Source: a virus (Duplodnaviria > Caudoviricetes). Taken from it: a stretch of 64,000 bases of DNA. Positions 1 to 64,000 of the stretch are shown here, piece by piece. The DNA lies in the IMG/VR virus record IMGVR_UViG_3300035422_000089, positions 1 to 64,000 of that record; one strand, written 5' to 3'. Every line of letters begins with the position of its first letter. Positions within the stretch are counted from its first letter, which is position 1. The translations under genes and the position numbers were made by a program. Under the pieces are notes generated by a model. It saw nothing but the letters and a program-made list of their open reading frames with translations, was not told where the DNA came from and made no database searches.

Positions 1-2
1 AT

Positions 3-161
3 GGAGTTGAAGTAGAGATATCTAATAGTCCAATGTTGTCAATAAGATGGGAGGATTTCAGAGAAATACTTAGCAAGTGCTTTGATATGGCAAAAGACGG
101 AGAAGAGAAGTTTGAAGTTATAAACAGAATTCTTGGCATGGCTGAAAAGCGTATGATATAA
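3..161 (+). CDS. 3' end of hypothetical protein (runs off window start)
   Basis: Open frame from position 3 to TAA 159-161. Confidence 0.5.
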   Translation, partial: GVEVEISNSPMLSIRWEDFREILSKCFDMAKDGEEKFEVINRILGMAEKRMI

Positions 162-181
162 TAATGAGAAGCAAAGGTTGA

Positions 182-418
182 ATGAATATGAATATTGCAA
201 CATATCAAACAACACCAGAAAATCATGGAGAAGGAACCTATTTCTTTACAGATTGTGGACACAATATGTATTCTATAAGAGATAATATGGCATATCATGG
301 TTGTTTGTGTCCTGGCTGTTTATATAAAGGGATACAGACAATATTGTATATTAGAGGTTCAGAAAAAGCAAATAAGTATTGGAATGAGAAACAGAAGAAA
401 ATGGAAATGAATGATTGA
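182..418 (+). CDS. Hypothetical protein, Cys-containing
   Basis: ORF on the coding strand; Cys cluster (CLCPGC). Confidence 0.6.
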   Translation: MNMNIATYQTTPENHGEGTYFFTDCGHNMYSIRDNMAYHGCLCPGCLYKGIQTILYIRGSEKANKYWNEKQKKMEMND

Positions 419-435
419 TTTTATTGGAGGATATT

Positions 436-1245
436 ATGGGAAAGAAGAAAATAGAAAAAGAATTGACTAAAGAGGAAAAATTGCAACAGGAAAAGGAAAG
501 AGGAATAGAGCAAATACAGAGGGAACTACCTTTTATAAATACGCCATCATATTTTTTTAATGTGGGTGATAAAGTAAGTTATGGCGCGATTAAAGAAAGT
601 GTTGTTGAAGATATTTTGTATGATGGAAAAGTATATGTTTTAAAGTGCGTTGCGACTAATAATAATTATGGACGTCCTTATGATTATGAAACTTATCGTG
701 TTACATCATGGACAAATGTAAGACCGATTTGTACTGATAATGATACTAATTTCTCTGAAAACCAGGATGTACGATTGGACTACTATAATTCAACTATAGA
801 AAGTCTGTTGAGAAGGAATTATGCTTTTGGAATAGACTTTGATCCAGATTATCAGAGAGGATATGTTTGGGATGCGAAGGACAAGGAAATGTTATTGGAT
901 AGCATTTTCAAAAATATAGATATTGGAAAGTTTGTATTGATTCATATATCAGATGAAGAATGGCATAAGAGAGGATTAGGTTATGAAATACTTGATGGAA
1001 AGCAGCGTTTAAGCACTCTCATTGAGTTTTATGAGAACAAATTAGCATACAAAGGAAAGTACTATAATGATTTGAGTGGAATGGATAAGATGGCTTTTAC
1101 AGAACACCAAGTTGCTGTCGCAGAAGTAAGGGAAACGGACAAGAAGACAGTGTTAAAATATTTCTTAATGCTTAACAGGACAGGAAAATCTATGGATGAA
1201 TCACATCTGGAAGAAGTAGAAAAGATGCTGGATAGTATGAAATAG
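436..1245 (+). CDS. DUF262 (ParB/Srx-like, GmrSD N-terminal) domain protein
   Basis: PDYQRGYVW, ILDGKQRL and FLMLNRTGK motifs; GGAGG SD before ATG 436 (track start 415 is over-extended). Confidence 0.8.
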   Translation: MGKKKIEKELTKEEKLQQEKERGIEQIQRELPFINTPSYFFNVGDKVSYGAIKESVVEDILYDGKVYVLKCVATNNNYGRPYDYETYRVTSWTNVRPICTDNDTNFSENQDVRLDYYNSTIESLLRRNYAFGIDFDPDYQRGYVWDAKDKEMLLDSIFKNIDIGKFVLIHISDEEWHKRGLGYEILDGKQRLSTLIEFYENKLAYKGKYYNDLSGMDKMAFTEHQVAVAEVRETDKKTVLKYFLMLNRTGKSMDESHLEEVEKMLDSMK

Positions 1246-1278
1246 GCAGTTGAAAACTTGATTTTATTGGAGGTTTTA

Positions 1279-1728
1279 ATGGAAGATAATTATACTGGCG
1301 ATATGATTCTGATAGATAGATTATCAGAATTTTATCCTGTTAATAGTTGGTCATGGAATGAAGGCGAGGTTGTAGAACTTGATGACATTGCTTGTGCAAT
1401 TCATGAAGGACATCCAGAGGAATCAGAGCCGTTTGGTGATACATGGAAACATCCTTGTATGGAGAATAAATCTACTGAGTGGCATATAGGAAGGATTTTA
1501 TATTTTATAAAACATCCAGAGGAAATTAGAGATATAGAGGTTGATAATCTATACAGTGGAGATTATATTTTCCCTGTACCTTCAATCATTGATGGAAACC
1601 ATAGATTTATGGCAGCTATGTGGTTACAGGATCAAGGAAAGATGGGAAAAGTTCATTGTAGATATGGTGGTAGAATGGATTTGTTGGATTATCTGGTTGG
1701 GAAAACTGATGTGTGCCCTGATGAATAG
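1279..1728 (+). CDS. ParB/Srx-fold protein
   Basis: IIDGNHRFMA motif; GGAGG SD before ATG 1279. Confidence 0.6.
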   Translation: MEDNYTGDMILIDRLSEFYPVNSWSWNEGEVVELDDIACAIHEGHPEESEPFGDTWKHPCMENKSTEWHIGRILYFIKHPEEIRDIEVDNLYSGDYIFPVPSIIDGNHRFMAAMWLQDQGKMGKVHCRYGGRMDLLDYLVGKTDVCPDE

Positions 1729-1741
1729 GCGAGGTGGTTAT

Positions 1742-1927
1742 ATGGATTATAAGGAATGGGAATCTTTAAAAACTGGAGATAGAGTAAAAAGACTTTTTGA
1801 AGGCGCAGGAACCATTATCGCAAGTTGTGGCATTGGACGTGTGGTTAGATTTGATAGTGGAAAAGTAGAAAGAATATCTGATGGAGATTTACATAAGATA
1901 GTCAGTCGAAAGAAAGGTGACGACTAA
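1742..1927 (+). CDS. Hypothetical protein
   Basis: GAGGT SD before ATG 1742; the 5' part of track ORF 1541..1927 overlaps the previous gene. Confidence 0.6.
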   Translation: MDYKEWESLKTGDRVKRLFEGAGTIIASCGIGRVVRFDSGKVERISDGDLHKIVSRKKGDD

Positions 1928-2110
1928 ATGAAAGTATTATATTGTGATTGTTGTAAGCGTAAAATTGGAGACTATGAACAGGTGTATTCTATTGAAATAA
2001 AGCATGGAGTTGATAATGAATTTATATTAGATGATGTTTGCGATGAGTGTTATGAAAAATTCAAAGATATTATAGAAAATGCTGAAAGATGGAGACAAAA
2101 TAGGCAATAA
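1928..2110 (+). CDS. Hypothetical CxxC zinc-ribbon protein
   Basis: CDCC and CDEC pairs; SD AAAGGTGA. Confidence 0.6.
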   Translation: MKVLYCDCCKRKIGDYEQVYSIEIKHGVDNEFILDDVCDECYEKFKDIIENAERWRQNRQ

Positions 2111-2127
2111 ATGTCTGATTTTAAGGA

Positions 2128-2541
2128 GTGGTGATTTTGATATTATATCATGGCACATCGTCTAAACAAGCAAAAGAATCAATTATAAATAATGGATTCA
2201 AAATCTGTACAGATGGGAATTATGGGAATGGAATTTATTTGACATCACATTTTGAATTAGCTATGGATTATACATATAATGATAAAGACAGAAAGAATCA
2301 TGAGGAATTAATAATTCCTGTTCATATTTATAATAGGGATATAAAAATTTTACAGTATAAAACATTAGCGAATAGATTAGGTAAAATATGTAAGAAAAAC
2401 CCTGATTTTGAAACAGCATTAGAGCTGCCAGAAGTTGAAGAATATGCAAGAAATAATGGGATCAGAGCTTTGCTGATTCAATATAATTACTACGATGAGA
2501 TTGTGGTTTATGATCCCAGCGTGATTAGAAAAATAGGTTAA
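2128..2541 (+). CDS. ADP-ribosyltransferase (PARP/HYE-type catalytic domain)
   Basis: LYHGTS, GNYGNGIYLT and DEIVVY match the H-Y-E triad of the ART fold. Confidence 0.7.
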   Translation: MVILILYHGTSSKQAKESIINNGFKICTDGNYGNGIYLTSHFELAMDYTYNDKDRKNHEELIIPVHIYNRDIKILQYKTLANRLGKICKKNPDFETALELPEVEEYARNNGIRALLIQYNYYDEIVVYDPSVIRKIG

Positions 2542-2568
2542 AATTCGATTTTTATTGGGAGGAAGATT

Positions 2569-2862
2569 ATGAATATGGGATATAGACCTAAATATTATAA
2601 CTGTATATTAGATAAAATCATCACAGAAGGGAGTAAAAATTTATTTAGATTAATTTGGAAAGAAACAAATACTAAGATAGAGAAATATGTTGACCAACCA
2701 TCGGAATTGATTTTGGAAAGAATGAAAGAAATTGTTTCTGGTAAAAGAGACAAATTATATTTGACACATGGAATGAGAGATATTGATGTGTCTTATTTAG
2801 GAGATAATAAGTGGCAGCTATTTGATGAATATGATATTTTTGAATTTGAAATGGCTGTGTGA
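2569..2862 (+). CDS. Hypothetical protein
   Basis: ORF with GGAGG SD. Confidence 0.65.
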   Translation: MNMGYRPKYYNCILDKIITEGSKNLFRLIWKETNTKIEKYVDQPSELILERMKEIVSGKRDKLYLTHGMRDIDVSYLGDNKWQLFDEYDIFEFEMAV

Positions 2863-2871
2863 GGTAAATAT

Positions 2872-3066
2872 ATGGTGTTGATGAAAAATGAAACTGAAAA
2901 AACATATCCAAGACAGTGTACAGAGGATAAAGATGGAGAGTATAGATATCTTTATACAGAATGTGGAAACTATTGGTATTCTGTCAATGTTAATCCGATG
3001 AGACGGGATAATTGTATATGTCCTAAGTGTGGCAGGACGGTGAAGGTTATAATGGAGGAAATGTAG
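2872..3066 (+). CDS. Hypothetical zinc-ribbon protein
   Basis: TECG and CPKCG; SD GAGGT. Confidence 0.6.
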   Translation: MVLMKNETEKTYPRQCTEDKDGEYRYLYTECGNYWYSVNVNPMRRDNCICPKCGRTVKVIMEEM

Positions 3067-3255
3067 ATGAATAAAGCGATTAGTTGGAAGAAGGACGAAC
3101 ATTTTTCAGGAGAAGGGAAAGAATATAGTTGTACAGATGCATATGCGAAGTATGAGACTGCTATGGTTGGGATTACTGATGATAACGGAGAGATTATTGA
3201 AGTCGATATAAATGATAATGATTTTGACTTTATATTTGATCATAACAAGTCTTAA
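3067..3255 (+). CDS. Hypothetical protein
   Basis: ORF with GGAGG SD, abutting the previous stop. Confidence 0.6.
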   Translation: MNKAISWKKDEHFSGEGKEYSCTDAYAKYETAMVGITDDNGEIIEVDINDNDFDFIFDHNKS

Positions 3256-3290
3256 AATCCGGTTTTCAAGTGGAAAAGTGAGGTGTTTTT

Positions 3291-3590
3291 ATGAAAATAA
3301 ATATAGATGAAATTAGGAAGGAACCATTAAAGAAAGAGCGACTTGCGTATAATGGAAGGACTGGTAACAGAATTGATGTCGAGATATATTTAAGTCCTTT
3401 AAGAGCCATGTATAAAGTTGGAAAAGAAGGTGAAGAATCAGCACTCCTTTTTGATAATTTGAATGGTGCTATTGAAAAATTTAATTCGCTTGAAGAGCAA
3501 GATAAAAGAAGCTGTGAGACATGTGGTGTAACACAGGATTCATATTGTAATGGATGTGAAGAATATAATAAATGGTTTCGTAAGGAATAG
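3291..3590 (+). CDS. Hypothetical protein with C-terminal Cys motif
   Basis: SD GAGGTG; CETC and CNGC. Confidence 0.6.
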   Translation: MKINIDEIRKEPLKKERLAYNGRTGNRIDVEIYLSPLRAMYKVGKEGEESALLFDNLNGAIEKFNSLEEQDKRSCETCGVTQDSYCNGCEEYNKWFRKE

Positions 3591-3605
3591 GAGGAATAGG
3601 TATAT

Positions 3606-4019
3606 ATGAGTTTGTATGATAAAGAATTGGAAAGAACAGATGAAATATTTAATGCTGTAAAAGAAATTGTAGATAAAGGAAATCTTGGAAACAAAATAGA
3701 GATTGTCAGAATGTTTTCAGCAGCAAGACGAGAATATGAATTAAATCAGTTAAAGGATAAATTTGAAGAAAAGTCTGGAAGAAAGTATATTAGAGAAGTG
3801 ATTGTTATTGATGAGCAATCTGCTATTGTAATATCACAGAGAGATGATAATCCTGAGCATGGATTTTGGTATCAGCCAATAATACTGAGTAATTACAGTA
3901 ATGTCTTGTATGAGACAATGGATCAAGCACTAATCGGAATGGTATGCTTGAAAACGGACAACTTAAATGCAAGTACATGGATTAATAAAATGCTTGGAAT
4001 TGAAAATGTGGAAAATTAG
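3606..4019 (+). CDS. Hypothetical protein
   Basis: ORF with SD. Confidence 0.65.
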   Translation: MSLYDKELERTDEIFNAVKEIVDKGNLGNKIEIVRMFSAARREYELNQLKDKFEEKSGRKYIREVIVIDEQSAIVISQRDDNPEHGFWYQPIILSNYSNVLYETMDQALIGMVCLKTDNLNASTWINKMLGIENVEN

Positions 4020-4046
4020 AAATTTCAGGAGAAGAAGAGGTATTGC

Positions 4047-4343
4047 ATGGCAAAAAGAAAAACATATAAAAGTATGCCATATGAAATAAAACAGAAATTA
4101 AGGCAATATGCAAGGATACAGACTAAAGCATTTAGATTATCAAAAGAAATCGGCGAGATGTTTGAAAGTTATGGAGTGCCAGAAGAAAATTTAATTGCGT
4201 TAGGTGATACTTCATGGGATTGTGAGGAACCACAAACGGAAGGACTCGCTTTTTTACATAATGGTGAGTGTAGTGATTTAGAGGAAACAATAAAGGATAT
4301 AGAAAGAGTATTTTTGTTTTTTGCAAATAAAGGTGTAGAATAG
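4047..4343 (+). CDS. Hypothetical protein
   Basis: ORF with GAGGT SD. Confidence 0.65.
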   Translation: MAKRKTYKSMPYEIKQKLRQYARIQTKAFRLSKEIGEMFESYGVPEENLIALGDTSWDCEEPQTEGLAFLHNGECSDLEETIKDIERVFLFFANKGVE

Positions 4344-4378
4344 TCTTGAAATGTTGCTTTTAAGCGGAGGAAAATAGA

Positions 4379-4606
4379 ATGAGTAAAATGTATAATGACA
4401 TAGTTGAAAGATTAAATAACAAAAAAGAGGAATTAACAAAATTACAAGAACAATTTAAAGTAATGTGTCATAATGACATGCAGTCACAATGTTTTGAACA
4501 AAATGCAATTCATTCTTTAATAGTAATGCAGCGTTTGAAATCTGAGATAGAAGAACTGGAATATTGGGAAATGTATGTGAGAATACAAATGACAAATGCA
4601 GATTAA
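4379..4606 (+). CDS. Hypothetical coiled-coil protein
   Basis: ORF with GGAGG SD. Confidence 0.6.
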   Translation: MSKMYNDIVERLNNKKEELTKLQEQFKVMCHNDMQSQCFEQNAIHSLIVMQRLKSEIEELEYWEMYVRIQMTNAD

Positions 4607-4640
4607 TATCAATGAAAGTTGTTTTAAGTGGAGGTAGAGC

Positions 4641-4886
4641 GTGTTTTTATATAGAGTAAAAGTAGAAGATGCAGAATTTAAATATGATGTTTATTCGGAG
4701 TTTGCTGTAATCGGTGAATCTGAAGAAAAAGTTATTGAAATAATTCAAAAAGAAGGGAATTATGATGGTGAAGTTCCAGAATATTTAGATGTCTCAAAAT
4801 TGAAAATAGAAAAAGTTGCTGATGTATCAAATGTAAAATCTGGATATGAAAACTGTATTGTTTCTTGTAACTATATAAATTCATAA
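4641..4886 (+). CDS. Hypothetical protein
   Basis: GTG start with GGAGGT SD. Confidence 0.6.
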   Translation: MFLYRVKVEDAEFKYDVYSEFAVIGESEEKVIEIIQKEGNYDGEVPEYLDVSKLKIEKVADVSNVKSGYENCIVSCNYINS

Positions 4887-4908
4887 ATTTAGGAATCGAG
4901 GTGCAAAT

Positions 4909-5228
4909 ATGTTAGTATTAAAGGGAAATGTAGGAAAATCTGTAGTTTTACAGTCACTTATGGAATCTTATCCAGATTCATACGCGATAGTATATGATAA
5001 AGAACCATCGAAACAATAGAGACTTGTTATGTATCATCAAAGGAATTTAACTTAGAAGATTTATGTGAGAGTATCAAAAGAGAAATTGAAAGCGAATGCA
5101 AATCAAGGTCAATGATTGTTGTCTATACAAACCTTCCTGAAAGTGAAATAGATTGTGTTAAATCCTTGGTGGAAAAATTTGAATCAGACCATTTCTGTAG
5201 GTGTGGTGTTGTAATGTGTAAGGAATAA
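4909..5228 (+). pseudogene. Frameshifted hypothetical gene
   Basis: ATG 4909 with GAGGTG SD stops near 5018; coding-like frame resumes near 5010 and runs to TAA 5226-5228; total 320 nt (one base short). Confidence 0.45.
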
Positions 5229-5375
5229 ATAATTTGGAGGAAAATATTGTGGATAATTTAAGAGATAGATTAATTACTGCCATTCAAGATTATGGCAATA
5301 GTGAAAGAGCAATGAATTTTGATGCGGAAGATATGGCTGAGTTTCTTATGGAAACCATTGATGAATTAAAAAAAA

Positions 5376-5597
5376 TTGAAAAGATCAGTAGGAAGCAAGG
5401 TTAGAATTAAGCAAGATTTGATTCCAGGTCATGTTTATGGCGGAACTGGATTTGAAGAAGATATGGTTGAGTATGTAGGTAAAGAAGCCACGATTACATA
5501 TCATGAATATGAAGAGGACTGCGCGCCAGCATATTTACTTGACATTGATGATTCATTTTGGAGTTGGAATGAAGAAATTTTGGAAGATATACAATGA
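5376..5597 (+). CDS. Hypothetical protein
   Basis: TTG-start ORF; weak SD. Confidence 0.55.
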   Translation: MKRSVGSKVRIKQDLIPGHVYGGTGFEEDMVEYVGKEATITYHEYEEDCAPAYLLDIDDSFWSWNEEILEDIQ

Positions 5598-5624
5598 AAT
5601 GCTGTATTTAATCGGAGGATTATT

Positions 5625-6568
5625 TTGAAAAAAGTCTATGATGGTATTATTGGTTTGGCTATAGGTGATGCATTGGGGGTTCCTGTTGAATTTAGAAGTA
5701 GGCAAGAAATTGTTAAAAATCCAGTTGTTGTGATGAGGGGATATGGGACACATAATCAGCCGATAGGAACTTGGTCAGATGATACAAGTTTGACATTAGC
5801 TTTAATGGACAGTATTGTTGAAAAGCGTAAAATAGATTATGCGGATATTATGGACAGGTTTTCTAATTGGTTAATGTATAATGATTATACTGCAACTGGA
5901 GAGGTTTTTGATGTGGGAAATTCTACCAGTAGAGCCATTATGAATTATGGACGTGGTATGAACCCATTAGAGTGTGGAGGTGTTTCGGAATATGAGAATG
6001 GAAATGGATCATTAATGAGAATTCTTCCGATTGCATTTTATTTATTAAAACGACCTGATTATGCAATAGAATATCAGATGGAGATTATACATAATATATC
6101 TAGTTTAACACATAGGCATCCTATAAGTTTTATAGGGTGTGGTATTTATATAAATATAGCAATGACATTGTTAGAGAATAAACAATCTTTGTATGAATCG
6201 GTTGAATATGGAATAAAGACTGTACTTAATTTTTATGAAAGCAAAGCGTGGGAAAATGTGGCTGCTTACTCACGATTAAAGAATTTATCAAGTTTTTCGG
6301 AATTGCCTGAAATAGAAATTAAAAGCGATGGGTAATTGTTCATACTTTAGAAGCAGCATTGTGGTGTTTATTGAATACAGAGTCATATACAGAATGTGTT
6401 TTAAAGGCAGTAAATCTTGGAGATGATACTGATACGATAGGTGCTGTTGTTGGTGGTTTGGCTGGAATTTACTATGGGTCAGATAAAATTCCTAAAGAAT
6501 GGTTGATTGCGTTAGCTCAAAGAAAGTATATAGAAGAATTATGTGAAAAGTTTCAAAGAATCGAATGA
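5625..6568 (+). pseudogene. ADP-ribosylglycohydrolase (DraG/ARH family), split by a 1-nt frameshift at about 6333
   Basis: IGDALG, WSDDT, GNGSLMR in 5625..6335; VHTLEAALWC and GDDTDT continue in the -1 frame to 6568. Confidence 0.8.
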
Positions 6569-6615
6569 AAGGCGGGTTTCTAGTCAAAGAAAATTATATA
6601 TAAACGAGGTGACAA

Positions 6616-7152
6616 ATGGCATACTTTCAGATAGATAAAAATCCAAAGAAGAAGTTTTTTGATCCAAAAATTGATAGATCAAAATTAGCGTATGAAGATT
6701 ATAAAGATGCAGCCGATGCTTTTATACGGAATGCAAAAGAGTATTATTTGTTTATTTATAAAGCATCAAATGGTAAGTTATATCAAGTATTAGATGTTTG
6801 GTGTCCATTCCTATCAAATTGTGGACTGGTTTGTGAGTTGTTGTTGAAATCGCTTTTGTGTTTAGAACAAACTGATTATATGAGTAAGTTGCATGGAAAA
6901 AATAAACATTCTTTATACAAGCTATACGATTTGTTGAAACCCATTACAAAAGAAGAAATTATTAATAAGTTTCCTCATAGAAGTGATAAGAAAGAAAATT
7001 TTGAGTTATGTCTAAAGGAGAATGCACAGACATTTTTTGAATTGAGATACTCAACAGAGTATATGGAGCTGGCTGGAGATATGTATTTTACACCTGATTT
7101 AATGGTAACTTTATATAATATGATAGATTCTAAAAAGCAAAACAAATTGTAA
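6616..7152 (+). CDS. Possible HEPN-like protein
   Basis: CELLLKSLL...HSLYKLY...FFELRY resembles the HEPN all-helical pattern; judged by eye only. Confidence 0.4.
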   Translation: MAYFQIDKNPKKKFFDPKIDRSKLAYEDYKDAADAFIRNAKEYYLFIYKASNGKLYQVLDVWCPFLSNCGLVCELLLKSLLCLEQTDYMSKLHGKNKHSLYKLYDLLKPITKEEIINKFPHRSDKKENFELCLKENAQTFFELRYSTEYMELAGDMYFTPDLMVTLYNMIDSKKQNKL

Positions 7153-7207
7153 TTGCTTTTATAAATATATATGAAATTCTAGTTTTATGTAATGGAGTGG
7201 TTGTGAT

Positions 7208-7732
7208 ATGATGAAATGGAGTGAGATACCTAAATTTAAGGAATTTGGAATAGTTAATCCTGTAAATTATGGCTTTGTATTATATGTGGAGTTTATAAAT
7301 GAACAGATTGATAAATATGATTTGCAGCTTAATCCAGAATTCCAACGTGGTCATGTATGGACAGAAGAACAGCAGATGAAATATATTGAATTTATTCTTC
7401 GTGGCGGGAAAACAGGAAGAGATTTTTATTTTAATTGGAATCAAAAAACCAATGAGTATGTATGTGTTGATGGATTACAGCGCACTAAGGCATTTGTGCG
7501 ATTTGTTACTGGTGAAATAATGGTATTTGGACAATACTATGATGACTTTGGTTTTACTAAGAGAGTAGCAGGTTATAACCCATTACCAGAGTTTCAGATT
7601 AATGTATATATGAATCATTTGGAGAATAAGAAAGAGATTTTAGAATGGTATGTAGATATGAATTCTGGTGGAACACCACATACAAATGCTGAGATTGAAA
7701 GAGTTAAGAAAATGATTCAGGAACTTAGATGA
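7208..7732 (+). CDS. Stand-alone DUF262 domain protein
   Basis: PEFQRGHVW, CVDGLQRT and MNSGGTP. Confidence 0.8.
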   Translation: MMKWSEIPKFKEFGIVNPVNYGFVLYVEFINEQIDKYDLQLNPEFQRGHVWTEEQQMKYIEFILRGGKTGRDFYFNWNQKTNEYVCVDGLQRTKAFVRFVTGEIMVFGQYYDDFGFTKRVAGYNPLPEFQINVYMNHLENKKEILEWYVDMNSGGTPHTNAEIERVKKMIQELR

Positions 7733-7757
7733 TTAAAACATATGTGAGGGTATTGAG

Positions 7758-8498
7758 ATGAATAGTCCTGAGAATATTGAATTTTTAAATTTTCTTGTGA
7801 AGAGATTCAAAATAGAAAGAGATAAGTTTGACAGATCTGGTGTATATGCATATACACAGCGTTTGTTTGCCTATCATTCAAATAAGATTGAAGGAAGCAT
7901 ACTAACTGAAGAACAGACGGCTTTTTTGTTTGACAATGGAACTTTACCCAGGTCAGATGATTGCTATAGAGCAAAAGATGTTGAGGAAATGAATGGGCAT
8001 TTTCTTATGTTTAACAGGATGTTAGATACATTGGACGAGCCATTATCACAGGAACTGATAAAGCAATTCCATTATGAATTAAAATCTGGGGTATTTGAGG
8101 ATCGTGCTAACGGATATGCTATTGGAGATTATAAACAGCGTCCTAATATGATTGGTATGTACGAAACAGTAAGGCCTGAGAATGTTACACAGGAAATGAA
8201 TTTGCTTATGGATTGGTATAATAGCCAGGAAGTAGATATTTCTGTATTAGCTGAATTCCATGCTAGGTATGAGAGTATTCATCCTTTCCAAGATGGAAAT
8301 GGCAGAACAGGTAGATTGATTCTTTTTAGAGAGTGCATGAAGAATTGTGTTGTGCCGGTTGTGATTGAAGATGCAAATAGAAATAAGTATCTGGAGGCAT
8401 TGAAAGAATATAGAGAAGAAAAAAGTCTGGATAAATTGATTACACTTTTTGAAAAAGAGCAGCAATTCTATTTTGAAAAGTGTAAGTATTTTATGTGA
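7758..8498 (+). CDS. Fic family AMPylase
   Basis: Canonical HPFQDGNGRTGR motif. Confidence 0.9.
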   Translation: MNSPENIEFLNFLVKRFKIERDKFDRSGVYAYTQRLFAYHSNKIEGSILTEEQTAFLFDNGTLPRSDDCYRAKDVEEMNGHFLMFNRMLDTLDEPLSQELIKQFHYELKSGVFEDRANGYAIGDYKQRPNMIGMYETVRPENVTQEMNLLMDWYNSQEVDISVLAEFHARYESIHPFQDGNGRTGRLILFRECMKNCVVPVVIEDANRNKYLEALKEYREEKSLDKLITLFEKEQQFYFEKCKYFM

Positions 8499-8510
8499 GA
8501 GGTAATCTAT

Positions 8511-8690
8511 ATGGCAAATAAAAATTATTATTGTGTTAAAGCGAGTAAAGGAAATGCATGTGATACTATTTCTTTTGAGAAAGATGAAGATGGTATGATT
8601 TGTATTCACATGGAGGGCGAAGAGTTAAAGTTTATCGTAAAAGAAACAAAAGAAATTACGGATAAACTAAGAAAATGTGCGAATGAATAG
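8511..8690 (+). CDS. Hypothetical 59-aa protein (not in track)
   Basis: GAGGT SD; ATG 8511 open to TAG 8688-8690. Confidence 0.5.
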   Translation: MANKNYYCVKASKGNACDTISFEKDEDGMICIHMEGEELKFIVKETKEITDKLRKCANE

Positions 8691-8732
8691 ACATAAAAGT
8701 GAAAATTCAAGACTAAATATAGAGGTAGTAGT

Positions 8733-9158
8733 ATGATAGGAGATAAGTATATAGTAAAATCTGATTGCCAGATTAGCCGATTTAAGTTAAAGCATGGGGA
8801 TATACTGACAGAAACTGGAACATATAACTTTGAAACAGAAGAATATGAAGATGGTGGAGAATACAACGATCTTAGAAAAGGTACGACCAATGCAAGTATC
8901 ATTACTGTCATGCCTTTGACTCATATTATAAAAAAACAACATCTTCCAGTACATGGATGTTTACAAGCCGAATCAGAAACAGGGTTGTCTATGTATTCAA
9001 TGATTCTTGGAGAACAGCCACAAACAATTTGTAAGGCAGAAGTGATAAAGAAGTTAGGAAATGTAACTGATAAAAAACAAAGAAATAACGTTAATAAAGT
9101 TTGTTTCAATACATTTTTCTTTGGAGAAATAATTAATTGGGAAGAGGTGTTAGCATAA
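8733..9158 (+). CDS. Chimeric or truncated PemK/MazF-like protein
   Basis: C-terminal half (ITVMPLT..HLPVH..ILGEQPQTICK) is PemK-like; the N-terminus lacks the usual G.EQ..RP segment. Confidence 0.45.
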   Translation: MIGDKYIVKSDCQISRFKLKHGDILTETGTYNFETEEYEDGGEYNDLRKGTTNASIITVMPLTHIIKKQHLPVHGCLQAESETGLSMYSMILGEQPQTICKAEVIKKLGNVTDKKQRNNVNKVCFNTFFFGEIINWEEVLA

Positions 9159-9427
9159 TGGGAGTAATTGTTTGTTCTGTTAAAGATGCATTTGAATTAA
9201 TGAAGCATATGGATGAAGATGACATGGTTATTTTATCTGTTATTAATAAAAGGACATATGTTCATGATATTCCCAAAAAGATAAAAAAGAAAAATGGAGA
9301 AGAATTAATTAGGAAGGCTAATAATATATGTTATCAAGATAATATATTCTTTGGAACGTTATCGCTTTATGGCGTGGTAGAAGAAAATGATGCCATTCAT
9401 AACATTTTATTTCCACAGTTGGAATAA
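9158..9427 (+). CDS. Hypothetical protein
   Basis: ATG overlapping the previous TAA; GAGGTG SD. Confidence 0.6.
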   Translation: MGVIVCSVKDAFELMKHMDEDDMVILSVINKRTYVHDIPKKIKKKNGEELIRKANNICYQDNIFFGTLSLYGVVEENDAIHNILFPQLE

Positions 9428-9432
9428 AATAA

Positions 9433-9446
9433 CGAACATTTGTTCT
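9433..9446. promoter_or_regulatory. Gram-positive LexA (SOS) box
   Basis: CGAACATTTGTTCT fits GAAC-N4-GTTC. Confidence 0.7.
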
Positions 9447-9456
9447 GAATAAGGTA

Positions 9457-9485
9457 TTGACAATGGCAAACATATGTTCTATACT
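9457..9485 (+). promoter_or_regulatory. SigmaA promoter with a second SOS box in the spacer
   Basis: TTGACA (9457-62), 17 nt, TATACT (9480-85); CAAACATATGTTCT at 9467-9480. Confidence 0.8.
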
Positions 9486-9491
9486 TATAAT

Positions 9492-9680
9492 TGTTCACAA
9501 GCAATAAAAGACCCATCCTCAAACGGTGCTGGCACACCATCGGACAGGTCTTCTACATACATACAAATTCAAACGCCAAAAGGCTGATAAGAATTTGAAG
9601 CGCAGAACGCTAAAATTATTTTACATAATTTATTTTTAGTAGTCAAGTAAATTCAAGCGGTTCTGCAAAATATTCAATAG
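9492..9680 (+). ncRNA. Candidate structured leader or sRNA
   Basis: ORF-free and GC-richer; nested stems AAGACC/GGTCTT, GGTG-CTGGCA-CACC and GCAGAAC/GTTCTGC. Confidence 0.35.
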
Positions 9681-9767
9681 AATAAAAACCAAATATAGTA
9701 AGTATTGAACTATTGTAAAGTAATAAGGTGAAAGACTTTGACTTTTGCATTTGAGTTTGCTCAATTA

Positions 9768-9841
9768 GGATTATTAGCTCAGTTGGTTAGAGCAACCGGC
9801 TCATAACTGGTCAGTTATAGGTTCGAGTCCTATATAATTCA
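9768..9841 (+). tRNA. tRNA anticodon CAT (Ile2-like, lysidine-dependent; Met not excluded), CCA not encoded
   Basis: Full cloverleaf: acceptor GGATTAT/ATAATTC, D-arm GCTC/GAGC, anticodon stem ACCGG/CTGGT with loop CTCATAA, T-arm ATAGG-TTCGAGT-CCTAT. Confidence 0.9.
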
Positions 9842-9847
9842 TTAAAT

Positions 9848-9873
9848 CAGTGTTTAAATACACTGTATTTTTT
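9848..9873 (+). terminator. Probable intrinsic terminator after the tRNA
   Basis: CAGTGT/ACACTG stem followed by TATTTTTT. Confidence 0.5.
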
Positions 9874-9913
9874 ATACCCATTTTTAAGAATTTATAAGAA
9901 AGGATGAAGAAAA

Positions 9914-10531
9914 ATGGATTATGTTATCAAAAATTATAAGAATGTGTACATAAGATTAAACGAAAATGGTGCTGCGGTTACATGTACAGAACATGAGAAG
10001 ACATTATTTGAACAGTCAAAAGCAAAGAATATTCTTAAATGCTTACCAAAAACATTACAAAGATTGAATTTTAAGGTAGAACCTATTCTGGATATCGGAC
10101 AAAATAAATTAAGTTTATCTGCTGATAAAAAAGTGATACAAAATGACAATTATATAATTCCAGATCAGATTGCACAATGGGTAAATAAATTTGGAATATG
10201 TGATGATATATTGAAAGAAGCACAAAAGAGAAAAGAAGAATTAATCAGATTATTATCTGATGCAGATAAAGAATTTAGTAATATGGTACATAAAGTTGAA
10301 CTCGAAGAAAAAATAGATATGTACGGTGCTTGGGAAGAGAGAAATAAGTGGAGAAAGAATAGAAGAAAGAGAAGAGAAATAAAAGATGAGTTACTAATTA
10401 TTTCAAATGTATTGAAAATGGATTTTAGAAATCTTGATAGAAGTACCATTGATAAAGTTGTTAGAGGACTAGCAAAAAGAAAATTTACATATCGAGTAGT
10501 CGAAGAGGAGGAAACAGAAAATGTTGTGTAA
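9914..10531 (+). CDS. Hypothetical coiled-coil phage protein
   Basis: Long ORF with SD. Confidence 0.75.
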   Translation: MDYVIKNYKNVYIRLNENGAAVTCTEHEKTLFEQSKAKNILKCLPKTLQRLNFKVEPILDIGQNKLSLSADKKVIQNDNYIIPDQIAQWVNKFGICDDILKEAQKRKEELIRLLSDADKEFSNMVHKVELEEKIDMYGAWEERNKWRKNRRKRREIKDELLIISNVLKMDFRNLDRSTIDKVVRGLAKRKFTYRVVEEEETENVV

Positions 10532-10703
10532 AAGATGTATGACTGTAATGGCAACTGGAACTACATATGAGCAAAGAAGAGATGGTAAATCTTTAGCAAG
10601 AAGGTTTCACGAATGTAAAAGGTGTCATGATAAGGTTTATACAAAAGAACCAAATTTTCAGGAATGTATGAATAAGGCATCAAATAGATGTAGAAATAAA
10701 TAA
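10521..10703 (+). CDS. Hypothetical zinc-ribbon protein
   Basis: CKRC and CKRC pairs; GGAGG SD. Confidence 0.6.
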   Translation: MLCKRCMTVMATGTTYEQRRDGKSLARRFHECKRCHDKVYTKEPNFQECMNKASNRCRNK

Positions 10704-10732
10704 TACATAAAATCATAGAGAGGTGTATCATT

Positions 10733-11368
10733 ATGGATCAGATAATCATACCTGAATATATGGAGCCAATAGTAGTTTCATATTATCAGAATAATGCAAA
10801 GAAATTAAATAATGTGGTGGACAAAATTTTACTTAAACTTCATTTTGTTGATGTTGACAAGAATGACTTTTATTCTTTGGCAAATGAGATTTTTATGTAT
10901 ACGGTTAGGGATTATGACAAATCACAATCATTTGATGGTTTTTTATATTCTTGTTTATATAAGAAATTTTGTACAGAAATGACAAGTAGAAAAAGAGATA
11001 AGAGGTGTACTAAAGTAAAAGTTAAAGAAAAAAATGAAAAAGGAGAAGTAATTGAGAAGATTGTAATTATACCTGATGTAAGTATATATTCACCAATTGG
11101 AGAAGATGAAAGTTCTACTATTGAAGATATGATAGCAGATGAAACCACTATTGAAAAAGAAGTTTTTGATAAAAATGAAGAAGGATATAGTAAGAAAATG
11201 CTTTTGTATTTGAACAGACTTTCAAATCTTCAGAAAGAGGTATTAAGGCTTAATATAGCGGGATATCTTCCAAATGAAATTAGAGAAGAGTTACATATAA
11301 GTGAAAAGGAATATGCAGATTGTTATGCTGCTATTCATTCATATAGAAATGTTTCAGTGTTGTTTTAA
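10733..11368 (+). CDS. Phage RNA polymerase sigma-factor-like protein
   Basis: Region-2-like YDKSQSFDGFLYSCL and region-4-like LSNLQKEVLRLNIAGYLPNEIREEL helix-turn-helix. Confidence 0.7.
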   Translation: MDQIIIPEYMEPIVVSYYQNNAKKLNNVVDKILLKLHFVDVDKNDFYSLANEIFMYTVRDYDKSQSFDGFLYSCLYKKFCTEMTSRKRDKRCTKVKVKEKNEKGEVIEKIVIIPDVSIYSPIGEDESSTIEDMIADETTIEKEVFDKNEEGYSKKMLLYLNRLSNLQKEVLRLNIAGYLPNEIREELHISEKEYADCYAAIHSYRNVSVLF

Positions 11369-11402
11369 TTGATATCAAAGAGAATAATGGGAGGAATTTA
11401 AA

Positions 11403-12776
11403 ATGGCAAGACCTAGAAAACAAACCTATACTTTGGACATGTATCTGAAGAAGAACCGGAAGGGAGACATTGATAATAATGCAGATGTTCAGAGAAACTT
11501 TGTGTGGAATAATGAGCAGATTAATGAATTAATTGTTACTGTTCTTACGGATGATTATATTCCTCCCATTATTCTTGGAGAAGAATCTAATTCAAGATTA
11601 CATATTGTGGATGGTGGTCAAAGAACAGCAGCATTAATAAAATATAGATATGGAAATCATAAGATCACAGCTTCCATAGAAAATTCTATAATACATTACA
11701 AGAAAAAGGTGGTAGGTGAAGATGGGAAAATTATATATGAAGATGCTGTATTCGATATAAAAAACAAGACTTTTGAAAAACTTCCAGACGAATTAAAGGA
11801 AAAGTTTGATGAGTACCAGATTGAAACAGTTATTCATGAATCTTGTGATAGTTTCATAATTTCAAGATATATCAAGAGATACAACAATCATGTAGCTATG
11901 AATACTGAACAAAAAGCATTTACATATATTGATAAATATGCAAGCCGTATCCGTGATATTCTGAATAGCAGATTTTTTATTGAGTGTAACAATTATTCTG
12001 AAAAGGATAAGACAAAGGGTGTTGTTGAGAGAATTGTAGTGGAAGCTATGATGTGTATGAATCATTTCGATAATTGGAAAACGCAGCCAAAACCTGCTTG
12101 TAAATATCTTAATGATCATGCGACTGAGGAAGAATTCGATATATTTACAGATAATTTACATAGACTCGAAAAGATCATAACCAAAGATATTAAGAACATA
12201 TTTAATAAAAAGGATTCTTTTATATTCCTTACACTGTTTGATAAATTTGCACGACTTGGATTAGATGACGAGAAGTTTGCTGAATTTTTAAGAGAGTTTC
12301 AATACAAATTACGTTCAATCAAAAGAAATGATAAGAAATTGTTATTTGATGAAATTGACAAGGACGCAAGCACAAAGGATAAGCAGGTTATAACTGATAA
12401 GTTATATATGCTTGAGAACATGATGTTGGAATTTTTGCATATAGACAACGACAATTCTTCACAAAGTAATATAGAATCATTTATATCTCAAAATCTTGGT
12501 ATAAATGTAGAAGCTATTCAGACGGATATGGATTTTTATAATGAGTCATTGAATGAATTATTAGATAATACAGTTAAGATTGATTCTAAATTACGGAATG
12601 AGGAAAATAGGTTTTCGTTGTTAGCAATGATGGTTTATTCATACAAAGAAGATAAGGATTTAGATGAATGGATGACCGAATACGCAAGGCGTAACAATAC
12701 GTATTTTATTGACCAGAAAAAGAATTTCTTACATATGAAAAATGATTTTGAGAAATATCTTAAAACATGTGCTTAA
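11403..12776 (+). CDS. DUF262 domain protein with long C-terminal extension
   Basis: VQRNFVW, IPPIILG and IVDGGQRT. Confidence 0.75.
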   Translation: MARPRKQTYTLDMYLKKNRKGDIDNNADVQRNFVWNNEQINELIVTVLTDDYIPPIILGEESNSRLHIVDGGQRTAALIKYRYGNHKITASIENSIIHYKKKVVGEDGKIIYEDAVFDIKNKTFEKLPDELKEKFDEYQIETVIHESCDSFIISRYIKRYNNHVAMNTEQKAFTYIDKYASRIRDILNSRFFIECNNYSEKDKTKGVVERIVVEAMMCMNHFDNWKTQPKPACKYLNDHATEEEFDIFTDNLHRLEKIITKDIKNIFNKKDSFIFLTLFDKFARLGLDDEKFAEFLREFQYKLRSIKRNDKKLLFDEIDKDASTKDKQVITDKLYMLENMMLEFLHIDNDNSSQSNIESFISQNLGINVEAIQTDMDFYNESLNELLDNTVKIDSKLRNEENRFSLLAMMVYSYKEDKDLDEWMTEYARRNNTYFIDQKKNFLHMKNDFEKYLKTCA

Positions 12777-12790
12777 AGGAGGAAGAATTA

Positions 12791-13105
12791 ATGGCAGATA
12801 TTATTAAATTTCAGCAGTACGTTAATGCAAAAGATGAAGAGAAAAGACGTATTAAACAGGTATCTTTATTGTCTACAAAGAGCAAGAATATTGAAGGATT
12901 ATTACATAATATTAGTAATAGTGTAGGATGTTCATTTGTAACAAAGCATTTTGGTGAAATGAATCAGATTGTAGAAAAAGAAAACATACTTGATCCTGCA
13001 ATGTTGGAGGTGATTATTAATTTTCTAAAGGATTATAATAGTAAGATTTGTGAACAGATTAAAGAATTGAGTGGCTATGATACGAAGGTAACTATATCGT
13101 ATTAA
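12791..13105 (+). CDS. Hypothetical protein
   Basis: GGAGG SD before ATG 12791. Confidence 0.6.
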   Translation: MADIIKFQQYVNAKDEEKRRIKQVSLLSTKSKNIEGLLHNISNSVGCSFVTKHFGEMNQIVEKENILDPAMLEVIINFLKDYNSKICEQIKELSGYDTKVTISY

Positions 13106-13152
13106 AAGCCGCATTTCAAAGGGAAAATTGAAGAGAAAAGGAGAAAAATATT

Positions 13153-13377
13153 ATGAATTATGGTAGATGTATTATTTTTGGTGATAAGGAGTGTAAGAAA
13201 ACTCTACCAATGTCATTAGCTGAGTTGGAAAGTGCAGTATTTGAAATTACCAAGAAGCAGAATTATATATCGAATTGTGGATTAAGTGTTGAGGTTACTG
13301 CACTTGCAATTAAGGAGTTACAGGAACAGAAAAAGAAACTGTTGGATTTGATGCACAAAAAGGTTGATGAACTGTAG
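13153..13377 (+). CDS. Hypothetical protein
   Basis: ORF with GGAG SD. Confidence 0.6.
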   Translation: MNYGRCIIFGDKECKKTLPMSLAELESAVFEITKKQNYISNCGLSVEVTALAIKELQEQKKKLLDLMHKKVDEL

Positions 13378-13403
13378 GAGAAATAGTCATTAGTGATAAA
13401 AAG

Positions 13404-13499
13404 ATGAAAAGAGATGATTTAGGGAATCGGATGAAAATATTTTATGAAGAAATTCCTAAGACAAAATTAATGAGAAGGAATATTTTAAGAATTGAGTAA
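13404..13499 (+). pseudogene. Orphaned original 5' end of thg1 (MKRDDLGNRMKIFYEEIPKTKLMRR...)
   Basis: Matches the Thg1-like N-terminal pattern (D.LG.RMK.YE....L..R), then runs into the endonuclease start. Confidence 0.7.
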
Positions 13500-14568
13500 A
13501 AGAATTATTTTGGACAAAAATGAGCTGCACCAAAAATATGTAGTGGAGAAATTATCACAAGCTAAAACTGCAAAATACTTTAATTGTTCTATTGACACTG
13601 TTGTAAGAAACTTAAAAGATTATGGGATAAAAGCTCATAAACAAGGAGCTTGGTGTGTTTCAAATAGAGTGGAATTATCAGAATATCAAAGAAATAAGTT
13701 ATGTGGTGCATTATTAGGTGATGGTAGTCTGATAAAGTGTAAGAACGGTATAAATGCACAGTTTACATATGTTTCAAAATCAAAGCAACATGTTGAGTTT
13801 GTATGTAAGGACTTTATGGAATATTCATATAAAGAGGGAATAAAAAAATATGAATACATTGATAAAAGAACAAAGAAGCAGTATTTACGGTATACGTTTA
13901 GAACGATTACAGATCAAGGATTTACTGCTGAATATTATAGGTGGTATAAAAATGGAATTAAGCATATTCCAGAAGATTTAATTTTAAATCCCTTAATATG
14001 TTTAATTTGGTATATAGGAGATGGTAGCATATGCAACTCTTCTAAAAATAATAGTCAATGTATAAAAATTGCCACTAATTGTTTTGATAAAAACGAGCAA
14101 GAAAGAATTTTACTTCCTCAATTATCTGATTTTGGTGCAAGATTATGTAAGGCTGGCAAAAATAAATCAACTAACAAATATCAATATGCAATTTACATTC
14201 CTAAAAAGAAAATGGAACAGTTCTTTGAATTTATTGGAGAATGTCCATTTCCTGATTATAAATATAAATGGGATTATAAAGAGAAATTTTATCCATCTTA
14301 TGAAGATTATTATGAAGAATGGGAAAAGTTGTATTTAAATGGAATGGGTTACACGCATATTGCTAGATTATATGGAGCAGATAATACAACAGTTCTAAAA
14401 TATTTAAGAAAAGTTGGAATATATAAGAGATTTGAGGGATACAAGCAATTTTATAAGGAATGGGAAGATATGTTTATTTCTGGAATGAAATACTATGATA
14501 TAGCCAAAAAATATAATTGCTGTTCTCAAACCGTATTACATCATTTAAGACAAGTAAATTTATTTTAG
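13492..14568 (+). mobile_element. Free-standing LAGLIDADG homing endonuclease with terminal HTH-like segments
   Basis: Two LAGLIDADG-type motifs (GALLGDGSL, IWYIGDGSI); inserted within thg1. Confidence 0.85.
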
Positions 14569-14589
14569 AAAAGAAAGGAGTTATACAGG

Positions 14590-15433
14590 ATGGACAATAG
14601 TAATATTGCAAAACGAATGAAAAAATATGAAGCAGTACATAAAAGTGTATTGATGAATCGTATGCCAGTCATCCTTCGTCTTTGACGGCAAGGCATTCCA
14701 CACATTCACCAGAGGATTCAAAAGACCTTTTGATGATGTTCTTATTATGACAATGCAGGAAACAGCGAAATATCTTTGCGAGAATATACAAGGTTGCTCA
14801 TTAGCCTATACACAGTCAGATGAAATTTCTTTGTTACTAATTGATTATCAGAGATTTGAAACGTCGGCATGGTTTGATTATGAAATACAGAAAATGTGTA
14901 GTATTTCTGCAAGTATGGCGACTATGGCTTTTAATCGGATATTCAGTGAAACTGTGTCTGATTTGAAGGTTGATAATACAAAAACAATGGATAGATATTT
15001 TGAGGTTGCTTATTCAGGAGCCATGTTTGATGCCAGAGTCTTTAATATTCCACGAGAAGAAGCGACAAATTACTTCTACTGGCGGCAACTTGATGCTTCC
15101 AGGAACAGTATTCAGATGGTAGGACAAGCAAATTTCAGTCATAAAGAATTACAGAATAAATCTTGCAATGATATTCAGGATATGCTTATGACTCAGAAAG
15201 GAATCAATTGGAATGACTTTCTTACATATCACAAACGTGGGAGCTGTGTGATAAGAACAGAAATAAAAACGGATAAAATAGATACTATGGAAGAAATGTC
15301 GTTTGGAGAAAATAAAAAATCTTCGATAGTAAATATCGAAAGACAACATTGGATTATTGATAAGGATATTCCGATTTTCAAAGGTAAAGGCAGACAATAT
15401 ATTGAACGGTTTGTGAATGTAGGAGAGGTGTAA
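14590..15433 (+). CDS. thg1: tRNA(His) guanylyltransferase Thg1-like (3'-5' polymerase); requires +1 frameshift at 14680-14686
   Basis: RL/DGKAFH across the shift, YTQSDEISL, FDARVF, WRQLDASRNS and KRGSC; SD AAAGGAG before ATG 14590. Confidence 0.85.
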
Positions 15434-15434
15434 T

Positions 15435-15605
15435 ATGAATGAGTTTGATAAGTGTTATTTCTGTACATGTTATGATGAATACGATGGATGCGAATGTGGA
15501 TGTGATGATAAATCTGGATTTGATCCTGATCATGATAAAATTATTAGCAAAGCAAAAGAAAAACATATTTCAGTAGCAGATGTAATTGCATTAATGAATA
15601 TTTGA
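15435..15605 (+). CDS. Hypothetical 56-aa Cys-containing protein (not in track)
   Basis: GAGGTG SD; open to TGA 15603-15605. Confidence 0.5.
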   Translation: MNEFDKCYFCTCYDEYDGCECGCDDKSGFDPDHDKIISKAKEKHISVADVIALMNI

Positions 15606-16015
15606 GGAGAGTTACAGTGAAAACTACAGAAAACGATATTCTTATGATATGTAAAGGTCTTTATGATCAGGATAAATATAAAACATTAGAAGATGCTTTA
15701 GACGCATATTATAGAAAATATTATTGTATTCCAAAAGAAAAACTTCCTGTTTTATCATATAAGTTTATGCTTCATTTATGGTTTAACAGATGTGTAGAAG
15801 TGTTTCTTACACCAGATAGAATTAGGAGTTTTTGGCAGAATGTAATTGTTGATGAAGCATTTCAGGAAAAACGATGGTTAAATGCGGATGGTTGTACAGA
15901 ATTTTATGAAGTTCTATATCATCGAATTGTTTCATGGCTAATATTACTTAATGTTAAAGATGATGAAGGGAATTGGTTAATTGATGTATCAGATTACACA
16001 GAAGATGTAATTTGA
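15602..16015 (+). CDS. Hypothetical protein
   Basis: ORF on the coding strand; start uncertain. Confidence 0.65.
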   Translation: MRRVTVKTTENDILMICKGLYDQDKYKTLEDALDAYYRKYYCIPKEKLPVLSYKFMLHLWFNRCVEVFLTPDRIRSFWQNVIVDEAFQEKRWLNADGCTEFYEVLYHRIVSWLILLNVKDDEGNWLIDVSDYTEDVI

Positions 16016-16051
16016 TACCCAATGAATCTAACATTTTAATTGGAGGATAGT

Positions 16052-16756
16052 ATGGATAAAATTGATAAGATATTAATGTATGATCCGATCGCGGAGGCAG
16101 AAAAAATTACTGGAAAAGAGCATTGGAGTAATTTTTCTGAAAGTGATAATATGTTGGCATTATTGATGAATATGCAACATGCAAATAAAAAAGCAGATAT
16201 ATTAAAAAATAGTAAGGATACATATTTTTCAATGTCATGGGATTATCTTATTGATATTTTACAGAAAAATGAATTTGAATTAGGAACAGAGTGGTGGTTT
16301 GTTGATGATCAATGGGGAAGTATAAATAATGAGAGAGCAGTAATTTATTATAGAAAAGATGGTATTGTTGTATATGCAGAAAGTTATAACAATGGAACAT
16401 CCGTAAATGGTGGTAAGTGCTATTATGAATTAGAAATGAAAGAAGATGTAAATAAGAGCGAAGTTTTTTGCTTAATCCATACAGGCTGTTGGTATGATGA
16501 AAACAAAATAGAAAATGAATTAGATATTAGAGAAGGTTTAATTCATGAATTAAACAAAGCAACACGATATGGAAGTTTTATAAAAAAATGGAAGAATAGA
16601 AGTCATTTATGGATACTTGATTATATGGAGTCAAAAAATAGAATTAACCATAATGATGAATATGAAGTTTGGAGCAAACAATATCAAGAAATAACAAAAG
16701 AACATATTAGTAAGTGTCCAAAAGAGTTACAAGATATCGTGGAATGCAGTCTTTGA
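16052..16756 (+). CDS. Hypothetical protein
   Basis: GGAGG SD before ATG 16052. Confidence 0.75.
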   Translation: MDKIDKILMYDPIAEAEKITGKEHWSNFSESDNMLALLMNMQHANKKADILKNSKDTYFSMSWDYLIDILQKNEFELGTEWWFVDDQWGSINNERAVIYYRKDGIVVYAESYNNGTSVNGGKCYYELEMKEDVNKSEVFCLIHTGCWYDENKIENELDIREGLIHELNKATRYGSFIKKWKNRSHLWILDYMESKNRINHNDEYEVWSKQYQEITKEHISKCPKELQDIVECSL

Positions 16757-16796
16757 AAAATTCATTTCATGACTATTTAAGAGAAAGGATAATATT

Positions 16797-17600
16797 ATGG
16801 ATAAATATATGGATAAGTTAAAAGAAGACGATCCAAATACAATGATGACTCCACAACAATATTTTGATTCTATGAAGGAAAAGAAAAACGCTGTGACTTC
16901 TGAGAATTTAAAGAAGATTTATGATAACTGTTTGGAACTTGCAAATAAGTATAAAATTACTGGTCAAATTCGTGGACTGAGAAAAATTTTATTCTGTATG
17001 GAGTCTATCGAGAAAGAGAAAAAACTTGTAGATATGGGAATCACAACTTTTATTTACAAGGATGATATTGATTTCTATATAGATAGCGTTGCTAATGGCA
17101 GAAATAGAAATGAAAAGCCAATTAAAATTATTGAATTAGAGCGATATGAAAGAGAAATTCCTGATGAGATTGTAGAAGTAATTGACAAGACTAAGGAATT
17201 ATTTGACCAAATGTATATTGTATATACTGATTATACTGGTAAAGAAGAACGAAAAATTGAAGCAGAGAGAAAGCAAAAAGATCCTATTCTTTTTGGAACT
17301 TTTCAAAATAAAGAAAAGAAAGTGTGCATTGACAGATTTTATTATCTTGGCGATTGGATTGACGAATTTTGTGATTTGACACTCGACAAAATGGTAAATG
17401 AAACTGAAAAATTAGGTAGAAATATTGTGAGAACGATTACTACCCCAAAAGATGTAGAAGAATTAAGAAAGTACATTGATTCTCACTACGAAGTAGAAAA
17501 GGATAGTATTTCAAAGATTATCAGAAAAGCAGATGTAGATTTTGTGCCTAAGAGTAGTTTGTTTTCAAAAGTAAAGACTGTATTCAGTAGAAAGAAGTAA
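16797..17600 (+). CDS. Hypothetical phage protein
   Basis: Long ORF with AAAGGA SD. Confidence 0.75.
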   Translation: MDKYMDKLKEDDPNTMMTPQQYFDSMKEKKNAVTSENLKKIYDNCLELANKYKITGQIRGLRKILFCMESIEKEKKLVDMGITTFIYKDDIDFYIDSVANGRNRNEKPIKIIELERYEREIPDEIVEVIDKTKELFDQMYIVYTDYTGKEERKIEAERKQKDPILFGTFQNKEKKVCIDRFYYLGDWIDEFCDLTLDKMVNETEKLGRNIVRTITTPKDVEELRKYIDSHYEVEKDSISKIIRKADVDFVPKSSLFSKVKTVFSRKK

Positions 17601-17602
17601 AT

Positions 17603-18028
17603 ATGATACAAGATTTAACTGCAAATAGAGATTTTCAAAATGATAGAGATTGGAATATTTTATCAAATTTAATAAGGCAAAGATCAGCGCAGGATGATTT
17701 AACATCTCCCTTTGATGAAGTTGTATTAACAGGCACAACTTTTGATCGTGACCATAAGAGATATATTCTGGATTATGAAAGCGAACAAAAGAATATGTGC
17801 GATTGCTGTGGTGCGCCAATTAAAATTCGACCTTGGGATTTTGAAGAAAATAAAACGTTATGTCCTGAATGTGAGAAGTGGTTGGAAAAATCACATAATC
17901 TTCATGAAAATGGTGAACTACCAGAGCAGATTATTGATGATGATTTTACTGTAAGAGTTATGAAACCTTGGGATATAAATGAGTTTGAAAGAGAAAATGC
18001 AGTTGATAATGTATTGTTATGGGACTAA
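17603..18028 (+). CDS. Hypothetical protein with CxxC pairs
   Basis: CDCC and CPEC. Confidence 0.65.
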   Translation: MIQDLTANRDFQNDRDWNILSNLIRQRSAQDDLTSPFDEVVLTGTTFDRDHKRYILDYESEQKNMCDCCGAPIKIRPWDFEENKTLCPECEKWLEKSHNLHENGELPEQIIDDDFTVRVMKPWDINEFERENAVDNVLLWD

Positions 18029-18068
18029 ATTGTGCCAATAAAAAATTGATTTTAAGGAGAAAAAATGT

Positions 18069-18452
18069 ATGTTTAAAGTGGAGAATATTATAAAAGGAAT
18101 TAATGTATTGGAACAGACACCAATAAAAGATTATACAATGTTATCTAGAATTCTTGTAGGAATTGGGATAGGTACTGCAATGATTGCTACAATCATATTT
18201 TATATCAAAACCAAATCACAATATAGTATTTGTTGGAAAGATAAATGTAGCAAAATATTTTTGATATTTTACATTTTTGGACTTTCTTTAGTTATATTTG
18301 CTATAATTCGGTTTCCTTGGTTTTATATAGAAACAGGAAGGTATACATATAAATGTATATTGGAAGATGATGTATCGGCAAATTATATTAGTGATAATTT
18401 TAATGTAATTAGTGTAGAAGATGGTGTGTGGGAAATAGAAGATAAAGAGTAG
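18069..18452 (+). CDS. Hypothetical membrane protein (2 TM)
   Basis: Two hydrophobic stretches; SD AAGGAG. Confidence 0.65.
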   Translation: MFKVENIIKGINVLEQTPIKDYTMLSRILVGIGIGTAMIATIIFYIKTKSQYSICWKDKCSKIFLIFYIFGLSLVIFAIIRFPWFYIETGRYTYKCILEDDVSANYISDNFNVISVEDGVWEIEDKE

Positions 18453-18486
18453 AATGGCATTGAAATTTCCGTTTTAAGGGAAGAAA

Positions 18487-18849
18487 GTGAGGATAAATAA
18501 TATGGGAACTATTAGAAATAGAGTTATTATTGTTCATCATTATAGAAAAGAAGAAATTGAAGAAATTAGACAGGATGCGGTTGATTTTTTCCAAAAGGTT
18601 GTATTAGAAGATAATGAGTTTTCTGAGTACGATGTTAATACTAAAATGATTACACCTATAATGGAAAGCTTAATAAATGGTGAATACACTTTTATGATTA
18701 TGGGTGAATGCTCCAAAATCGGTTGGAGTTCATCTGATTTATTTGATGAAAAGCGCAGAGAGTGGTTCGAAAACAACAGAGATAAATGTCAGAATATTAT
18801 TTTAGTTGATTTCGGAGAAGAATATGAAGCCGAAATGGAAGCGTATTAA
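18487..18849 (+). CDS. Hypothetical protein
   Basis: ORF; true start may be ATG 18502. Confidence 0.65.
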   Translation: MRINNMGTIRNRVIIVHHYRKEEIEEIRQDAVDFFQKVVLEDNEFSEYDVNTKMITPIMESLINGEYTFMIMGECSKIGWSSSDLFDEKRREWFENNRDKCQNIILVDFGEEYEAEMEAY

Positions 18850-18909
18850 ACGACAATAAATCGAAGGTTTCAAGTTGTGGAACTTAATTAAGAAAGGTAG
18901 AAAATACAT

Positions 18910-19461
18910 ATGTTTGGAGCGAAGAAAGAAGAAATTCAGAAAAGCAATTATGAATTACAATTAGAAAATGAAAAGTTAAAGATTGAATCAGAAATTTTGC
19001 GGTTTAAATTAGATCAAATAAATGAGAAAAATTCTATCTTAGAAGATCAACTAAGAGAAGCGAGAAATGTTAATACAGAAAGAATCAAAGCAGAAAATGA
19101 ATCTTTGAAGAAAGAAATTGTAGATTTGAAGTTTAAGATGTCAACCGATACTACACAGATTGAGGTTGAAACAGAGAATAAAAAGATGAAAGCACAGATA
19201 GAAATTCAGAAGTCAGAGAATAAACATCTCAAAGACTTGCTTGATGCTTATAGATCAATGCCAGACGTGAAGAATATGGTAGATAGTCTTTCAAGCTTAG
19301 CAGTGCCACATTTGGATGAATTAAAGACATTTTCTAAAATGATTTCTGACGCAAAAGTATCTCAGTTATGCGAAGAATTATCTATAACAAATAAGTCTAT
19401 GCAGAATGTTAGAGATGAATTGAGTTATGTCTTTGATAGACTTCGTGGAAGTAGATTCTAA
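18910..19461 (+). CDS. Hypothetical coiled-coil protein
   Basis: E/K/Q-rich heptad-like sequence; SD AAAGGT. Confidence 0.7.
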   Translation: MFGAKKEEIQKSNYELQLENEKLKIESEILRFKLDQINEKNSILEDQLREARNVNTERIKAENESLKKEIVDLKFKMSTDTTQIEVETENKKMKAQIEIQKSENKHLKDLLDAYRSMPDVKNMVDSLSSLAVPHLDELKTFSKMISDAKVSQLCEELSITNKSMQNVRDELSYVFDRLRGSRF

Positions 19462-19485
19462 TCTGCAATGAAAGAAACATTTCAA

Positions 19486-19603
19486 ATAAAAACTCGTTGT
19501 CAATACAAGTTTGGCGACCGAATTGACAACGAGCCATACGTAAACAAAATGGAATGATCCAGATTGTTATTCTGATTATAGCAATTCTGAGCGACTGATT
19601 CAA
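19486..19603 (-). ncRNA. Candidate antisense sRNA unit (promoter, about 83-nt RNA, terminator)
   Basis: Minus strand TTGAAT (19603-19598), 17 nt, TATAAT (19580-19575) with extended TG; 12-bp stem 19493-19504/19522-19533 followed by a U-tract. Confidence 0.55.
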
Positions 19604-19630
19604 GTTGGTATTCCAAATTTAAACATAAGC

Positions 19631-19677
19631 GAAAGGAGCAAAGAGGTTTCTGCGCAGGATAAATCATGATTTACTCC
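19631..19677 (+). promoter_or_regulatory. Methyltransferase leader, family 1 copy A
   Basis: GGAGCAAA-GAGGTTT-CTGCGCAG-GA-TAAATCATGATTTA-CTCC. Confidence 0.75.
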
Positions 19678-19690
19678 AAGTAGATAATTA

Positions 19691-20494
19691 ATGGCAAAAA
19701 TTGAAAATGATAAATATTATACGCCTATTGGACTGGCAAATTATTGTTGGGATAAGGTGCTTGATATAATAGGAGAGCAAAATATATCTGAAATTATTGA
19801 GCCAAGTTGCGGAGATGGAGCATTTTATCATCACCCAATAAAAATCCCGCATTTTGGATATGATATAGAACCACAATGTAACTTTAAAAATATAATAAAA
19901 GATGATTATTTGAAACAAGATATTACATATCTCTGTGGACGATTGGTTATCGGCAATCCTCCATATGGAAGATGTATGAATATGGCACAAAAGTTTTATA
20001 AGAAGTCTATTGAAATTGCAGATTATATAGCATTTATTCTTCCAATATCTCAATTAAATAATACTCGTTCAATGTATAAATTTGATTTGATTTATAGTGA
20101 AGATTTAGGCGTTCATCATTATACAGATAGGGATTTGCATTGTTGTTTTAATATTTATAAAAGACCCGAAAATGGTGAGCCAAACAAAAAAACAGTATCA
20201 AAATTGAAAGATATTTCAATTTATAGACAAGATAGCAAAGGGTATGACAATAAGGATTTTGATATCAGAATGTGTTATTGGGGAGATGGAACAGCTGGTA
20301 AAATTTTAAAAGATGAAGAACATTATTCTGCTGAATATAAAATTAAAGTAAATAATGTAGAGAAAAGAGAAGAAATTATTAATGTGCTGTCAACATTTGA
20401 TTGGAAATCATATTTGAATTGTATAGCTATGAGGAAAATTCAACAATTTCATATTATTGATGTATTGAAACAAACTATATGTGGCATTAGTTAG
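19691..20494 (+). CDS. Amino (N6A/N4C) DNA methyltransferase, gamma-type motif order
   Basis: IEPSCGDGAF (motif I) followed by IGNPPY (motif IV). Confidence 0.8.
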   Translation: MAKIENDKYYTPIGLANYCWDKVLDIIGEQNISEIIEPSCGDGAFYHHPIKIPHFGYDIEPQCNFKNIIKDDYLKQDITYLCGRLVIGNPPYGRCMNMAQKFYKKSIEIADYIAFILPISQLNNTRSMYKFDLIYSEDLGVHHYTDRDLHCCFNIYKRPENGEPNKKTVSKLKDISIYRQDSKGYDNKDFDIRMCYWGDGTAGKILKDEEHYSAEYKIKVNNVEKREEIINVLSTFDWKSYLNCIAMRKIQQFHIIDVLKQTICGIS

Positions 20495-20531
20495 ATATTA
20501 AATTAAATAATATACAAGATACAAAATAAAG

Positions 20532-20590
20532 AAAGGATACGAATGTTCACTAGTGAAGAAAGCTGCGCAGCTACTAAGTAATGGTGAACA
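20532..20590 (+). promoter_or_regulatory. Methyltransferase leader, family 2 copy F
   Basis: 57/59 identical to 31729..31787; palindromes TTCACTAGTGAA and AGCTGCGCAGCT; outer stem TGTTCAC/GTGAACA. Confidence 0.8.
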
Positions 20591-20593
20591 AAA

Positions 20594-21361
20594 ATTAAAG
20601 TATTAGAATTATTCGCAGGAACTTGTTGCTTATCAAACGGATTCAAAGCAAGAGGACATGAAACATATACGATTGATATTGATAAACAATTTGATGTTGA
20701 TTGGCATATGGATTGTAGCAAGATTACTACAAAGGATATTATTGAAAGATTTGGTGTACCAGATGTTATTTGGTTAGGAACTCCATGTCAAAGTTATAGT
20801 ATAGCAGCCATCTCACACCATAGAAGAAAAAATGAAGAATCTGGGAATTTAGATGGTGTAAGCAATTTTGCGAGATTCTGTGATGAAATGAATTGGCACT
20901 GCAGAAAAATAGTTGAGGAATTATTAGAGATTAACCCCAATTTAATTTATTTTTGGGAAAATCCAAGATCTGCTTTTAGAAAAATGGATTTTATTCAGGG
21001 GATACCAAGATATACGATTTGGTATTGTAAATATATGACAGAGTTTCCACCAGAACAAAGAAGAGCCAAGCCAACAGATTTATTTACAAATCATCCGAAC
21101 CCTAAGTTTTTACCTGAGTGTAAAAATGGTTCTCCTGACCACGCAGTTGCTAAACGCGGTATGGCAACAGGAACTCAAGGGATGAAAAATGCAAAAGAAA
21201 GAAGTACATATCCAAAACAATTGGTTGAACATATAGTTGATATTTGCGAGCAGTATTTACACGAAAAAGAATTATTTGATGAATGTAAATCTTGTAAAAA
21301 CAAATGGTCTTCTATGAAGTGTGATATGTGTGAAGACTTTGATATGTATAAAAGGCAATAA
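20594..21361 (+). CDS. dcm: C5-cytosine DNA methyltransferase, probable ATT start
   Basis: (I/M)KVLELFAG motif I from 20594, GTPCQSYS motif IV, WENP motif VI; in-frame TGA at 20585. Confidence 0.75.
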   Translation: MKVLELFAGTCCLSNGFKARGHETYTIDIDKQFDVDWHMDCSKITTKDIIERFGVPDVIWLGTPCQSYSIAAISHHRRKNEESGNLDGVSNFARFCDEMNWHCRKIVEELLEINPNLIYFWENPRSAFRKMDFIQGIPRYTIWYCKYMTEFPPEQRRAKPTDLFTNHPNPKFLPECKNGSPDHAVAKRGMATGTQGMKNAKERSTYPKQLVEHIVDICEQYLHEKELFDECKSCKNKWSSMKCDMCEDFDMYKRQ

Positions 21362-21383
21362 TTATATAGAGAATTATTAAAAC

Positions 21384-21432
21384 GAAAGGAGTAAGAGGTT
21401 TGCTGGCCAGCATTAAAGATTGTCTTTACTCC
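21384..21432 (+). promoter_or_regulatory. Methyltransferase leader, family 1 copy B
   Basis: GGAGTAA-GAGGTT-TGCTGGCCAGCA-T-TAAAGATTGTCTTTA-CTCC. Confidence 0.75.
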
Positions 21433-21441
21433 AAAATGTAA

Positions 21442-22734
21442 TTGAGAAGAGAAAAAGAATTAAGAAATTGGGAACTGGTAAATTTCTGTGAATTTGATAA
21501 GTACGCAATTAAAAGCTACTGTGCAATTCATGGTGTAGACGAGAGTTTAAACCTTGGTGATATTACTAAGGTTAATGAAACAAAATTAGAAGATTTTAAT
21601 ATGATGACATGGGGATTTCCATGTACCGATATTTCCGTAGCCGGAAAGCAAAAAGGATTTTTAGACGAAGATGGTAACAAAACAAGAAGTGGCATGTATT
21701 ATGAAGGAATTCGTATTCTTAGACATAAGAAACCAGCATTATCAATTATTGAAAATGTAAAGAATTTAACAAGTAAGCGATTTAAAAAAGAATTTGAAAC
21801 AGTTTTATCGGACTTAGATGAAGCAGGATATAACTCATATTGGAAAGTTTTGAATGCGAAAGACTTTGGGATCCCTCAAAATCGTGAAAGAGTATTTATT
21901 ATATCAATTCGTAAAGATTTGGATAATGGCAGATTTACATTTCCTGAAGGTTTTGATAATGGAATCCGTTTGAAAGATATTTTGGAAGATGAGGTAGACG
22001 AAAAGTATTATATTTCTGATGATAAAGTGCAGAGATTTTTAACAAATCTAAATACTAATACTTCTTTACTATATGATCCGTGTCAGGTAAAAAGAGAAGG
22101 TAAATCAAGGGAATATAATGATTACTGTCCAACTCTAACTTCAAGAGATTACAAAGATTCCAGATTAGTAAATGAAAATGTTGTTAAACAAGTAGGTAAT
22201 ATTTCTGATTGTAATGGGAATTGGAAGAATCCACAAGTGGGGAGAATTTATGATCCTGATGGTTGTTCACCGACATTAAATACTTGTGGCAAAGGTAGCC
22301 ATGAACCTAAGATTGTTCAGGTTGGTAATGTAAATCCATCTGGTAAAGGTATGAATGGTAATGTATTTTCAGAAGATGGACTAGCACCAACTTTAACAAC
22401 AAATAAAGGTGAAGGAAATAAAATTTTAACAGGTATTAGAATCCGCAAACTAACGCCAAAAAAAACTTTCAGGCTTATGGGATTTTCTGATTCAGCATAT
22501 GACGCTGCAAGCAAAGTTGTTAGTAACAGCCAGCTTTATAAACAATCAGGGAATTCAATAGTAGTAGATATTTTATATTACATATTAGTTGAGTTATATA
22601 AGGCAATGCCATATCTGTTTGATGATTTGAAACTGAGCAGTTTCTTCTCAGGTATTGGTGCATTTGAGGCTAGTTTGGACAGATTGTATGAAAGCATCAA
22701 TACAGGAAATTTTACCAAACCACAAGTGGAGTAA
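21442..22734 (+). CDS. dcm: Circularly permuted, probably multispecific C5-cytosine DNA methyltransferase
   Basis: Order II (VNFCEFDKYA), III (LGDIT), IV (GFPCTD), VI (IENVK), VIII (PQNRER), variable region with 3 PTL modules, IX, X (LYKQSGNSIVV), then motif I (FFSGIGAFE) at the C-terminus. Confidence 0.85.
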   Translation: MRREKELRNWELVNFCEFDKYAIKSYCAIHGVDESLNLGDITKVNETKLEDFNMMTWGFPCTDISVAGKQKGFLDEDGNKTRSGMYYEGIRILRHKKPALSIIENVKNLTSKRFKKEFETVLSDLDEAGYNSYWKVLNAKDFGIPQNRERVFIISIRKDLDNGRFTFPEGFDNGIRLKDILEDEVDEKYYISDDKVQRFLTNLNTNTSLLYDPCQVKREGKSREYNDYCPTLTSRDYKDSRLVNENVVKQVGNISDCNGNWKNPQVGRIYDPDGCSPTLNTCGKGSHEPKIVQVGNVNPSGKGMNGNVFSEDGLAPTLTTNKGEGNKILTGIRIRKLTPKKTFRLMGFSDSAYDAASKVVSNSQLYKQSGNSIVVDILYYILVELYKAMPYLFDDLKLSSFFSGIGAFEASLDRLYESINTGNFTKPQVE

Positions 22735-22748
22735 ATTCTGCTTGTGGT
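22707..22748 (+). other. -1 ribosomal frameshift signal 1 (A_AAT_TTT plus hairpin)
   Basis: Heptamer 22707-13 in dcm frame; 5-nt spacer; 13-bp stem 22719-31/22736-48; TAA stop in the loop. Confidence 0.75.
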
Positions 22749-23051
22749 GAATATAAACCAGTTTTATTGGGTGGTATTGGAGAAATTAATTTTGGTAAAC
22801 AATATCGCCAAGGTAATCGTGTATATGATTCTAATGCAATAGCAATGTGTTTAACAGCACAACCATTAGGTAACGCTGGAGGATATAGTTATCTGTATGC
22901 TGTTGGAGCCGCTATGCGTGGCAGATATAATTCTGATGGTAAAACTGAACAACAGATAGAAGTAAGGGATGACGAGTTATCTAATGCAATTACAACGGTA
23001 TGGAAAGATAGTTTGGTTGTAGAAAATTTTCAGAAACCGCCAATGAGTTGA
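22713..23051 (+). CDS. -1 frame extension of dcm with two TRD-like modules (track ORF 22767..23051)
   Basis: QGNRVYDSNAIAMCLTAQ and ELSNAITTV resemble C5-MTase variable-region repeats; no SD before TTG 22767; frame open back through the slippery site. Confidence 0.7.
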   Translation, partial: YQTTSGVNSACGEYKPVLLGGIGEINFGKQYRQGNRVYDSNAIAMCLTAQPLGNAGGYSYLYAVGAAMRGRYNSDGKTEQQIEVRDDELSNAITTVWKDSLVVENFQKPPMS

Positions 23052-23065
23052 TATTCGTTGGCGGT
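23024..23065 (+). other. -1 ribosomal frameshift signal 2 (A_AAT_TTT plus hairpin)
   Basis: Heptamer 23024-30; 5-nt spacer; 13-bp stem 23036-48/23053-65; TGA stop in the loop. Confidence 0.75.
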
Positions 23066-23233
23066 ATAGAAAGTAAAAAGTGGTTGGATAATGGCAAATA
23101 TTTATCAAGAAACTATAAACAAGGGTATCGAGTATATGATTCAGATGGTATTGCATGTGCTTTAACAGCACAAGGAACAGGAGGATTGGGTGGGTATTCA
23201 GGATTGTATCTTGTTAGAAAAAAGAAGTATTAA
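23030..23233 (+). CDS. Second -1 frame extension with one TRD-like module (track ORF 23048..23233)
   Basis: QGYRVYDSDGIACALTAQGTGGLGGYSGLY is a paralog of the preceding module. Confidence 0.7.
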   Translation, partial: SETANELIFVGGIESKKWLDNGKYLSRNYKQGYRVYDSDGIACALTAQGTGGLGGYSGLYLVRKKKY

Positions 23234-23274
23234 AACCCACGTTTCAAGTAGAAAAAGAAAAGGAGAAAAACGAT

Positions 23275-23580
23275 ATGGAAATCATGAAAGTAAAAAATTA
23301 TAAGGTATTTGCAGAGACATTAAAAAAGAAAACTGGATGTGAAGCCACTATCAAGATTATGAATAGTAAAGATCACTATCATTTTCAGTTGAATAAAGAT
23401 GGTATTTCTCTTGGAGTATTATGTCTTGATCAAGGAGAAGCGTCTTTTGCTCCGTTTGTGTCACTTGATACGGCAAAAGATGATCAGTATATCAATGTAA
23501 AGTATATGCCAATGCTTGAAGATTTTATAGGTGTTCTAAAGGTATTTGATGAAATGTTTGTTTGTGAAGAAGAAGTATAG
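23275..23580 (+). CDS. Hypothetical protein
   Basis: ORF with AAGGAG SD. Confidence 0.65.
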   Translation: MEIMKVKNYKVFAETLKKKTGCEATIKIMNSKDHYHFQLNKDGISLGVLCLDQGEASFAPFVSLDTAKDDQYINVKYMPMLEDFIGVLKVFDEMFVCEEEV

Positions 23581-23609
23581 CTTTGAAATCTGCGATTTAT
23601 CGGAGGGTA

Positions 23610-23900
23610 ATGAAGTTGAAAGAATGTAGGTTTTGTAAAGATAGAACAAAATGCGAATATGCCATGAACGATTATCCTGGCTCTGACAATCTTTGGAAAG
23701 CAGAGAAATATTGTGAGAAAATTCAAAAATCAAATGTAGAAACAGTTAGTGAAAATGATAGCAAAGCATTTAAAGAGAAAGTAGAAAAATATCTTTCGCA
23801 AGGATATAAAATCTCTTCAACAAATTGCGGTTATGCTGGTGAAGTTGGTGGTAATGTATATGATTGTGAATACTGGATGGCGATTTTGATTAAGGAGTAG
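23610..23900 (+). CDS. Hypothetical protein
   Basis: GGAGG SD before ATG 23610. Confidence 0.6.
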   Translation: MKLKECRFCKDRTKCEYAMNDYPGSDNLWKAEKYCEKIQKSNVETVSENDSKAFKEKVEKYLSQGYKISSTNCGYAGEVGGNVYDCEYWMAILIKE

Positions 23901-23911
23901 GATGTGAATAA

Positions 23912-24348
23912 ATGCGTAGAAGATTAATAGGAAATATTTGTACTGGACTTGGTAATCCATCACCAGTAATTTTTGACAACGAATACACAGATAATAAAAG
24001 GTTTAATGAGACTGTAAAACTATTTTTTGAAGATGCACTAAATTCATTAAATGATGAAACTATTCATGATATTGGAGGTTTCGATTTCAAAATAGAGTTA
24101 GAAGATAACAGTTTTAGGATTTTATTTGGTATTGAACCATCATATATGTATAATCCGTATATCTGTTATTCTGTTATTGCTTTGATAGCGAAAAAGAGAA
24201 AAGCTATATACATAAGGGACAGGCATTTGGATATTATGGTGCTAATATCAAAATAAAATCGAAGAAGAGTTATAGGAGATGTGGTAAAGAATTTAGAGAA
24301 TGTATAAATAGGCATTATGAAAATTTGATGAGGTGTTTAAGTGAATAA
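23912..24348 (+). pseudogene. Hypothetical gene frameshifted by an 8-bp tandem duplication
   Basis: TCTGTTAT is repeated at 24162-69 and 24170-77; removing one copy gives a single frame to TAA at about 24348. Confidence 0.6.
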
Positions 24349-24568
24349 TGGAATATTTGCAAAATATACGGGGATTCCAATAATAGTTGTTCCTGATAGT
24401 AAAAAGCAAAATAGGACACATAAGAAAAAGAGAATAAATAAGAAGTGGGCTAAAAGATATGGATACACAACATATAATTCCATTGAAGATGAAAAGGTGA
24501 TTATGATGAATGGAAGCATGTATGTAAATCCGAGGGCTTATTATAAGTTGAAATCTATTGAATTGTAG
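24341..24568 (+). CDS. Hypothetical basic protein
   Basis: GAGGTG SD; RTHKKKRINKKWAKRYG. Confidence 0.6.
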   Translation: MNNGIFAKYTGIPIIVVPDSKKQNRTHKKKRINKKWAKRYGYTTYNSIEDEKVIMMNGSMYVNPRAYYKLKSIEL

Positions 24569-24950
24569 ATTTAGAAATTCATTCTGTGTGGAGGTAGGTA
24601 AGGTGACTAGAAAAGAGGAATTAGAAGCTGTAGAAGTGGAATTATACGAAAAAATAACTAAGGTTAAGAAAGAAAAGGAAGAAATTAGGCAAAAGGAATT
24701 AGCTGAGAAAAAGAGAAATGTAGCAAAGCATATTCAATATTTAAGAGATAATAAAGATATTATATTGCCTCTTTTAGAACATTCAAGAAAAAACTGTAGT
24801 GATGATAATTGCTGTAATGGATATATAACATCTGATGGATATGCTAGATGCAATAAATGTTTCTTAATAGAGATTTTGAATGGCGAATGGGGAGAAGGAG
24901 ATTTTGAAGTAACTTTTGACGTTCATATTTCATGCACAGAAGTCATTTAA
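24558..24950 (+). CDS. Hypothetical protein
   Basis: ORF; start probably GTG near 24603. Confidence 0.6.
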   Translation: MNCRFRNSFCVEVGKVTRKEELEAVEVELYEKITKVKKEKEEIRQKELAEKKRNVAKHIQYLRDNKDIILPLLEHSRKNCSDDNCCNGYITSDGYARCNKCFLIEILNGEWGEGDFEVTFDVHISCTEVI

Positions 24951-24982
24951 ACTTGCATTTCATAGGAGGAGAAAAAGAAGTT

Positions 24983-25342
24983 ATGAGCATGGAAAGTCAT
25001 TATTACGTTATAGCTGGTTATGATTTGACTGGCAACGAAACAGATAAATTTAAAGATTGGAAGTGGTCGGATGATGGAGAAGATTATATTTGCAACCAGT
25101 GCAAAGGCAAGATTCAATTTTTCGATGATCCGATGAGTGGTTTACATTTATATTTTGGATATGTTTTGGCTTCTGGTAATGAGTATAGTTTTGATACAGA
25201 AATGTTTGATGTGTCTGATATTGAAAAATGTTCTGGTAAGGTGAAAGCAGAATTGGTAAAACTTCAAGAACTGGGAGTGATTACAAAAAATCCACATTTT
25301 AAACCTGTGTTTAAGATTATTGTATTTGAAGAATGTAGATAG
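24983..25342 (+). CDS. Hypothetical protein
   Basis: GGAGG SD upstream of ATG 24983. Confidence 0.65.
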   Translation: MSMESHYYVIAGYDLTGNETDKFKDWKWSDDGEDYICNQCKGKIQFFDDPMSGLHLYFGYVLASGNEYSFDTEMFDVSDIEKCSGKVKAELVKLQELGVITKNPHFKPVFKIIVFEECR

Positions 25343-25349
25343 AGGGTAG

Positions 25350-25868
25350 GTGATTCAAATAACACATAATTACATAAATCTTACAAATGGCGTTGAAGCC
25401 ATTCCAATGTTGAAATTTTGGAATGAGGATTACAGATTTATTCGTATTCAGTCAACAATCTGTGAACAGAAATTATGGAACAGACTCATTCAGGATTTGG
25501 ACTATGATTTTTTGATGAATTTAGCACTTGGACATAAGTGTGTTGTGTATGATTTCGGGGCGAGAAAGCCGGTTCCTAGAGCAGTATATCAGGGATTAGA
25601 ATTTGTGAAATATGTTCTGAATCGCAGGTGGCTGGATCAGGAATATATCACAAATGTAAATAGAAGTAAAAATCAAGAGAGAAAGAATAATTGTAATGAT
25701 TATTTCAATAAGTGTTATTTGAACTTAGAAGATAGAACAAAAAAGAAACTGGATTATTTCTTACCATATGTAATCACAAAAGAAATAAAATTGGAATGTG
25801 TTACTGATTGTACGCAGCATGATAATGATAAAGAATTTTATAGAGAAATATTGAAACAGGTGAGTTAA
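25350..25868 (+). CDS. Hypothetical protein
   Basis: GTG start with GAGGG SD. Confidence 0.7.
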   Translation: MIQITHNYINLTNGVEAIPMLKFWNEDYRFIRIQSTICEQKLWNRLIQDLDYDFLMNLALGHKCVVYDFGARKPVPRAVYQGLEFVKYVLNRRWLDQEYITNVNRSKNQERKNNCNDYFNKCYLNLEDRTKKKLDYFLPYVITKEIKLECVTDCTQHDNDKEFYREILKQVS

Positions 25869-25889
25869 ATTTGGAAGGAGATACTGATT

Positions 25890-26558
25890 ATGAGTAAAGC
25901 GAAAAGATATAAAGGTCTGAAATTTAATTATAGAGTCAAAGGACAAAACAAAGTCTTTATGGATAAATATTTAACCATAGAAGATTTTCTTAAAACTCAA
26001 TTTCCTAAAAATAATAATCCGGTATCTCCTTCATATGATACAGAAATATTCAATATAAATTGGAACTCGCATGAAGTTAGTATCAATAAAGATGCCAAAA
26101 CTCTTTCTGATTTGATAGAAATTTTATCTGGCGAATGTTTTATCAGTAGCACAGATATTAGATTGACTAAATCCACATTGGAGAGAAAATCTGTTCATTA
26201 TATTGAAGATGTAAGAGAAACAGTAAAAGATGTTTTATTTGAGAAACTTAAAAAAGATGCAAAAGTAAAATTAGATGGTGACATCATAAAGGGTAATAGC
26301 CAAAGGTATCAGTTATTTTTTACAAAAGGTACAAAATGTGTCTGTTGTGGAATTGAGGGAAAATATTTTGCAAAAGAGAAGAAAATAAAAGATAAATCGT
26401 ACCATTTGAATTTGTATGGTATTGATAATAGCGGAAAAGAAGTCTTAATTACAAAAGATCACATAATTCCAAAATCAAAAGGTGGGAAAGATGAATTAGA
26501 AAATTATCAAACAATGTGTGTTAGATGTAATGAAAGAAAAGGTAATAAAACAGAATAA
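25890..26558 (+). CDS. HNH endonuclease
   Basis: CVCCG...TKDHIIPKSKGG...ENYQTMCVRCNERKG. Confidence 0.85.
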   Translation: MSKAKRYKGLKFNYRVKGQNKVFMDKYLTIEDFLKTQFPKNNNPVSPSYDTEIFNINWNSHEVSINKDAKTLSDLIEILSGECFISSTDIRLTKSTLERKSVHYIEDVRETVKDVLFEKLKKDAKVKLDGDIIKGNSQRYQLFFTKGTKCVCCGIEGKYFAKEKKIKDKSYHLNLYGIDNSGKEVLITKDHIIPKSKGGKDELENYQTMCVRCNERKGNKTE

Positions 26559-26562
26559 TTAA

Positions 26563-26631
26563 TAAAGAAAGGATAAAATCAGAAGTTCCTATAGGTGAAA
26601 AGTGCGCACAGCTTATGACGGTAAGCGAGGA
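26563..26631 (+). promoter_or_regulatory. Double-palindrome leader (copy H) upstream of the RNA repair gene
   Basis: AAAGAAAGGATA head as in family 2; CCTATAGG 26588-95; GTGCGCAC 26602-09; hairpin GCTTA/TAAGC. Confidence 0.5.
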
Positions 26632-28830
26632 ATGAGAATTTTACTTTTATTAAGAGGATCTGCCGGATGTGGGAAATCTACATGGATTGAGAAAAATGGA
26701 TTAAAACCATATACATTGTCGGCTGATGATATAAGGCTTCTGTGTCAGAGTCCTATTATGCAAGTAGATGGCGCTGAAGGCATCAGCCAGGTAAACGATA
26801 ATGTCACATGGAAGACTTTATTTAATTTGTTAGAAGTCAGAATGCAGAAGGGTGAATTTACTGTAATTGACGCTACAAATTCTAAGACTTCTGAAATGAA
26901 CAGATATAAGGAAATGTGCAATACATATAGATACAGGATTTATTGTGTTGATTTTACGGATATTTCTATTGATGAAGTTAAGAGAAGGAATGCAAATAGA
27001 GAAGTATTAAAGAGAGTCCCTGAAGAAGTGATTGATAAGATGTATTCAAGATTTGCAACTCAGAAAATACCATCAGGTATCAAAGTTATCAAACCTGATG
27101 AATTAGATACTATCTGGATGAGAATGATCGATCTGTCTGAATACAAAAAGATTCATCATATTGGAGATATTCATGGATGTAATACAGTTTTGCAGAAGTA
27201 CTTATCAGATAATGGTAGTATGAAAGATGATGAGTTTTATATTTTTACAGGTGATTATATTGATAGAGGACTTGAAAATGCCGATGTTGTAAAATTTCTC
27301 ATTTCCATTAAGGATAAGAAAAATGTTCTTATGTTGGAGGGGAATCATGAGAGATGGTTGTGGCTATATGCAAATGGATGTACAGGTAAATCAAAAGAAT
27401 TTGAATTAATTACAAAACCAGCTCTGGAAGAAGCGAGAATTGATAAGAAGGATATAAGGCAGCTTTATAGAAGATTTGGTCAGTGTGCTTATTATAAATA
27501 TGGCGATAATGTTTATTTGGTTACTCATGCTGGACTTAGTACGCTTCCAAAGAATTTGTCATTTGTAGCAACGGATCAGATGATTAGAGGTGTTGGTGGT
27601 TACAATGATTTTGAGAAAATCGCAGAAACATTTGTCAACACTACACCAGACAATGTTTATCAGATTCATGGACACAGAAATACAAAGAGATTAGATACAA
27701 AGGTAAATGACAGGGTATTCAATTTGGAAGGTCGTGTGGAATTTGGTGGAGAATTAAGATGTGTACAGGTTGATAAAAATGGTATTCACACAATCGAAAT
27801 TCAAAATGAAGTATTCAAGACACCGGAAATGCAGAGTGAACAGACTGTTACAAGTAGTTCAGTTACAGACACGATTATCTCTTTAAGGGCTAATAGATAT
27901 ATTCAGGAAAAGAAATTTGGCAATATCTCTTCCTTTAATTTTACTGAAAAGGCATTTTATGACAAGGTTTGGGATGAACAGACCACAAAATCAAGAGGGT
28001 TATATCTTGATACCCTAAAAGGAAAAGTAGTTGCAAGGGCATATGATAAGTTCTTTAATATCAACGAAAGACCAGAAACGAAGTTTGATATGCTGCAATA
28101 CAAACTGCAATTTCCTGTAACAGCTTATGTTAAAGAAAATGGTTTCTTGGGCATTGTAAGTTACAACGAATATGAAGATGATTTGTTGATTGCAAGTAAG
28201 TCTACTCTTGATAGCCAGTTTGCACAGTGGTTTAGAGAAATGTTATATGAAAAGATTTCTGCTGACAATATTCAGGAAATGAAGAAATATATTAAAGAGC
28301 ATAATGTTTCATTTGTATTTGAGTGTGTTGACATGAAGAATGACCCACATATTATCGAATATCCAAACAGTGAATTATTCTTACTTGATATTGTTCAGAA
28401 TGATATGAACTTTTCTAAATATGAATATGACACAATGGTTGATGTTGCTAATCAGTTTGGAATTACAACGAAAGAAAAGGCATTTGAGATTGCAACATGG
28501 CAGGAGTTCTTTGATTGGTACTATGACATTTTGGAAGAAGATTATGAGTATGATGGACGCAAGATTGAAGGATTTGTCATTGAGGACAGTGTAGGCTACA
28601 TGACAAAACTGAAACTGACATACTACAATTTCTGGAAGTTTATGAGAAGTATTTCACATGAAGCGATCAGGAATGGATATATCAGGAAGACATCGGCTTT
28701 AACTACTCCAACAGCAAATGAATATTATGCTTGGGTTAGAAAATTGCACGATGTAGAAGATAAAGATAGTATTCCGAGAGATATTTGTACGCTGAGAAGA
28801 CTGTTTTATAAGGACAAGGAGAAAAATTGA
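26632..28830 (+). CDS. Trifunctional RNA repair enzyme: polynucleotide kinase, metallophosphoesterase, Rnl1-type RNA ligase
   Basis: GSAGCGKS P-loop; GDIHG, GDYIDRG, GNHE; ligase motif I KENG and EGFV. ATG 26632 has GAGGA SD (track uses GTG 26602). Confidence 0.88.
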   Translation: MRILLLLRGSAGCGKSTWIEKNGLKPYTLSADDIRLLCQSPIMQVDGAEGISQVNDNVTWKTLFNLLEVRMQKGEFTVIDATNSKTSEMNRYKEMCNTYRYRIYCVDFTDISIDEVKRRNANREVLKRVPEEVIDKMYSRFATQKIPSGIKVIKPDELDTIWMRMIDLSEYKKIHHIGDIHGCNTVLQKYLSDNGSMKDDEFYIFTGDYIDRGLENADVVKFLISIKDKKNVLMLEGNHERWLWLYANGCTGKSKEFELITKPALEEARIDKKDIRQLYRRFGQCAYYKYGDNVYLVTHAGLSTLPKNLSFVATDQMIRGVGGYNDFEKIAETFVNTTPDNVYQIHGHRNTKRLDTKVNDRVFNLEGRVEFGGELRCVQVDKNGIHTIEIQNEVFKTPEMQSEQTVTSSSVTDTIISLRANRYIQEKKFGNISSFNFTEKAFYDKVWDEQTTKSRGLYLDTLKGKVVARAYDKFFNINERPETKFDMLQYKLQFPVTAYVKENGFLGIVSYNEYEDDLLIASKSTLDSQFAQWFREMLYEKISADNIQEMKKYIKEHNVSFVFECVDMKNDPHIIEYPNSELFLLDIVQNDMNFSKYEYDTMVDVANQFGITTKEKAFEIATWQEFFDWYYDILEEDYEYDGRKIEGFVIEDSVGYMTKLKLTYYNFWKFMRSISHEAIRNGYIRKTSALTTPTANEYYAWVRKLHDVEDKDSIPRDICTLRRLFYKDKEKN

Positions 28831-28840
28831 TAAAAATATA

Positions 28841-28882
28841 CCATATATAGTAGTTTGCTGTATTTGAAATTGCTATATATGG
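28841..28882. repeat. 42-bp inverted repeat, copy 1
   Basis: CCATATATAG-TAGTTT-N10-AAATTG-CTATATATGG. Confidence 0.8.
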
Positions 28883-28919
28883 TACAGACATGAAATCGAG
28901 ATTTCAAAGGTGGATAGTC

Positions 28920-29099
28920 ATGAAGAGCAATGTTGACTATATGAAGAAAATTGTAAAAGAGATGAAAAGTAAAGTTAATTTGTCTATTGTTAGCACGGAC
29001 TACGCAAAAGGATATTGTTATGCCTTACTAGATTATTTAATAGATAATGATGATGTCTATGATGACTTTGCCAGAACAATAGATGATGTATTCAATTAA
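28920..29099 (+). CDS. Hypothetical protein
   Basis: AAGGTGG SD before ATG 28920. Confidence 0.55.
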   Translation: MKSNVDYMKKIVKEMKSKVNLSIVSTDYAKGYCYALLDYLIDNDDVYDDFARTIDDVFN

Positions 29100-29174
29100 C
29101 GGATAAGATAAAAAATCTGTTTCATCGAAAGTTTGGAGGTGATATAAATAATTACAAGAGAAGTAGATATTGAA

Positions 29175-29393
29175 ATGAATCCACGAGAATTAGCTGAAGA
29201 ATTTTGGAACATGGACTCAGAACAGCAAGCGAAGTTCTTTAATGAATTAGCAAATATTATTGAAGAAAATCAAGGTAGAGGTGTAATGCAATTAGATTAC
29301 ATATCATTTGAGCCTTCATTGTATCCATATGGAGCAAGACTAATCAGTATGTTGGCTGAACGAGTAAAAGAAGGAAATAGAAAATCTAAATAA
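29175..29393 (+). CDS. Hypothetical protein
   Basis: ORF; frame is open further upstream to a strong GGAGGTGA SD. Confidence 0.6.
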   Translation: MNPRELAEEFWNMDSEQQAKFFNELANIIEENQGRGVMQLDYISFEPSLYPYGARLISMLAERVKEGNRKSK

Positions 29394-29396
29394 CAC

Positions 29397-29441
29397 GGAA
29401 AGGAATAAAGGTGCTGCAGCCGTGAGATGATCATACCTTTC
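29397..29441 (+). promoter_or_regulatory. Methyltransferase leader, variant E
   Basis: GAAAGG...AAAGGT-GCTGCAGC-CGTGAG-ATGATCAT-ACCTTTC. Confidence 0.65.
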
Positions 29442-29452
29442 TGGGTGAAGAA

Positions 29453-30253
29453 GTGAGTAATAATGTTAAACTATACTATGGAGACTGTCTAAATGTAATG
29501 GATAACATTACGGATAAATCCATTGATATGATACTGTGTGATTTACCATATGGGTGTACAGCTAGAAATAAATGGGATGTTATTATTCCGTTTGAGCAAT
29601 TATGGAAGCAATATCAAAGAATTATAAAGGATAATGGAGCAATTGTATTATTTGGGAAACAACCCTTTACTTCCATGATGATTATGAGTAATCCAAATAT
29701 GTACAAGTATAATCTTGTATGGAAAAAGAATTTAAAGACAGGAAATTTAAATGCGAGAAAAATGCCAATGGGTGCATTTGAGGACATTATGGTTTTTTAT
29801 AAAAAGAGTCCAGTATACAATCCTCAGCAAATTCCAAGAACATATCAAGTTCCAAGTGGTAACAAATTTAATTCTAAGACAACCAATTATGGGAAACAAA
29901 AAGAATTATATATTGATAGGCAAAATGAATGGTTAATGCCGGATGATGTTATTGATTATGAGGATGGGATATCTTTAGATGCGTTAGAATTAGAAAATGA
30001 AATGTTATACATAAAATGTGTGCACAATTCGTCAGGTAAATTACATCCAACTCAAAAACCTGTAGAATTATTGGAATGGTTAATAAAAACATATACCAAT
30101 GAAGGAGATATCGTTTTAGATAATGCAATGGGATCCGGATCTACTGGTGTTGCATGTATGAATGTAAATAGAAAATTTATAGGAATTGAATTGGAAGAAA
30201 AGTATTATCACATAGCATCTGAAAGATTATATTGCTGTAAGGATGGCGTCTGA
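29453..30253 (+). CDS. Beta-class N4C/N6A DNA methyltransferase
   Basis: CDLPYG, HPTQKP, VLDNAMGSGSTG. Confidence 0.9.
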   Translation: MSNNVKLYYGDCLNVMDNITDKSIDMILCDLPYGCTARNKWDVIIPFEQLWKQYQRIIKDNGAIVLFGKQPFTSMMIMSNPNMYKYNLVWKKNLKTGNLNARKMPMGAFEDIMVFYKKSPVYNPQQIPRTYQVPSGNKFNSKTTNYGKQKELYIDRQNEWLMPDDVIDYEDGISLDALELENEMLYIKCVHNSSGKLHPTQKPVELLEWLIKTYTNEGDIVLDNAMGSGSTGVACMNVNRKFIGIELEEKYYHIASERLYCCKDGV

Positions 30254-31020
30254 TATGAAGGATATCGAATTATGGCAAGGTGATTGTCTTGAATTGATGA
30301 AGAATATTCCTGATAAATCTGTGGATATGGTTTTGACGGATTTACCATATGGAACGACTCAGGCGAAGTGGGATACGATAATTCCGTTTGAACCAATGTG
30401 GAGTCAAATAAACAGAGTTATTAAGGACAATGGTGCAATACTTTTATTTAGCAGTCAACCATTTACTTCAGCTTTAATCATGAGCAATCCAAAGATGTTT
30501 AAATATGAATGGATATGGCATAAAACACACCCAAAAGGACATTTGAATGCTAAGAAAATGCCAATGAGGGCACATGAAAATATAGAAGTATTCTATAAGA
30601 AACCGCCTACATATAATCCACAAATGACTCATGGACATAAAAGGAAAGTAGCAAAAACAAATTATATCAGAGAAGCAGATGGAGATAGCTGTTATGGCAG
30701 AGAAGTAAGAAATACTTCCTATAATAGCACAGATAGATATCCTCTTGATATTCAAATCTTTAGTAATGCAGATCAATCCAATAAAATCCACAATACCCAA
30801 AAACCAGTAGAGCTATATAGATATTTTATGAGAACATATACGAATGAGGGGGGAGACAGTGCTTGACTTCTCTGCTGGAAGTATGACATGTGCGATTGCT
30901 GGTATTGATGAAAATAGAAAAGTTATTTGTATTGAGAAAGATGAAAAAATATTTGGACTGGGGAAGAATAGAGTGATAAAGCATCAAAAAGAGAAAGGAA
31001 CGGATTTATGTATAAAGTAG
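30243..31020 (+). pseudogene. Beta-class DNA methyltransferase with +1 frameshift in G6 tract (30848-53)
   Basis: TDLPYG and HNTQKP; motif I (VLDFSAGS) continues in the +1 frame to TAG 31018-20. Confidence 0.8.
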
Positions 31021-31211
31021 ATTACTATACATTCGCAAGATGTGGTGATGATTCTATAGGGAATATCCTGCAATATTCTGATACATGGTATACAGAGAAT
31101 TTTATAGAAGATATACCGAAGGCACTAGCGCATGTTGTTGATGCAAGAAAAGGAGCTGGAAAGTATATTCCAGTAATCAAAAATATAGAAAATATTAAAG
31201 GTCATTTGTAA
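31008..31211 (+). CDS. Hypothetical protein
   Basis: AAAGGA SD. Confidence 0.55.
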   Translation: MYKVDYYTFARCGDDSIGNILQYSDTWYTENFIEDIPKALAHVVDARKGAGKYIPVIKNIENIKGHL

Positions 31212-31417
31212 TTTAGTAAATATAGGGGAAATGGCTTATGTTTGAACCTTTTAGATGTGAAGATTGTATTTATGGTGAATATCTTCCACAAGATTGCGAA
31301 TGGGATTGCTCATTAGGATGTTGGTCGAGTAAAGAGTGTGAAGATAATTATGAAGATGATGAAAGAATTTGATTTTTAGAAACAGAATGAAAAGCCAATT
31401 TCAAAGCAAGAAAATAA

Positions 31418-31439
31418 GACAGTCCAGAAACTGCCTTAC
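31418..31439 (-). terminator. Intrinsic terminator of the minus-strand peptide gene
   Basis: Minus strand AAGGCAGT-TTCTGG-ACTGTCTT followed by ATTTTCTT; the G-U pair works only on the minus strand. Confidence 0.6.
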
Positions 31440-31453
31440 TCTCTTAATGAACA

Positions 31454-31618
31454 CTACTTCTTATGTTTCTTTTTTTTTGACTTTGTGTTAATCTCAAATT
31501 TTTTACATTTAATATGTAAATTCTTGAGCACAAAGCCACTTACTAACACCAAAATTGTTATTGATAAAACAATACAAGTAGGTGTCTGAAAAAGTTGAAT
31601 AATATATAAAATGTTCAT
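31454..31618 (-). CDS. 54-aa membrane peptide, type I toxin-like (not in track)
   Basis: MNILYIIQLFQTPTCIVLSITILVLVSGFVLKNLHIKCKKFEINTKSKKKKHKK; GGAGG SD inside a 10-bp hairpin 31620-43. Confidence 0.7.
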   Translation of the reverse strand: MNILYIIQLFQTPTCIVLSITILVLVSGFVLKNLHIKCKKFEINTKSKKKKHKK

Positions 31619-31657
31619 ATATTCCTCCATTTCTGGAGGAATAGGGAAATATAAGAT

Positions 31658-31686
31658 ATTGTAGCATATAAAATTAGAATAGTAAA
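31658..31686 (-). promoter_or_regulatory. SigmaA promoter for the peptide gene
   Basis: TTTACT, 17 nt, TACAAT with extended TG. Confidence 0.6.
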
Positions 31687-31728
31687 TAGGAACAATAAAA
31701 ATTTTGTTTTAAGTAAGAAAAAATAGTA

Positions 31729-31787
31729 AAAGGATACGAATGTTCACTAGTGAGTAAAGCTGCGCAGCTACTAAGTAATGGTGAACA
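31729..31787 (+). promoter_or_regulatory. Methyltransferase leader, family 2 copy G
   Basis: 57/59 identical to 20532..20590. Confidence 0.8.
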
Positions 31788-31788
31788 G

Positions 31789-32328
31789 TTGGGATTAAAC
31801 ATAGGATATTTAACATCTGATAAAGAAGATAATGAACTTTATTCACCTTATTACATAGTAGATCATATTGTTAAGTATTTGCCAAAAGACAAGATTATTT
31901 GGTGCCCGTTTGATTGTGAATGGTCAGCATTTTATCAGAGGTTAAAAGAATTAGGATATAAAGTAGCAAGAAGTTCTCTACAAGAAGGTCAAGACTTTTT
32001 CGAGTTTGAACCTGATGAGTGGGATATTATTGTAAGCAATCCACCATTTTCATTAAAGGATAAAGTGTTGGAAAGATTGTATTCATTTAATAAACCATTT
32101 GCAATTTTATTACCATTAAATTCCTTGCAAGGTAAAACAAGGTACAAATATTTCAAACAAGGTATTCAATTATTAAGTTTTGATGCAAGAGTTTGTTATC
32201 ATGACAAGGGGCATATGGAGAATGTAGTAAAAGGAAGTCCATTTGCAACAGCTTATTTTTGTAGAGATTTGTTGCCAAAAGATTTGATTATAGAAAAGTT
32301 ACTTGAATATGAAAGAAATTTAAAATAA
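31789..32328 (+). CDS. Small N6-adenine DNA methyltransferase
   Basis: IWCPFD and IVSNPPF; TTG 31789 preferred because track start 31750 lies within the repeated leader. Confidence 0.8.
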   Translation: MGLNIGYLTSDKEDNELYSPYYIVDHIVKYLPKDKIIWCPFDCEWSAFYQRLKELGYKVARSSLQEGQDFFEFEPDEWDIIVSNPPFSLKDKVLERLYSFNKPFAILLPLNSLQGKTRYKYFKQGIQLLSFDARVCYHDKGHMENVVKGSPFATAYFCRDLLPKDLIIEKLLEYERNLK

Positions 32329-32332
32329 TAAA

Positions 32333-32378
32333 CAGGAGGAAATGAGGTTTCTGCGCAGAATAAATCCGGATTTACTCC
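32333..32378 (+). promoter_or_regulatory. Methyltransferase leader, family 1 copy C
   Basis: GGAGGAAATGAGGT-TTCTGCGCAGAA-TAAATCCGGATTTA-CTCC. Confidence 0.8.
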
Positions 32379-32387
32379 TAATAAAGA

Positions 32388-33269
32388 ATGGAATATCAAA
32401 AGAAAATTAAGTGTGAACTTTACAGAGACAGTATGCAAAATTATAAAAAGTACGCAATTCCACCTGCTCAGTTAATCATAGCAGATGTTCCCTATAATGT
32501 GGGTAACAATTTTTATGGTTCAAATCCGATGTGGTACAACGGAGGAGACAACAAAAAAGGTGAAAGTAAATTAGCTGGTAAAGCAGCTTTCAATTCTGAT
32601 TTTAATTTTAATCTATATGAATATTTTCATTTTTGTTCCAAGATGCTTAAAAAAGATGATACTAGGCCTGTTCCGAGAGGACGCAGTAGTGACTCACCTT
32701 GTATGATTGTATTTTGTTCATTTGAACAAATTCAGACTCTTATAAAAGCAGCAGAGAAGCATGGATTTGTTCATTACATTCCGCTGATCTTTTGTAAGAA
32801 TTATAGTCCACAGGTGCTTAAAGCGAATATGCGTGTTGTAGGAGCCGCTGAGTATGCACTTCTGTTATACAGAGATAAATTGCCTAAATTCAGAAATGGA
32901 CTTCAAATTGACGAGAATGGCAAGAATATTCCAGGAACAGGACATATGATCTTTAACTGGTTTGATGGTGGCGATGAGGATGAGTGGGGAAGAACTTATC
33001 ATAGCAACAGTACATATATGATGTGGGAAAAAGATAAGGGGAAAGAGATACCTAAGATTCATCCAGCTCAGAAGCCAGTAGCAGTTCTGAAACGATTGAT
33101 TGAAATATTTACTGATCCTGGTGATGTAGTTATTGATCCGTGTGCAGGTTCTGGTACAACACTAAGAGCAGCTTATGAACTTGGCAGAAGTGCTTTCGGT
33201 TTTGAAATTGACCGTAATTTCTACCAGAGAGCAAAAGATGAAATGTTGAATTTTGCAAAAGAAGAGTAG
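32388..33269 (+). CDS. Beta-class N4C/N6A DNA methyltransferase
   Basis: ADVPYN, HPAQKP, VIDPCAGSGTT. Confidence 0.88.
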   Translation: MEYQKKIKCELYRDSMQNYKKYAIPPAQLIIADVPYNVGNNFYGSNPMWYNGGDNKKGESKLAGKAAFNSDFNFNLYEYFHFCSKMLKKDDTRPVPRGRSSDSPCMIVFCSFEQIQTLIKAAEKHGFVHYIPLIFCKNYSPQVLKANMRVVGAAEYALLLYRDKLPKFRNGLQIDENGKNIPGTGHMIFNWFDGGDEDEWGRTYHSNSTYMMWEKDKGKEIPKIHPAQKPVAVLKRLIEIFTDPGDVVIDPCAGSGTTLRAAYELGRSAFGFEIDRNFYQRAKDEMLNFAKEE

Positions 33270-33300
33270 ATACATATAGATTTAAAACATCGGTTTCAAA

Positions 33301-33460
33301 GGGAATCATCAACTCATAATTGATGGTTTCAATTCGGGAGATAGTTGCCTTACCAATTCTAACGACTCCCTAAAAACGGTAGGAATGGCGTTTACGACAG
33401 GCGGTAGTACAGATCCTTCCTTGTACGATAACAAGGGCAAACTACACTGAAGAATAGAAA
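33301..33460 (+). ncRNA. Candidate structured RNA (anticodon-like hairpin plus possible pseudoknot)
   Basis: 11-bp stem 33302-12/33320-30 with loop CTCATAA; GGGAG/CTCCC stem whose loop CTTACC can pair with downstream GGTAGG; CCTTGT/ACAAGG. Confidence 0.35.
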
Positions 33461-33474
33461 AGGAGAAAAATACT

Positions 33475-33963
33475 TTGGGAAGTTTCAGTTGGCTGAAAGC
33501 AGATGATTTAACAAATATTGAAAATATTGCATATGGAGCATCTTTTAAATTTCTTATACCAAAGGAATTTGGTGGCGGATTTATCAAAGATAAATATCAG
33601 GATTATGGATATCTTGGTAGAAAAGATGATGGTACTCCCAAATACGATATGTATGAATTATTGGCATTTTGGAATAGCGATATGCCTTATGGTTTGGGAA
33701 CGGTTAAAAATAGATTATATTATGGTGATGATATAGAAGAAATAACTGAATTGCCAATGATGAAAGAGATTGATGAACATACAGATAAAAACAGAAAAAT
33801 GGGTATAAGTATCGGATGCTATAACGATGAAATTGATAAATTAAAATATCCTCTAAAATTAGTGTCACCTTCTTTTAAGGGGTGTTATGAGGATTTAAGC
33901 AAGCCTAGTTATAACGATCCTAATCAGGGATTTGGAAGTACAAGAAGAAAAAAGAACTGCTGA
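33475..33963 (+). CDS. Hypothetical protein
   Basis: TTG start with AAGGAG SD. Confidence 0.7.
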   Translation: MGSFSWLKADDLTNIENIAYGASFKFLIPKEFGGGFIKDKYQDYGYLGRKDDGTPKYDMYELLAFWNSDMPYGLGTVKNRLYYGDDIEEITELPMMKEIDEHTDKNRKMGISIGCYNDEIDKLKYPLKLVSPSFKGCYEDLSKPSYNDPNQGFGSTRRKKNC

Positions 33964-34010
33964 ATTTTTCATTTCGAAACTATTTAAAAATAATTAAAAA
34001 GGAGAATGTT

Positions 34011-34238
34011 ATGAATCGAGAAACACTTAAGTTTGCAAATGAATTAACAAGATCAATTGATGTTTTAGATGATTTACATTGTATTATGTGTGCTCCTTAT
34101 CCACAATTTTCAGGACATGATAAAAATGTTAATTCAGTAGCGTTTGATAAAGAAACTTTAAAAAGATTAAAAGTAGTTATCGCAGAATTTATTGAAGGAA
34201 GAAGAAAAGAATTACAAGAAGAATTTAAACAATTATAG
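34011..34238 (+). CDS. Hypothetical protein
   Basis: AAGGAG SD. Confidence 0.6.
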   Translation: MNRETLKFANELTRSIDVLDDLHCIMCAPYPQFSGHDKNVNSVAFDKETLKRLKVVIAEFIEGRRKELQEEFKQL

Positions 34239-34278
34239 TACGAGAAAACAACTCTTTCATTGACAGATTGGAGGATTT

Positions 34279-34674
34279 ATGAATTGTAAAACATGTAAAA
34301 ATTATATAGGCGATTGTGGACATCATCATATAGATATTGATAATCATACTAATTTTGATATTCCGGCAGAATCAGCCACAGATAAGTGTGGTGAGTGTTA
34401 TTTTTATAAAGAAAGCAGAGATGATTTTCAAGTAGCATGGGATTATTTAAATTCATTAGTTGCCATTAGAAAATTTAGTTTTCATGAAGCCGAAAGTATA
34501 AAGAATAGAATTAATGAGATGTATAGTGATATTAAAGATTTGATTGGATATTTGTTTTCTGCATTAGAAGATGAAGGATGCGAACCTTGGGAAATAGAAG
34601 AATGTGTAAATATAGCAAATAAATATGAATATACAAAGGAAGATTATCAAAATTATTTGAGGACGATTTGTTGA
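34279..34674 (+). CDS. Hypothetical protein, N-terminal Cys motif
   Basis: GGAGG SD; CKTC. Confidence 0.65.
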   Translation: MNCKTCKNYIGDCGHHHIDIDNHTNFDIPAESATDKCGECYFYKESRDDFQVAWDYLNSLVAIRKFSFHEAESIKNRINEMYSDIKDLIGYLFSALEDEGCEPWEIEECVNIANKYEYTKEDYQNYLRTIC

Positions 34675-34705
34675 AATTTTGCTTTTATTGGATAGAGGAA
34701 AGTAT

Positions 34706-35011
34706 ATGGAAGATTTGAAAGGATGGATTCGACCGTCCGATAAACTACCAGAAAAAAGTTATTGTCGAAAATTTTTGGTGATTGTAAAAAATAAAGAAGA
34801 AAATATGAATTGTTTATGCCCATATCAAATTATGTTGGCTGAATGGAGTGGTTTTGTTAAAGTAGGTGATTCTTTTTCATGTTGGAGTAATTCTCATTTA
34901 GATGATAAATCACCATATAATTTTTCAATTCCAATTCCTATGGAACGAGTTATGTATTGGCGACCATTTCCTGAAGTTCCAGATGATATAAAAAATAGAG
35001 TATGGTCTTAA
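34706..35011 (+). CDS. DUF551-like protein
   Basis: WIRPSDKLPE...VMYWRPFPEVP. Confidence 0.55.
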   Translation: MEDLKGWIRPSDKLPEKSYCRKFLVIVKNKEENMNCLCPYQIMLAEWSGFVKVGDSFSCWSNSHLDDKSPYNFSIPIPMERVMYWRPFPEVPDDIKNRVWS

Positions 35012-35047
35012 ATCCAGAGTTTCAAGGAAGGAATTGAGGTGATATAG

Positions 35048-35842
35048 TTGTTATTTTGGATACAAAAAGAATTGAATAATAAAATTGATATTGACGCTAC
35101 CATTCTTCAGGAAGAACTTGATAAGCAAAAATTTAACCATTTGTATGACATCGGAACTATGAAAGATTATAAGTGTATTTTGAATACCAATATGATTGAA
35201 AAAGAAAATTTGGAGAAAGTAGTTCCTGTAGGTAGTCTTGATTTTGTACAGATGATTCTTTCGAGAATACATAATGTCAATCATATGAACCCAATAGAAG
35301 TTCCAGATGTTCTTAGAGAAGATAGATTTTTAAAACGTAAATATTCTATTGTACCTAAAAATCAACTTCCCAATAAGGGATATTATTTCACAAAATATGT
35401 TTCAAAACTGAAAGTATTTAGTCATACAGGAATGATAGAGACTTTGCAATATACAGATGAGGGTAAGGAACCTTTTCTAAAAGAGGGGTTATATCAAGTG
35501 TCAGAAGTGGTGGATGTTTTATCTGAGTATCGTTGCTTTGTACAGAATGATAAGCTGGTTGCTATAAATTATTATGATGGAGACTGTACTGTATTCCCAG
35601 ATGTCACAGAAATAAAGTCTATGATTGGGAATTATATGAGAGATCAAGATAGACCAAAAGCATATACAATGGATATTGCTGTGATTCGTGATAGAGGTAC
35701 TGCAATTTTAGAAGTGCATCCGTGGGTAAGCGTTGGATTATATGGGTATATGTTTGGCAGTTCTCTTCCATATTGTTACAGAGATGGATTTGAATATTAT
35801 ATCAATTCCAATAAAGAAATAAGTGAATGGAGCAACTTCTGA
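35048..35842 (+). CDS. ATP-grasp protein (DUF4343/R2K-like)
   Basis: SEYRCFV, YTMDIAV and ILEVHPWVSVGLYG. Confidence 0.7.
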   Translation: MLFWIQKELNNKIDIDATILQEELDKQKFNHLYDIGTMKDYKCILNTNMIEKENLEKVVPVGSLDFVQMILSRIHNVNHMNPIEVPDVLREDRFLKRKYSIVPKNQLPNKGYYFTKYVSKLKVFSHTGMIETLQYTDEGKEPFLKEGLYQVSEVVDVLSEYRCFVQNDKLVAINYYDGDCTVFPDVTEIKSMIGNYMRDQDRPKAYTMDIAVIRDRGTAILEVHPWVSVGLYGYMFGSSLPYCYRDGFEYYINSNKEISEWSNF

Positions 35843-36114
35843 TGGATAACGAATATACCAGAAAAGAAAAGGTATGTCCTCTGATTAGTGACTACTGCAA
35901 TGAAGAACTCAAAAATTGTGATAGGTGTATAGTTGAAGAATATGCTTGGCAGCGTCTACAGTGTTACATAGATTGCCATAACTATGATTGGACATTTGAC
36001 AGGATCAAACATGATTATCAGAGGTATTACCTGAATGGTGCTTATTGTAGTCATACGCTTATGGATATTATAGAGAATAATGAGAATGACTGTAAAATAT
36101 TGTTTGGATTGTAG
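35827..36114 (+). CDS. Hypothetical protein
   Basis: ORF overlapping the previous stop. Confidence 0.55.
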   Translation: MEQLLMDNEYTRKEKVCPLISDYCNEELKNCDRCIVEEYAWQRLQCYIDCHNYDWTFDRIKHDYQRYYLNGAYCSHTLMDIIENNENDCKILFGL

Positions 36115-36251
36115 AAGTAGATGTTAGAACTTGAAAAATTAAAACAGTTGATTGTGGAACCATGTCATTAGATGATTTTGAAGAATTTACAGAAGAGAGT
36201 ATAGATGACATTATTGATTTTATTAAGAAGAAAGTGGAGTGCAAATAGTAA

Positions 36252-36509
36252 ATGGATAAATTAGAAAAAATTGAAAAGAAATGTATTGAATTGAAGCATA
36301 ATTTTTTCTGTGATAATTGTGGAAAGTCACTTGGGTCTACAGTTGAATTAGAAGATGGATATTATCCAGAATTAGGAGAATTTGAGTTATCTTTTAATCT
36401 TGATGGATGGTATAAAGTAAAAGCTCATTTTTGCGATAAATGCAGAAAAGAGTTTATTGAGTCGTTAAAAGAGAAATTAATAAATATGGGATTCAAAAAA
36501 GATAATTAG
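36252..36509 (+). CDS. Hypothetical zinc-ribbon protein
   Basis: CDNC and CDKC. Confidence 0.6.
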   Translation: MDKLEKIEKKCIELKHNFFCDNCGKSLGSTVELEDGYYPELGEFELSFNLDGWYKVKAHFCDKCRKEFIESLKEKLINMGFKKDN

Positions 36510-36547
36510 ACTTGAAAGGTTAAATTTATGGCATAAAAGGAGAAAAT

Positions 36548-36808
36548 ATGAAAGAAAGATATGCATTTATATTTGATTATGACGGTGGCTGGATGATTCT
36601 TTTGTATGAAGACGGAATTAATACGAAATATTTCAATTCATCAGAAAATGGATGGGATAATTCATTAGATTATATGAATCTATTTATTGAAAATGGTGGA
36701 AAGAAATATTATTACATGCTCCCATCGTACGATCTTGTCAAAGATATTGATGTATTTGAACTTGAGAATCGTCCAATTGAGTCTTTAGAAAATTATTTAT
36801 TGAAATAA
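36548..36808 (+). CDS. Hypothetical protein
   Basis: AAGGAG SD. Confidence 0.6.
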   Translation: MKERYAFIFDYDGGWMILLYEDGINTKYFNSSENGWDNSLDYMNLFIENGGKKYYYMLPSYDLVKDIDVFELENRPIESLENYLLK

Positions 36809-36837
36809 TTGATAAAATCTTGGTTTCATTTGGAGGT

Positions 36838-37092
36838 ATGTATTTGAAAGATTATTTAGTAACAAGCGATTATGGACAATGGGACAATATTTTTATTGTA
36901 CTGGCAAAGGATGCCAAAGATGCTATTGAGCAGGTATATCAATCATATGTTATTCCGATGAATGAAGATATTAAAAGGAAAAACAAAGAAGTAGGATATA
37001 ATTCTTATCGAATTTGTTTGAAAAACGAATTACACGCAAAAAGTATTGGCAGTTTACACAATGAAAATGGAAAGATTATTCGAGTAAATTAA
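36838..37092 (+). CDS. Hypothetical protein
   Basis: GGAGGT SD; start 36838 or 36844. Confidence 0.6.
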   Translation: MYLKDYLVTSDYGQWDNIFIVLAKDAKDAIEQVYQSYVIPMNEDIKRKNKEVGYNSYRICLKNELHAKSIGSLHNENGKIIRVN

Positions 37093-37114
37093 GAAAGGAT
37101 TTTAGAAGATTAGT

Positions 37115-37516
37115 ATGACATCAAATATTCAGCAATATGAAGAAGATATGAGTGATCTTGTGGCATATCGGAAGTTAGGAACCATTGAAGAATTATCTAA
37201 AAGAGTGAATGAAGAAGATATGTTAAAGTTTTACTATTGTGAATCTGAAGACTTATATTTAGTAGGACAGAGACACGACACAATGTATTATGGAAAAGTT
37301 GATAAATCAGGAATTACATTCTTTATGTCAAGATATTTACCTTGGGGGAAGCGTATAGAAGATGAAAATTCTGTATGGAATGGATATACATATCCGAGTG
37401 AACCGAAAGAGATTTCTTTTGTAGAATGGCTAACTGGATACATGAAACAAATTGCCATAGTAGAATTTGCAGATGATATTGATAAAGAATTACTTATAAA
37501 CGGAAAGTCTGTATGA
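37115..37516 (+). CDS. Hypothetical protein
   Basis: ORF on the coding strand. Confidence 0.65.
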   Translation: MTSNIQQYEEDMSDLVAYRKLGTIEELSKRVNEEDMLKFYYCESEDLYLVGQRHDTMYYGKVDKSGITFFMSRYLPWGKRIEDENSVWNGYTYPSEPKEISFVEWLTGYMKQIAIVEFADDIDKELLINGKSV

Positions 37517-37603
37517 TGTCATGAGAATTTATACCCTTATGATGTTTTAAAAGCGTTGGATGATTATGGAGTTATAAGTTTTAAAGGAAGGAAGAAGTGA
37601 TAA

Positions 37604-38092
37604 ATGAAACTACCTAAAGGTGTAAATCCTAAATATGGCATATTCACAATGGATAGAGATTTCGCTGGTAAAATTATAGATCAATATGCAAAAGTCAATG
37701 TGCTAAAGAGAGTGAAATCTGAAAATGAGGACTGCGCCATTATGAAAAACGGAACACAATTTAAATGGATAAAACCAAATGATAACGCTCGTGGAAATAA
37801 ATGCTCTGCTGGTATCATTGATTTAGCAACGTGCAGTTTTGATTTCGTAAGAGAATGGATTCCAAGTATTTGTATTTTTGCTGAGAAATCGGATTATATT
37901 TTCAAAGACAGTGAATTTGGGATAGAAACAAAACCATATGACTTACATACTGTGATTGACAGATTGGAGAAAGCAGAAGTATTACTTGGTAATGTTGAAA
38001 ACCTTGGATTTTATGATATGGAATATGGATGGCAAACATTAGCCGATTTGGAGATTAATCATAAAGAAATATCATTTGGTTCGTATTGCTGA
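37604..38092 (+). CDS. Hypothetical protein
   Basis: ORF on the coding strand. Confidence 0.65.
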   Translation: MKLPKGVNPKYGIFTMDRDFAGKIIDQYAKVNVLKRVKSENEDCAIMKNGTQFKWIKPNDNARGNKCSAGIIDLATCSFDFVREWIPSICIFAEKSDYIFKDSEFGIETKPYDLHTVIDRLEKAEVLLGNVENLGFYDMEYGWQTLADLEINHKEISFGSYC

Positions 38093-38113
38093 GAAGAAAG
38101 GAAAATTTAGTAA

Positions 38114-38293
38114 TTGAAAGTAAGATTTATAGATAATGTAGACATCAGTGGCAAGATCAATATTAATAAAGGTGAAACATTTGAAGCAAGAGAAGATGGT
38201 GATTTTATCATGATTCGTATGAAAGATGATAGCACCGTTAAAGCACCAAAATCTGAAATTGAAGGAATTTTGGAAAGTGTGGAAGGAGAATAA
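38114..38293 (+). CDS. 59-aa protein, paralog 1 (not in track)
   Basis: MKVRFIDNVDISGKININKGETFEAREDGDFIMIRMKDDSTVKAPKSEIEGILESVEGE. Confidence 0.7.
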   Translation: MKVRFIDNVDISGKININKGETFEAREDGDFIMIRMKDDSTVKAPKSEIEGILESVEGE

Positions 38294-38297
38294 ATAA

Positions 38298-38516
38298 TTG
38301 GAGTGGATCAAATGTATTTCTGGTCAAATGCCAGAAGATGATGAAAGATATAAAGGTAAAAAAGTTATTAATGTTATTGCCACCACTAATAAAGGGGTTG
38401 TTACGAAGGTACAAAGGATTTTTAATGATTATGCTAACACTTGGTATTGGGGAAGGATATGTGGAGGTATGAGGGCATGGATGCCGTTGCCTGAGCCATA
38501 CAAAGAGAAGCATTAA
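38298..38516 (+). CDS. DUF551-like protein
   Basis: MEWIKC...MPE...AWMPLPEPY. Confidence 0.65.
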   Translation: MEWIKCISGQMPEDDERYKGKKVINVIATTNKGVVTKVQRIFNDYANTWYWGRICGGMRAWMPLPEPYKEKH

Positions 38517-38553
38517 AAGCACGATTTCCTTGGGTGATGGAGGTGATTTTTGA

Positions 38554-39033
38554 TTGTTAATACCTGCAATTTTAAAGAAGAATGAAATACAAGAAGCATT
38601 TAAGAGATATTACTATTCAGATGATATGATGTACGAAACTGGTGGTTTAAATAATTGGTTGCCAAATATCCAAGAAGAGACTGAAACAGGAAGATTTCAA
38701 TTTGCTATTGTAAATTCAGAAGAAAAATTAGTTGGATATCTTGATTATCATATTGATTGGTATAATTCTTGTGCTTCCAGATTTGGATTGATTTCTTTTG
38801 ATAGAGGCAACCCAATTGTAGGGATGGATTTATATAGTGAATTGAAGAAACTTATTTATGAGTACAAGCTACATAGAATCGAATGGAGAATGATAGGTGG
38901 TAATCCAATAGAGAAACACTATGATAAGTTTTGTGATAAATTTGGTGGTACCAAGCACGTTTTGAGAGATGCTGTTAAAGATAAATATGGCAAATATCAT
39001 AATGATATTATTTATGAGATTATCAATAATTAG
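38554..39033 (+). CDS. Hypothetical protein, possible GNAT fold
   Basis: GGAGGTGA SD; FAIVN...LVGY and N-P-x-x-x-x-Y pattern judged by eye. Confidence 0.55.
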   Translation: MLIPAILKKNEIQEAFKRYYYSDDMMYETGGLNNWLPNIQEETETGRFQFAIVNSEEKLVGYLDYHIDWYNSCASRFGLISFDRGNPIVGMDLYSELKKLIYEYKLHRIEWRMIGGNPIEKHYDKFCDKFGGTKHVLRDAVKDKYGKYHNDIIYEIINN

Positions 39034-39044
39034 AAGGGAGAAAT

Positions 39045-39362
39045 ATGATGTATATACCCCAAATAGGTGATGTAGTAAAGGATAATGGTTATCCTGTTGT
39101 AGTAGTAGATTTGAAGAATTATGAAAATAGTGGCGATTGTGCATATGACAGAAAATATTTACTTTGTGATTTAAAATATCTTCAAAATAATCAAGGCATC
39201 GTAACAATGTCAGATTTAGAACAGCATGGAAGATGGGTTACTATTCATGGAACTAAATTTCCTGTTATTGAAAAAGTTGATATTGCACCATTTTATATTG
39301 AAACTGTTGAATGCCGTATGATACGACAGAAAGTAGCAAAAACAGTCACAGTATATGAATAA
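39045..39362 (+). CDS. Hypothetical protein
   Basis: GGGAG SD. Confidence 0.6.
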   Translation: MMYIPQIGDVVKDNGYPVVVVDLKNYENSGDCAYDRKYLLCDLKYLQNNQGIVTMSDLEQHGRWVTIHGTKFPVIEKVDIAPFYIETVECRMIRQKVAKTVTVYE

Positions 39363-39649
39363 CCGATGAATCCGAAATTTTATTGATTGAAGGAGATGAC
39401 TATATGAAACCAACAAAAAGTTGTAATTGTATTCGGTGTACAGATTGTCCTAATTATACGGAATGTGTTGAATATAAAATAGAAACTGAGGTTAAGAAAG
39501 GAAAGTTATCTTATGGAGAAATTTTTAAAAAGACTATTTTGCAAGCATGATTATACATACACTTATCTTCACATGATTAACGGAGGAATGGCTAAGTTAT
39601 ATCATTGTGAATGTAAAAAGTGTGGAAAGGTAAGGTATAAAATTAACTA

Positions 39650-40231
39650 ATGAAAATATTTTTTGATACAGAATTTACAGGATTACATAAAGATACAACA
39701 TTAATCAGCATCGGATTAATTGCAGAAGATAGAAGATGTTTTTACGCAGAGTTGACAGATTATAAAAGAACACTGCCAGATGCAGATAATTGGAATTGGA
39801 TAGAAGAAAATGTAATTGCAAATCTTTATAAATCCAAAAGTGAAAATGACAGAAAATATATTCCTAACTATCATATTGGAACTAAGGATGATATTGCATT
39901 GGCTCTTGGTAACTGGTTTAAACAATTCGATCAAGTAGAGCTGGTGTCTGATGTATGTCATTATGATATGGTTTTACTTATTGATTTATTTGGAACTGCA
40001 TTCGACTTACCAGATAATGTGAGTGCAAGCTGCTACGATATAAATCAGGATATTGCAAGATATTATAAAATTAGTCAGTCAGAAGCATTTGATAAATCAA
40101 GAGAAGAAATATTATGGGATAGATGGAAAGATGGTTCAGTTAGTGGTGACAAGCACAATTCTTTGTATGATGCAAAAGTAATCAGAGAATTATATCAAAT
40201 TTTGAATAATGTAGATTTTGATGAGCATTGA
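39650..40231 (+). CDS. DEDD-family 3'-5' exonuclease (Rv2179c/DUF5051-like)
   Basis: IFFDTEFTG, YDMVLL and KHNSLYDAK. Confidence 0.8.
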   Translation: MKIFFDTEFTGLHKDTTLISIGLIAEDRRCFYAELTDYKRTLPDADNWNWIEENVIANLYKSKSENDRKYIPNYHIGTKDDIALALGNWFKQFDQVELVSDVCHYDMVLLIDLFGTAFDLPDNVSASCYDINQDIARYYKISQSEAFDKSREEILWDRWKDGSVSGDKHNSLYDAKVIRELYQILNNVDFDEH

Positions 40232-40266
40232 AAGCGTTCTTTTATTGGAATAAGTAAAGGTGTGTT

Positions 40267-40533
40267 ATGAAAGCAGAAGAATTTATAAAAATTGTAGAAG
40301 ATATGGATGAGAGGGGTTCTGAATATTATGGTATATTTCCTCCACCAACAAATGCACAATTTGGTCTTAATGTTTTGATTAAACATTTTCTTGGTGGCGA
40401 TTGGTATTCTATTAGTACAAGTGTTACACAAGGAAACACAGAGGCAATATATGATATTTTGAAAAAATATCCAAAAAGAAAGAATATTATAGAAATATTT
40501 AAAAATTTATTAGCGGAAAGGATTAGAACATGA
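40267..40533 (+). CDS. Hypothetical protein
   Basis: AAAGGTG SD. Confidence 0.6.
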   Translation: MKAEEFIKIVEDMDERGSEYYGIFPPPTNAQFGLNVLIKHFLGGDWYSISTSVTQGNTEAIYDILKKYPKRKNIIEIFKNLLAERIRT

Positions 40534-40709
40534 AAGTAAAGTTTTTGGAGAATGTAAATATTAGTGACAAAGTAACAATTTTCAAAGGCGAAACTTTTGA
40601 AGCAAGAGAAGATGGCGATTTTATTATGATTCGGATGGAGGACGATAGTACAGTAAAGGCACCTAAATCTGAAATTAAAGGAATCTTAGAAGTTATAGAA
40701 GGAGAATAA
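40530..40709 (+). CDS. 59-aa protein, paralog 2 (not in track)
   Basis: MKVKFLENVNISDKVTIFKGETFEAREDGDFIMIRMEDDSTVKAPKSEIKGILEVIEGE. Confidence 0.7.
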   Translation: MKVKFLENVNISDKVTIFKGETFEAREDGDFIMIRMEDDSTVKAPKSEIKGILEVIEGE

Positions 40710-40713
40710 GTAT

Positions 40714-40950
40714 ATGGGGTGTGTAAGTACAATTACCTATGATAAATTTCCGAAGCAGAAAGATGAGAACTATAAATTTCCTGAATTAGCTGTAGGAAGT
40801 AGGGTTGCAGTTTGTTATCACTATGATACCAGTAAGAAACATTTAGGAACAGTTGTCAGGGATGATTTAGAAGAACCTTACGAAACTATCCTTAAACTGG
40901 ACAACGGCAGGTATTTACGAGGAACTGAATGTCAGTTTTCTTATATCTAA
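40714..40950 (+). CDS. Hypothetical protein
   Basis: AAGGAG SD. Confidence 0.6.
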   Translation: MGCVSTITYDKFPKQKDENYKFPELAVGSRVAVCYHYDTSKKHLGTVVRDDLEEPYETILKLDNGRYLRGTECQFSYI

Positions 40951-40960
40951 GATACATATA

Positions 40961-41002
40961 CAATATATAGATGTTTAAATGAATGGCAACCACTATATAT
41001 TG
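40961..41002. repeat. 42-bp inverted repeat, copy 2
   Basis: CAATATATAG-ATGTTT-N10-CAACCA-CTATATATTG. Confidence 0.75.
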
Positions 41003-41032
41003 ACATAAAAATCGGTTAAAATTCTTATTTTA

Positions 41033-41509
41033 TTGGGTGGGTTTGAGGAGGTGGACAATATACAAGTAAATTATGATGGAACTGTTTTTCATGCAAAAAT
41101 AGAATTTCCAGAAACAGAGTTCCATATGCAAACAGATAACATTAATGATTTTAAGAAAGAATTTCTTTCTGAAATGTCAAAAACATTTGATGATGCAGTA
41201 CATGAGCCAGAGCCAAGTAGATATTCGACACACAAAAATTTGGAAGAAGGCAATAAAAAGACATATGAAATAGACAGTATAAAACATAAATATTATGATT
41301 TAGAAACTGTTACTGTGAATGAAAATCTAAAATATATATCATATAACAAAAATAGTATGGAACGTACAAGATATAAAAAATATCATCATGTAGAATTAGT
41401 GAATGTAAATGGTGTTGGGAATGGTCAAATACATTTCATTACAAATAATGGGTCATATTTAATGTTACCTTGGTGCTATATTATTTCAATGGTTCCATGC
41501 GAGGAGTGA
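41033..41509 (+). CDS. Hypothetical protein
   Basis: ORF; start uncertain. Confidence 0.55.
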   Translation: MGGFEEVDNIQVNYDGTVFHAKIEFPETEFHMQTDNINDFKKEFLSEMSKTFDDAVHEPEPSRYSTHKNLEEGNKKTYEIDSIKHKYYDLETVTVNENLKYISYNKNSMERTRYKKYHHVELVNVNGVGNGQIHFITNNGSYLMLPWCYIISMVPCEE

Positions 41510-41722
41510 GGTGATAGCGTATAGAATTTGAAACAAGCAAAAGAATAGATAAATGGGTAGAGAAGCATAGAAAGCAAGGTTGTGTATCTCATGCAACAGC
41601 AGGTGAACAGTTTGTATATGAATTTTTACCAAGTGGCATTGTAGAGTGTCAAACAGTCAAATGTATGTGTTGCAATGAAGAATTTACTGATTATGTAGAT
41701 TGATGAAAAGGAGAATGATTAA

Positions 41723-42058
41723 ATGAACGAAAAGAATGGAATTTCAGAAGGAGTAAAAGAAATAAATCCAATTGATGAATATTTGGAGAGATATAAGGAA
41801 CAAAGACTTGCAGAATTTTGTGTCCAAAAAGATAAAGAAATTCAGGAATATAAGGAAGAAAGACTGAAACTTATTGAACAGATTGCAGTTATGAGGCATA
41901 AGGTTGAAGAATATGATGATACTTGGAATAATGTAAAGAAACTATATGAACATATCAAAAGTCTTTCTGTAGATGATTATTTAAAAATATATCATATGAT
42001 TTCAAAAGATGTATCTGGGAATCATAATTATGTATCAACAATTACACTTAATAGATAG
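41723..42058 (+). CDS. Hypothetical coiled-coil protein
   Basis: AAGGAG SD. Confidence 0.65.
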   Translation: MNEKNGISEGVKEINPIDEYLERYKEQRLAEFCVQKDKEIQEYKEERLKLIEQIAVMRHKVEEYDDTWNNVKKLYEHIKSLSVDDYLKIYHMISKDVSGNHNYVSTITLNR

Positions 42059-42394
42059 GAGAAAATATACATATGGGACTTACATGTAAACCATTAGGCA
42101 AAATGAGAAGTGTCACAAGAAAGTTAGAGAATCATTTAGCTGAAGAAGCGAAGTTACAGAAAGAGAAAAAGGAAAGTAAGAAAGATAAGACAAGCAGATA
42201 GATTAGATACATTTTATGATGAATTAAAGAGAATACACAAACAATATTTTTGTGATTGGCGTTTTGGTCAGCTGTGTAGCAATTTCTTCGGCTGGCTCAT
42301 GTCAGAGAAGAAAGTAGATTTATTCTTTCCAGAAGAAGATAAGATGATAGAGTATATCCGAGAATATGCCGAGAGTTCTGGCAGTAACAAGTAA

Positions 42395-42600
42395 ACAATT
42401 CGCACGGTTATCCGTAGAAAATTCCAATATTAACAACTGAACAGTTATATCCATTTTGGGTGGGAAAAGCATACCCTTGGCTTAAATTACGCAAAAATAA
42501 GCCATAAATCACTGATGACATAGATTTTATATAGATTTAATCTCTATGTTCCAGTCTGAGAAGGCTGTTGATGTTATATATGATGTGAAAATATTTTAAT
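42395..42600 (+). ncRNA. Hairpin-rich non-coding leader of the replication operon
   Basis: Stems ACGG/CCGT, TGGCTTA/TAAGCCA, CATAGA/TCTATG and CAGTCT/AGGCTG; no ORF. Confidence 0.3.
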
Positions 42601-42627
42601 AATTTTATTTTACAGGAGGACATTTAT

Positions 42628-43587
42628 TTGAAAGAACTAACAAACAGAGTAACGGTAACAGGCAAACTAGTCAAGAATGCAATTGAGGAATTTCAGACCA
42701 AAAAAGGCGAAGATGCCATTGGTGGAAGTCTTGTGTTGCGAACTGCTGATAATAGTGAGCATGAAATCAGATTTTTTGCTTACAAGTTTAAAAAGGATGA
42801 AAACAAGAATTTCACAACAGAAGAGAGTTATTTCTATCAGAAGTATATGGACGCAAAAGATAATCTGAAGGATATTGAACATTGCTCTGAAGGTGAAAAT
42901 CCAGATATTATCTCTATTACAGATGGTATGTTTACAGATAATGATTTTAAGGGAAATGATGGTAGCGTAGTTTCTACGAATACTATTTCTGCAAGATTCA
43001 TTAATAAGGTAGAACCAAAAGATTATGATTCCACTGTATTAGAGGCAAAGTTTGAAGTAGAAGGAATTATTGAAAAAATTGAAGATGAAGTCGTTAAAAA
43101 TGTTCCTAGTGGAAATCTTGTAGTAGTTATGGATGCTATTGGACAGACCGCTGATGGATTTGGTAAAGACGCAGTTTATACGGCAGATAAGTTTATTCCT
43201 GTAAAGATGGTAGTTGATAAGTCTATGGCTACTGCATTTAGACAGGCTGGATATTATGAAGGTGCTTTTACAAAGTTGGTTGGTACTGTGATCAATTCTG
43301 TTGAAATTACTAAGCAGGTAGAAAAAGCCGCATTCGGTACAGATATTGAAAAAGAAGTTAGAAGTTACATTCGTAAGAATGAAATTAAGTCTGGAACAGC
43401 AGTCAGTACAATTTTTGAACATGAACTTACTCAGGAAATTGTAGATGCGCTGAAGGCAAAGAGGAAAGCGAAGTTGGCAGAAATTAAGAGTGGAAGTACA
43501 AATGGAACTGAAACAGCGGCAGGATTTGAAAAGAATACGAGTACACCAGCTCCACAGACTACATACAATCCATTTGCACAGAACTAA
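42628..43587 (+). CDS. Phage single-stranded DNA-binding protein (tandem OB-fold-like)
   Basis: NRVTVTGKLV N-terminus, low-complexity tail ending in NPF, and first position of the replication block. Confidence 0.65.
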   Translation: MKELTNRVTVTGKLVKNAIEEFQTKKGEDAIGGSLVLRTADNSEHEIRFFAYKFKKDENKNFTTEESYFYQKYMDAKDNLKDIEHCSEGENPDIISITDGMFTDNDFKGNDGSVVSTNTISARFINKVEPKDYDSTVLEAKFEVEGIIEKIEDEVVKNVPSGNLVVVMDAIGQTADGFGKDAVYTADKFIPVKMVVDKSMATAFRQAGYYEGAFTKLVGTVINSVEITKQVEKAAFGTDIEKEVRSYIRKNEIKSGTAVSTIFEHELTQEIVDALKAKRKAKLAEIKSGSTNGTETAAGFEKNTSTPAPQTTYNPFAQN

Positions 43588-43606
43588 TAACAAATAATAA
43601 ATAAAG

Positions 43607-43630
43607 CCTATCTGAGATTTCTCAGATAGG
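43607..43630. terminator. Perfect hairpin after the SSB gene (terminator or mRNA stabiliser)
   Basis: CCTATCTGAGA/TCTCAGATAGG; no clear U-tract. Confidence 0.4.
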
Positions 43631-43671
43631 TAAATCACCAAATTAATTATAAAGGAGATAATACATAATTT

Positions 43672-44661
43672 ATGATTGGAAATTTATTAGATTTAGCACC
43701 TAACAAGGTATCTGTAGATTTAACCCAGTATTCAACTGTTTTGATGGGAGATACAGGTGTCGGTAAAACAACCACGCTTATGAAATTTTTGAAAGAATTA
43801 GTTCCTAACAAAGAACCTTTTTTCTTGGAGTTCGAAGATAGATTTCAGAACATCCCCGGTATTATGGCGGTTAAGATTGATACAATGTCAGATTTTAAGT
43901 CAGTTATTGGACAGCTGAGAAATCCTGCATTGAAAGAAAAGTTTTCCTGTATTGTAATTGATACATTAGATAAGTATGAGGAATTTTGTGAGAGATATGT
44001 ATTGGAGAATAGGGATGCTGAAATTCTTAAAGATGTTGGTGGTTATGGCGAGGGTTCATTACGTTTTAAAAGTGCTTTAAGAAATATTGGTGTAATTCAA
44101 AGTCTTGGATATACAGTTCATTTTATTGCTCAATCGAGCCATTCTAAAGACTTTGACACAAAGAAAGAGAGCGATTCTTTGAAGTTAAATAAGAATACAT
44201 TTTCTTATTGTAGAGAAGCTGCGTTCTTGGTTGGTTATATGTATGCAGATGGAAAAGGCGAGAGATTTATTACATTCAAAAAATCTGATAAGTATCCTGA
44301 TCTAAAAGACACATTTGGTTTACCAGATAAAGTAAATGTAAAAGATTTGAAATCTGTATGGACAAAGGCTGTTGAAGATTTAGGAGGAGATTTTACAACA
44401 AAGGAAAAAACAATTGATAAAACTGCTCCAGTTGAAGATTTTGAAGCTATTAAATCAAAAGGTATTGAGTTGGGTGGTTTGCTGGCATCTAATGGACATT
44501 TAGCAGAGGCTACAGCAGTATTGCAGAAGAATCTTGGTCTTGATGAAAATGGAAATGTAAAGATGTTTGATACTTTGAGAGATACACAGCTTGACTTAAC
44601 CAAAGTAATTGTAATGGAACTTGAAGAACTCATCAATAAGTTCAATATTAAAACAAATTAA
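43672..44661 (+). CDS. AAA ATPase (Sak4/AAA_24-like recombination protein)
   Basis: GDTGVGKTT Walker A and IVIDTLD Walker B. Confidence 0.75.
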   Translation: MIGNLLDLAPNKVSVDLTQYSTVLMGDTGVGKTTTLMKFLKELVPNKEPFFLEFEDRFQNIPGIMAVKIDTMSDFKSVIGQLRNPALKEKFSCIVIDTLDKYEEFCERYVLENRDAEILKDVGGYGEGSLRFKSALRNIGVIQSLGYTVHFIAQSSHSKDFDTKKESDSLKLNKNTFSYCREAAFLVGYMYADGKGERFITFKKSDKYPDLKDTFGLPDKVNVKDLKSVWTKAVEDLGGDFTTKEKTIDKTAPVEDFEAIKSKGIELGGLLASNGHLAEATAVLQKNLGLDENGNVKMFDTLRDTQLDLTKVIVMELEELINKFNIKTN

Positions 44662-44667
44662 GGTTGT

Positions 44668-44688
44668 GGGGAGGTTCGTCCTCCCTTT
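44668..44688 (+). terminator. Weak intrinsic terminator or attenuator
   Basis: GGGAGG-TTCGT-CCTCCC followed by TTT. Confidence 0.4.
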
Positions 44689-44705
44689 ACGTGAAGTAGG
44701 TGCAT

Positions 44706-45203
44706 ATGGCAAGATTATCAACTTGTAAAAATTGTGGTAAAAAATTACAACCAGAAGAAAAATGTACTCATGCCTCTAAAACATATTGTGAAGAATGTTA
44801 TCAAAAGATTTTACGAGAAAGTGATGAGTACAAACAGTTAATAGAATTTATATGTGTAAATTATGAAATTGAAAGACCTACAGGATTTATGTTTAAACAG
44901 ATAAAAGATATGAAAACAGATTTTGGCTGGTCTTATGCTGCTATGACTTATACATTATGGTACTGTAAAGAAATATTAGGGAAACAGTTAAATGAAAAAT
45001 ATGGAGTTGCATTGGTAAAACATTTTTATGAAGAAGCAAGCGATTATTACATGCAACAGGAACAGATCAGAAATCAAATGGAGAAACTAAAAGATGTAGA
45101 AATAAAAACTAAGATTGTTAAGCAAAATAACAAAAGTCACATAAATCAGAGTTCATCACTTGTTAATTTAAAAAATCTATTGGAAGGTGGTGACGCACAT
45201 TAA
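44706..45203 (+). CDS. Zinc-finger protein, probable helicase loader or accessory factor
   Basis: CKNC and CEEC; lies directly before the helicase, as in SPbeta-like replication loci. Confidence 0.55.
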   Translation: MARLSTCKNCGKKLQPEEKCTHASKTYCEECYQKILRESDEYKQLIEFICVNYEIERPTGFMFKQIKDMKTDFGWSYAAMTYTLWYCKEILGKQLNEKYGVALVKHFYEEASDYYMQQEQIRNQMEKLKDVEIKTKIVKQNNKSHINQSSSLVNLKNLLEGGDAH

Positions 45204-46824
45204 TTTTAGTCAGCAGGTAGATAAAAAAGCAATATTCTTATTGTTTGGATGCTATTGCATTAATCCACGATTTATATTGGATGAAAAATATGTGACTAAT
45301 GCAAATGATTATCCAGAAAATTTTCATAAGATGATATGGGGTGCATTAGTAAACATTGCTAAAAAAGGAAATGTTGAAAAGGTTTCTTCCCTTGATATAG
45401 AAAATGAGATAGCACAAATAACAACAGCAACTTCTTTGTGGAAAAACAATAATGGCTGGGATTATATAGAGGAAGCAATCTCTATGGCTTCCGACAAACT
45501 GATGAATATTGGCAAATATCATGACGATGTACGAAAGTATTCTATTATAAGAAATGCATCTGAAGAGCTTAAAATGGATATTACATTTATTTATGATGAA
45601 TCAGATGAAAGTAAAATTGAAAAGTTTAACGAATTGACAAGTTCTGATGTATTAAATGCATTCACAAATAGATTTTTAGATTTTAAATCTATGTGGAAAA
45701 ATGTGTTTGGAGATAATTATGCATTTAAAGTCGGAGATGGGATAAAAGACAGATTAAAAGAGCATAAAGAACAAGAAAATACATATGGTTATCCTTTCCA
45801 ATCAGGATATCTTACCACTGTATATAGAGGAATGAGACGTAAAAAGTTTATTATAAGAAGTTCTATAAGCGGTGGGGGTAAATCAAGGAGTTCGCTTGCT
45901 GATGGATGTAATATGGTATCTGATAGAATCTATGATTGGAATAAGCATAAATGGATTTCTACTGGTGAGGCACAAAAAGTTTTGTTTATATCTACGGAAT
46001 TAGAGAAAGAAGAAATTCAGGATATTATTCTTGCTCATGTCAGTGGTATAGATCAGGAAAGAATTGAAACGTGGGATAACATAACCAAAGAAGAGGAACA
46101 CATTTTAGATGAATCGGCAGGATATATTGAAGGATATGAATATTACATTGAGTATATGCCAGATTTCACGATAGATTTAATAACGGAAACCATTGAAAGA
46201 TACATTATTAATTATGGTATTTGTGCTTGTTTCTTTGATTATATCAATGATTCTCCATCTTTGTATGAGTATTATTACAATAAAACACACACTAGGTTAG
46301 CAACCCATCAGATTCTCTTTTTGTTCAGTGCTTCATTAAAATCCATAGCAAACAAATTTAATATATATCTTGGTTCTGCAACGCAGCTTAATGATACCTA
46401 TAAAGATGAAAATAATAAGGACGCTGGAGCCTTAAAGGGATCAAAAGCAATTATAGAAAAAGCGGACGGAGGTATTCTTGCATTACCTGTCACACAAAAA
46501 GACCTTAAAAAGTTAAAGCCAATATTAGAATCAGAAGGAAAATTTGGAACTTTGATTCCCAATATGGCATATTACATCTTTAAAAATCGTGGTGGTAAAT
46601 GGAAGGTAATTGTAATATGGACAAAATTAAATCTTGGAACCATGAGAGAAAGTGATTGCTTTGTTACAGATTATAGTTATCAATTGATTCCAGATATTGA
46701 GAAGACAATTATTAATTTTTCTTTTGAAGATGTTGGTGAAGTACATATGATTGAAGGTGACGAAGAAATATCTGGATCTGAATTAGCAATGGAATTATCA
46801 AAATCATCAAAGACTACAGTATAG
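45190..46824 (+). CDS. DnaB-like replicative helicase
   Basis: SISGGGKSR P-loop, FISTEL, FFDYI, ATQLN, GSKAIIEKAD and KNRGG. Confidence 0.85.
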   Translation: MTHINFSQQVDKKAIFLLFGCYCINPRFILDEKYVTNANDYPENFHKMIWGALVNIAKKGNVEKVSSLDIENEIAQITTATSLWKNNNGWDYIEEAISMASDKLMNIGKYHDDVRKYSIIRNASEELKMDITFIYDESDESKIEKFNELTSSDVLNAFTNRFLDFKSMWKNVFGDNYAFKVGDGIKDRLKEHKEQENTYGYPFQSGYLTTVYRGMRRKKFIIRSSISGGGKSRSSLADGCNMVSDRIYDWNKHKWISTGEAQKVLFISTELEKEEIQDIILAHVSGIDQERIETWDNITKEEEHILDESAGYIEGYEYYIEYMPDFTIDLITETIERYIINYGICACFFDYINDSPSLYEYYYNKTHTRLATHQILFLFSASLKSIANKFNIYLGSATQLNDTYKDENNKDAGALKGSKAIIEKADGGILALPVTQKDLKKLKPILESEGKFGTLIPNMAYYIFKNRGGKWKVIVIWTKLNLGTMRESDCFVTDYSYQLIPDIEKTIINFSFEDVGEVHMIEGDEEISGSELAMELSKSSKTTV

Positions 46825-46836
46825 GGAGGTATCTAT

Positions 46837-47916
46837 ATGACCGCCCAGGAATTAAAGGAGAAGTTATCAGAAGATGATATTAGGAAGTTGCTTGCTGAAA
46901 TGGGAGCAACTTTCTATTACGAGGATGACGATATGTGGATTACAGATACCATATGTCATCATGGAACAAAACCTAAATTGTATTATTACAAAGACTCGGA
47001 GAGTTTTCATTGCTATACAGAATGTGGGCAGATGGATATTATCGGAGTTGTCATGGGATACAAAGGTTATGAACAAGAAGAATTTCAAAAAGCAATTAAC
47101 TGGATATGTATAAAGTTAAATATTGATAATTGTGAATATGGATTTGGAAAGCAGGAACAAATTTCAGATTGGGAATTTATTAGAAAATACAGACGCACAG
47201 CCAAAAAGGAAATAGAGACAAAACCCTTAATTCCATATGATAAAAGCATTTTACGAATATTTCAAAAACTGTACACTCAGGATTGGATTAAAGAGGGTAT
47301 CTCAATTGAAACCATGGAGAAGTACAATATCATGTATTCTACATGGCAGCAAAAAATCATAATTCCACATTTTGATATAAACAATCAATTAATAGGGGTA
47401 AGAGGACGTTCTTTAGTGGATGAAGATATAGATTTATTTGGGAAATATACCCCTTTTAAAGTTGGAAGAAGATTTTATAATCATTCTCTTGGTCAGAATT
47501 TATTTGGATTAAATCACAATATGAAAACTATTCAAACAAAAAGAAAAATTATGTTGGTAGAAGCTGAAAAATCAGTATTCCAAACTGACACAATGTTTGG
47601 AGAAGACAATTTTACGGTTGCTCTATGTGGAAGCAATCTTACTGATTATCAACGTGGATTGATTTTAATGCTTGGTGTGAGAGAAGTGATAATTGCATTA
47701 GATAAGCAATATCAAACATTAGATTCTGAGGAATGTAAAAAGTGGGCTAAACACATAAAAGATAAAATTATTGATAAATTATCTGCATATGTAGTTGTCA
47801 CAGTTTTATGGGATTCAAATGATTTGCTTGATTATAAAGATTCACCGACTGACAAAGGGAAAGAAACATTATTGAGATTGATGGATCAGAAAATATACGT
47901 TGGAACAAACAATTAG
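46837..47916 (+). CDS. DNA primase
   Basis: Zinc domain (TICHHG...FHCYTECG); TOPRIM (MLVEAEKS, IALDKQ). Confidence 0.85.
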   Translation: MTAQELKEKLSEDDIRKLLAEMGATFYYEDDDMWITDTICHHGTKPKLYYYKDSESFHCYTECGQMDIIGVVMGYKGYEQEEFQKAINWICIKLNIDNCEYGFGKQEQISDWEFIRKYRRTAKKEIETKPLIPYDKSILRIFQKLYTQDWIKEGISIETMEKYNIMYSTWQQKIIIPHFDINNQLIGVRGRSLVDEDIDLFGKYTPFKVGRRFYNHSLGQNLFGLNHNMKTIQTKRKIMLVEAEKSVFQTDTMFGEDNFTVALCGSNLTDYQRGLILMLGVREVIIALDKQYQTLDSEECKKWAKHIKDKIIDKLSAYVVVTVLWDSNDLLDYKDSPTDKGKETLLRLMDQKIYVGTNN

Positions 47917-47930
47917 GAAGGAGAGATTTA

Positions 47931-49688
47931 TTGAGTTTTAAGATTGATGTACTTGGGAAAGTAAGATTTGGCAATGAACTTGAAGATATTTTAAAGTTGA
48001 AGGGAATAACAGATATTAACTCCTTCCTGAATCCAACAATTGAAAATACAGAAAGTGAGTTAAGATTTGACAATATTGAAGCAGCAAGAGATATTCTTGT
48101 AAATCATATCTCAAATAACAGTGTTATAGATTTACTGGTTGACTGTGATTGTGATGGTTATACATCGGGTGCAAACATTTATCAATATATAAAGAGGATA
48201 AAACCATCAATAGAAATAAGATGTTTTATTCATAGAGGAAAGATACATGGTTTAAAAGATGTTGTAGATTCTATGCTTTTAGACAATTCAAAATTGGTAA
48301 TTATTCCAGATGCTGGTTCTGGGGATGTGGATGAATGTAAGAAACTAAAAGAAAGTGGAAAAGAAGTAATTATTCTCGATCACCATAATATCAGGAATAA
48401 TGATAACACTATCCCTAATAATTCAGCAGTTGTGGTAAATAATCAATATTCATCCAGAGTAACGGATAAAGCTATGACAGGAGTTGGTATTACATATAAG
48501 TTCACAAAATTATTGGATAAATATTATGGGGTTGATTATGCAGATGAGTATCTTGACGTAGTAGCACTTGGAATGATTGGGGACAGAGCAGATACTTTGA
48601 ATTTACAAACAAGATATTTGATTCTAAAAGGGTTAGAACAAATTAAGAGCAAAATGAATAAGAATAAACTGATTTCAGCTTTTGTAGATGCTCAAATGTA
48701 TTCAATGAATAATAAGGTAACAATTAATGGATTGGGATTTTACGTCTGTCCTTTAATAAATTCTATGATCCGACTCGGAGAATATGAAGATAAATGTTAT
48801 ATGTTTGAAGCATTATGCAATTCTGACAAAATGTTAGAAAGAAAAGTTAAGGGTAAGGGAATGGTCAATATGACTATTCAGGAATATGTATTAAAGGCAT
48901 GTCAGTCCACAAACAGAAAACAGAAAAAAATTACAGAAGAAAGTGCAGATATATTATCTGAGGAGATTAAAAAATATGGAATGGATAAACTGCCAATTTT
49001 GGTATGTAATGCCAGAGATGATGTTGACAGTAATTCCACTGGATTAATTGCAAACAGATTAGCAGACCAATATCAAAGACCATGTTTGTTAATGAGAAGA
49101 AAGGGAGATATATGTAAGGGAAGTGGACGAGGGTGTGATAAATGTGAAATCTTAGATTTTAACAAATGGTGCAAAGATACCGGATTATTTAATATGGTAG
49201 ATGGACACCCAGGAGCATTTGGATGTGAAATATCTTTTGAAAACACCAATAAATTATTTCAACTGTTATCAACTATGGATCGGATTGATGAGCCAACGTA
49301 CCATGTTTACAACATATATGATGCAGATAAATTACATGACCAAATTATTAAAAATGTTGCTAAGTATGATTATATATGGGGAAACACAGTACAGGAACCT
49401 ATTTTTTTTATTAAAAATATTCCATGCAATAAATATAATTTAAATCTTATAGGATCAAAACAAAACAAAATCGAATTTACATATCATAACATCAAGTTCA
49501 CAAAACAAACAAAAGGGAGTTCATTAGCTGCATTATATAAAGAAATATTAAATGTAGGTGAGAATATAGAGTTTGATGTAGTTGGCAGATTTTCTATTGA
49601 TATGAAATGCAATAAGACTCCGCAGGTATTAGTGGATGATTGGATTTATTATAAAAGTGATAAGATACAAGGTTTTGGATTTTGTTAA
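47931..49688 (+). CDS. recJ: RecJ-like ssDNA exonuclease (DHH family)
   Basis: VDCDCDG, IPDAG, ILDHH, LGMIGD, GSGRG and GHPGAFG. Confidence 0.88.
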   Translation: MSFKIDVLGKVRFGNELEDILKLKGITDINSFLNPTIENTESELRFDNIEAARDILVNHISNNSVIDLLVDCDCDGYTSGANIYQYIKRIKPSIEIRCFIHRGKIHGLKDVVDSMLLDNSKLVIIPDAGSGDVDECKKLKESGKEVIILDHHNIRNNDNTIPNNSAVVVNNQYSSRVTDKAMTGVGITYKFTKLLDKYYGVDYADEYLDVVALGMIGDRADTLNLQTRYLILKGLEQIKSKMNKNKLISAFVDAQMYSMNNKVTINGLGFYVCPLINSMIRLGEYEDKCYMFEALCNSDKMLERKVKGKGMVNMTIQEYVLKACQSTNRKQKKITEESADILSEEIKKYGMDKLPILVCNARDDVDSNSTGLIANRLADQYQRPCLLMRRKGDICKGSGRGCDKCEILDFNKWCKDTGLFNMVDGHPGAFGCEISFENTNKLFQLLSTMDRIDEPTYHVYNIYDADKLHDQIIKNVAKYDYIWGNTVQEPIFFIKNIPCNKYNLNLIGSKQNKIEFTYHNIKFTKQTKGSSLAALYKEILNVGENIEFDVVGRFSIDMKCNKTPQVLVDDWIYYKSDKIQGFGFC

Positions 49689-49704
49689 TGGAGGTGAGTG
49701 ATTA

Positions 49705-52284
49705 TTGATAGATAAAAATAAAATTTGGGGATATGACTTTGAGGTGTATTCAAAAATTAATTGGTGGTGTGTTACCTTTGTCAATTATTCAGATAGAAAT
49801 AGTATCATTACCATCATTAATAATAGACAAGACCTTGTTGAGTTTTATGAAAAACACAAAAACGAGATTTTTGTTTCATATAACGGTAGGCAATATGATA
49901 CAGGTATATTCAAAGCTATTTTAGATGGAATGAATGTTGGGTATATAAATGACAAGTTGATTAAGGAAGGTAAAAAACCATTTCAAGTAGTCAGAAACTC
50001 AAAGAATTATTCTTTAAATGACTATGATGCAATTTTGAAAGATAAGTCTTTAAAGCAGTTAGAAGCATTTATGGGAGATGATATTAGAGAAACTGAAGTA
50101 GATTTTAATATCGATCGACCATTAACAGAAAAAGAAATTGAGCAAACAAAATTTTACAATATTCATGATGTTTTAGAGCTACTCAGGGTACTTGATGAAT
50201 GTTGGGATGATTTTGAAGGTCAATTAGATATTATTGAACTTTATAATTTGGATATGTCTTACTTTACAAAGACAAAAGTACAATTAGCTGCAAAAATTCT
50301 CAATGCTGTTGATCAACACACAATGGATGATGAATTTGATATAAGGCTTCCGGAAACTATAAAATTATCGGATAAATACAAATTTATTCCAGAATGGTAC
50401 ATGAATCCTAAAAATTGGAGATATAAAGAACATCTTCGTTCTGAAGACAATCAACATAATAATCAGTTGTGTTGTATTGTTGCAGGTATTCCTCATGTAT
50501 TTGCCTGGGGAGGATGTCATGGAGCAGATGATAAGGAATCTGTATTTGAAGGAATTATATTACACGCTGATGTATCAAGTATGTATCCGACTACTGATAT
50601 TGAATATAATCTTTTAAGTAGAAAATTTAAAAATCCTGACGATTTTAGAAAGATGAGAGATTTCAGGTTAAATTTAAAAGCGAAGGGAAATTCAAAAAAT
50701 AAATCCTTGAAACCTATGATAAATGGTATTTATGGAGCATCAAAAGATAGAAATGGTGCGATTTACGATCCATTAATGGCGAATCTTACTTGTATTTTTG
50801 GTCAGTTGTTTATATTAGATTTAATTGATAAGCTAGAACCTTATTGTAGATTATTGCAGACAAATACAGATGGTATATTTGTTCTTTGCGAAAATGAACA
50901 AATGAAGAATAAAGTAATCGAAATTACAAATTCTGTAGGGAAAAGACTTAGAATGGAATTTGAAATTGAGGAATACACAAAACTTATTCAGAAAGACGTA
51001 AATAACTACATAGCTGTTATGAAAAATGGAAAACTTGAATGTAAAGGAGCAATGGTTAAGAAAAATAATCCTATTGATAATGATTTACCAATTCTAAATG
51101 ATGCCGTTAGAGATTATCTGGCAAATGGGAAACCAATAGAACAGACTATAAATGAGTGTAATGAACTAATCAAGTTTCAGAAAATTATTAAATTATCATC
51201 AAAATATAAGGAAGTTTGGTATGGAACTGGTGTATATAGCAAGGTTGATGATGGAACTACAAAAGTTACAAGTATTGAAGGTGATTTGTTAAAGGGTAAA
51301 GTACATAGAGTGTTTGCCAGCACGAGAGAAACAGATGGTTCTATTTATAAATTGAAAATAGAAAAAGGTGCTAGATCTTATGAAAAATTTGCCAATACTC
51401 CAGATAATTTATTCATTGATAATGAAGACATTCATAATAAAGAAATACCAGAATATTTGGATAGAAACTATTACATTAAAGAGGCAAAAAAGAGAGTTGA
51501 AATGTTTCTAACGAAAGACAAAGATAAGGTTGATGAGACTCCAAATATTTTATTCAAATGCATGTGTGAAAGTAATGATTTTTACACATTCTTAGAGAAG
51601 TGTAAAGAGAGTGGAATTACAAAAAAAGTTTTGGAAGGATATTTGATTGCCGACTGCTGTAATAATTATGGAAAAACAGATAAATTGTTAAGATTCAGGG
51701 ATTATTTTGAATTGTTATATACAAAAGATAAAATAACAATTACTACCTTAAATAAGAAGTTTCAAGATGAAAATGTTAAAAATATCATTATTAAAAATGC
51801 TGAGTTGACAAAGAGTGGTAAGTCTTATAACAATCTTAATTCTAAGAAAATATTATTTGAAATTTTTGATTATCTTGAAGATAAACATATTAATCCTTAT
51901 TCAATAATGAAAACTCAGGTGGAGAAATTTAATGAAGTAAGATTTAAAGATGATGAACTAAATGATAATAGATGGTTCGTATTAAACACTCGTAATGTTA
52001 TTGCGCCAAATCTAATTTTATATAATATGAAAACTGGTGAAATTCAATATAGAAAAATAAGAAAAGAAATATTTAAAATTTTACCATTACAGGATGGTGA
52101 CATTATTGATGTAATTGGTTCAGAAAAGGAATTTGCTAAAAAAATTATAGGTAAAGATAATAATGGGATCAATATTGTTGCTGCGGATATTGATAAAGAG
52201 CTGGATGTAATTACGCAATATGATTTGGTTTATAGGGATTACAGTAAAGGAAAGTCACTGATAGAGAATTGTGAGGTGTGTTAG
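49705..52284 (+). CDS. Family B DNA polymerase with DnaE-like C-terminal extension
   Basis: Exo I YDFEV, YNGRQYD, YNIHDV; ADVSSMYP, KPMINGIYG, NTDGI; extra about 245 aa after 51541. Confidence 0.8.
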   Translation: MIDKNKIWGYDFEVYSKINWWCVTFVNYSDRNSIITIINNRQDLVEFYEKHKNEIFVSYNGRQYDTGIFKAILDGMNVGYINDKLIKEGKKPFQVVRNSKNYSLNDYDAILKDKSLKQLEAFMGDDIRETEVDFNIDRPLTEKEIEQTKFYNIHDVLELLRVLDECWDDFEGQLDIIELYNLDMSYFTKTKVQLAAKILNAVDQHTMDDEFDIRLPETIKLSDKYKFIPEWYMNPKNWRYKEHLRSEDNQHNNQLCCIVAGIPHVFAWGGCHGADDKESVFEGIILHADVSSMYPTTDIEYNLLSRKFKNPDDFRKMRDFRLNLKAKGNSKNKSLKPMINGIYGASKDRNGAIYDPLMANLTCIFGQLFILDLIDKLEPYCRLLQTNTDGIFVLCENEQMKNKVIEITNSVGKRLRMEFEIEEYTKLIQKDVNNYIAVMKNGKLECKGAMVKKNNPIDNDLPILNDAVRDYLANGKPIEQTINECNELIKFQKIIKLSSKYKEVWYGTGVYSKVDDGTTKVTSIEGDLLKGKVHRVFASTRETDGSIYKLKIEKGARSYEKFANTPDNLFIDNEDIHNKEIPEYLDRNYYIKEAKKRVEMFLTKDKDKVDETPNILFKCMCESNDFYTFLEKCKESGITKKVLEGYLIADCCNNYGKTDKLLRFRDYFELLYTKDKITITTLNKKFQDENVKNIIIKNAELTKSGKSYNNLNSKKILFEIFDYLEDKHINPYSIMKTQVEKFNEVRFKDDELNDNRWFVLNTRNVIAPNLILYNMKTGEIQYRKIRKEIFKILPLQDGDIIDVIGSEKEFAKKIIGKDNNGINIVAADIDKELDVITQYDLVYRDYSKGKSLIENCEVC

Positions 52285-54629
52285 TGGAAGAAGAAAGAAT
52301 TATAAAAATTGAAGGTACTCTGGATAGAATTTATTATCCAAAGTATGCAAAAAAAGTTGATTCAGGAGAATTTGCAATTTTTAGGGTTTTCATTACAAAA
52401 AGATTAGAAAATTGCGATGATGAAATAGAAGATATAAATGTAAAAGGAAATGTATGTACTTTAGAATATGGAACTACTTATAAAATATTTGCTAAATTGG
52501 CTGAGACACATGAGATTTACGGGAATACATATGATTTAGTTTATATAAGTAAATGCATAGACATATCCAGTAAAGATAAGCAGAAGGAATTTTTAAAGAA
52601 TGTGCTGAATGAAAATCTGGTAGAAAAATTATTTGATGAATATGATGATGTTATCAAATTATTAGAGGAAAGAGATGTTAAATCCCTTATGAAAATAAAG
52701 GGAATAGGAAATCAGGTAGCTTTAAAGATGATTGATGAATATGAGGAATCTAAAGATTACAGTGCAATTTATATGGAACTTGGACAACTTGGATTGACTC
52801 ACACATTCATTAAAAAACTTGTAGACTTCTATCATTCGCCAGATACAGTAATTGATGTTGTTAGAAACAATCCTTATGATCTTGTCCGTGTGGATGGGGT
52901 TGGTTTTAAGAAAGCTGATGAGGTTGCTTGCAAAGTTGGTATTGGACAGTATGATATTTGCAGAATAAAAGGATTTCTTTTACATCATTTGAATGAACAA
53001 GGAGAAGCGGGGAAGAGCTATCTGAATTATCAAGAATTGATGAAAGCACTATATGATACGTTGGGTTTTGTTCCTGAAGAAGTAATTAACGCAACAGCAA
53101 AACAGATGATTGAAAATGAGGATGTAGTAGTTCTGGATAATGGATCAAAGATTGCACTAAAACGATTTTATGATTTAGAGAAAAATATAATGAATGAATT
53201 ACTTAGATTACAGATAGGTAAAATCAAAATCATAGAAGAGAATAGTGAGAATGATGAGGAGTCAGAGCTACATAGTGATTATATACCAAAGTCATTCAAT
53301 ATTGGCAATTGGGAAACTGTAGTTAAACGAGTAGAAGAAAAGCAAGGATTTACATTCACAGAGGAACAGCGGAGTGCTATTAAATTGAGTTTGGATAATC
53401 ATGTTATGGCTTTAACTGGTTTAGCAGGAGCAGGTAAAACAAGTACCGCTAATGGAATATGCTCATTGTATGATGATTACAATATTTTAGCTTGTGCATT
53501 ATCTGGAAAAGCGAGTGTAAGAATTACAGAGGCAACAGGACTACCGGCAAGTACAATTCATAGAGCTTTGGGTTATCAAAATGGAAAGTTTATGTTTAAT
53601 AAGGACAACAAATTAGCAGTAGATATAGTTCTTATCGACGAAGCAACTATGATAAATGGAACACTATTTTTATCTCTGTTAGAATCTATTCCTACGGGTG
53701 CAAAAGTGATTATTATGGGAGATGTGCAACAGTTGACTCCGATTGGTAATTGCCAGGTGTTTGCTGATATTTTAGACAGTAACGTATTACCAGTAGTTAA
53801 ACTGACAAAACCGCATAGGCAAGCTCTAATGAGCGGTATTATTCCAACTTCGATTAAAGTAGCAAATCAGGAACAAATTTTCGCAAATAGTTTTGAAGGA
53901 AATGAAATTCTTGGTGAACTTAAAGATATGGAACTTGATGTTACAGGGAATAAAGAATCAAGAACAGATAGTATTATTTCACATTTCCAGACAGAAATGG
54001 ATAAATACCATGACATTATAGAGGTTCAAGTATGTGTTCCGATGAGATTAAAGGGAGAATTATCTTGCTATAATTTGAACACAAAAATACAAGATATTTA
54101 TAATCCCAAATTTGCTGACGGTAATGAAATTGAAATACTTTTGGAGAAGAAAAATGAAGATGTTAAAAAATATCACATCAGAGTTGGTGATAAAGTCTTA
54201 AATACAAAAAATAATTACAAATGCACTAATACAGACGGAGATACAACTCCTGTATTCAATGGAAATATCGGCATTGTAAAAGAAATTGAAGATAATGGTT
54301 ACTGTACAATAGATTTTGTTGGAATTGGGGAGGTTGTATTTAGTAAGACCGATTCTAAAAATCTTGAATTGGCTTATGCGTGTACTGTTCATAAAATGCA
54401 AGGAAGTGGTTTCACATCTACTATTGTTGGAATGGACACAGGAAGTTATATAATGAATAATTCAGAATTACTTTATACAGCAATAACCAGAGCTAAAAAG
54501 TATTGTGTATTAGTTGGTAATAATTATGCTATTTCAAAGGCGATACAGACAAAAGAAGTTAAAACCAAACAGACATTTTTAAGAGATATGTTGTTAGAGA
54601 ATAGTTATAAATTGAAAGAGGTTGCATAG
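52278..54629 (+). CDS. recD2: RecD2-like SF1B helicase
   Basis: HhH repeats, GLAGAGKT, LIDEATM, GDVQQL, HRQA, YACTVHKMQGS and LYTAITRAK. Confidence 0.9.
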   Translation: MLVEEERIIKIEGTLDRIYYPKYAKKVDSGEFAIFRVFITKRLENCDDEIEDINVKGNVCTLEYGTTYKIFAKLAETHEIYGNTYDLVYISKCIDISSKDKQKEFLKNVLNENLVEKLFDEYDDVIKLLEERDVKSLMKIKGIGNQVALKMIDEYEESKDYSAIYMELGQLGLTHTFIKKLVDFYHSPDTVIDVVRNNPYDLVRVDGVGFKKADEVACKVGIGQYDICRIKGFLLHHLNEQGEAGKSYLNYQELMKALYDTLGFVPEEVINATAKQMIENEDVVVLDNGSKIALKRFYDLEKNIMNELLRLQIGKIKIIEENSENDEESELHSDYIPKSFNIGNWETVVKRVEEKQGFTFTEEQRSAIKLSLDNHVMALTGLAGAGKTSTANGICSLYDDYNILACALSGKASVRITEATGLPASTIHRALGYQNGKFMFNKDNKLAVDIVLIDEATMINGTLFLSLLESIPTGAKVIIMGDVQQLTPIGNCQVFADILDSNVLPVVKLTKPHRQALMSGIIPTSIKVANQEQIFANSFEGNEILGELKDMELDVTGNKESRTDSIISHFQTEMDKYHDIIEVQVCVPMRLKGELSCYNLNTKIQDIYNPKFADGNEIEILLEKKNEDVKKYHIRVGDKVLNTKNNYKCTNTDGDTTPVFNGNIGIVKEIEDNGYCTIDFVGIGEVVFSKTDSKNLELAYACTVHKMQGSGFTSTIVGMDTGSYIMNNSELLYTAITRAKKYCVLVGNNYAISKAIQTKEVKTKQTFLRDMLLENSYKLKEVA

Positions 54630-54640
54630 GAGGATGATAA

Positions 54641-55165
54641 ATGGCAGCATTATATGAATTAACAGGTGAGTTCCTTCAGCTTATGGATATGTTGGAGGAC
54701 GAAGAGTGTGATGAGCAGTGTATCATGGATACACTTGAATCTGTAGAATATGAGATTGAAGATAAGGCTGATGGATATGCAAAGATTATTAAATCATTGG
54801 AGTCTAATGTAGATGGTTTATCAAAAGAAGCCGATAGGCTGATAACACGAAAGAAGACATATGAAAATAGGATTAAATGGTTGAAACAGAATCTTGAAAT
54901 GTGTATGAGAGCTACTGGGAAGAGAAAATTCACAACAGATTTGTTTTCGTTCAATATTCAGAAGAATGGTGGAAAGAGAAAACTTGTAGTTGATGTAGAT
55001 GTAGAAAAAGTACCAGAGAAATATAGGATTAAGCAGCCAGACGCTATTGATGGAGAATCTATAAGAGAATATTTAAAAGAAAATGGTTTGGAAGGACAGG
55101 ACGGCTCACTTAATTGTGAATTTGCACATTTAGAGCCACAGGGAGAGAGTTTGAGAATTAGATAG
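54641..55165 (+). CDS. Siphovirus Gp157 family protein
   Basis: LYELTGE...IEDKADGY...FSFNIQKN...LRIR pattern. Confidence 0.8.
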   Translation: MAALYELTGEFLQLMDMLEDEECDEQCIMDTLESVEYEIEDKADGYAKIIKSLESNVDGLSKEADRLITRKKTYENRIKWLKQNLEMCMRATGKRKFTTDLFSFNIQKNGGKRKLVVDVDVEKVPEKYRIKQPDAIDGESIREYLKENGLEGQDGSLNCEFAHLEPQGESLRIR

Positions 55166-55177
55166 CATAAAAACAGT

Positions 55178-55219
55178 CTATATATAGTGGTTTGCAAAAT
55201 TAAAGACCACCATATATAG
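55178..55219. repeat. 42-bp inverted repeat, copy 3
   Basis: CTATATATAG-TGGTTT-N10-AGACCA-CCATATATAG. Confidence 0.75.
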
Positions 55220-55266
55220 GCTAAAAATGGCAATGAAATAGGACTTTTAAGTTATTCGAGTTCGTA

Positions 55267-56208
55267 TTATAACATATTTTTTGATTCAAGTACAATGTAA
55301 AATTTATCACCATTTTTTGTTGTTTTAAAGGTAATACCCTCACTACTTATTAAATGTGCCTCCGTGATTAAGTCGTATGCTTCTAATAATTTTAATATTT
55401 TGGTATATGCAAATGAAAAATATGTATAACCTGCCCCTTCATATACAGCCAATGAAGAATAATTTGAAATAAAAAAATCTAAAGCATTAACTGTGATTTC
55501 GTTATATTTATAATTTATTTTATATGTTTTGCTTTGTAAAACAAGATATAGCTCATCAAATGAATAATCACCTATTTTGTTTAAATTTTTTGTACTTAGC
55601 TGATCTTGTAATTTTTGAATTTGTTTATTAAGTAAGTTATTTTCTTTGATTAAAGAGTTATTGTCTTTTAATAACTGTATATTATCATTTTCTTTATTAT
55701 TTCGTACCCAGCCTGTGAGATGGTATTCATTTGTAAATTCATTGAGTGTTGAATGTATAGTGATTTTAATATCTTTGCAATCATCAACAATACGAATAAT
55801 CTTTGACATAACTAATAATTTAAAAGATTGATATTTGTCTGGTGTCTTTTGTTCCATAACATCGGATAGACCAAGTAAATTTATTTTATTAGTTAAAAAT
55901 GCTTCACTTAATACAACAGCGAAAACAGGTATATTTTTAGATAATGCATATTCATATTCAAGCTGTGTATAACTTTTCCCAGAATTAGTTTCAATAGAGC
56001 CATAACGTCCACCGAGAATAAGCATATAAACATCAGATTCATCAATCCATTTATATATTGTCTTTAATTGAGACTCATTTCCAGCCTTAAATAATTCCAT
56101 ACCGGCAGGAATATGACCAGCATCAAGAATTGCCTGTACGGCTGCTTGACGTTCTTCAATGAGATCAGTATATGTAGATGAAACAAAGACTTGTAACTTT
56201 TTATTCAT
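55267..56208 (-). CDS. DUF4062 domain protein (minus strand; track label + is wrong)
   Basis: Reverse complement from 56208 reads ATG AAT AAA; QVFVSSTY.DL.EERQ, GMELF, LGGRYGS, SYTQLEY. Confidence 0.85.
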   Translation of the reverse strand: MNKKLQVFVSSTYTDLIEERQAAVQAILDAGHIPAGMELFKAGNESQLKTIYKWIDESDVYMLILGGRYGSIETNSGKSYTQLEYEYALSKNIPVFAVVLSEAFLTNKINLLGLSDVMEQKTPDKYQSFKLLVMSKIIRIVDDCKDIKITIHSTLNEFTNEYHLTGWVRNNKENDNIQLLKDNNSLIKENNLLNKQIQKLQDQLSTKNLNKIGDYSFDELYLVLQSKTYKINYKYNEITVNALDFFISNYSSLAVYEGAGYTYFSFAYTKILKLLEAYDLITEAHLISSEGITFKTTKNGDKFYIVLESKNML

Positions 56209-56240
56209 TAGTATATATCCCCTTTAAATATAATAGGTAA

Positions 56241-56269
56241 ATTATACCACAAATACAGAATATAGTAAA
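56241..56269 (-). promoter_or_regulatory. SigmaA promoter for the DUF4062 gene
   Basis: TTTACT, 17 nt, TATAAT with extended TG. Confidence 0.65.
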
Positions 56270-56295
56270 TATGAGAACAGTTGATTGTATAATGA

Positions 56296-56667
56296 ATGAA
56301 GGTGATAACCATAAGAAAAATAGAACAAATAACACCACTAAAAATAGGATTCATAGGATATAACTCACAACTTACACAAGATGGGCTGAGAAAATTTGCA
56401 AACAATAATGAAGAAGATGTAGAAATATTTAAATATAGGAAAAGCTACATACGTTTGAAAGACGGAACAGAAATGGTTGGTTTATATGAAAATAGAGGAG
56501 ATGGTTTAAGAGGTCATAGATTTGATCAACTTATTCTATTTGATGATGAAAGATGGATGATTAAGTGGGATAGGTATAATTTTATTAAAACAGTAATTGA
56601 AAAATGTATGCGTTGGTATAGTTGTGTGCCAGAAGAGTTTCAAGTTTTAGAATATGAGGATATATAA
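56296..56667 (+). CDS. Hypothetical protein
   Basis: ORF on the coding strand; start uncertain. Confidence 0.6.
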   Translation: MKVITIRKIEQITPLKIGFIGYNSQLTQDGLRKFANNNEEDVEIFKYRKSYIRLKDGTEMVGLYENRGDGLRGHRFDQLILFDDERWMIKWDRYNFIKTVIEKCMRWYSCVPEEFQVLEYEDI

Positions 56668-56693
56668 GGAAAAAATAAGAGATAAAGGAGAAC

Positions 56694-56933
56694 GTGATGG
56701 GCGAAAATCACTATGTATTAGAATATGATTTCCATATGTATACGATTAATATGGAATGCAAAAGTGTAGAACGGAAACGACTTTATTTTGATAAAGTAGA
56801 AGAATTATTGGAAGAGTATCGAAAGAAAAAAGATGCATTGTTTATGGGATGTATTAAATACAATGATAATTTTAAAATCTATAAAGCGATTTTTGAAGAA
56901 ATAGATATAAAGGGAATTGACATACTTATGTAA
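56694..56933 (+). CDS. Hypothetical protein
   Basis: AAGGAG SD. Confidence 0.6.
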   Translation: MMGENHYVLEYDFHMYTINMECKSVERKRLYFDKVEELLEEYRKKKDALFMGCIKYNDNFKIYKAIFEEIDIKGIDILM

Positions 56934-56978
56934 AAGAAACAATGAAAGATAGGTTTTATTTAAGTAGGGAGGTAAATT

Positions 56979-57188
56979 GTGGATGTAATTAAGTTTTTAG
57001 TTACTAGACCAGATGATACAGTATTAGTTTATTTAATGAAAAACAAATCTGATAATACATATTCGTATGTAAATATAACAAAATGGCACATATGTCCATG
57101 TAAATTTCAATCTATTCAAGAAGCTATTAAGGATATGGATAAATTACTAGAAGAAGGAAAAATTGTGAGATATGAATTTACAAATTAG
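56979..57188 (+). CDS. Hypothetical protein
   Basis: GGAGGT SD. Confidence 0.6.
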   Translation: MDVIKFLVTRPDDTVLVYLMKNKSDNTYSYVNITKWHICPCKFQSIQEAIKDMDKLLEEGKIVRYEFTN

Positions 57189-57222
57189 ATTATTCATTTG
57201 GTTACTTGGAGGTAATTAAAAT

Positions 57223-57615
57223 TTGGAAGTTTTAGCAAAGACAGAATATCAAGATTTATATAGAGTGACAGATGGTGTACTTTTAGTAGTGAATAAATTT
57301 GTTCCTATCGAATATGAAAACGAAAAATATTTTACTGTACATAGAAGAGGAGTTAAACAAGGCAAATATAGTAAAGGATGCCAAGATTGGCTCAAAGTCT
57401 TAAAGGAAGATTACTATGATGAATACAAAAATATAATGGTTCCCAAAGGCACAGTTACATATATAGATAGACCTATAATTCCAACGAATAATCAATCAGA
57501 TTGGAAATATGAGGTTAAGACAACAGGTAGTGCTTTAAGTGGAGATTTTGACACGATTGAGATGCTGCTTAGTTCTATTTTATACACGATCAGGACAGGA
57601 GAGATAGGAAAATGA
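57223..57615 (+). CDS. Hypothetical protein
   Basis: GGAGGT SD. Confidence 0.65.
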   Translation: MEVLAKTEYQDLYRVTDGVLLVVNKFVPIEYENEKYFTVHRRGVKQGKYSKGCQDWLKVLKEDYYDEYKNIMVPKGTVTYIDRPIIPTNNQSDWKYEVKTTGSALSGDFDTIEMLLSSILYTIRTGEIGK

Positions 57616-57965
57616 AATTACTTGAGATATGGGAAAGAATAGGTAAGCAGCCATTGCAGATTACACGTAGAAAAGATGCCATAGTATTTATTGGAGATTC
57701 TGAATATAGAATTAAAAATATCAGATATGATTGTGGTCAATTTATTGGTTTTGAGGCAGAACTAAAAGAACAAGTAGAATGGATAAATAAGGAAATCAAA
57801 CCTAAAGAAGATACATGGATAATTGTCAAAGATAAGGATGGTAAAGAATATAGAAACCATCAGTGGACAGGTCATGCTTGGTATGATTTCGTAATAGGGA
57901 AAGATAGTTGTGATGGATGGAGGAGTGACGTAGATATAGTAAGTTGGAAATATCAGGAGGATTAA
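57612..57965 (+). CDS. Hypothetical protein with DUF551-like C-terminus
   Basis: EWINKEIKPK...DIVSWKY. Confidence 0.6.
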   Translation: MKLLEIWERIGKQPLQITRRKDAIVFIGDSEYRIKNIRYDCGQFIGFEAELKEQVEWINKEIKPKEDTWIIVKDKDGKEYRNHQWTGHAWYDFVIGKDSCDGWRSDVDIVSWKYQED

Positions 57966-57969
57966 TCGA

Positions 57970-58236
57970 ATGGCAGGAACATTAAAAGAGATTACAGAAA
58001 ATTATGAGAAATTACATAGATTACAGATGATAGAAACGATTTTAGATAAAACGCATAGTTATGTTCATGATGTAGTTAGCAGAGTGGAAGACGAATTCGA
58101 TGATTGTGTAGATTTTGAGGATTATATTACAGAGAGCGTGATAAAGAGCACTAAAGAAAATCTTGCTACATTAGGAAAATATTTAGGTTGTAGATCGTAT
58201 GCTGATTTAATAAGTGATGTAATGCATAAACAGTAA
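57970..58236 (+). CDS. Hypothetical protein
   Basis: GGAGG SD. Confidence 0.6.
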   Translation: MAGTLKEITENYEKLHRLQMIETILDKTHSYVHDVVSRVEDEFDDCVDFEDYITESVIKSTKENLATLGKYLGCRSYADLISDVMHKQ

Positions 58237-58267
58237 GGCAATAAAACGCTCGTTTTAAGACCTATAA

Positions 58268-64000: not shown

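Follow-up and report, generated by a model that had tools for sequence, protein, structure and literature searches.

A repeated, portable leader predicted to mask the ribosome-binding site of methyltransferase and RNA-repair genes in gut phages

Phage methyltransferases and RNA-repair enzymes are front-line tools of counter-defence, and the control of their dose and exchange has been little studied. Initiation at some phage genes is limited by leaders in which a long-range helix sequesters the SD sequence, as with the upstream complementary sequence of the MS2 maturation gene and the leaders of lambda N and T7 0.3. Exchange between phage genomes has been linked to a different kind of element, the PeSL cassettes of T4-type phages. 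These are short conserved regulatory motifs that recur within a genome, flank non-essential genes in variable regions and lie where related phages differ by insertion, deletion or replacement (Arbiol et al. 2010, PMC2839356; Comeau et al. 2014, PMC4122927).

The stretch of DNA analysed here (the window, 64,000 nt) comes from a mouse-gut phage. A preliminary description of it had pointed to a near-identical 59-bp element ahead of two methyltransferase genes 11 kb apart. With moderate confidence, comparative and modelling evidence is read here as indicating that this repeat is a portable cis-acting leader, which would mask the ribosome-binding site and throttle translation of swappable counter-defence genes.

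The repeat pair and its leader

Read directly from the sequence, 20532-20590 and 31729-31787 agree at 57 of 59 positions, the two differences being those of GAAGAA versus GAGTAA, and in a repeat search of the window the pair grows to 68 nt, 93% identical (20523-20590 and 31720-31787). A 56-nt pattern of the repeat matches exactly twice in the window, as against no match in 100 shuffles, and twice in the whole 73.7-kb contig, confirming that the reported near-identity is real and not expected by chance. Both palindromes noted in the preliminary description are present, TCACTAGTGA at 20547-20556 and 31744-31753 and AGCTGCGCAGCT at 20561-20572 and 31758-31769, and the genes behind the two copies are indeed unrelated, one being of the C5 type (PF00145, phrog_757) and the other of an N6 family (phrog_799).

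The repeat is the core of a leader RNA of about 65 nt that runs, 5' to 3', from an SD-like GAAAGGA through a 5' strand GUUCAC, a GCGC-capped hairpin and a 3' strand G-GUGAAC to a weak start codon. The 3' strand of the outer helix, P1, carries the real SD of the downstream gene and pairs with GUUCAC some 35 nt upstream, enclosing the small GCGC-capped hairpin, P3; the start codon lies 4-8 nt past P1 (AUU at 20594 in copy 1, UUG at 31789 in copy 2). The features of the two copies, of the related leaders of families 1 and 2 (F1 and F2) and of the genes behind them are as follows.

19631..19690, + strand: family-1 leader before the methyltransferase-like gene 19691-20494, sharing CUGCGCAG with family 2 (repeat search)
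20531..20537, + strand: SD-like polypurine GAAAGGA, copy 1 (sequence)
20544..20552, + strand: 5' strand of helix P1, UGUUCACUA, the anti-SD, with conserved core GUUCAC at 20545-20550, copy 1 (RNAfold, compensatory forms)
20547..20556, + strand: palindrome 1, TCACTAGTGA, formed by the 5' strand and an adjacent copy of the SD core, copy 1 (sequence)
20561..20572, + strand: hairpin P3, AGCU-GCGC-AGCU, the GC-rich palindrome, copy 1 (fold, stem covariation)
20582..20590, + strand: 3' strand of P1, UGGUGAACA, with SD GGUGA at 20583-20587, copy 1 (RNAfold)
20594..21361, + strand: C5-type DNA methyltransferase-like gene, 255 aa, AUU start (PF00145, phrog_757)
26567..26634, + strand: third F2-type leader, subfamily F2b (covariance model match, E 5.5e-7)
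26632..28830, + strand: fusion of kinase, phosphoesterase and T4-type RNA ligase, an RNA-repair enzyme, behind the F2b leader (Pfam AAA_33, Metallophos, RNA_lig_T4_1)
31728..31734, + strand: SD-like polypurine AAAAGGA, copy 2 (sequence)
31741..31749, + strand: 5' strand of P1, copy 2 (RNAfold)
31744..31753, + strand: palindrome 1, copy 2 (sequence)
31758..31769, + strand: hairpin P3, copy 2 (fold)
31779..31787, + strand: 3' strand of P1, with SD GGUGA at 31780-31784, copy 2 (RNAfold)
31789..32328, + strand: N6-adenine DNA methyltransferase gene, 179 aa, UUG start (phrog_799; sub-threshold match to PF13651, EcoRI_methylase)
32333..32387, + strand: family-1 leader before the N6_N4 methyltransferase gene 32388-33269

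GAAAGGA or AAAGGA is present in all F2-type leaders, 7-13 nt upstream of the 5' strand, and GAAAGGA is also kept in all F1 leaders; no conserved start codon follows that of copy 1. The invariant part of the leader core is UAAAG...UGCGCA. The F2b leader comprises, in order, GAAAGGA, GUUCCU, CCUAUAGG, GUGCGCAC, an extra hairpin GCUUAU/GUAAGC and AGGAAU, which overlaps the ATG at 26632, while the family-1 leader at 32333..32387 marks where the cassette beginning at 31729 has its 3' end. The link drawn earlier between the two families is real, as CTGCGCAG is common to the leaders of both, its four occurrences in the contig (0.05 expected) being limited to two family-1 and two family-2 leaders. Seven of the eight methyltransferase genes in the window have such a leader, the eighth overlapping its upstream gene, and only one other gene in the window has one. 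Copy 1 sits within a run of co-oriented genes and copy 2 is preceded by a 500-nt non-coding gap.

The AUU start of the C5 gene is indicated by an in-frame TGA at 20585 and by the lack of any ATG, GTG or TTG before motif I; this ATT is conserved across four contexts, one of them a diverged leader in which a TAA lies in frame 9 nt upstream, and the homologue in Bacillus phage BC-VP starts MTKKKLKVLELFAG. Orthologues of the N6 gene start with TTG or ATG at the same residue.

It is extremely unlikely that the repeat is itself translated, whether into a leader peptide or into extra N-terminal residues of the enzymes. An ATG at 20543 behind AAAGGA does give copy 1 an ORF of 12 codons, and the frame from GTG 31750 in copy 2 is open into the gene. 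The position of that ATG is, however, ATG, ACG, AAG or ATA across copies, with the ATG replaced in more than half of the distinct ones, the corresponding frame of copy 2 stops after 5 codons, and the linker ranges from 3 to 10 nt, varying by non-multiples of 3 that shift the frame. Furthermore, the N6 orthologue in GenBank MT835469 starts M-A-L-N-I-G exactly at the position of TTG 31789. On this sequence evidence the repeat is non-coding, translation as a general feature is refuted, and the translated N-terminus that the preliminary description had allowed for was not found. An attenuator acting through a leader peptide (uORF) was also rejected, as neither a start codon nor a frame is conserved and the stops fall after 5 versus 12 codons.

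Pairing and palindromes in the leader

RNAfold predicts P1 as a 9-bp helix of 20544-20552 with 20582-20590 that covers GGUGA. The two copies fold at -13.5 and -16.4 kcal/mol (z -2.3 and -2.1), the folded state lying at -12 to -16 kcal/mol, and z-scores are modest across leader variants (-0.6 to -2.3); P1 lies over the SD in the minimum-energy fold of every variant, with GGUGA within its 3' strand. It is fully Watson-Crick in four forms (GUUCAC/GUGAAC, GUUCCU/AGGAAC, GUUCUC/GAGAAC and AGUCUC/GAGACU), a fifth form, GUCUC/GGGAC, is found in MT835469, and there are G-U forms with AGGGAC, GUGAAU and AGGAAU. Paired P1 cells number 103 of 108, a value reached in none of 5000 shuffles (mean 88.7). Independent compensatory events in P1 are few, about 4-5, because the loci belong for the most part to close relatives, and many stem from one sample. 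The stem of P3 covaries as well (AGCU/AGCU, AGU/ACU, GGU/ACC), two pairs changing on both sides. Thus, compensatory and G-U changes show that the predicted SD-masking helix is maintained, and the outer stem TGTTCAC/GTGAACA proposed earlier to cover the GGTGA SD is supported by them. The accompanying proposal that this stem competes with the first palindrome is not backed by thermodynamics in the case of an RNA monomer, since the palindrome has a centre of 2 nt.

That palindrome, composed of the 5' strand and the neighbouring SD copy, is nonetheless perfect, symmetric down to the central dinucleotide. It occurs in six perfectly compensated forms across loci, double changes of the central dinucleotide (AT to TA twice, AT to CG once) preserve its symmetry, and it remains perfect in L182 and L201 even where P1 is weakened. 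Such perfection is not accounted for by a monomeric RNA fold and hints that duplex DNA, or an RNA dimer, is under some constraint. One reading, considered rather improbable, is that the two palindromes are duplex-DNA operators for one or more dimeric regulators, resembling controller proteins, that time transcription of the cassettes. Perfect palindromes of 10-12 bp without a spacer, their conserved symmetry and the confinement of the motif shared by families 1 and 2 to their leaders would suit such a role. The half-sites, however, differ among leaders of one genome (TCAC, TCCT, TCTC, CTC) and yet are self-complementary, which fits structure rather than base-specific protein contacts, and G-T 'wobble' variants are tolerated. 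Nor was a controller (C) gene seen among the scanned genes beside the cassettes, and a scan for sigma-70-type consensus promoters returned 63 sites versus 78 in shuffles, none of them in the conserved leader core; an AGAAT-like motif 20-45 nt upstream was noted by eye only.

RNase III sites between early genes of T7 or SP82 are the models for another reading, in which the hairpin is a processing and stabilising site and cleavage separates cistrons and frees the SD. The hairpin is repeated, conserved, intercistronic and provided with internal loops, copy 1 lies among co-oriented genes, and the polypurine just upstream recalls the SP82 stabiliser, which reportedly has one in the same place. The stacked helices nevertheless add up to no more than about 14-17 bp and contain large internal loops, and the gap in front of copy 2 implies that this copy probably heads its own transcript, so that processing of this kind is improbable. 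No U-tract follows P1 or P3, and no terminator-like site was found at the leaders.

A small SD-sequestering element with an invariant core, placed before SAM-dependent enzymes, also invites comparison with riboswitches that sense SAM, SAH or another metabolite. Against this, none of the Rfam covariance models searched (SAM-II, SAM-V, SAM/SAH, SAM-VI and others) matched the element, whether at gathering scores or with E relaxed to 10, and neither the loops nor the linker are constant in sequence or length. The F2b leaders stand before ATP-dependent RNA ligases, leaving the downstream genes with no one common metabolite, and a riboswitch, rejected on these grounds, is regarded as very improbable. 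The leader family has neither an Rfam match nor a described relative.

Distribution and cassette borders

Leaders of the type of the window pair, subfamily F2a, were found at 66 further loci of related gut (pro)phages, in front of seven kinds of gene: at 56 loci the gene encodes a DNA methyltransferase from one of five families, at 5 it is PAPS-reductase-like and at 5 it is an ORF of 58 aa. The search patterns fixed AGCTGCGCAGCT and GGTGA, so the invariance of both is partly by construction. Start codons at the F2a loci are TTG (61) or ATT (4), with no ATG. Subfamily F2b occurs at more than 115 loci, of which the window holds one, and precedes RNA ligase or RNA-repair genes only, namely three types of RNA ligase and the RNA-repair fusion of the window. 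A near-complete genome of 160 kb has only 1-2 such leaders. Copies elsewhere do not, then, precede random gene types, and the association with methyltransferases put forward in the preliminary description holds for 56 of the 66 F2a loci but does not define the family, as F2b serves RNA ligases.

The leader is located where the gene content of related phages diverges, and indels of cassettes stop at its edges. With most relatives the window has only 20520-20596 or 31729-31787 in common, whereas homology to orthologous cassettes runs over 31729-32342 and so reaches the next leader. One relative lacks 20462-21380, another joint falls on 31729, and what L053 has in common with phages of unrelated flanks is only the segment from -46 to +55 about the leader, 96% identical. 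The N6 gene has a window-type leader here and the main type in its orthologues, and a separate class of hairpin, TRAAA-N6-TTTYA, lies at the 3' cassette border. These homology blocks and indels support the proposal of a portable module reused on methyltransferase genes.

The same borders could mean that the element matters mainly as DNA, a conserved linker for cassette swap by homologous recombination or by a nuclease, with any effect on expression secondary. The difference in leader type at the N6 gene, the perfect palindromes, which are a DNA-like feature, and the HNH endonuclease gene that ends 9 nt before the F2b leader, a candidate for that nuclease, argue in its favour. Nothing in a pure linker, however, calls for a constant orientation, a constant distance to the start codon, an SD within a covarying helix or G-U-tolerant substitutions. 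As the main role of the element this is unlikely, and it does not exclude the masking leader, with which it is compatible.

A proposed masking leader and its relation to known systems

If the leader acts by masking, the ribosome-binding site would be hidden in the folded state, and each plugged-in counter-defence enzyme would therefore be made at a low, uniform level, whatever gene follows. Opening of P1 would probably depend on ribosomes loading at the exposed upstream GAAAGGA, which could serve as a standby site or, in ATG-bearing copies, head a mini-ORF of 5-12 codons running through the 5' strand; alternatively, a trans-acting factor might recognise the invariant core. The leader would also supply homology for cassette exchange, because it is conserved while its flanks are not. 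A more ambitious combination of these elements is doubtful: the leaders would constitute a control code reserved for counter-defence cassettes (anti-restriction methyltransferases, RNA-repair ligases). The anti-SD, its palindromic SD decoy, the real SD and the invariant UAAAG..UGCGCA hairpin would together be recognised by a shared factor, from phage or host, or through an RNA dimer, expression would be switched on only when needed, and the same palindromes would double as integron-like sites of cassette exchange.

The evidence points to a compact 'plug-and-play' leader, present in (pro)phages of gut Firmicutes at about 180 loci, with a predicted masked ribosome-binding site and a weak start codon, that also marks the points of cassette swap. 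If confirmed, it could enter annotation as a new RNA motif, would help to find unknown counter-defence genes, of which the 58-aa ORF and the PAPS-reductase-like gene would be examples, and would offer a natural part for low-level expression in Firmicutes. Its perfect palindromy raises the concrete question of how elements of this kind evolve or come to be recognised.

Several described systems share parts of this design. STAB-SD elements, polypurine stabilisers reported at the 5' end of Bacillus mRNAs, likewise have an SD-like GAAAGGA(GG) in a 5' UTR without a start codon, a resemblance limited to the upstream 7 nt; like these elements in Firmicutes, the GAAAGGA of the leader may have a stabilising effect on the 5' end of the mRNA. 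The C-protein operators of restriction-modification systems are paired palindromes upstream of genes in the sphere of DNA methylation, but here no C gene was seen among the neighbouring genes scanned and there is no C-box consensus, and the palindromes are unlike each other, with arms that covary. Integron attC sites ('59-base elements') are structured elements of about 60 bp between cassettes that keep structure more than sequence; the present element instead lies upstream of each gene and contains its SD. An attC identity was rejected, as the order GTTCAC...GTGAAC is inverted relative to R''/R' (RYYYAAC first, GTTRRRY last) and a C at position 4 breaks GTTRRRY. The contig, about 38% of the genome, encodes a single tyrosine recombinase, at 72.6 kb, which scores 38 bits against the integron integrase model TIGR02249 (cut-off 265).

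The MS2 maturation, lambda N and T7 0.3 leaders resemble the mechanism proposed here in pairing an upstream complementary sequence with the SD. They have no sequence relation to the present element, which is modular and common to unrelated genes and in which a second SD copy is palindromic with the anti-SD and the start codons are UUG or AUU. In its placement the element recalls the PeSLs, being repeated at mosaic junctions of variable regions. A PeSL, however, combines a sigma-70-like early promoter with a terminator stem-loop and belongs to T4-type phages, whereas the conserved core here is a predicted SD-masking 5' UTR without a U-tract, carried by phages of Firmicutes, with a cargo restricted to methyltransferases and RNA ligases.

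The repeat pair and its downstream genes

The segments at 20532-20590 (copy 1) and 31729-31787 (copy 2) match at 57 of 59 positions when read directly, as the preliminary description had it, and the repeat pair extends to 68 nt at 93% identity. A 56-nt pattern occurs at exactly two places in the window and in none of 100 shuffles, and returns the identical two sites across the whole 73.7-kb viral contig. The phage is roughly 190 kb in size with 31% G+C, the window being about 38% of it, and the window's larger reading frames are nearly all on the same strand. Contigs containing the stretch come from public sequencing runs that bear the label mouse gut or mouse metagenome and span about a dozen studies, and the leader is present in two metagenome-assembled genomes (MAGs), labelled Lachnospiraceae (mouse) and Bacilli (human gut) respectively. 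Relatives carry a provirus flag, and a tyrosine recombinase is located at 72.6 kb of the contig.

The genes behind the two copies are indeed unrelated, copy 1 preceding a C5-type methyltransferase-like gene (PF00145 and phrog_757; 20594-21361) and copy 2 an N6 methyltransferase gene (phrog_799, with a sub-threshold EcoRI_methylase match; 31789-32328). The possibility that the repeat is translated N-terminal sequence was examined, and the repeat was found to be non-coding: the start position at ATG 20543 reads ATG, ACG, AAG or ATA among copies, the mini-frame of copy 2 meets a stop after five codons, and the linker from the GC-rich palindrome to GGTGA ranges from 3 to 10 nt, so that no reading frame is preserved.

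A TGA lies at 20585 in the frame of the C5-type gene, ATG, GTG and TTG are all missing ahead of motif I (KVLELFAG), and the frame's sole near-cognate codon is the ATT at 20594, 6 nt past GGTGA. This ATT is conserved in the relatives G001 and G006, in the Lachnospiraceae MAG, and in the relative locus L043, whose diverged leader has an in-frame TAA 9 nt upstream of the ATT and lacks the A-run. Because of the in-frame TGA, the missing conventional starts and the retention of ATT across contexts, the gene appears to initiate at AUU, seemingly with no other start possible. Entry through +1 frameshifting at the A5 run was rejected, as L043, with neither such a run nor an upstream start, still has the ATT. 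In the homologue from Bacillus phage BC-VP, an ATG lies six codons farther upstream.

AUU start of the C5-type gene, found behind two different leader types
Window, 20594-20596
Locus L030, position 1571
Locus L157
Locus L043, near position 1690, minus strand

Orthologues of the N6 gene open TTG-GCA-TTA-AAT at the position of TTG 31789, and the orthologue in GenBank MT835469 opens ATG-GCA-TTA-AAC there.

Three further features were seen near methyltransferase genes. A 54-nt direct repeat (22809-22862 and 23120-23173, 76% identity), encoding a C5-methyltransferase C-terminal motif, falls in two small ORFs after a 430-aa C5 enzyme. A 500-nt gap lacking a long ORF (31212-31728), with a T-run near 31470, lies ahead of copy 2. 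Behind the last methyltransferase gene comes a 200-nt non-coding stretch (33270-33474), the beginning of which is similar to 13094-13125 (repeat family D19).

Structure and covariation of the leader

An outer stem covering the Shine-Dalgarno (SD) sequence had been proposed, and all variants are predicted to fold in this way, with the 5' strand (GUUCAC in the repeat pair) on the SD-bearing 3' strand (there with GGUGA) to form helix P1, which encloses P3, a GCGC-capped hairpin. Predicted energies are -10.5 to -16.4 kcal/mol, with z-scores of -0.6 to -2.3. Four versions of P1 are fully complementary, a fifth version is seen in MT835469, and there are several with G-U pairs. MAFFT and covariance-model alignment misplace the P1 3' strand in the divergent subfamily, and formal counts on alignment A2 therefore give covariation for P3 only (stem variants AGCU/AGCU, AGU/ACU and GGU/ACC). 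Pairing in P1 was counted instead by a structure-aware script, by which 103 of 108 cells pair, against a shuffle mean of 88.7 and with none of 5000 shuffles reaching 103. In locus L182 the 5' strand is altered and P1 weakened, and in locus L091 the identical 5' strand is met by an adjusted 3' strand; this looks like compensation in progress. The compensatory changes, together with a constant orientation and a constant spacing from the start codon, speak for a function in RNA.

A copy of the SD core sits two bases past the 5' strand, the two together forming a perfect 10-bp palindrome (palindrome 1) that exists in six compensated forms, with 87 of 90 cells paired. Its central dinucleotide has changed from AT to TA twice and from AT to CG in family 1 (a further group of leaders in the window, such as 19631-19690), symmetry being kept by double changes; single-step forms (TT, TG) are rare. 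The suggestion that palindrome 1 folds in competition with the outer stem has no thermodynamic support for an RNA monomer, in which a 2-nt centre is too short for the arms to pair. A kinetic trap, in which the 5' strand folds into a small hairpin with the neighbour that completes the palindrome, was rejected, this hairpin being absent from predicted folds of growing prefixes. The idea that family 1 pairs with family 2, loop to loop or as a duplex, via a shared CUGCGCAG was also discarded, with two copies in only 1 of 186 AT-rich loci. A monomeric RNA fold leaves the perfect palindromy of the 5' strand with its neighbour unaccounted for; possible causes are template switching that corrects a quasipalindrome, binding of a dimeric protein to duplex DNA, or an RNA dimer.

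A leader family and its cargo

Tabulation of downstream genes in IMG/VR, a check suggested at the outset, showed that copies precede mostly DNA methyltransferases and not random gene types. A strict pattern, CACTAGTG..CTGCGCAG, gave chance matches only, because relatives have CATG, CTGG or CTTG centres. A looser pattern found at least 66 true copies, where retrieval fixed part of the leader sequence and the relatives are close kin, many out of one sample.

Genes downstream of the leader (loci among the IMG/VR matches listed)
EcoRI-like N6 methyltransferase, 21
D12 (Dam-like) methyltransferase, 13
phrog_799 methyltransferase, 206 aa, 12
phrog_799 methyltransferase, 217 aa, 6
C5-type methyltransferase, 4
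PAPS-reductase-like protein, 5
58-aa ORF, 5

Among the matches listed, start codons behind leaders of this type (F2a) are TTG (n=61) or ATT (n=4), 4-8 nt beyond GGTGA. Across the IMG/VR loci the loop tetranucleotide did not correlate with the downstream enzyme, several enzyme families lying behind one leader type.

When diverged copies were sought, a sister subfamily, F2b, came to light, which shares the architecture but differs in its letters (GUUCCU, UCCUAUAGGA, AGUGCGCACU, an extra hairpin, AGGAAC). It is found at more than 115 loci, its cargo being three kinds of RNA ligase (PF09414). The window's single F2b copy, 26567-26634, precedes the gene of a 742-aa protein in which kinase, phosphoesterase and T4-type RNA ligase are fused; an HNH endonuclease gene (25890-26558) stops 9 nt short of this leader.

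The window holds eight structured leaders, including family-1-type examples at 19631, 21383, 29396, 32333 and 58266, and seven of these leaders stand before methyltransferase genes; the window's eighth such gene (30243) overlaps the gene upstream. Seven of the window's 13 GC-rich palindromes lie inside structured leaders. In near-complete relatives (about 160 kb) the number of F2-type leaders is just one or two per genome. The F2-type leader is a specialised element, not a general gene leader of the phage.

A nucleotide search of GenBank phages gave no leader match, and a protein search of GenBank found one unannotated relative, MT835469.

Leader variants
L267:1440-1505 (GenBank MT835469, human faecal phage): AGUCUC, GAGG, GCUGCGCAGC, GGGAC; ATG start, orthologous N6 methyltransferase
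58266-58325: family-1-type leader with swapped loops (GGUAUACC, then UAAAUGCGCAUUUA); before a Dam-like methyltransferase, TTG start 58326

Portability, mechanism and known systems

The idea of a portable module is supported: homology is often restricted to the leader, joints fall at leader edges, and leader type varies independently of the gene. In most relatives, homology to the window is limited to 20520-20596 or 31729-31787; where the N6 gene is orthologous, the shared block is 31729-32342, the leader and gene up to the next leader. A relative in an RNA-library contig lacks 20462-21380 (leader and C5 gene) and has further joints at 29452 and 31729, both leader edges. Around the leader of locus L053, only -46 to +55 is common with phages of unrelated flanks (96% identity). 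The N6 cassette has the window-type leader in this phage versus the main type in orthologues, and leaders have therefore been exchanged or homogenised independently of genes. In a relative's contig from sequencing run X18 (29452-30267), the N6_N4 methyltransferase gene 29453-30253 is absent, and 23 other letters connect its leader with the gene that follows.

A 16-bp hairpin motif, TRAAA-N6-TTTYA, recurs at gene junctions, 26 times in the window where 3.7 would be expected; one copy lies 9 nt ahead of copy 2, and in L053 a separate hairpin of this kind forms the 3' border of a variable methyltransferase slot.

Examples of TRAAA-N6-TTTYA
Window, 19469-19484
Window, 31696-31711
Window, 58242-58257
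L053:4704-4767

Breaks in RNA-run contigs at 20561 and 31758 were considered as transcript ends and are assembly breaks instead, because they occupy identical positions within the repeat. The RNA runs are assembled contigs, whose coverage carries no information on expression.

A covarying helix contains the SD, start codons are weak, and the element sits at mosaic junctions. The predicted fold would throttle initiation, so that whichever counter-defence enzyme is inserted would be made at a low level; excess methyltransferase is costly or dangerous. Our preferred guess is that ribosomes open the fold by loading on the exposed GAAAGGA. This sequence may in addition protect the 5' end, and in ATG-bearing copies a mini-ORF through the 5' strand may help opening.

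As no Rfam model matches the leader, no link to a 'D12-methyl' RNA motif is claimed. The leader also fails the tests for a riboswitch, an integron attC or integron-like system, a C-box operator and a leader-peptide attenuator. For mechanism the closest known system is that of SD-masking leaders, and for genome dynamics it is the PeSL regulatory cassettes found in T4-type phages (PMC2839356).

What the first reader, a model, noticed from the sequence alone, without database searches (positions are those of the whole stretch)
22707..23233. Two tandem -1 frameshift signals append extra target-recognition modules to the permuted methyltransferase
Seen twice with identical geometry: slippery A_AAT_TTT in the zero frame (22707-13, 23024-30), a 5-nt spacer, and a 13-bp hairpin starting ACC (22719-48, 23036-65). 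The zero-frame stop lies in the hairpin loop 19 nt after the heptamer (TAA 22732, TGA 23049). Each -1 frame is open from the heptamer into the next ORF, and those ORFs consist only of variable-region-like modules (RVYDS..A..LTAQ; LSNAITTV) with no catalytic motifs. The first lacks an SD. Known: X_XXY_YYZ plus a 5-9 nt spaced stem is the canonical -1 signal, and TRD modules set specificity in multispecific phage C5 MTases. Inference: one gene yields 430-, 536- and 597-aa isoforms with increasing numbers of TRDs, i.e. recoding-tuned specificity dosing. I know of no description of this, but could not search.
Basis: partly seen in the sequence, partly recalled or inferred. Interest (0 to 1): 0.92.

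Follow-up and report, generated by a model that had tools for sequence, protein, structure and literature searches.

The report
Frameshift adds recognition modules to methyltransferase
A gut-phage DNA cytosine-methyltransferase gene carries two successive, evolutionarily conserved ribosome "slip" signals that most likely let one gene make three enzymes of increasing length, each longer form carrying extra DNA-target-recognition modules; I found no published description of this.

Summary
Both A_AAT_TTT heptamers are in the zero-frame register. Each is followed after 5 nt by a 12-13 bp hairpin with the zero-frame stop in its loop, and each -1 frame is open into the next ORF.

Comparative data support programmed -1 ribosomal frameshifting:
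- 59 unique sites in 107 related phage or prophage loci keep the heptamer, the spacing and a hairpin.
- 11 of 12 hairpin pairs show changes on both sides, and at least five unrelated stem sequences occupy the same spot.
- The codon before AAT always ends in A although it encodes seven different amino acids.
- The -1 ORFs have no usable start; four lack any ATG, GTG or TTG. They are under strong purifying selection (dN/dS about 0.07).
- Natural in-frame fusions exist.
- The appended modules are homologous to target-recognition domains (TRDs) that lie inside canonical multispecific phage methyltransferases such as rho11s.
- Tandem double sites recur in two other lineages.

No frameshift product has been detected, and the effect on methylation specificity is inferred.

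This scan already followed up the single-site version on other genomes (e1-5686355, e1-5751095). No paper describing it was found.

The parts
21442..22734 (+). Zero-frame C5 DNA methyltransferase, 430 aa, with motif order II-X then I (permuted) and three internal TRD-like modules
   Evidence: Pfam PF00145 at E 5.5e-67, matching from profile position 22. All homologues have motif I after motif X.
22642..22668 (+). Motif I (FxGxG, the SAM-binding loop) placed at the C-terminal end of the enzyme
   Evidence: Translation and regex. The rho11s enzyme has the same motif at its N-terminus.
22707..22713 (+). Slippery heptamer 1, A_AAT_TTT, in the zero-frame register
   Evidence: It is kept in 42 of 43 unique homologous junctions. 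The X position is always A across seven preceding codons.
22719..22748 (+). Stimulatory hairpin 1, 5 nt after the heptamer, with the zero-frame stop TAA 22732-22734 in its loop
   Evidence: Fold. Covariation: 11 of 12 pairs change on both sides, 90.8% of cells are paired against 39-50% in slid controls, and 0 of 500 shuffles reach the observed values.
22713..23051 (+). -1 frame segment of 112 codons that opens at heptamer 1. It holds the linker encoded by the hairpin and two TRD modules.
   Evidence: tblastn places residues 13-64 on rho11s residues 248-307 and on the H2 and Dulem virus 39 enzymes; residues 66-102 match the C5 methyltransferase of Bacillus phage vB_BceS_LY1. dN/dS is 0.07.
23024..23030 (+). 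Slippery heptamer 2, A_AAT_TTT, in the register of the -1 segment
   Evidence: The same second-position site occurs in L163/L165 and L071. The same hairpin type serves as the first site in L089.
23036..23065 (+). Stimulatory hairpin 2, 13 bp, 5 nt after heptamer 2, with stop TGA 23049-23051 in its loop. Its 3' arm encodes the start of the next TRD module.
   Evidence: Homologous hairpins in L089 and L163 keep pairing through one-sided changes.
23030..23233 (+). Second -1 segment of 67 codons: one TRD module closely resembling the rho11s TRD at residues 248-307. Stop TAA at 23231-23233.

Best explanation
The methyltransferase mRNA carries two programmed -1 ribosomal frameshift sites. Most ribosomes read straight through heptamer 1 and stop six codons later, inside the hairpin loop. 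That gives a complete 430-aa permuted multispecific C5 DNA methyltransferase. A fraction of ribosomes, stalled by the hairpin 5 nt downstream while Asn- and Phe-tRNAs sit on A_AAU_UUU, slip back one base. They bypass the stop and add 112 residues that hold two target-recognition modules, giving 536 aa. About 317 nt further on, an identical device lets a sub-fraction slip again and add a third module, giving 597 aa. The result is a fixed ratio of enzyme isoforms that share one catalytic core but carry three, five or six recognition modules. This presumably protects the phage genome against more host restriction specificities. Shown by sequence and comparison: the signals, their conservation and covariation, the absence of starts in the downstream frames, selection on the encoded protein, TRD homology, and natural fused forms. 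Inferred: that frameshifting occurs and at what rate, that the C-terminal modules work as TRDs from this non-canonical position, and which sites they specify.
For: (1) Geometry and statistics in the window. (2) There are 59 unique full sites in 107 loci from two methyltransferase backbones. The heptamer is kept in register, and the preceding codon is GGA, GAA, GTA, AGA, GCA, ATA or TTA, so it always ends in A while encoding seven different amino acids. The stop falls six codons after the heptamer in 55 of 59. Codon usage in these genes would give GGA-AAT-TTT only about 23% of the time for a Gly-Asn-Phe tripeptide. (3) Stem covariation, plus unrelated stem sequences at the same spot in L021/L060/L064, L089, L091 and L092. 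(4) The -1 frame opens only 2-7 codons before the heptamer. Four unique 96-codon ORFs contain no ATG, GTG or TTG, and in most of the others the first candidate start lacks a Shine-Dalgarno-like sequence. There is no promoter or terminator between the ORFs. (5) dN/dS has a median of 0.07 at a median dS of about 1.5 for a -1-frame module. (6) Natural locked fusions: L045 (5-nt loop deletion), L181 (one extra C in the spacer), L088 (no signal, direct fusion), L075, and P0048. (7) Where no module follows, the hairpin is gone too; the heptamer is either retained (L011, L037) or also lost (L036, L055, L057, L062). (8) The modules match TRDs that lie between motifs VIII and IX in rho11s, H2 and Dulem virus 39. 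(9) H_HH.U_UU.Y heptamers are among the most efficient in E. coli when a structure follows (PMC4066793).
Against: No protein, ribosome-profiling or reporter data exist; everything here is comparative. L046 has AAACTTT with an intact hairpin and -1 ORF, and L086 has lost one T, so a few lineages keep modules behind a damaged heptamer. A sub-lineage (L061, L066) has a -1 module behind a hairpin but no recognisable slippery heptamer. The C-terminal modules show almost no BLAST similarity to the internal modules of the same family. TRDs attached after motif I or motif X lack the motif IX that normally follows a TRD, so their activity from this position is unproven.
Confidence: 0.8

Rival explanations
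1. The heptamer-hairpin unit is mainly a DNA-level or recombination feature. On this view it is a conserved joint at which TRD cassettes are exchanged, and the downstream modules are a silent reservoir rather than translated sequence.
For: Almost identical junctions are followed by completely different module sets in closely related contigs. The same linker sits on two different methyltransferase backbones. Module boundaries often coincide with NF junctions.
Against: A silent reservoir would not show dN/dS of 0.07, nor stay open for 50-225 codons in the one frame that starts at the heptamer. Sequence-unrelated stems at the same spot argue for structure, not homology. The X-position A and the codon register are specific to ribosomal slippage. 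The two roles are not exclusive.
Confidence: 0.07
2. The downstream ORFs are translated on their own, by coupling or reinitiation after the stop in the loop, as small separate TRD proteins that act in trans.
For: Gene callers annotate them as separate 94- and 61-aa genes. Two-polypeptide C5 methyltransferases are known (M.AquI, M.EcoHK31I; from my own knowledge).
Against: Several ORFs have no ATG, GTG or TTG at all. In most others the first start lies more than 100 nt in, inside the TRD core, without a Shine-Dalgarno-like sequence. Natural variants fuse the modules to the enzyme in frame.
Confidence: 0.04
3. The frame change is made at the RNA level by transcriptional slippage on the A3T4 run, not by the ribosome.
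For: It would give the same proteins. A/T runs are the substrate of polymerase slippage.
Against: From established knowledge, productive slippage needs runs of about seven or more identical bases; here the runs are three and four. A hairpin at 5-6 nt and a strict codon register are ribosomal features.
Confidence: 0.03
4. These are decaying gene remnants or sequencing errors: ordinary frameshift mutations in a longer ancestral gene.
For: Some relatives do carry obvious damage, including A-run indels, nonsense codons and deletions (L024, L064, L065, L069, L072, L166).
Against: The same frame break at the same nucleotide is seen in 107 loci at 45-100% protein identity. The DNA is identical in independent assemblies. 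There is purifying selection and stem covariation.
Confidence: 0.02

Closest known systems
Phage lambda G/GT tail-assembly-chaperone -1 frameshift (Xu, Hendrix and Duda 2004; reference seen) and T7 gene 10A/10B (my own knowledge)
   Same: A phage gene ends in a slippery heptamer. A minority of ribosomes shift -1 and add a C-terminal extension encoded in an ORF without its own start. The two products are made at a fixed ratio, and the arrangement is conserved across many phages.
   Different: Here the protein is an enzyme, not a structural or assembly protein. The extension is a variable set of DNA-recognition modules. Two signals can be chained to give three products, and the stop always lies in the stimulator loop.
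E. coli dnaX and IS3-family orfAB -1 frameshifts
   Same: A bacterial X_XXY_YYZ heptamer with a downstream stem-loop at 5-6 nt. H_HH.U_UU.Y heptamers are in the efficient class (PMC4066793).
   Different: The heptamer is A_AAU_UUU rather than A_AAA_AAG. I looked for no upstream Shine-Dalgarno-like stimulator. The outcome is extension, not truncation (dnaX), and the product is not a transposase fusion.
Multispecific C5 methyltransferases of Bacillus phages (SPR, phi3T, rho11s, H2)
   Same: One catalytic core with several tandem TRDs of about 40-60 aa. The window's core and modules are homologous to them: rho11s residues 248-307 match modules 1 and 3, and the N-terminal motif I to III region is nearly colinear.
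   Different: In those enzymes all TRDs lie between motifs VIII and IX in one frame. Here motif I is moved behind motif X, and extra TRDs are appended after it through recoding.
M.phiBssHII (Sethmann et al. 1999, EMBO J 18:3502). Only the title was seen; the paper was not readable.
   Same: By its title, a multispecific C5 methyltransferase with TRDs at separated locations. This is a precedent for TRDs working outside the canonical variable region.
   Different: As far as I recall, its extra TRDs are in frame at a terminus and no recoding is involved. I could not check this.
M.BssHII and engineered circularly permuted C5 methyltransferases (PMC5944983; Xu et al. 1997, reference seen)
   Same: A non-canonical order of the ten motifs with a presumably intact fold.
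   Different: From my own recollection of Xu et al. 1997, which I did not read here, the known natural permutation moves motifs IX-X to the front. Here the break lies between motifs I and II, and prophage relatives in Dorea, Faecalimonas and Coprococcus share it without the frameshift cassette.

Membership tests
Canonical -1 programmed ribosomal frameshift signal | X_XXY_YYZ heptamer in the zero-frame register | tested here: met
   A_AAT_TTT at both sites. It is kept in register in 59 unique sites, and the X position is A irrespective of the amino acid.
Canonical -1 programmed ribosomal frameshift signal | Stable downstream RNA structure 5-9 nt from the heptamer, conserved as structure | tested here: met
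   Stems of -17.3 and -20.6 kcal/mol at 5 nt. Covariation on alignment A1. Five unrelated stem families.
Canonical -1 programmed ribosomal frameshift signal | A -1 ORF that is open from the site, lacks its own initiation signals and is under protein-level selection | tested here: met
Canonical -1 programmed ribosomal frameshift signal | Trans-frame protein detected, dependent on heptamer and stem | not testable with these tools
   This needs a reporter assay or mass spectrometry.
C5 DNA methyltransferase (Pfam PF00145) | Catalytic motifs I, IV (PC), VI (ENV), VIII (QxRxR), IX and X | tested here: met
   PF00145 at E 5.5e-67. The motifs are visible in the translation. Motif I is present but lies after motif X.
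C5 DNA methyltransferase (Pfam PF00145) | Canonical motif order I to X | tested here: not met
   The profile match starts at position 22. Motif I is at residues 401-409 of 430.
Multispecific phage C5 methyltransferases (SPbeta group) | Several tandem TRDs homologous to characterised TRDs | tested here: met
   The internal and appended modules match rho11s, H2, phi3T and Dulem virus 39 enzymes.
Multispecific phage C5 methyltransferases (SPbeta group) | Each TRD confers a separate methylation specificity | not testable with these tools
   This needs methylome analysis of locked isoforms.
Transcriptional slippage or homopolymer phase variation | A long homopolymer run (about 7 or more) at the frame change | tested here: not met
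   The runs are A3 and T4, and their length does not vary across 59 unique sites.

The most novel reading that the evidence does not exclude
A portable recoding cassette (heptamer, hairpin with the stop in its loop, and a hairpin-encoded linker) has spread over at least two methyltransferase backbones in similarly sized (mostly 110-190 kb) gut-phage contigs. It can be chained to produce a graded series of isoforms. TRDs would then act from a non-canonical C-terminal position, the ratio of methylation specificities would be set by frameshift efficiency, and the conserved joint would also serve as the anchor for rapid swapping of TRD cassettes in the arms race with host restriction systems.
Probability: 0.35. 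Interest if true: 0.9.

Novelty: new variant of a known kind. Interest (0 to 1): 0.8.

Why it matters
The mechanism, -1 frameshifting, is textbook. Its use to enlarge the target repertoire of a DNA-modifying enzyme is not in the literature I could search.

If the long isoforms are active, three things follow:
- TRDs of C5 methyltransferases would be shown to work when attached to the C-terminus, behind motif I or motif X. That bears on how the small domain docks, and on engineering of methyltransferase specificity.
- Phages would be tuning anti-restriction protection translationally, with up to three products from one gene.
- Current gene callers split these loci into a methyltransferase plus small hypothetical proteins, so methylome-to-gene assignments in gut phages and prophages of Lachnospiraceae and other Clostridia would be systematically incomplete.

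The many natural variants form a ready-made mutant series. It includes locked fusions, lost stems and damaged heptamers.

Tried and rejected
- **Structure prediction.** I ran AlphaFold2 on the natural in-frame fusion L088 with a 69-row alignment. The catalytic core, including the C-terminal motif I strand and helix, was moderately confident. All TRD regions, internal and C-terminal, had pLDDT below 50. Nothing can be said about where the appended modules dock, and I ran no fold search on this model.
- **Appended versus internal modules.** BLAST of the C-terminal modules against the internal variable regions of 192 family members gave almost nothing. One hit passed E<1e-4, and only short weak hits appeared at E<0.05. 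The appended repertoire therefore differs from the internal one. Homology to TRDs had to come from other phage enzymes.
- **Pfam.** It does not recognise the appended segments.
- **Rfam.** No family matches, and no terminator-like site lies in the region.
- **Literature.** Searches found no DNA methyltransferase frameshift. The 'methyltransferases' entry in the PRFect paper appears to rest on its reference 36 (Brierley 2013), which concerns macrolide-induced ribosomal frameshifting and antibiotic resistance. As I recall it, that case involves an rRNA methyltransferase resistance gene (erm), not a DNA methyltransferase.
- **Unreadable papers.** The Sethmann 1999 and Wilke 1988 papers are not held.
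- **Sequence errors.** My first dN/dS script failed on an over-strict pattern and was rerun.

Full report
**What is in the window**

The record is a fragment of a phage genome: 73.7 kb, estimated 38% complete. Almost all of the longer ORFs in the window lie on the + strand. ORF 21442-22734 encodes a 430-aa C5 DNA methyltransferase (PF00145, E 5.5e-67). The Pfam match starts only at profile position 22. Motif I, the FxGxG SAM loop, is missing from the N-terminus and sits after motif X, at 22642-22668. Between motifs VIII and IX there are three TRD-like modules.

Both hairpins fold far better than shuffles (z -4.65 and -7.5), and both stops lie in the loops. Among 73 AAATTTT occurrences in the window, no other has a downstream structure below -8.4 kcal/mol. 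Predicted products are 430, 536 and 597 aa. The region is base-for-base identical in three independent mouse-gut assemblies, and the 430-aa protein is carried by at least 24 contigs.

**Comparative test of the frameshift**

Protein homologues of 430-748 aa nearly all end with motif I, a short helix and the same Gly-Asn-Phe plus six-residue tail. I fetched three sets of loci:
- 80 viral loci, mostly from contigs of 80-200 kb
- 80 loci from prokaryote assemblies, mostly Lachnospiraceae and other Clostridia
- 41 loci of a second methyltransferase family

Across them, 59 unique junction sequences in 107 loci share four features: AAATTTT in register, a hairpin of -10 kcal/mol or better starting 5-6 nt downstream, a zero-frame stop, and a -1 ORF of at least 40 codons. 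The stop comes six codons after the heptamer in 55 of the 59.

The codon before AAT is GGA, GAA, GTA, AGA, GCA, ATA or TTA. The amino acid varies, but the third base is always the A that the slippery site needs. From codon usage in these genes, a Gly-Asn-Phe tripeptide would be spelled GGA-AAT-TTT only about 23% of the time.

On an alignment of 36 junctions, 11 of 12 stem pairs show changes on both sides. In that alignment 90.8% of cells are paired, against 39-50% when the partner is slid by one to three columns. None of 500 shuffles reaches the observed values. At least five stem sequences with no similarity to each other occupy the same position, each with a stop in the loop: the common CCACAAG type, L021/L060/L064, the window's site 2 with L089 and L163, L091, and L092.

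**The downstream frames are translated but cannot start on their own**

The -1 frame opens only 2-7 codons before the heptamer. Four unique 96-codon ORFs contain no ATG, GTG or TTG at all. In most of the others the first candidate start lies deep inside the module, usually without a Shine-Dalgarno-like sequence. No promoter-like or terminator-like site separates the ORFs.

One module type occurs in 13 different DNA versions. Its median dN is 0.10 and median dS 1.47, giving dN/dS of 0.07. The protein is therefore under strong purifying selection.

**Natural experiments**

Several relatives have the modules fused in frame:
- L045 lost 5 nt of the loop, including the stop.
- L181 has one extra C in the spacer, which is exactly the change that mimics a -1 shift. 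Its heptamer and stem are otherwise intact.
- L088 has neither heptamer nor stem and reads straight into two modules.
- L075 and the 609-aa proteins P0048 and P0050 are further cases.

Where no module follows, the hairpin is gone too; the heptamer is either retained (L011, L037) or also lost (L036, L055, L057, L062). Prophage relatives in Dorea, Faecalimonas, Coprococcus and others share the permutation. They stop right after the motif I helix, with no cassette.

Exceptions exist. L046 has AAACTTT before an intact stem and ORF. L086 lost one T. L061 and L066 have a hairpin and a -1 module but no recognisable heptamer.

**What is appended**

tblastn places residues 13-64 of the first -1 segment on residues 248-307 of the rho11s multispecific methyltransferase. 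It also places them on phage H2 and on residues 403-452 of the Dulem virus 39 enzyme. All of these lie between motifs VIII and IX, in the canonical TRD region. Residues 66-102 match another phage C5 methyltransferase. The third module closely resembles the same rho11s TRD. None of the appended segments has catalytic motifs. Within this family the appended modules are almost never found internally.

**The tandem arrangement**

Chained sites are rarer but not unique to the window. L071 has two sites 203 nt apart, whose stems differ from each other at several paired positions while both still fold. L163/L165 has the common-type site followed by a site of the window's second type. In other loci the same third module is joined in frame without a second signal (L018, L039, L044).

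**The cassette is independent of the permutation**

A canonical-order methyltransferase family in similarly sized (mostly 110-190 kb) phage contigs (L122, L163-L205) ends in the same heptamer, stem, linker and module sets.

**Mechanism and its limits**

The best reading is a standard ribosomal -1 shift on A_AAU_UUU stimulated by the stem. This heptamer class is among the most efficient in E. coli when a structure follows (PMC4066793). Efficiency is unknown.

Whether C-terminal TRDs, which lack a following motif IX, function is inferred from three things: selection, the natural fusions, and the title of Sethmann et al. 1999 on M.phiBssHII ('TRDs at separated locations'), which I could not read. 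AlphaFold2 on the L088 fusion was uninformative for every TRD region.

**Novelty**

I found no paper describing frameshifting in a DNA methyltransferase. Other agents of this scan reached the same reading for single sites in other genomes (e1-5686355, e1-5751095). They also reported a separate frameshift that joins restriction-enzyme subunits. Those are unchecked AI notes, not publications.

Noticed in passing
window 20581-20710: The neighbouring small C5-methyltransferase-like ORF (called from ATG 20708) is open from 20588. Its motif I (LFAG) lies upstream of the first canonical start. The only in-frame candidate start before motif I is ATT 20594, six nt after GGTGA. A tiny ATG-GTG ORF in another frame overlaps the spot. 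This could be a non-canonical start or another recoding event.
   Followed up: partly
L023:5358-6026, L087:4613-5281; protein P0104: An HNH/AP2-type endonuclease gene is inserted at the helix after motif I in some relatives. In L023 and L087 the methyltransferase gets a short replacement end and no frameshift cassette follows. In P0104 the endonuclease is read in frame inside the methyltransferase, with the helix duplicated on both sides.
   Followed up: partly
L061, L066, L075 (junction about 40 nt after motif I): A sub-lineage ends Gly-Glu-Phe and has a C-run of variable length (5, 4+3 or 9 C) before a different hairpin with the stop in its loop. The module is in the -1 frame in L061 and L066 and in frame in L075. 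There is no X_XXY_YYZ heptamer, so the way the frames are joined is unexplained.
   Followed up: partly
L024, L069 (inside the -1 ORFs): One module type contains an A7/A8 run (Tyr-Ala-Lys-Lys-Ile codons). The -1 ORF is broken at or just after this run in L024 and L069, and the rest of the module continues in another frame. L143 ends at the same peptide position, but I did not examine it at the nucleotide level. This could be a mutational hot spot, an assembly artefact or a further slippery site (A_AAA_AAA).
   Followed up: no
59 unique sites, e.g. window 22732 and 23049: The zero-frame stop lies in the hairpin loop, six codons after the heptamer, in 55 of 59 sites, and also in all five unrelated stem families. 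This is convergent, and I have no tested explanation for it. Possibilities are termination inside the stimulator, or simply that the loop is the only place free of double coding constraints.
   Followed up: partly
proteins P0013, P0027, P0059, P0103: Some homologues carry an insert of about 200 aa just before motif IX. No other family member I looked at has it. I did not examine its nature.
   Followed up: no
L086:4549-4640: A contig labelled 'Lachnospiraceae bacterium isolate A75_68.CO.DSS' has the heptamer shortened by one T. The enzyme then reads through the stem in the third frame and stops just after it, while the module ORF is still present downstream. This is either a recent inactivation or a sequencing error.
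   Followed up: no
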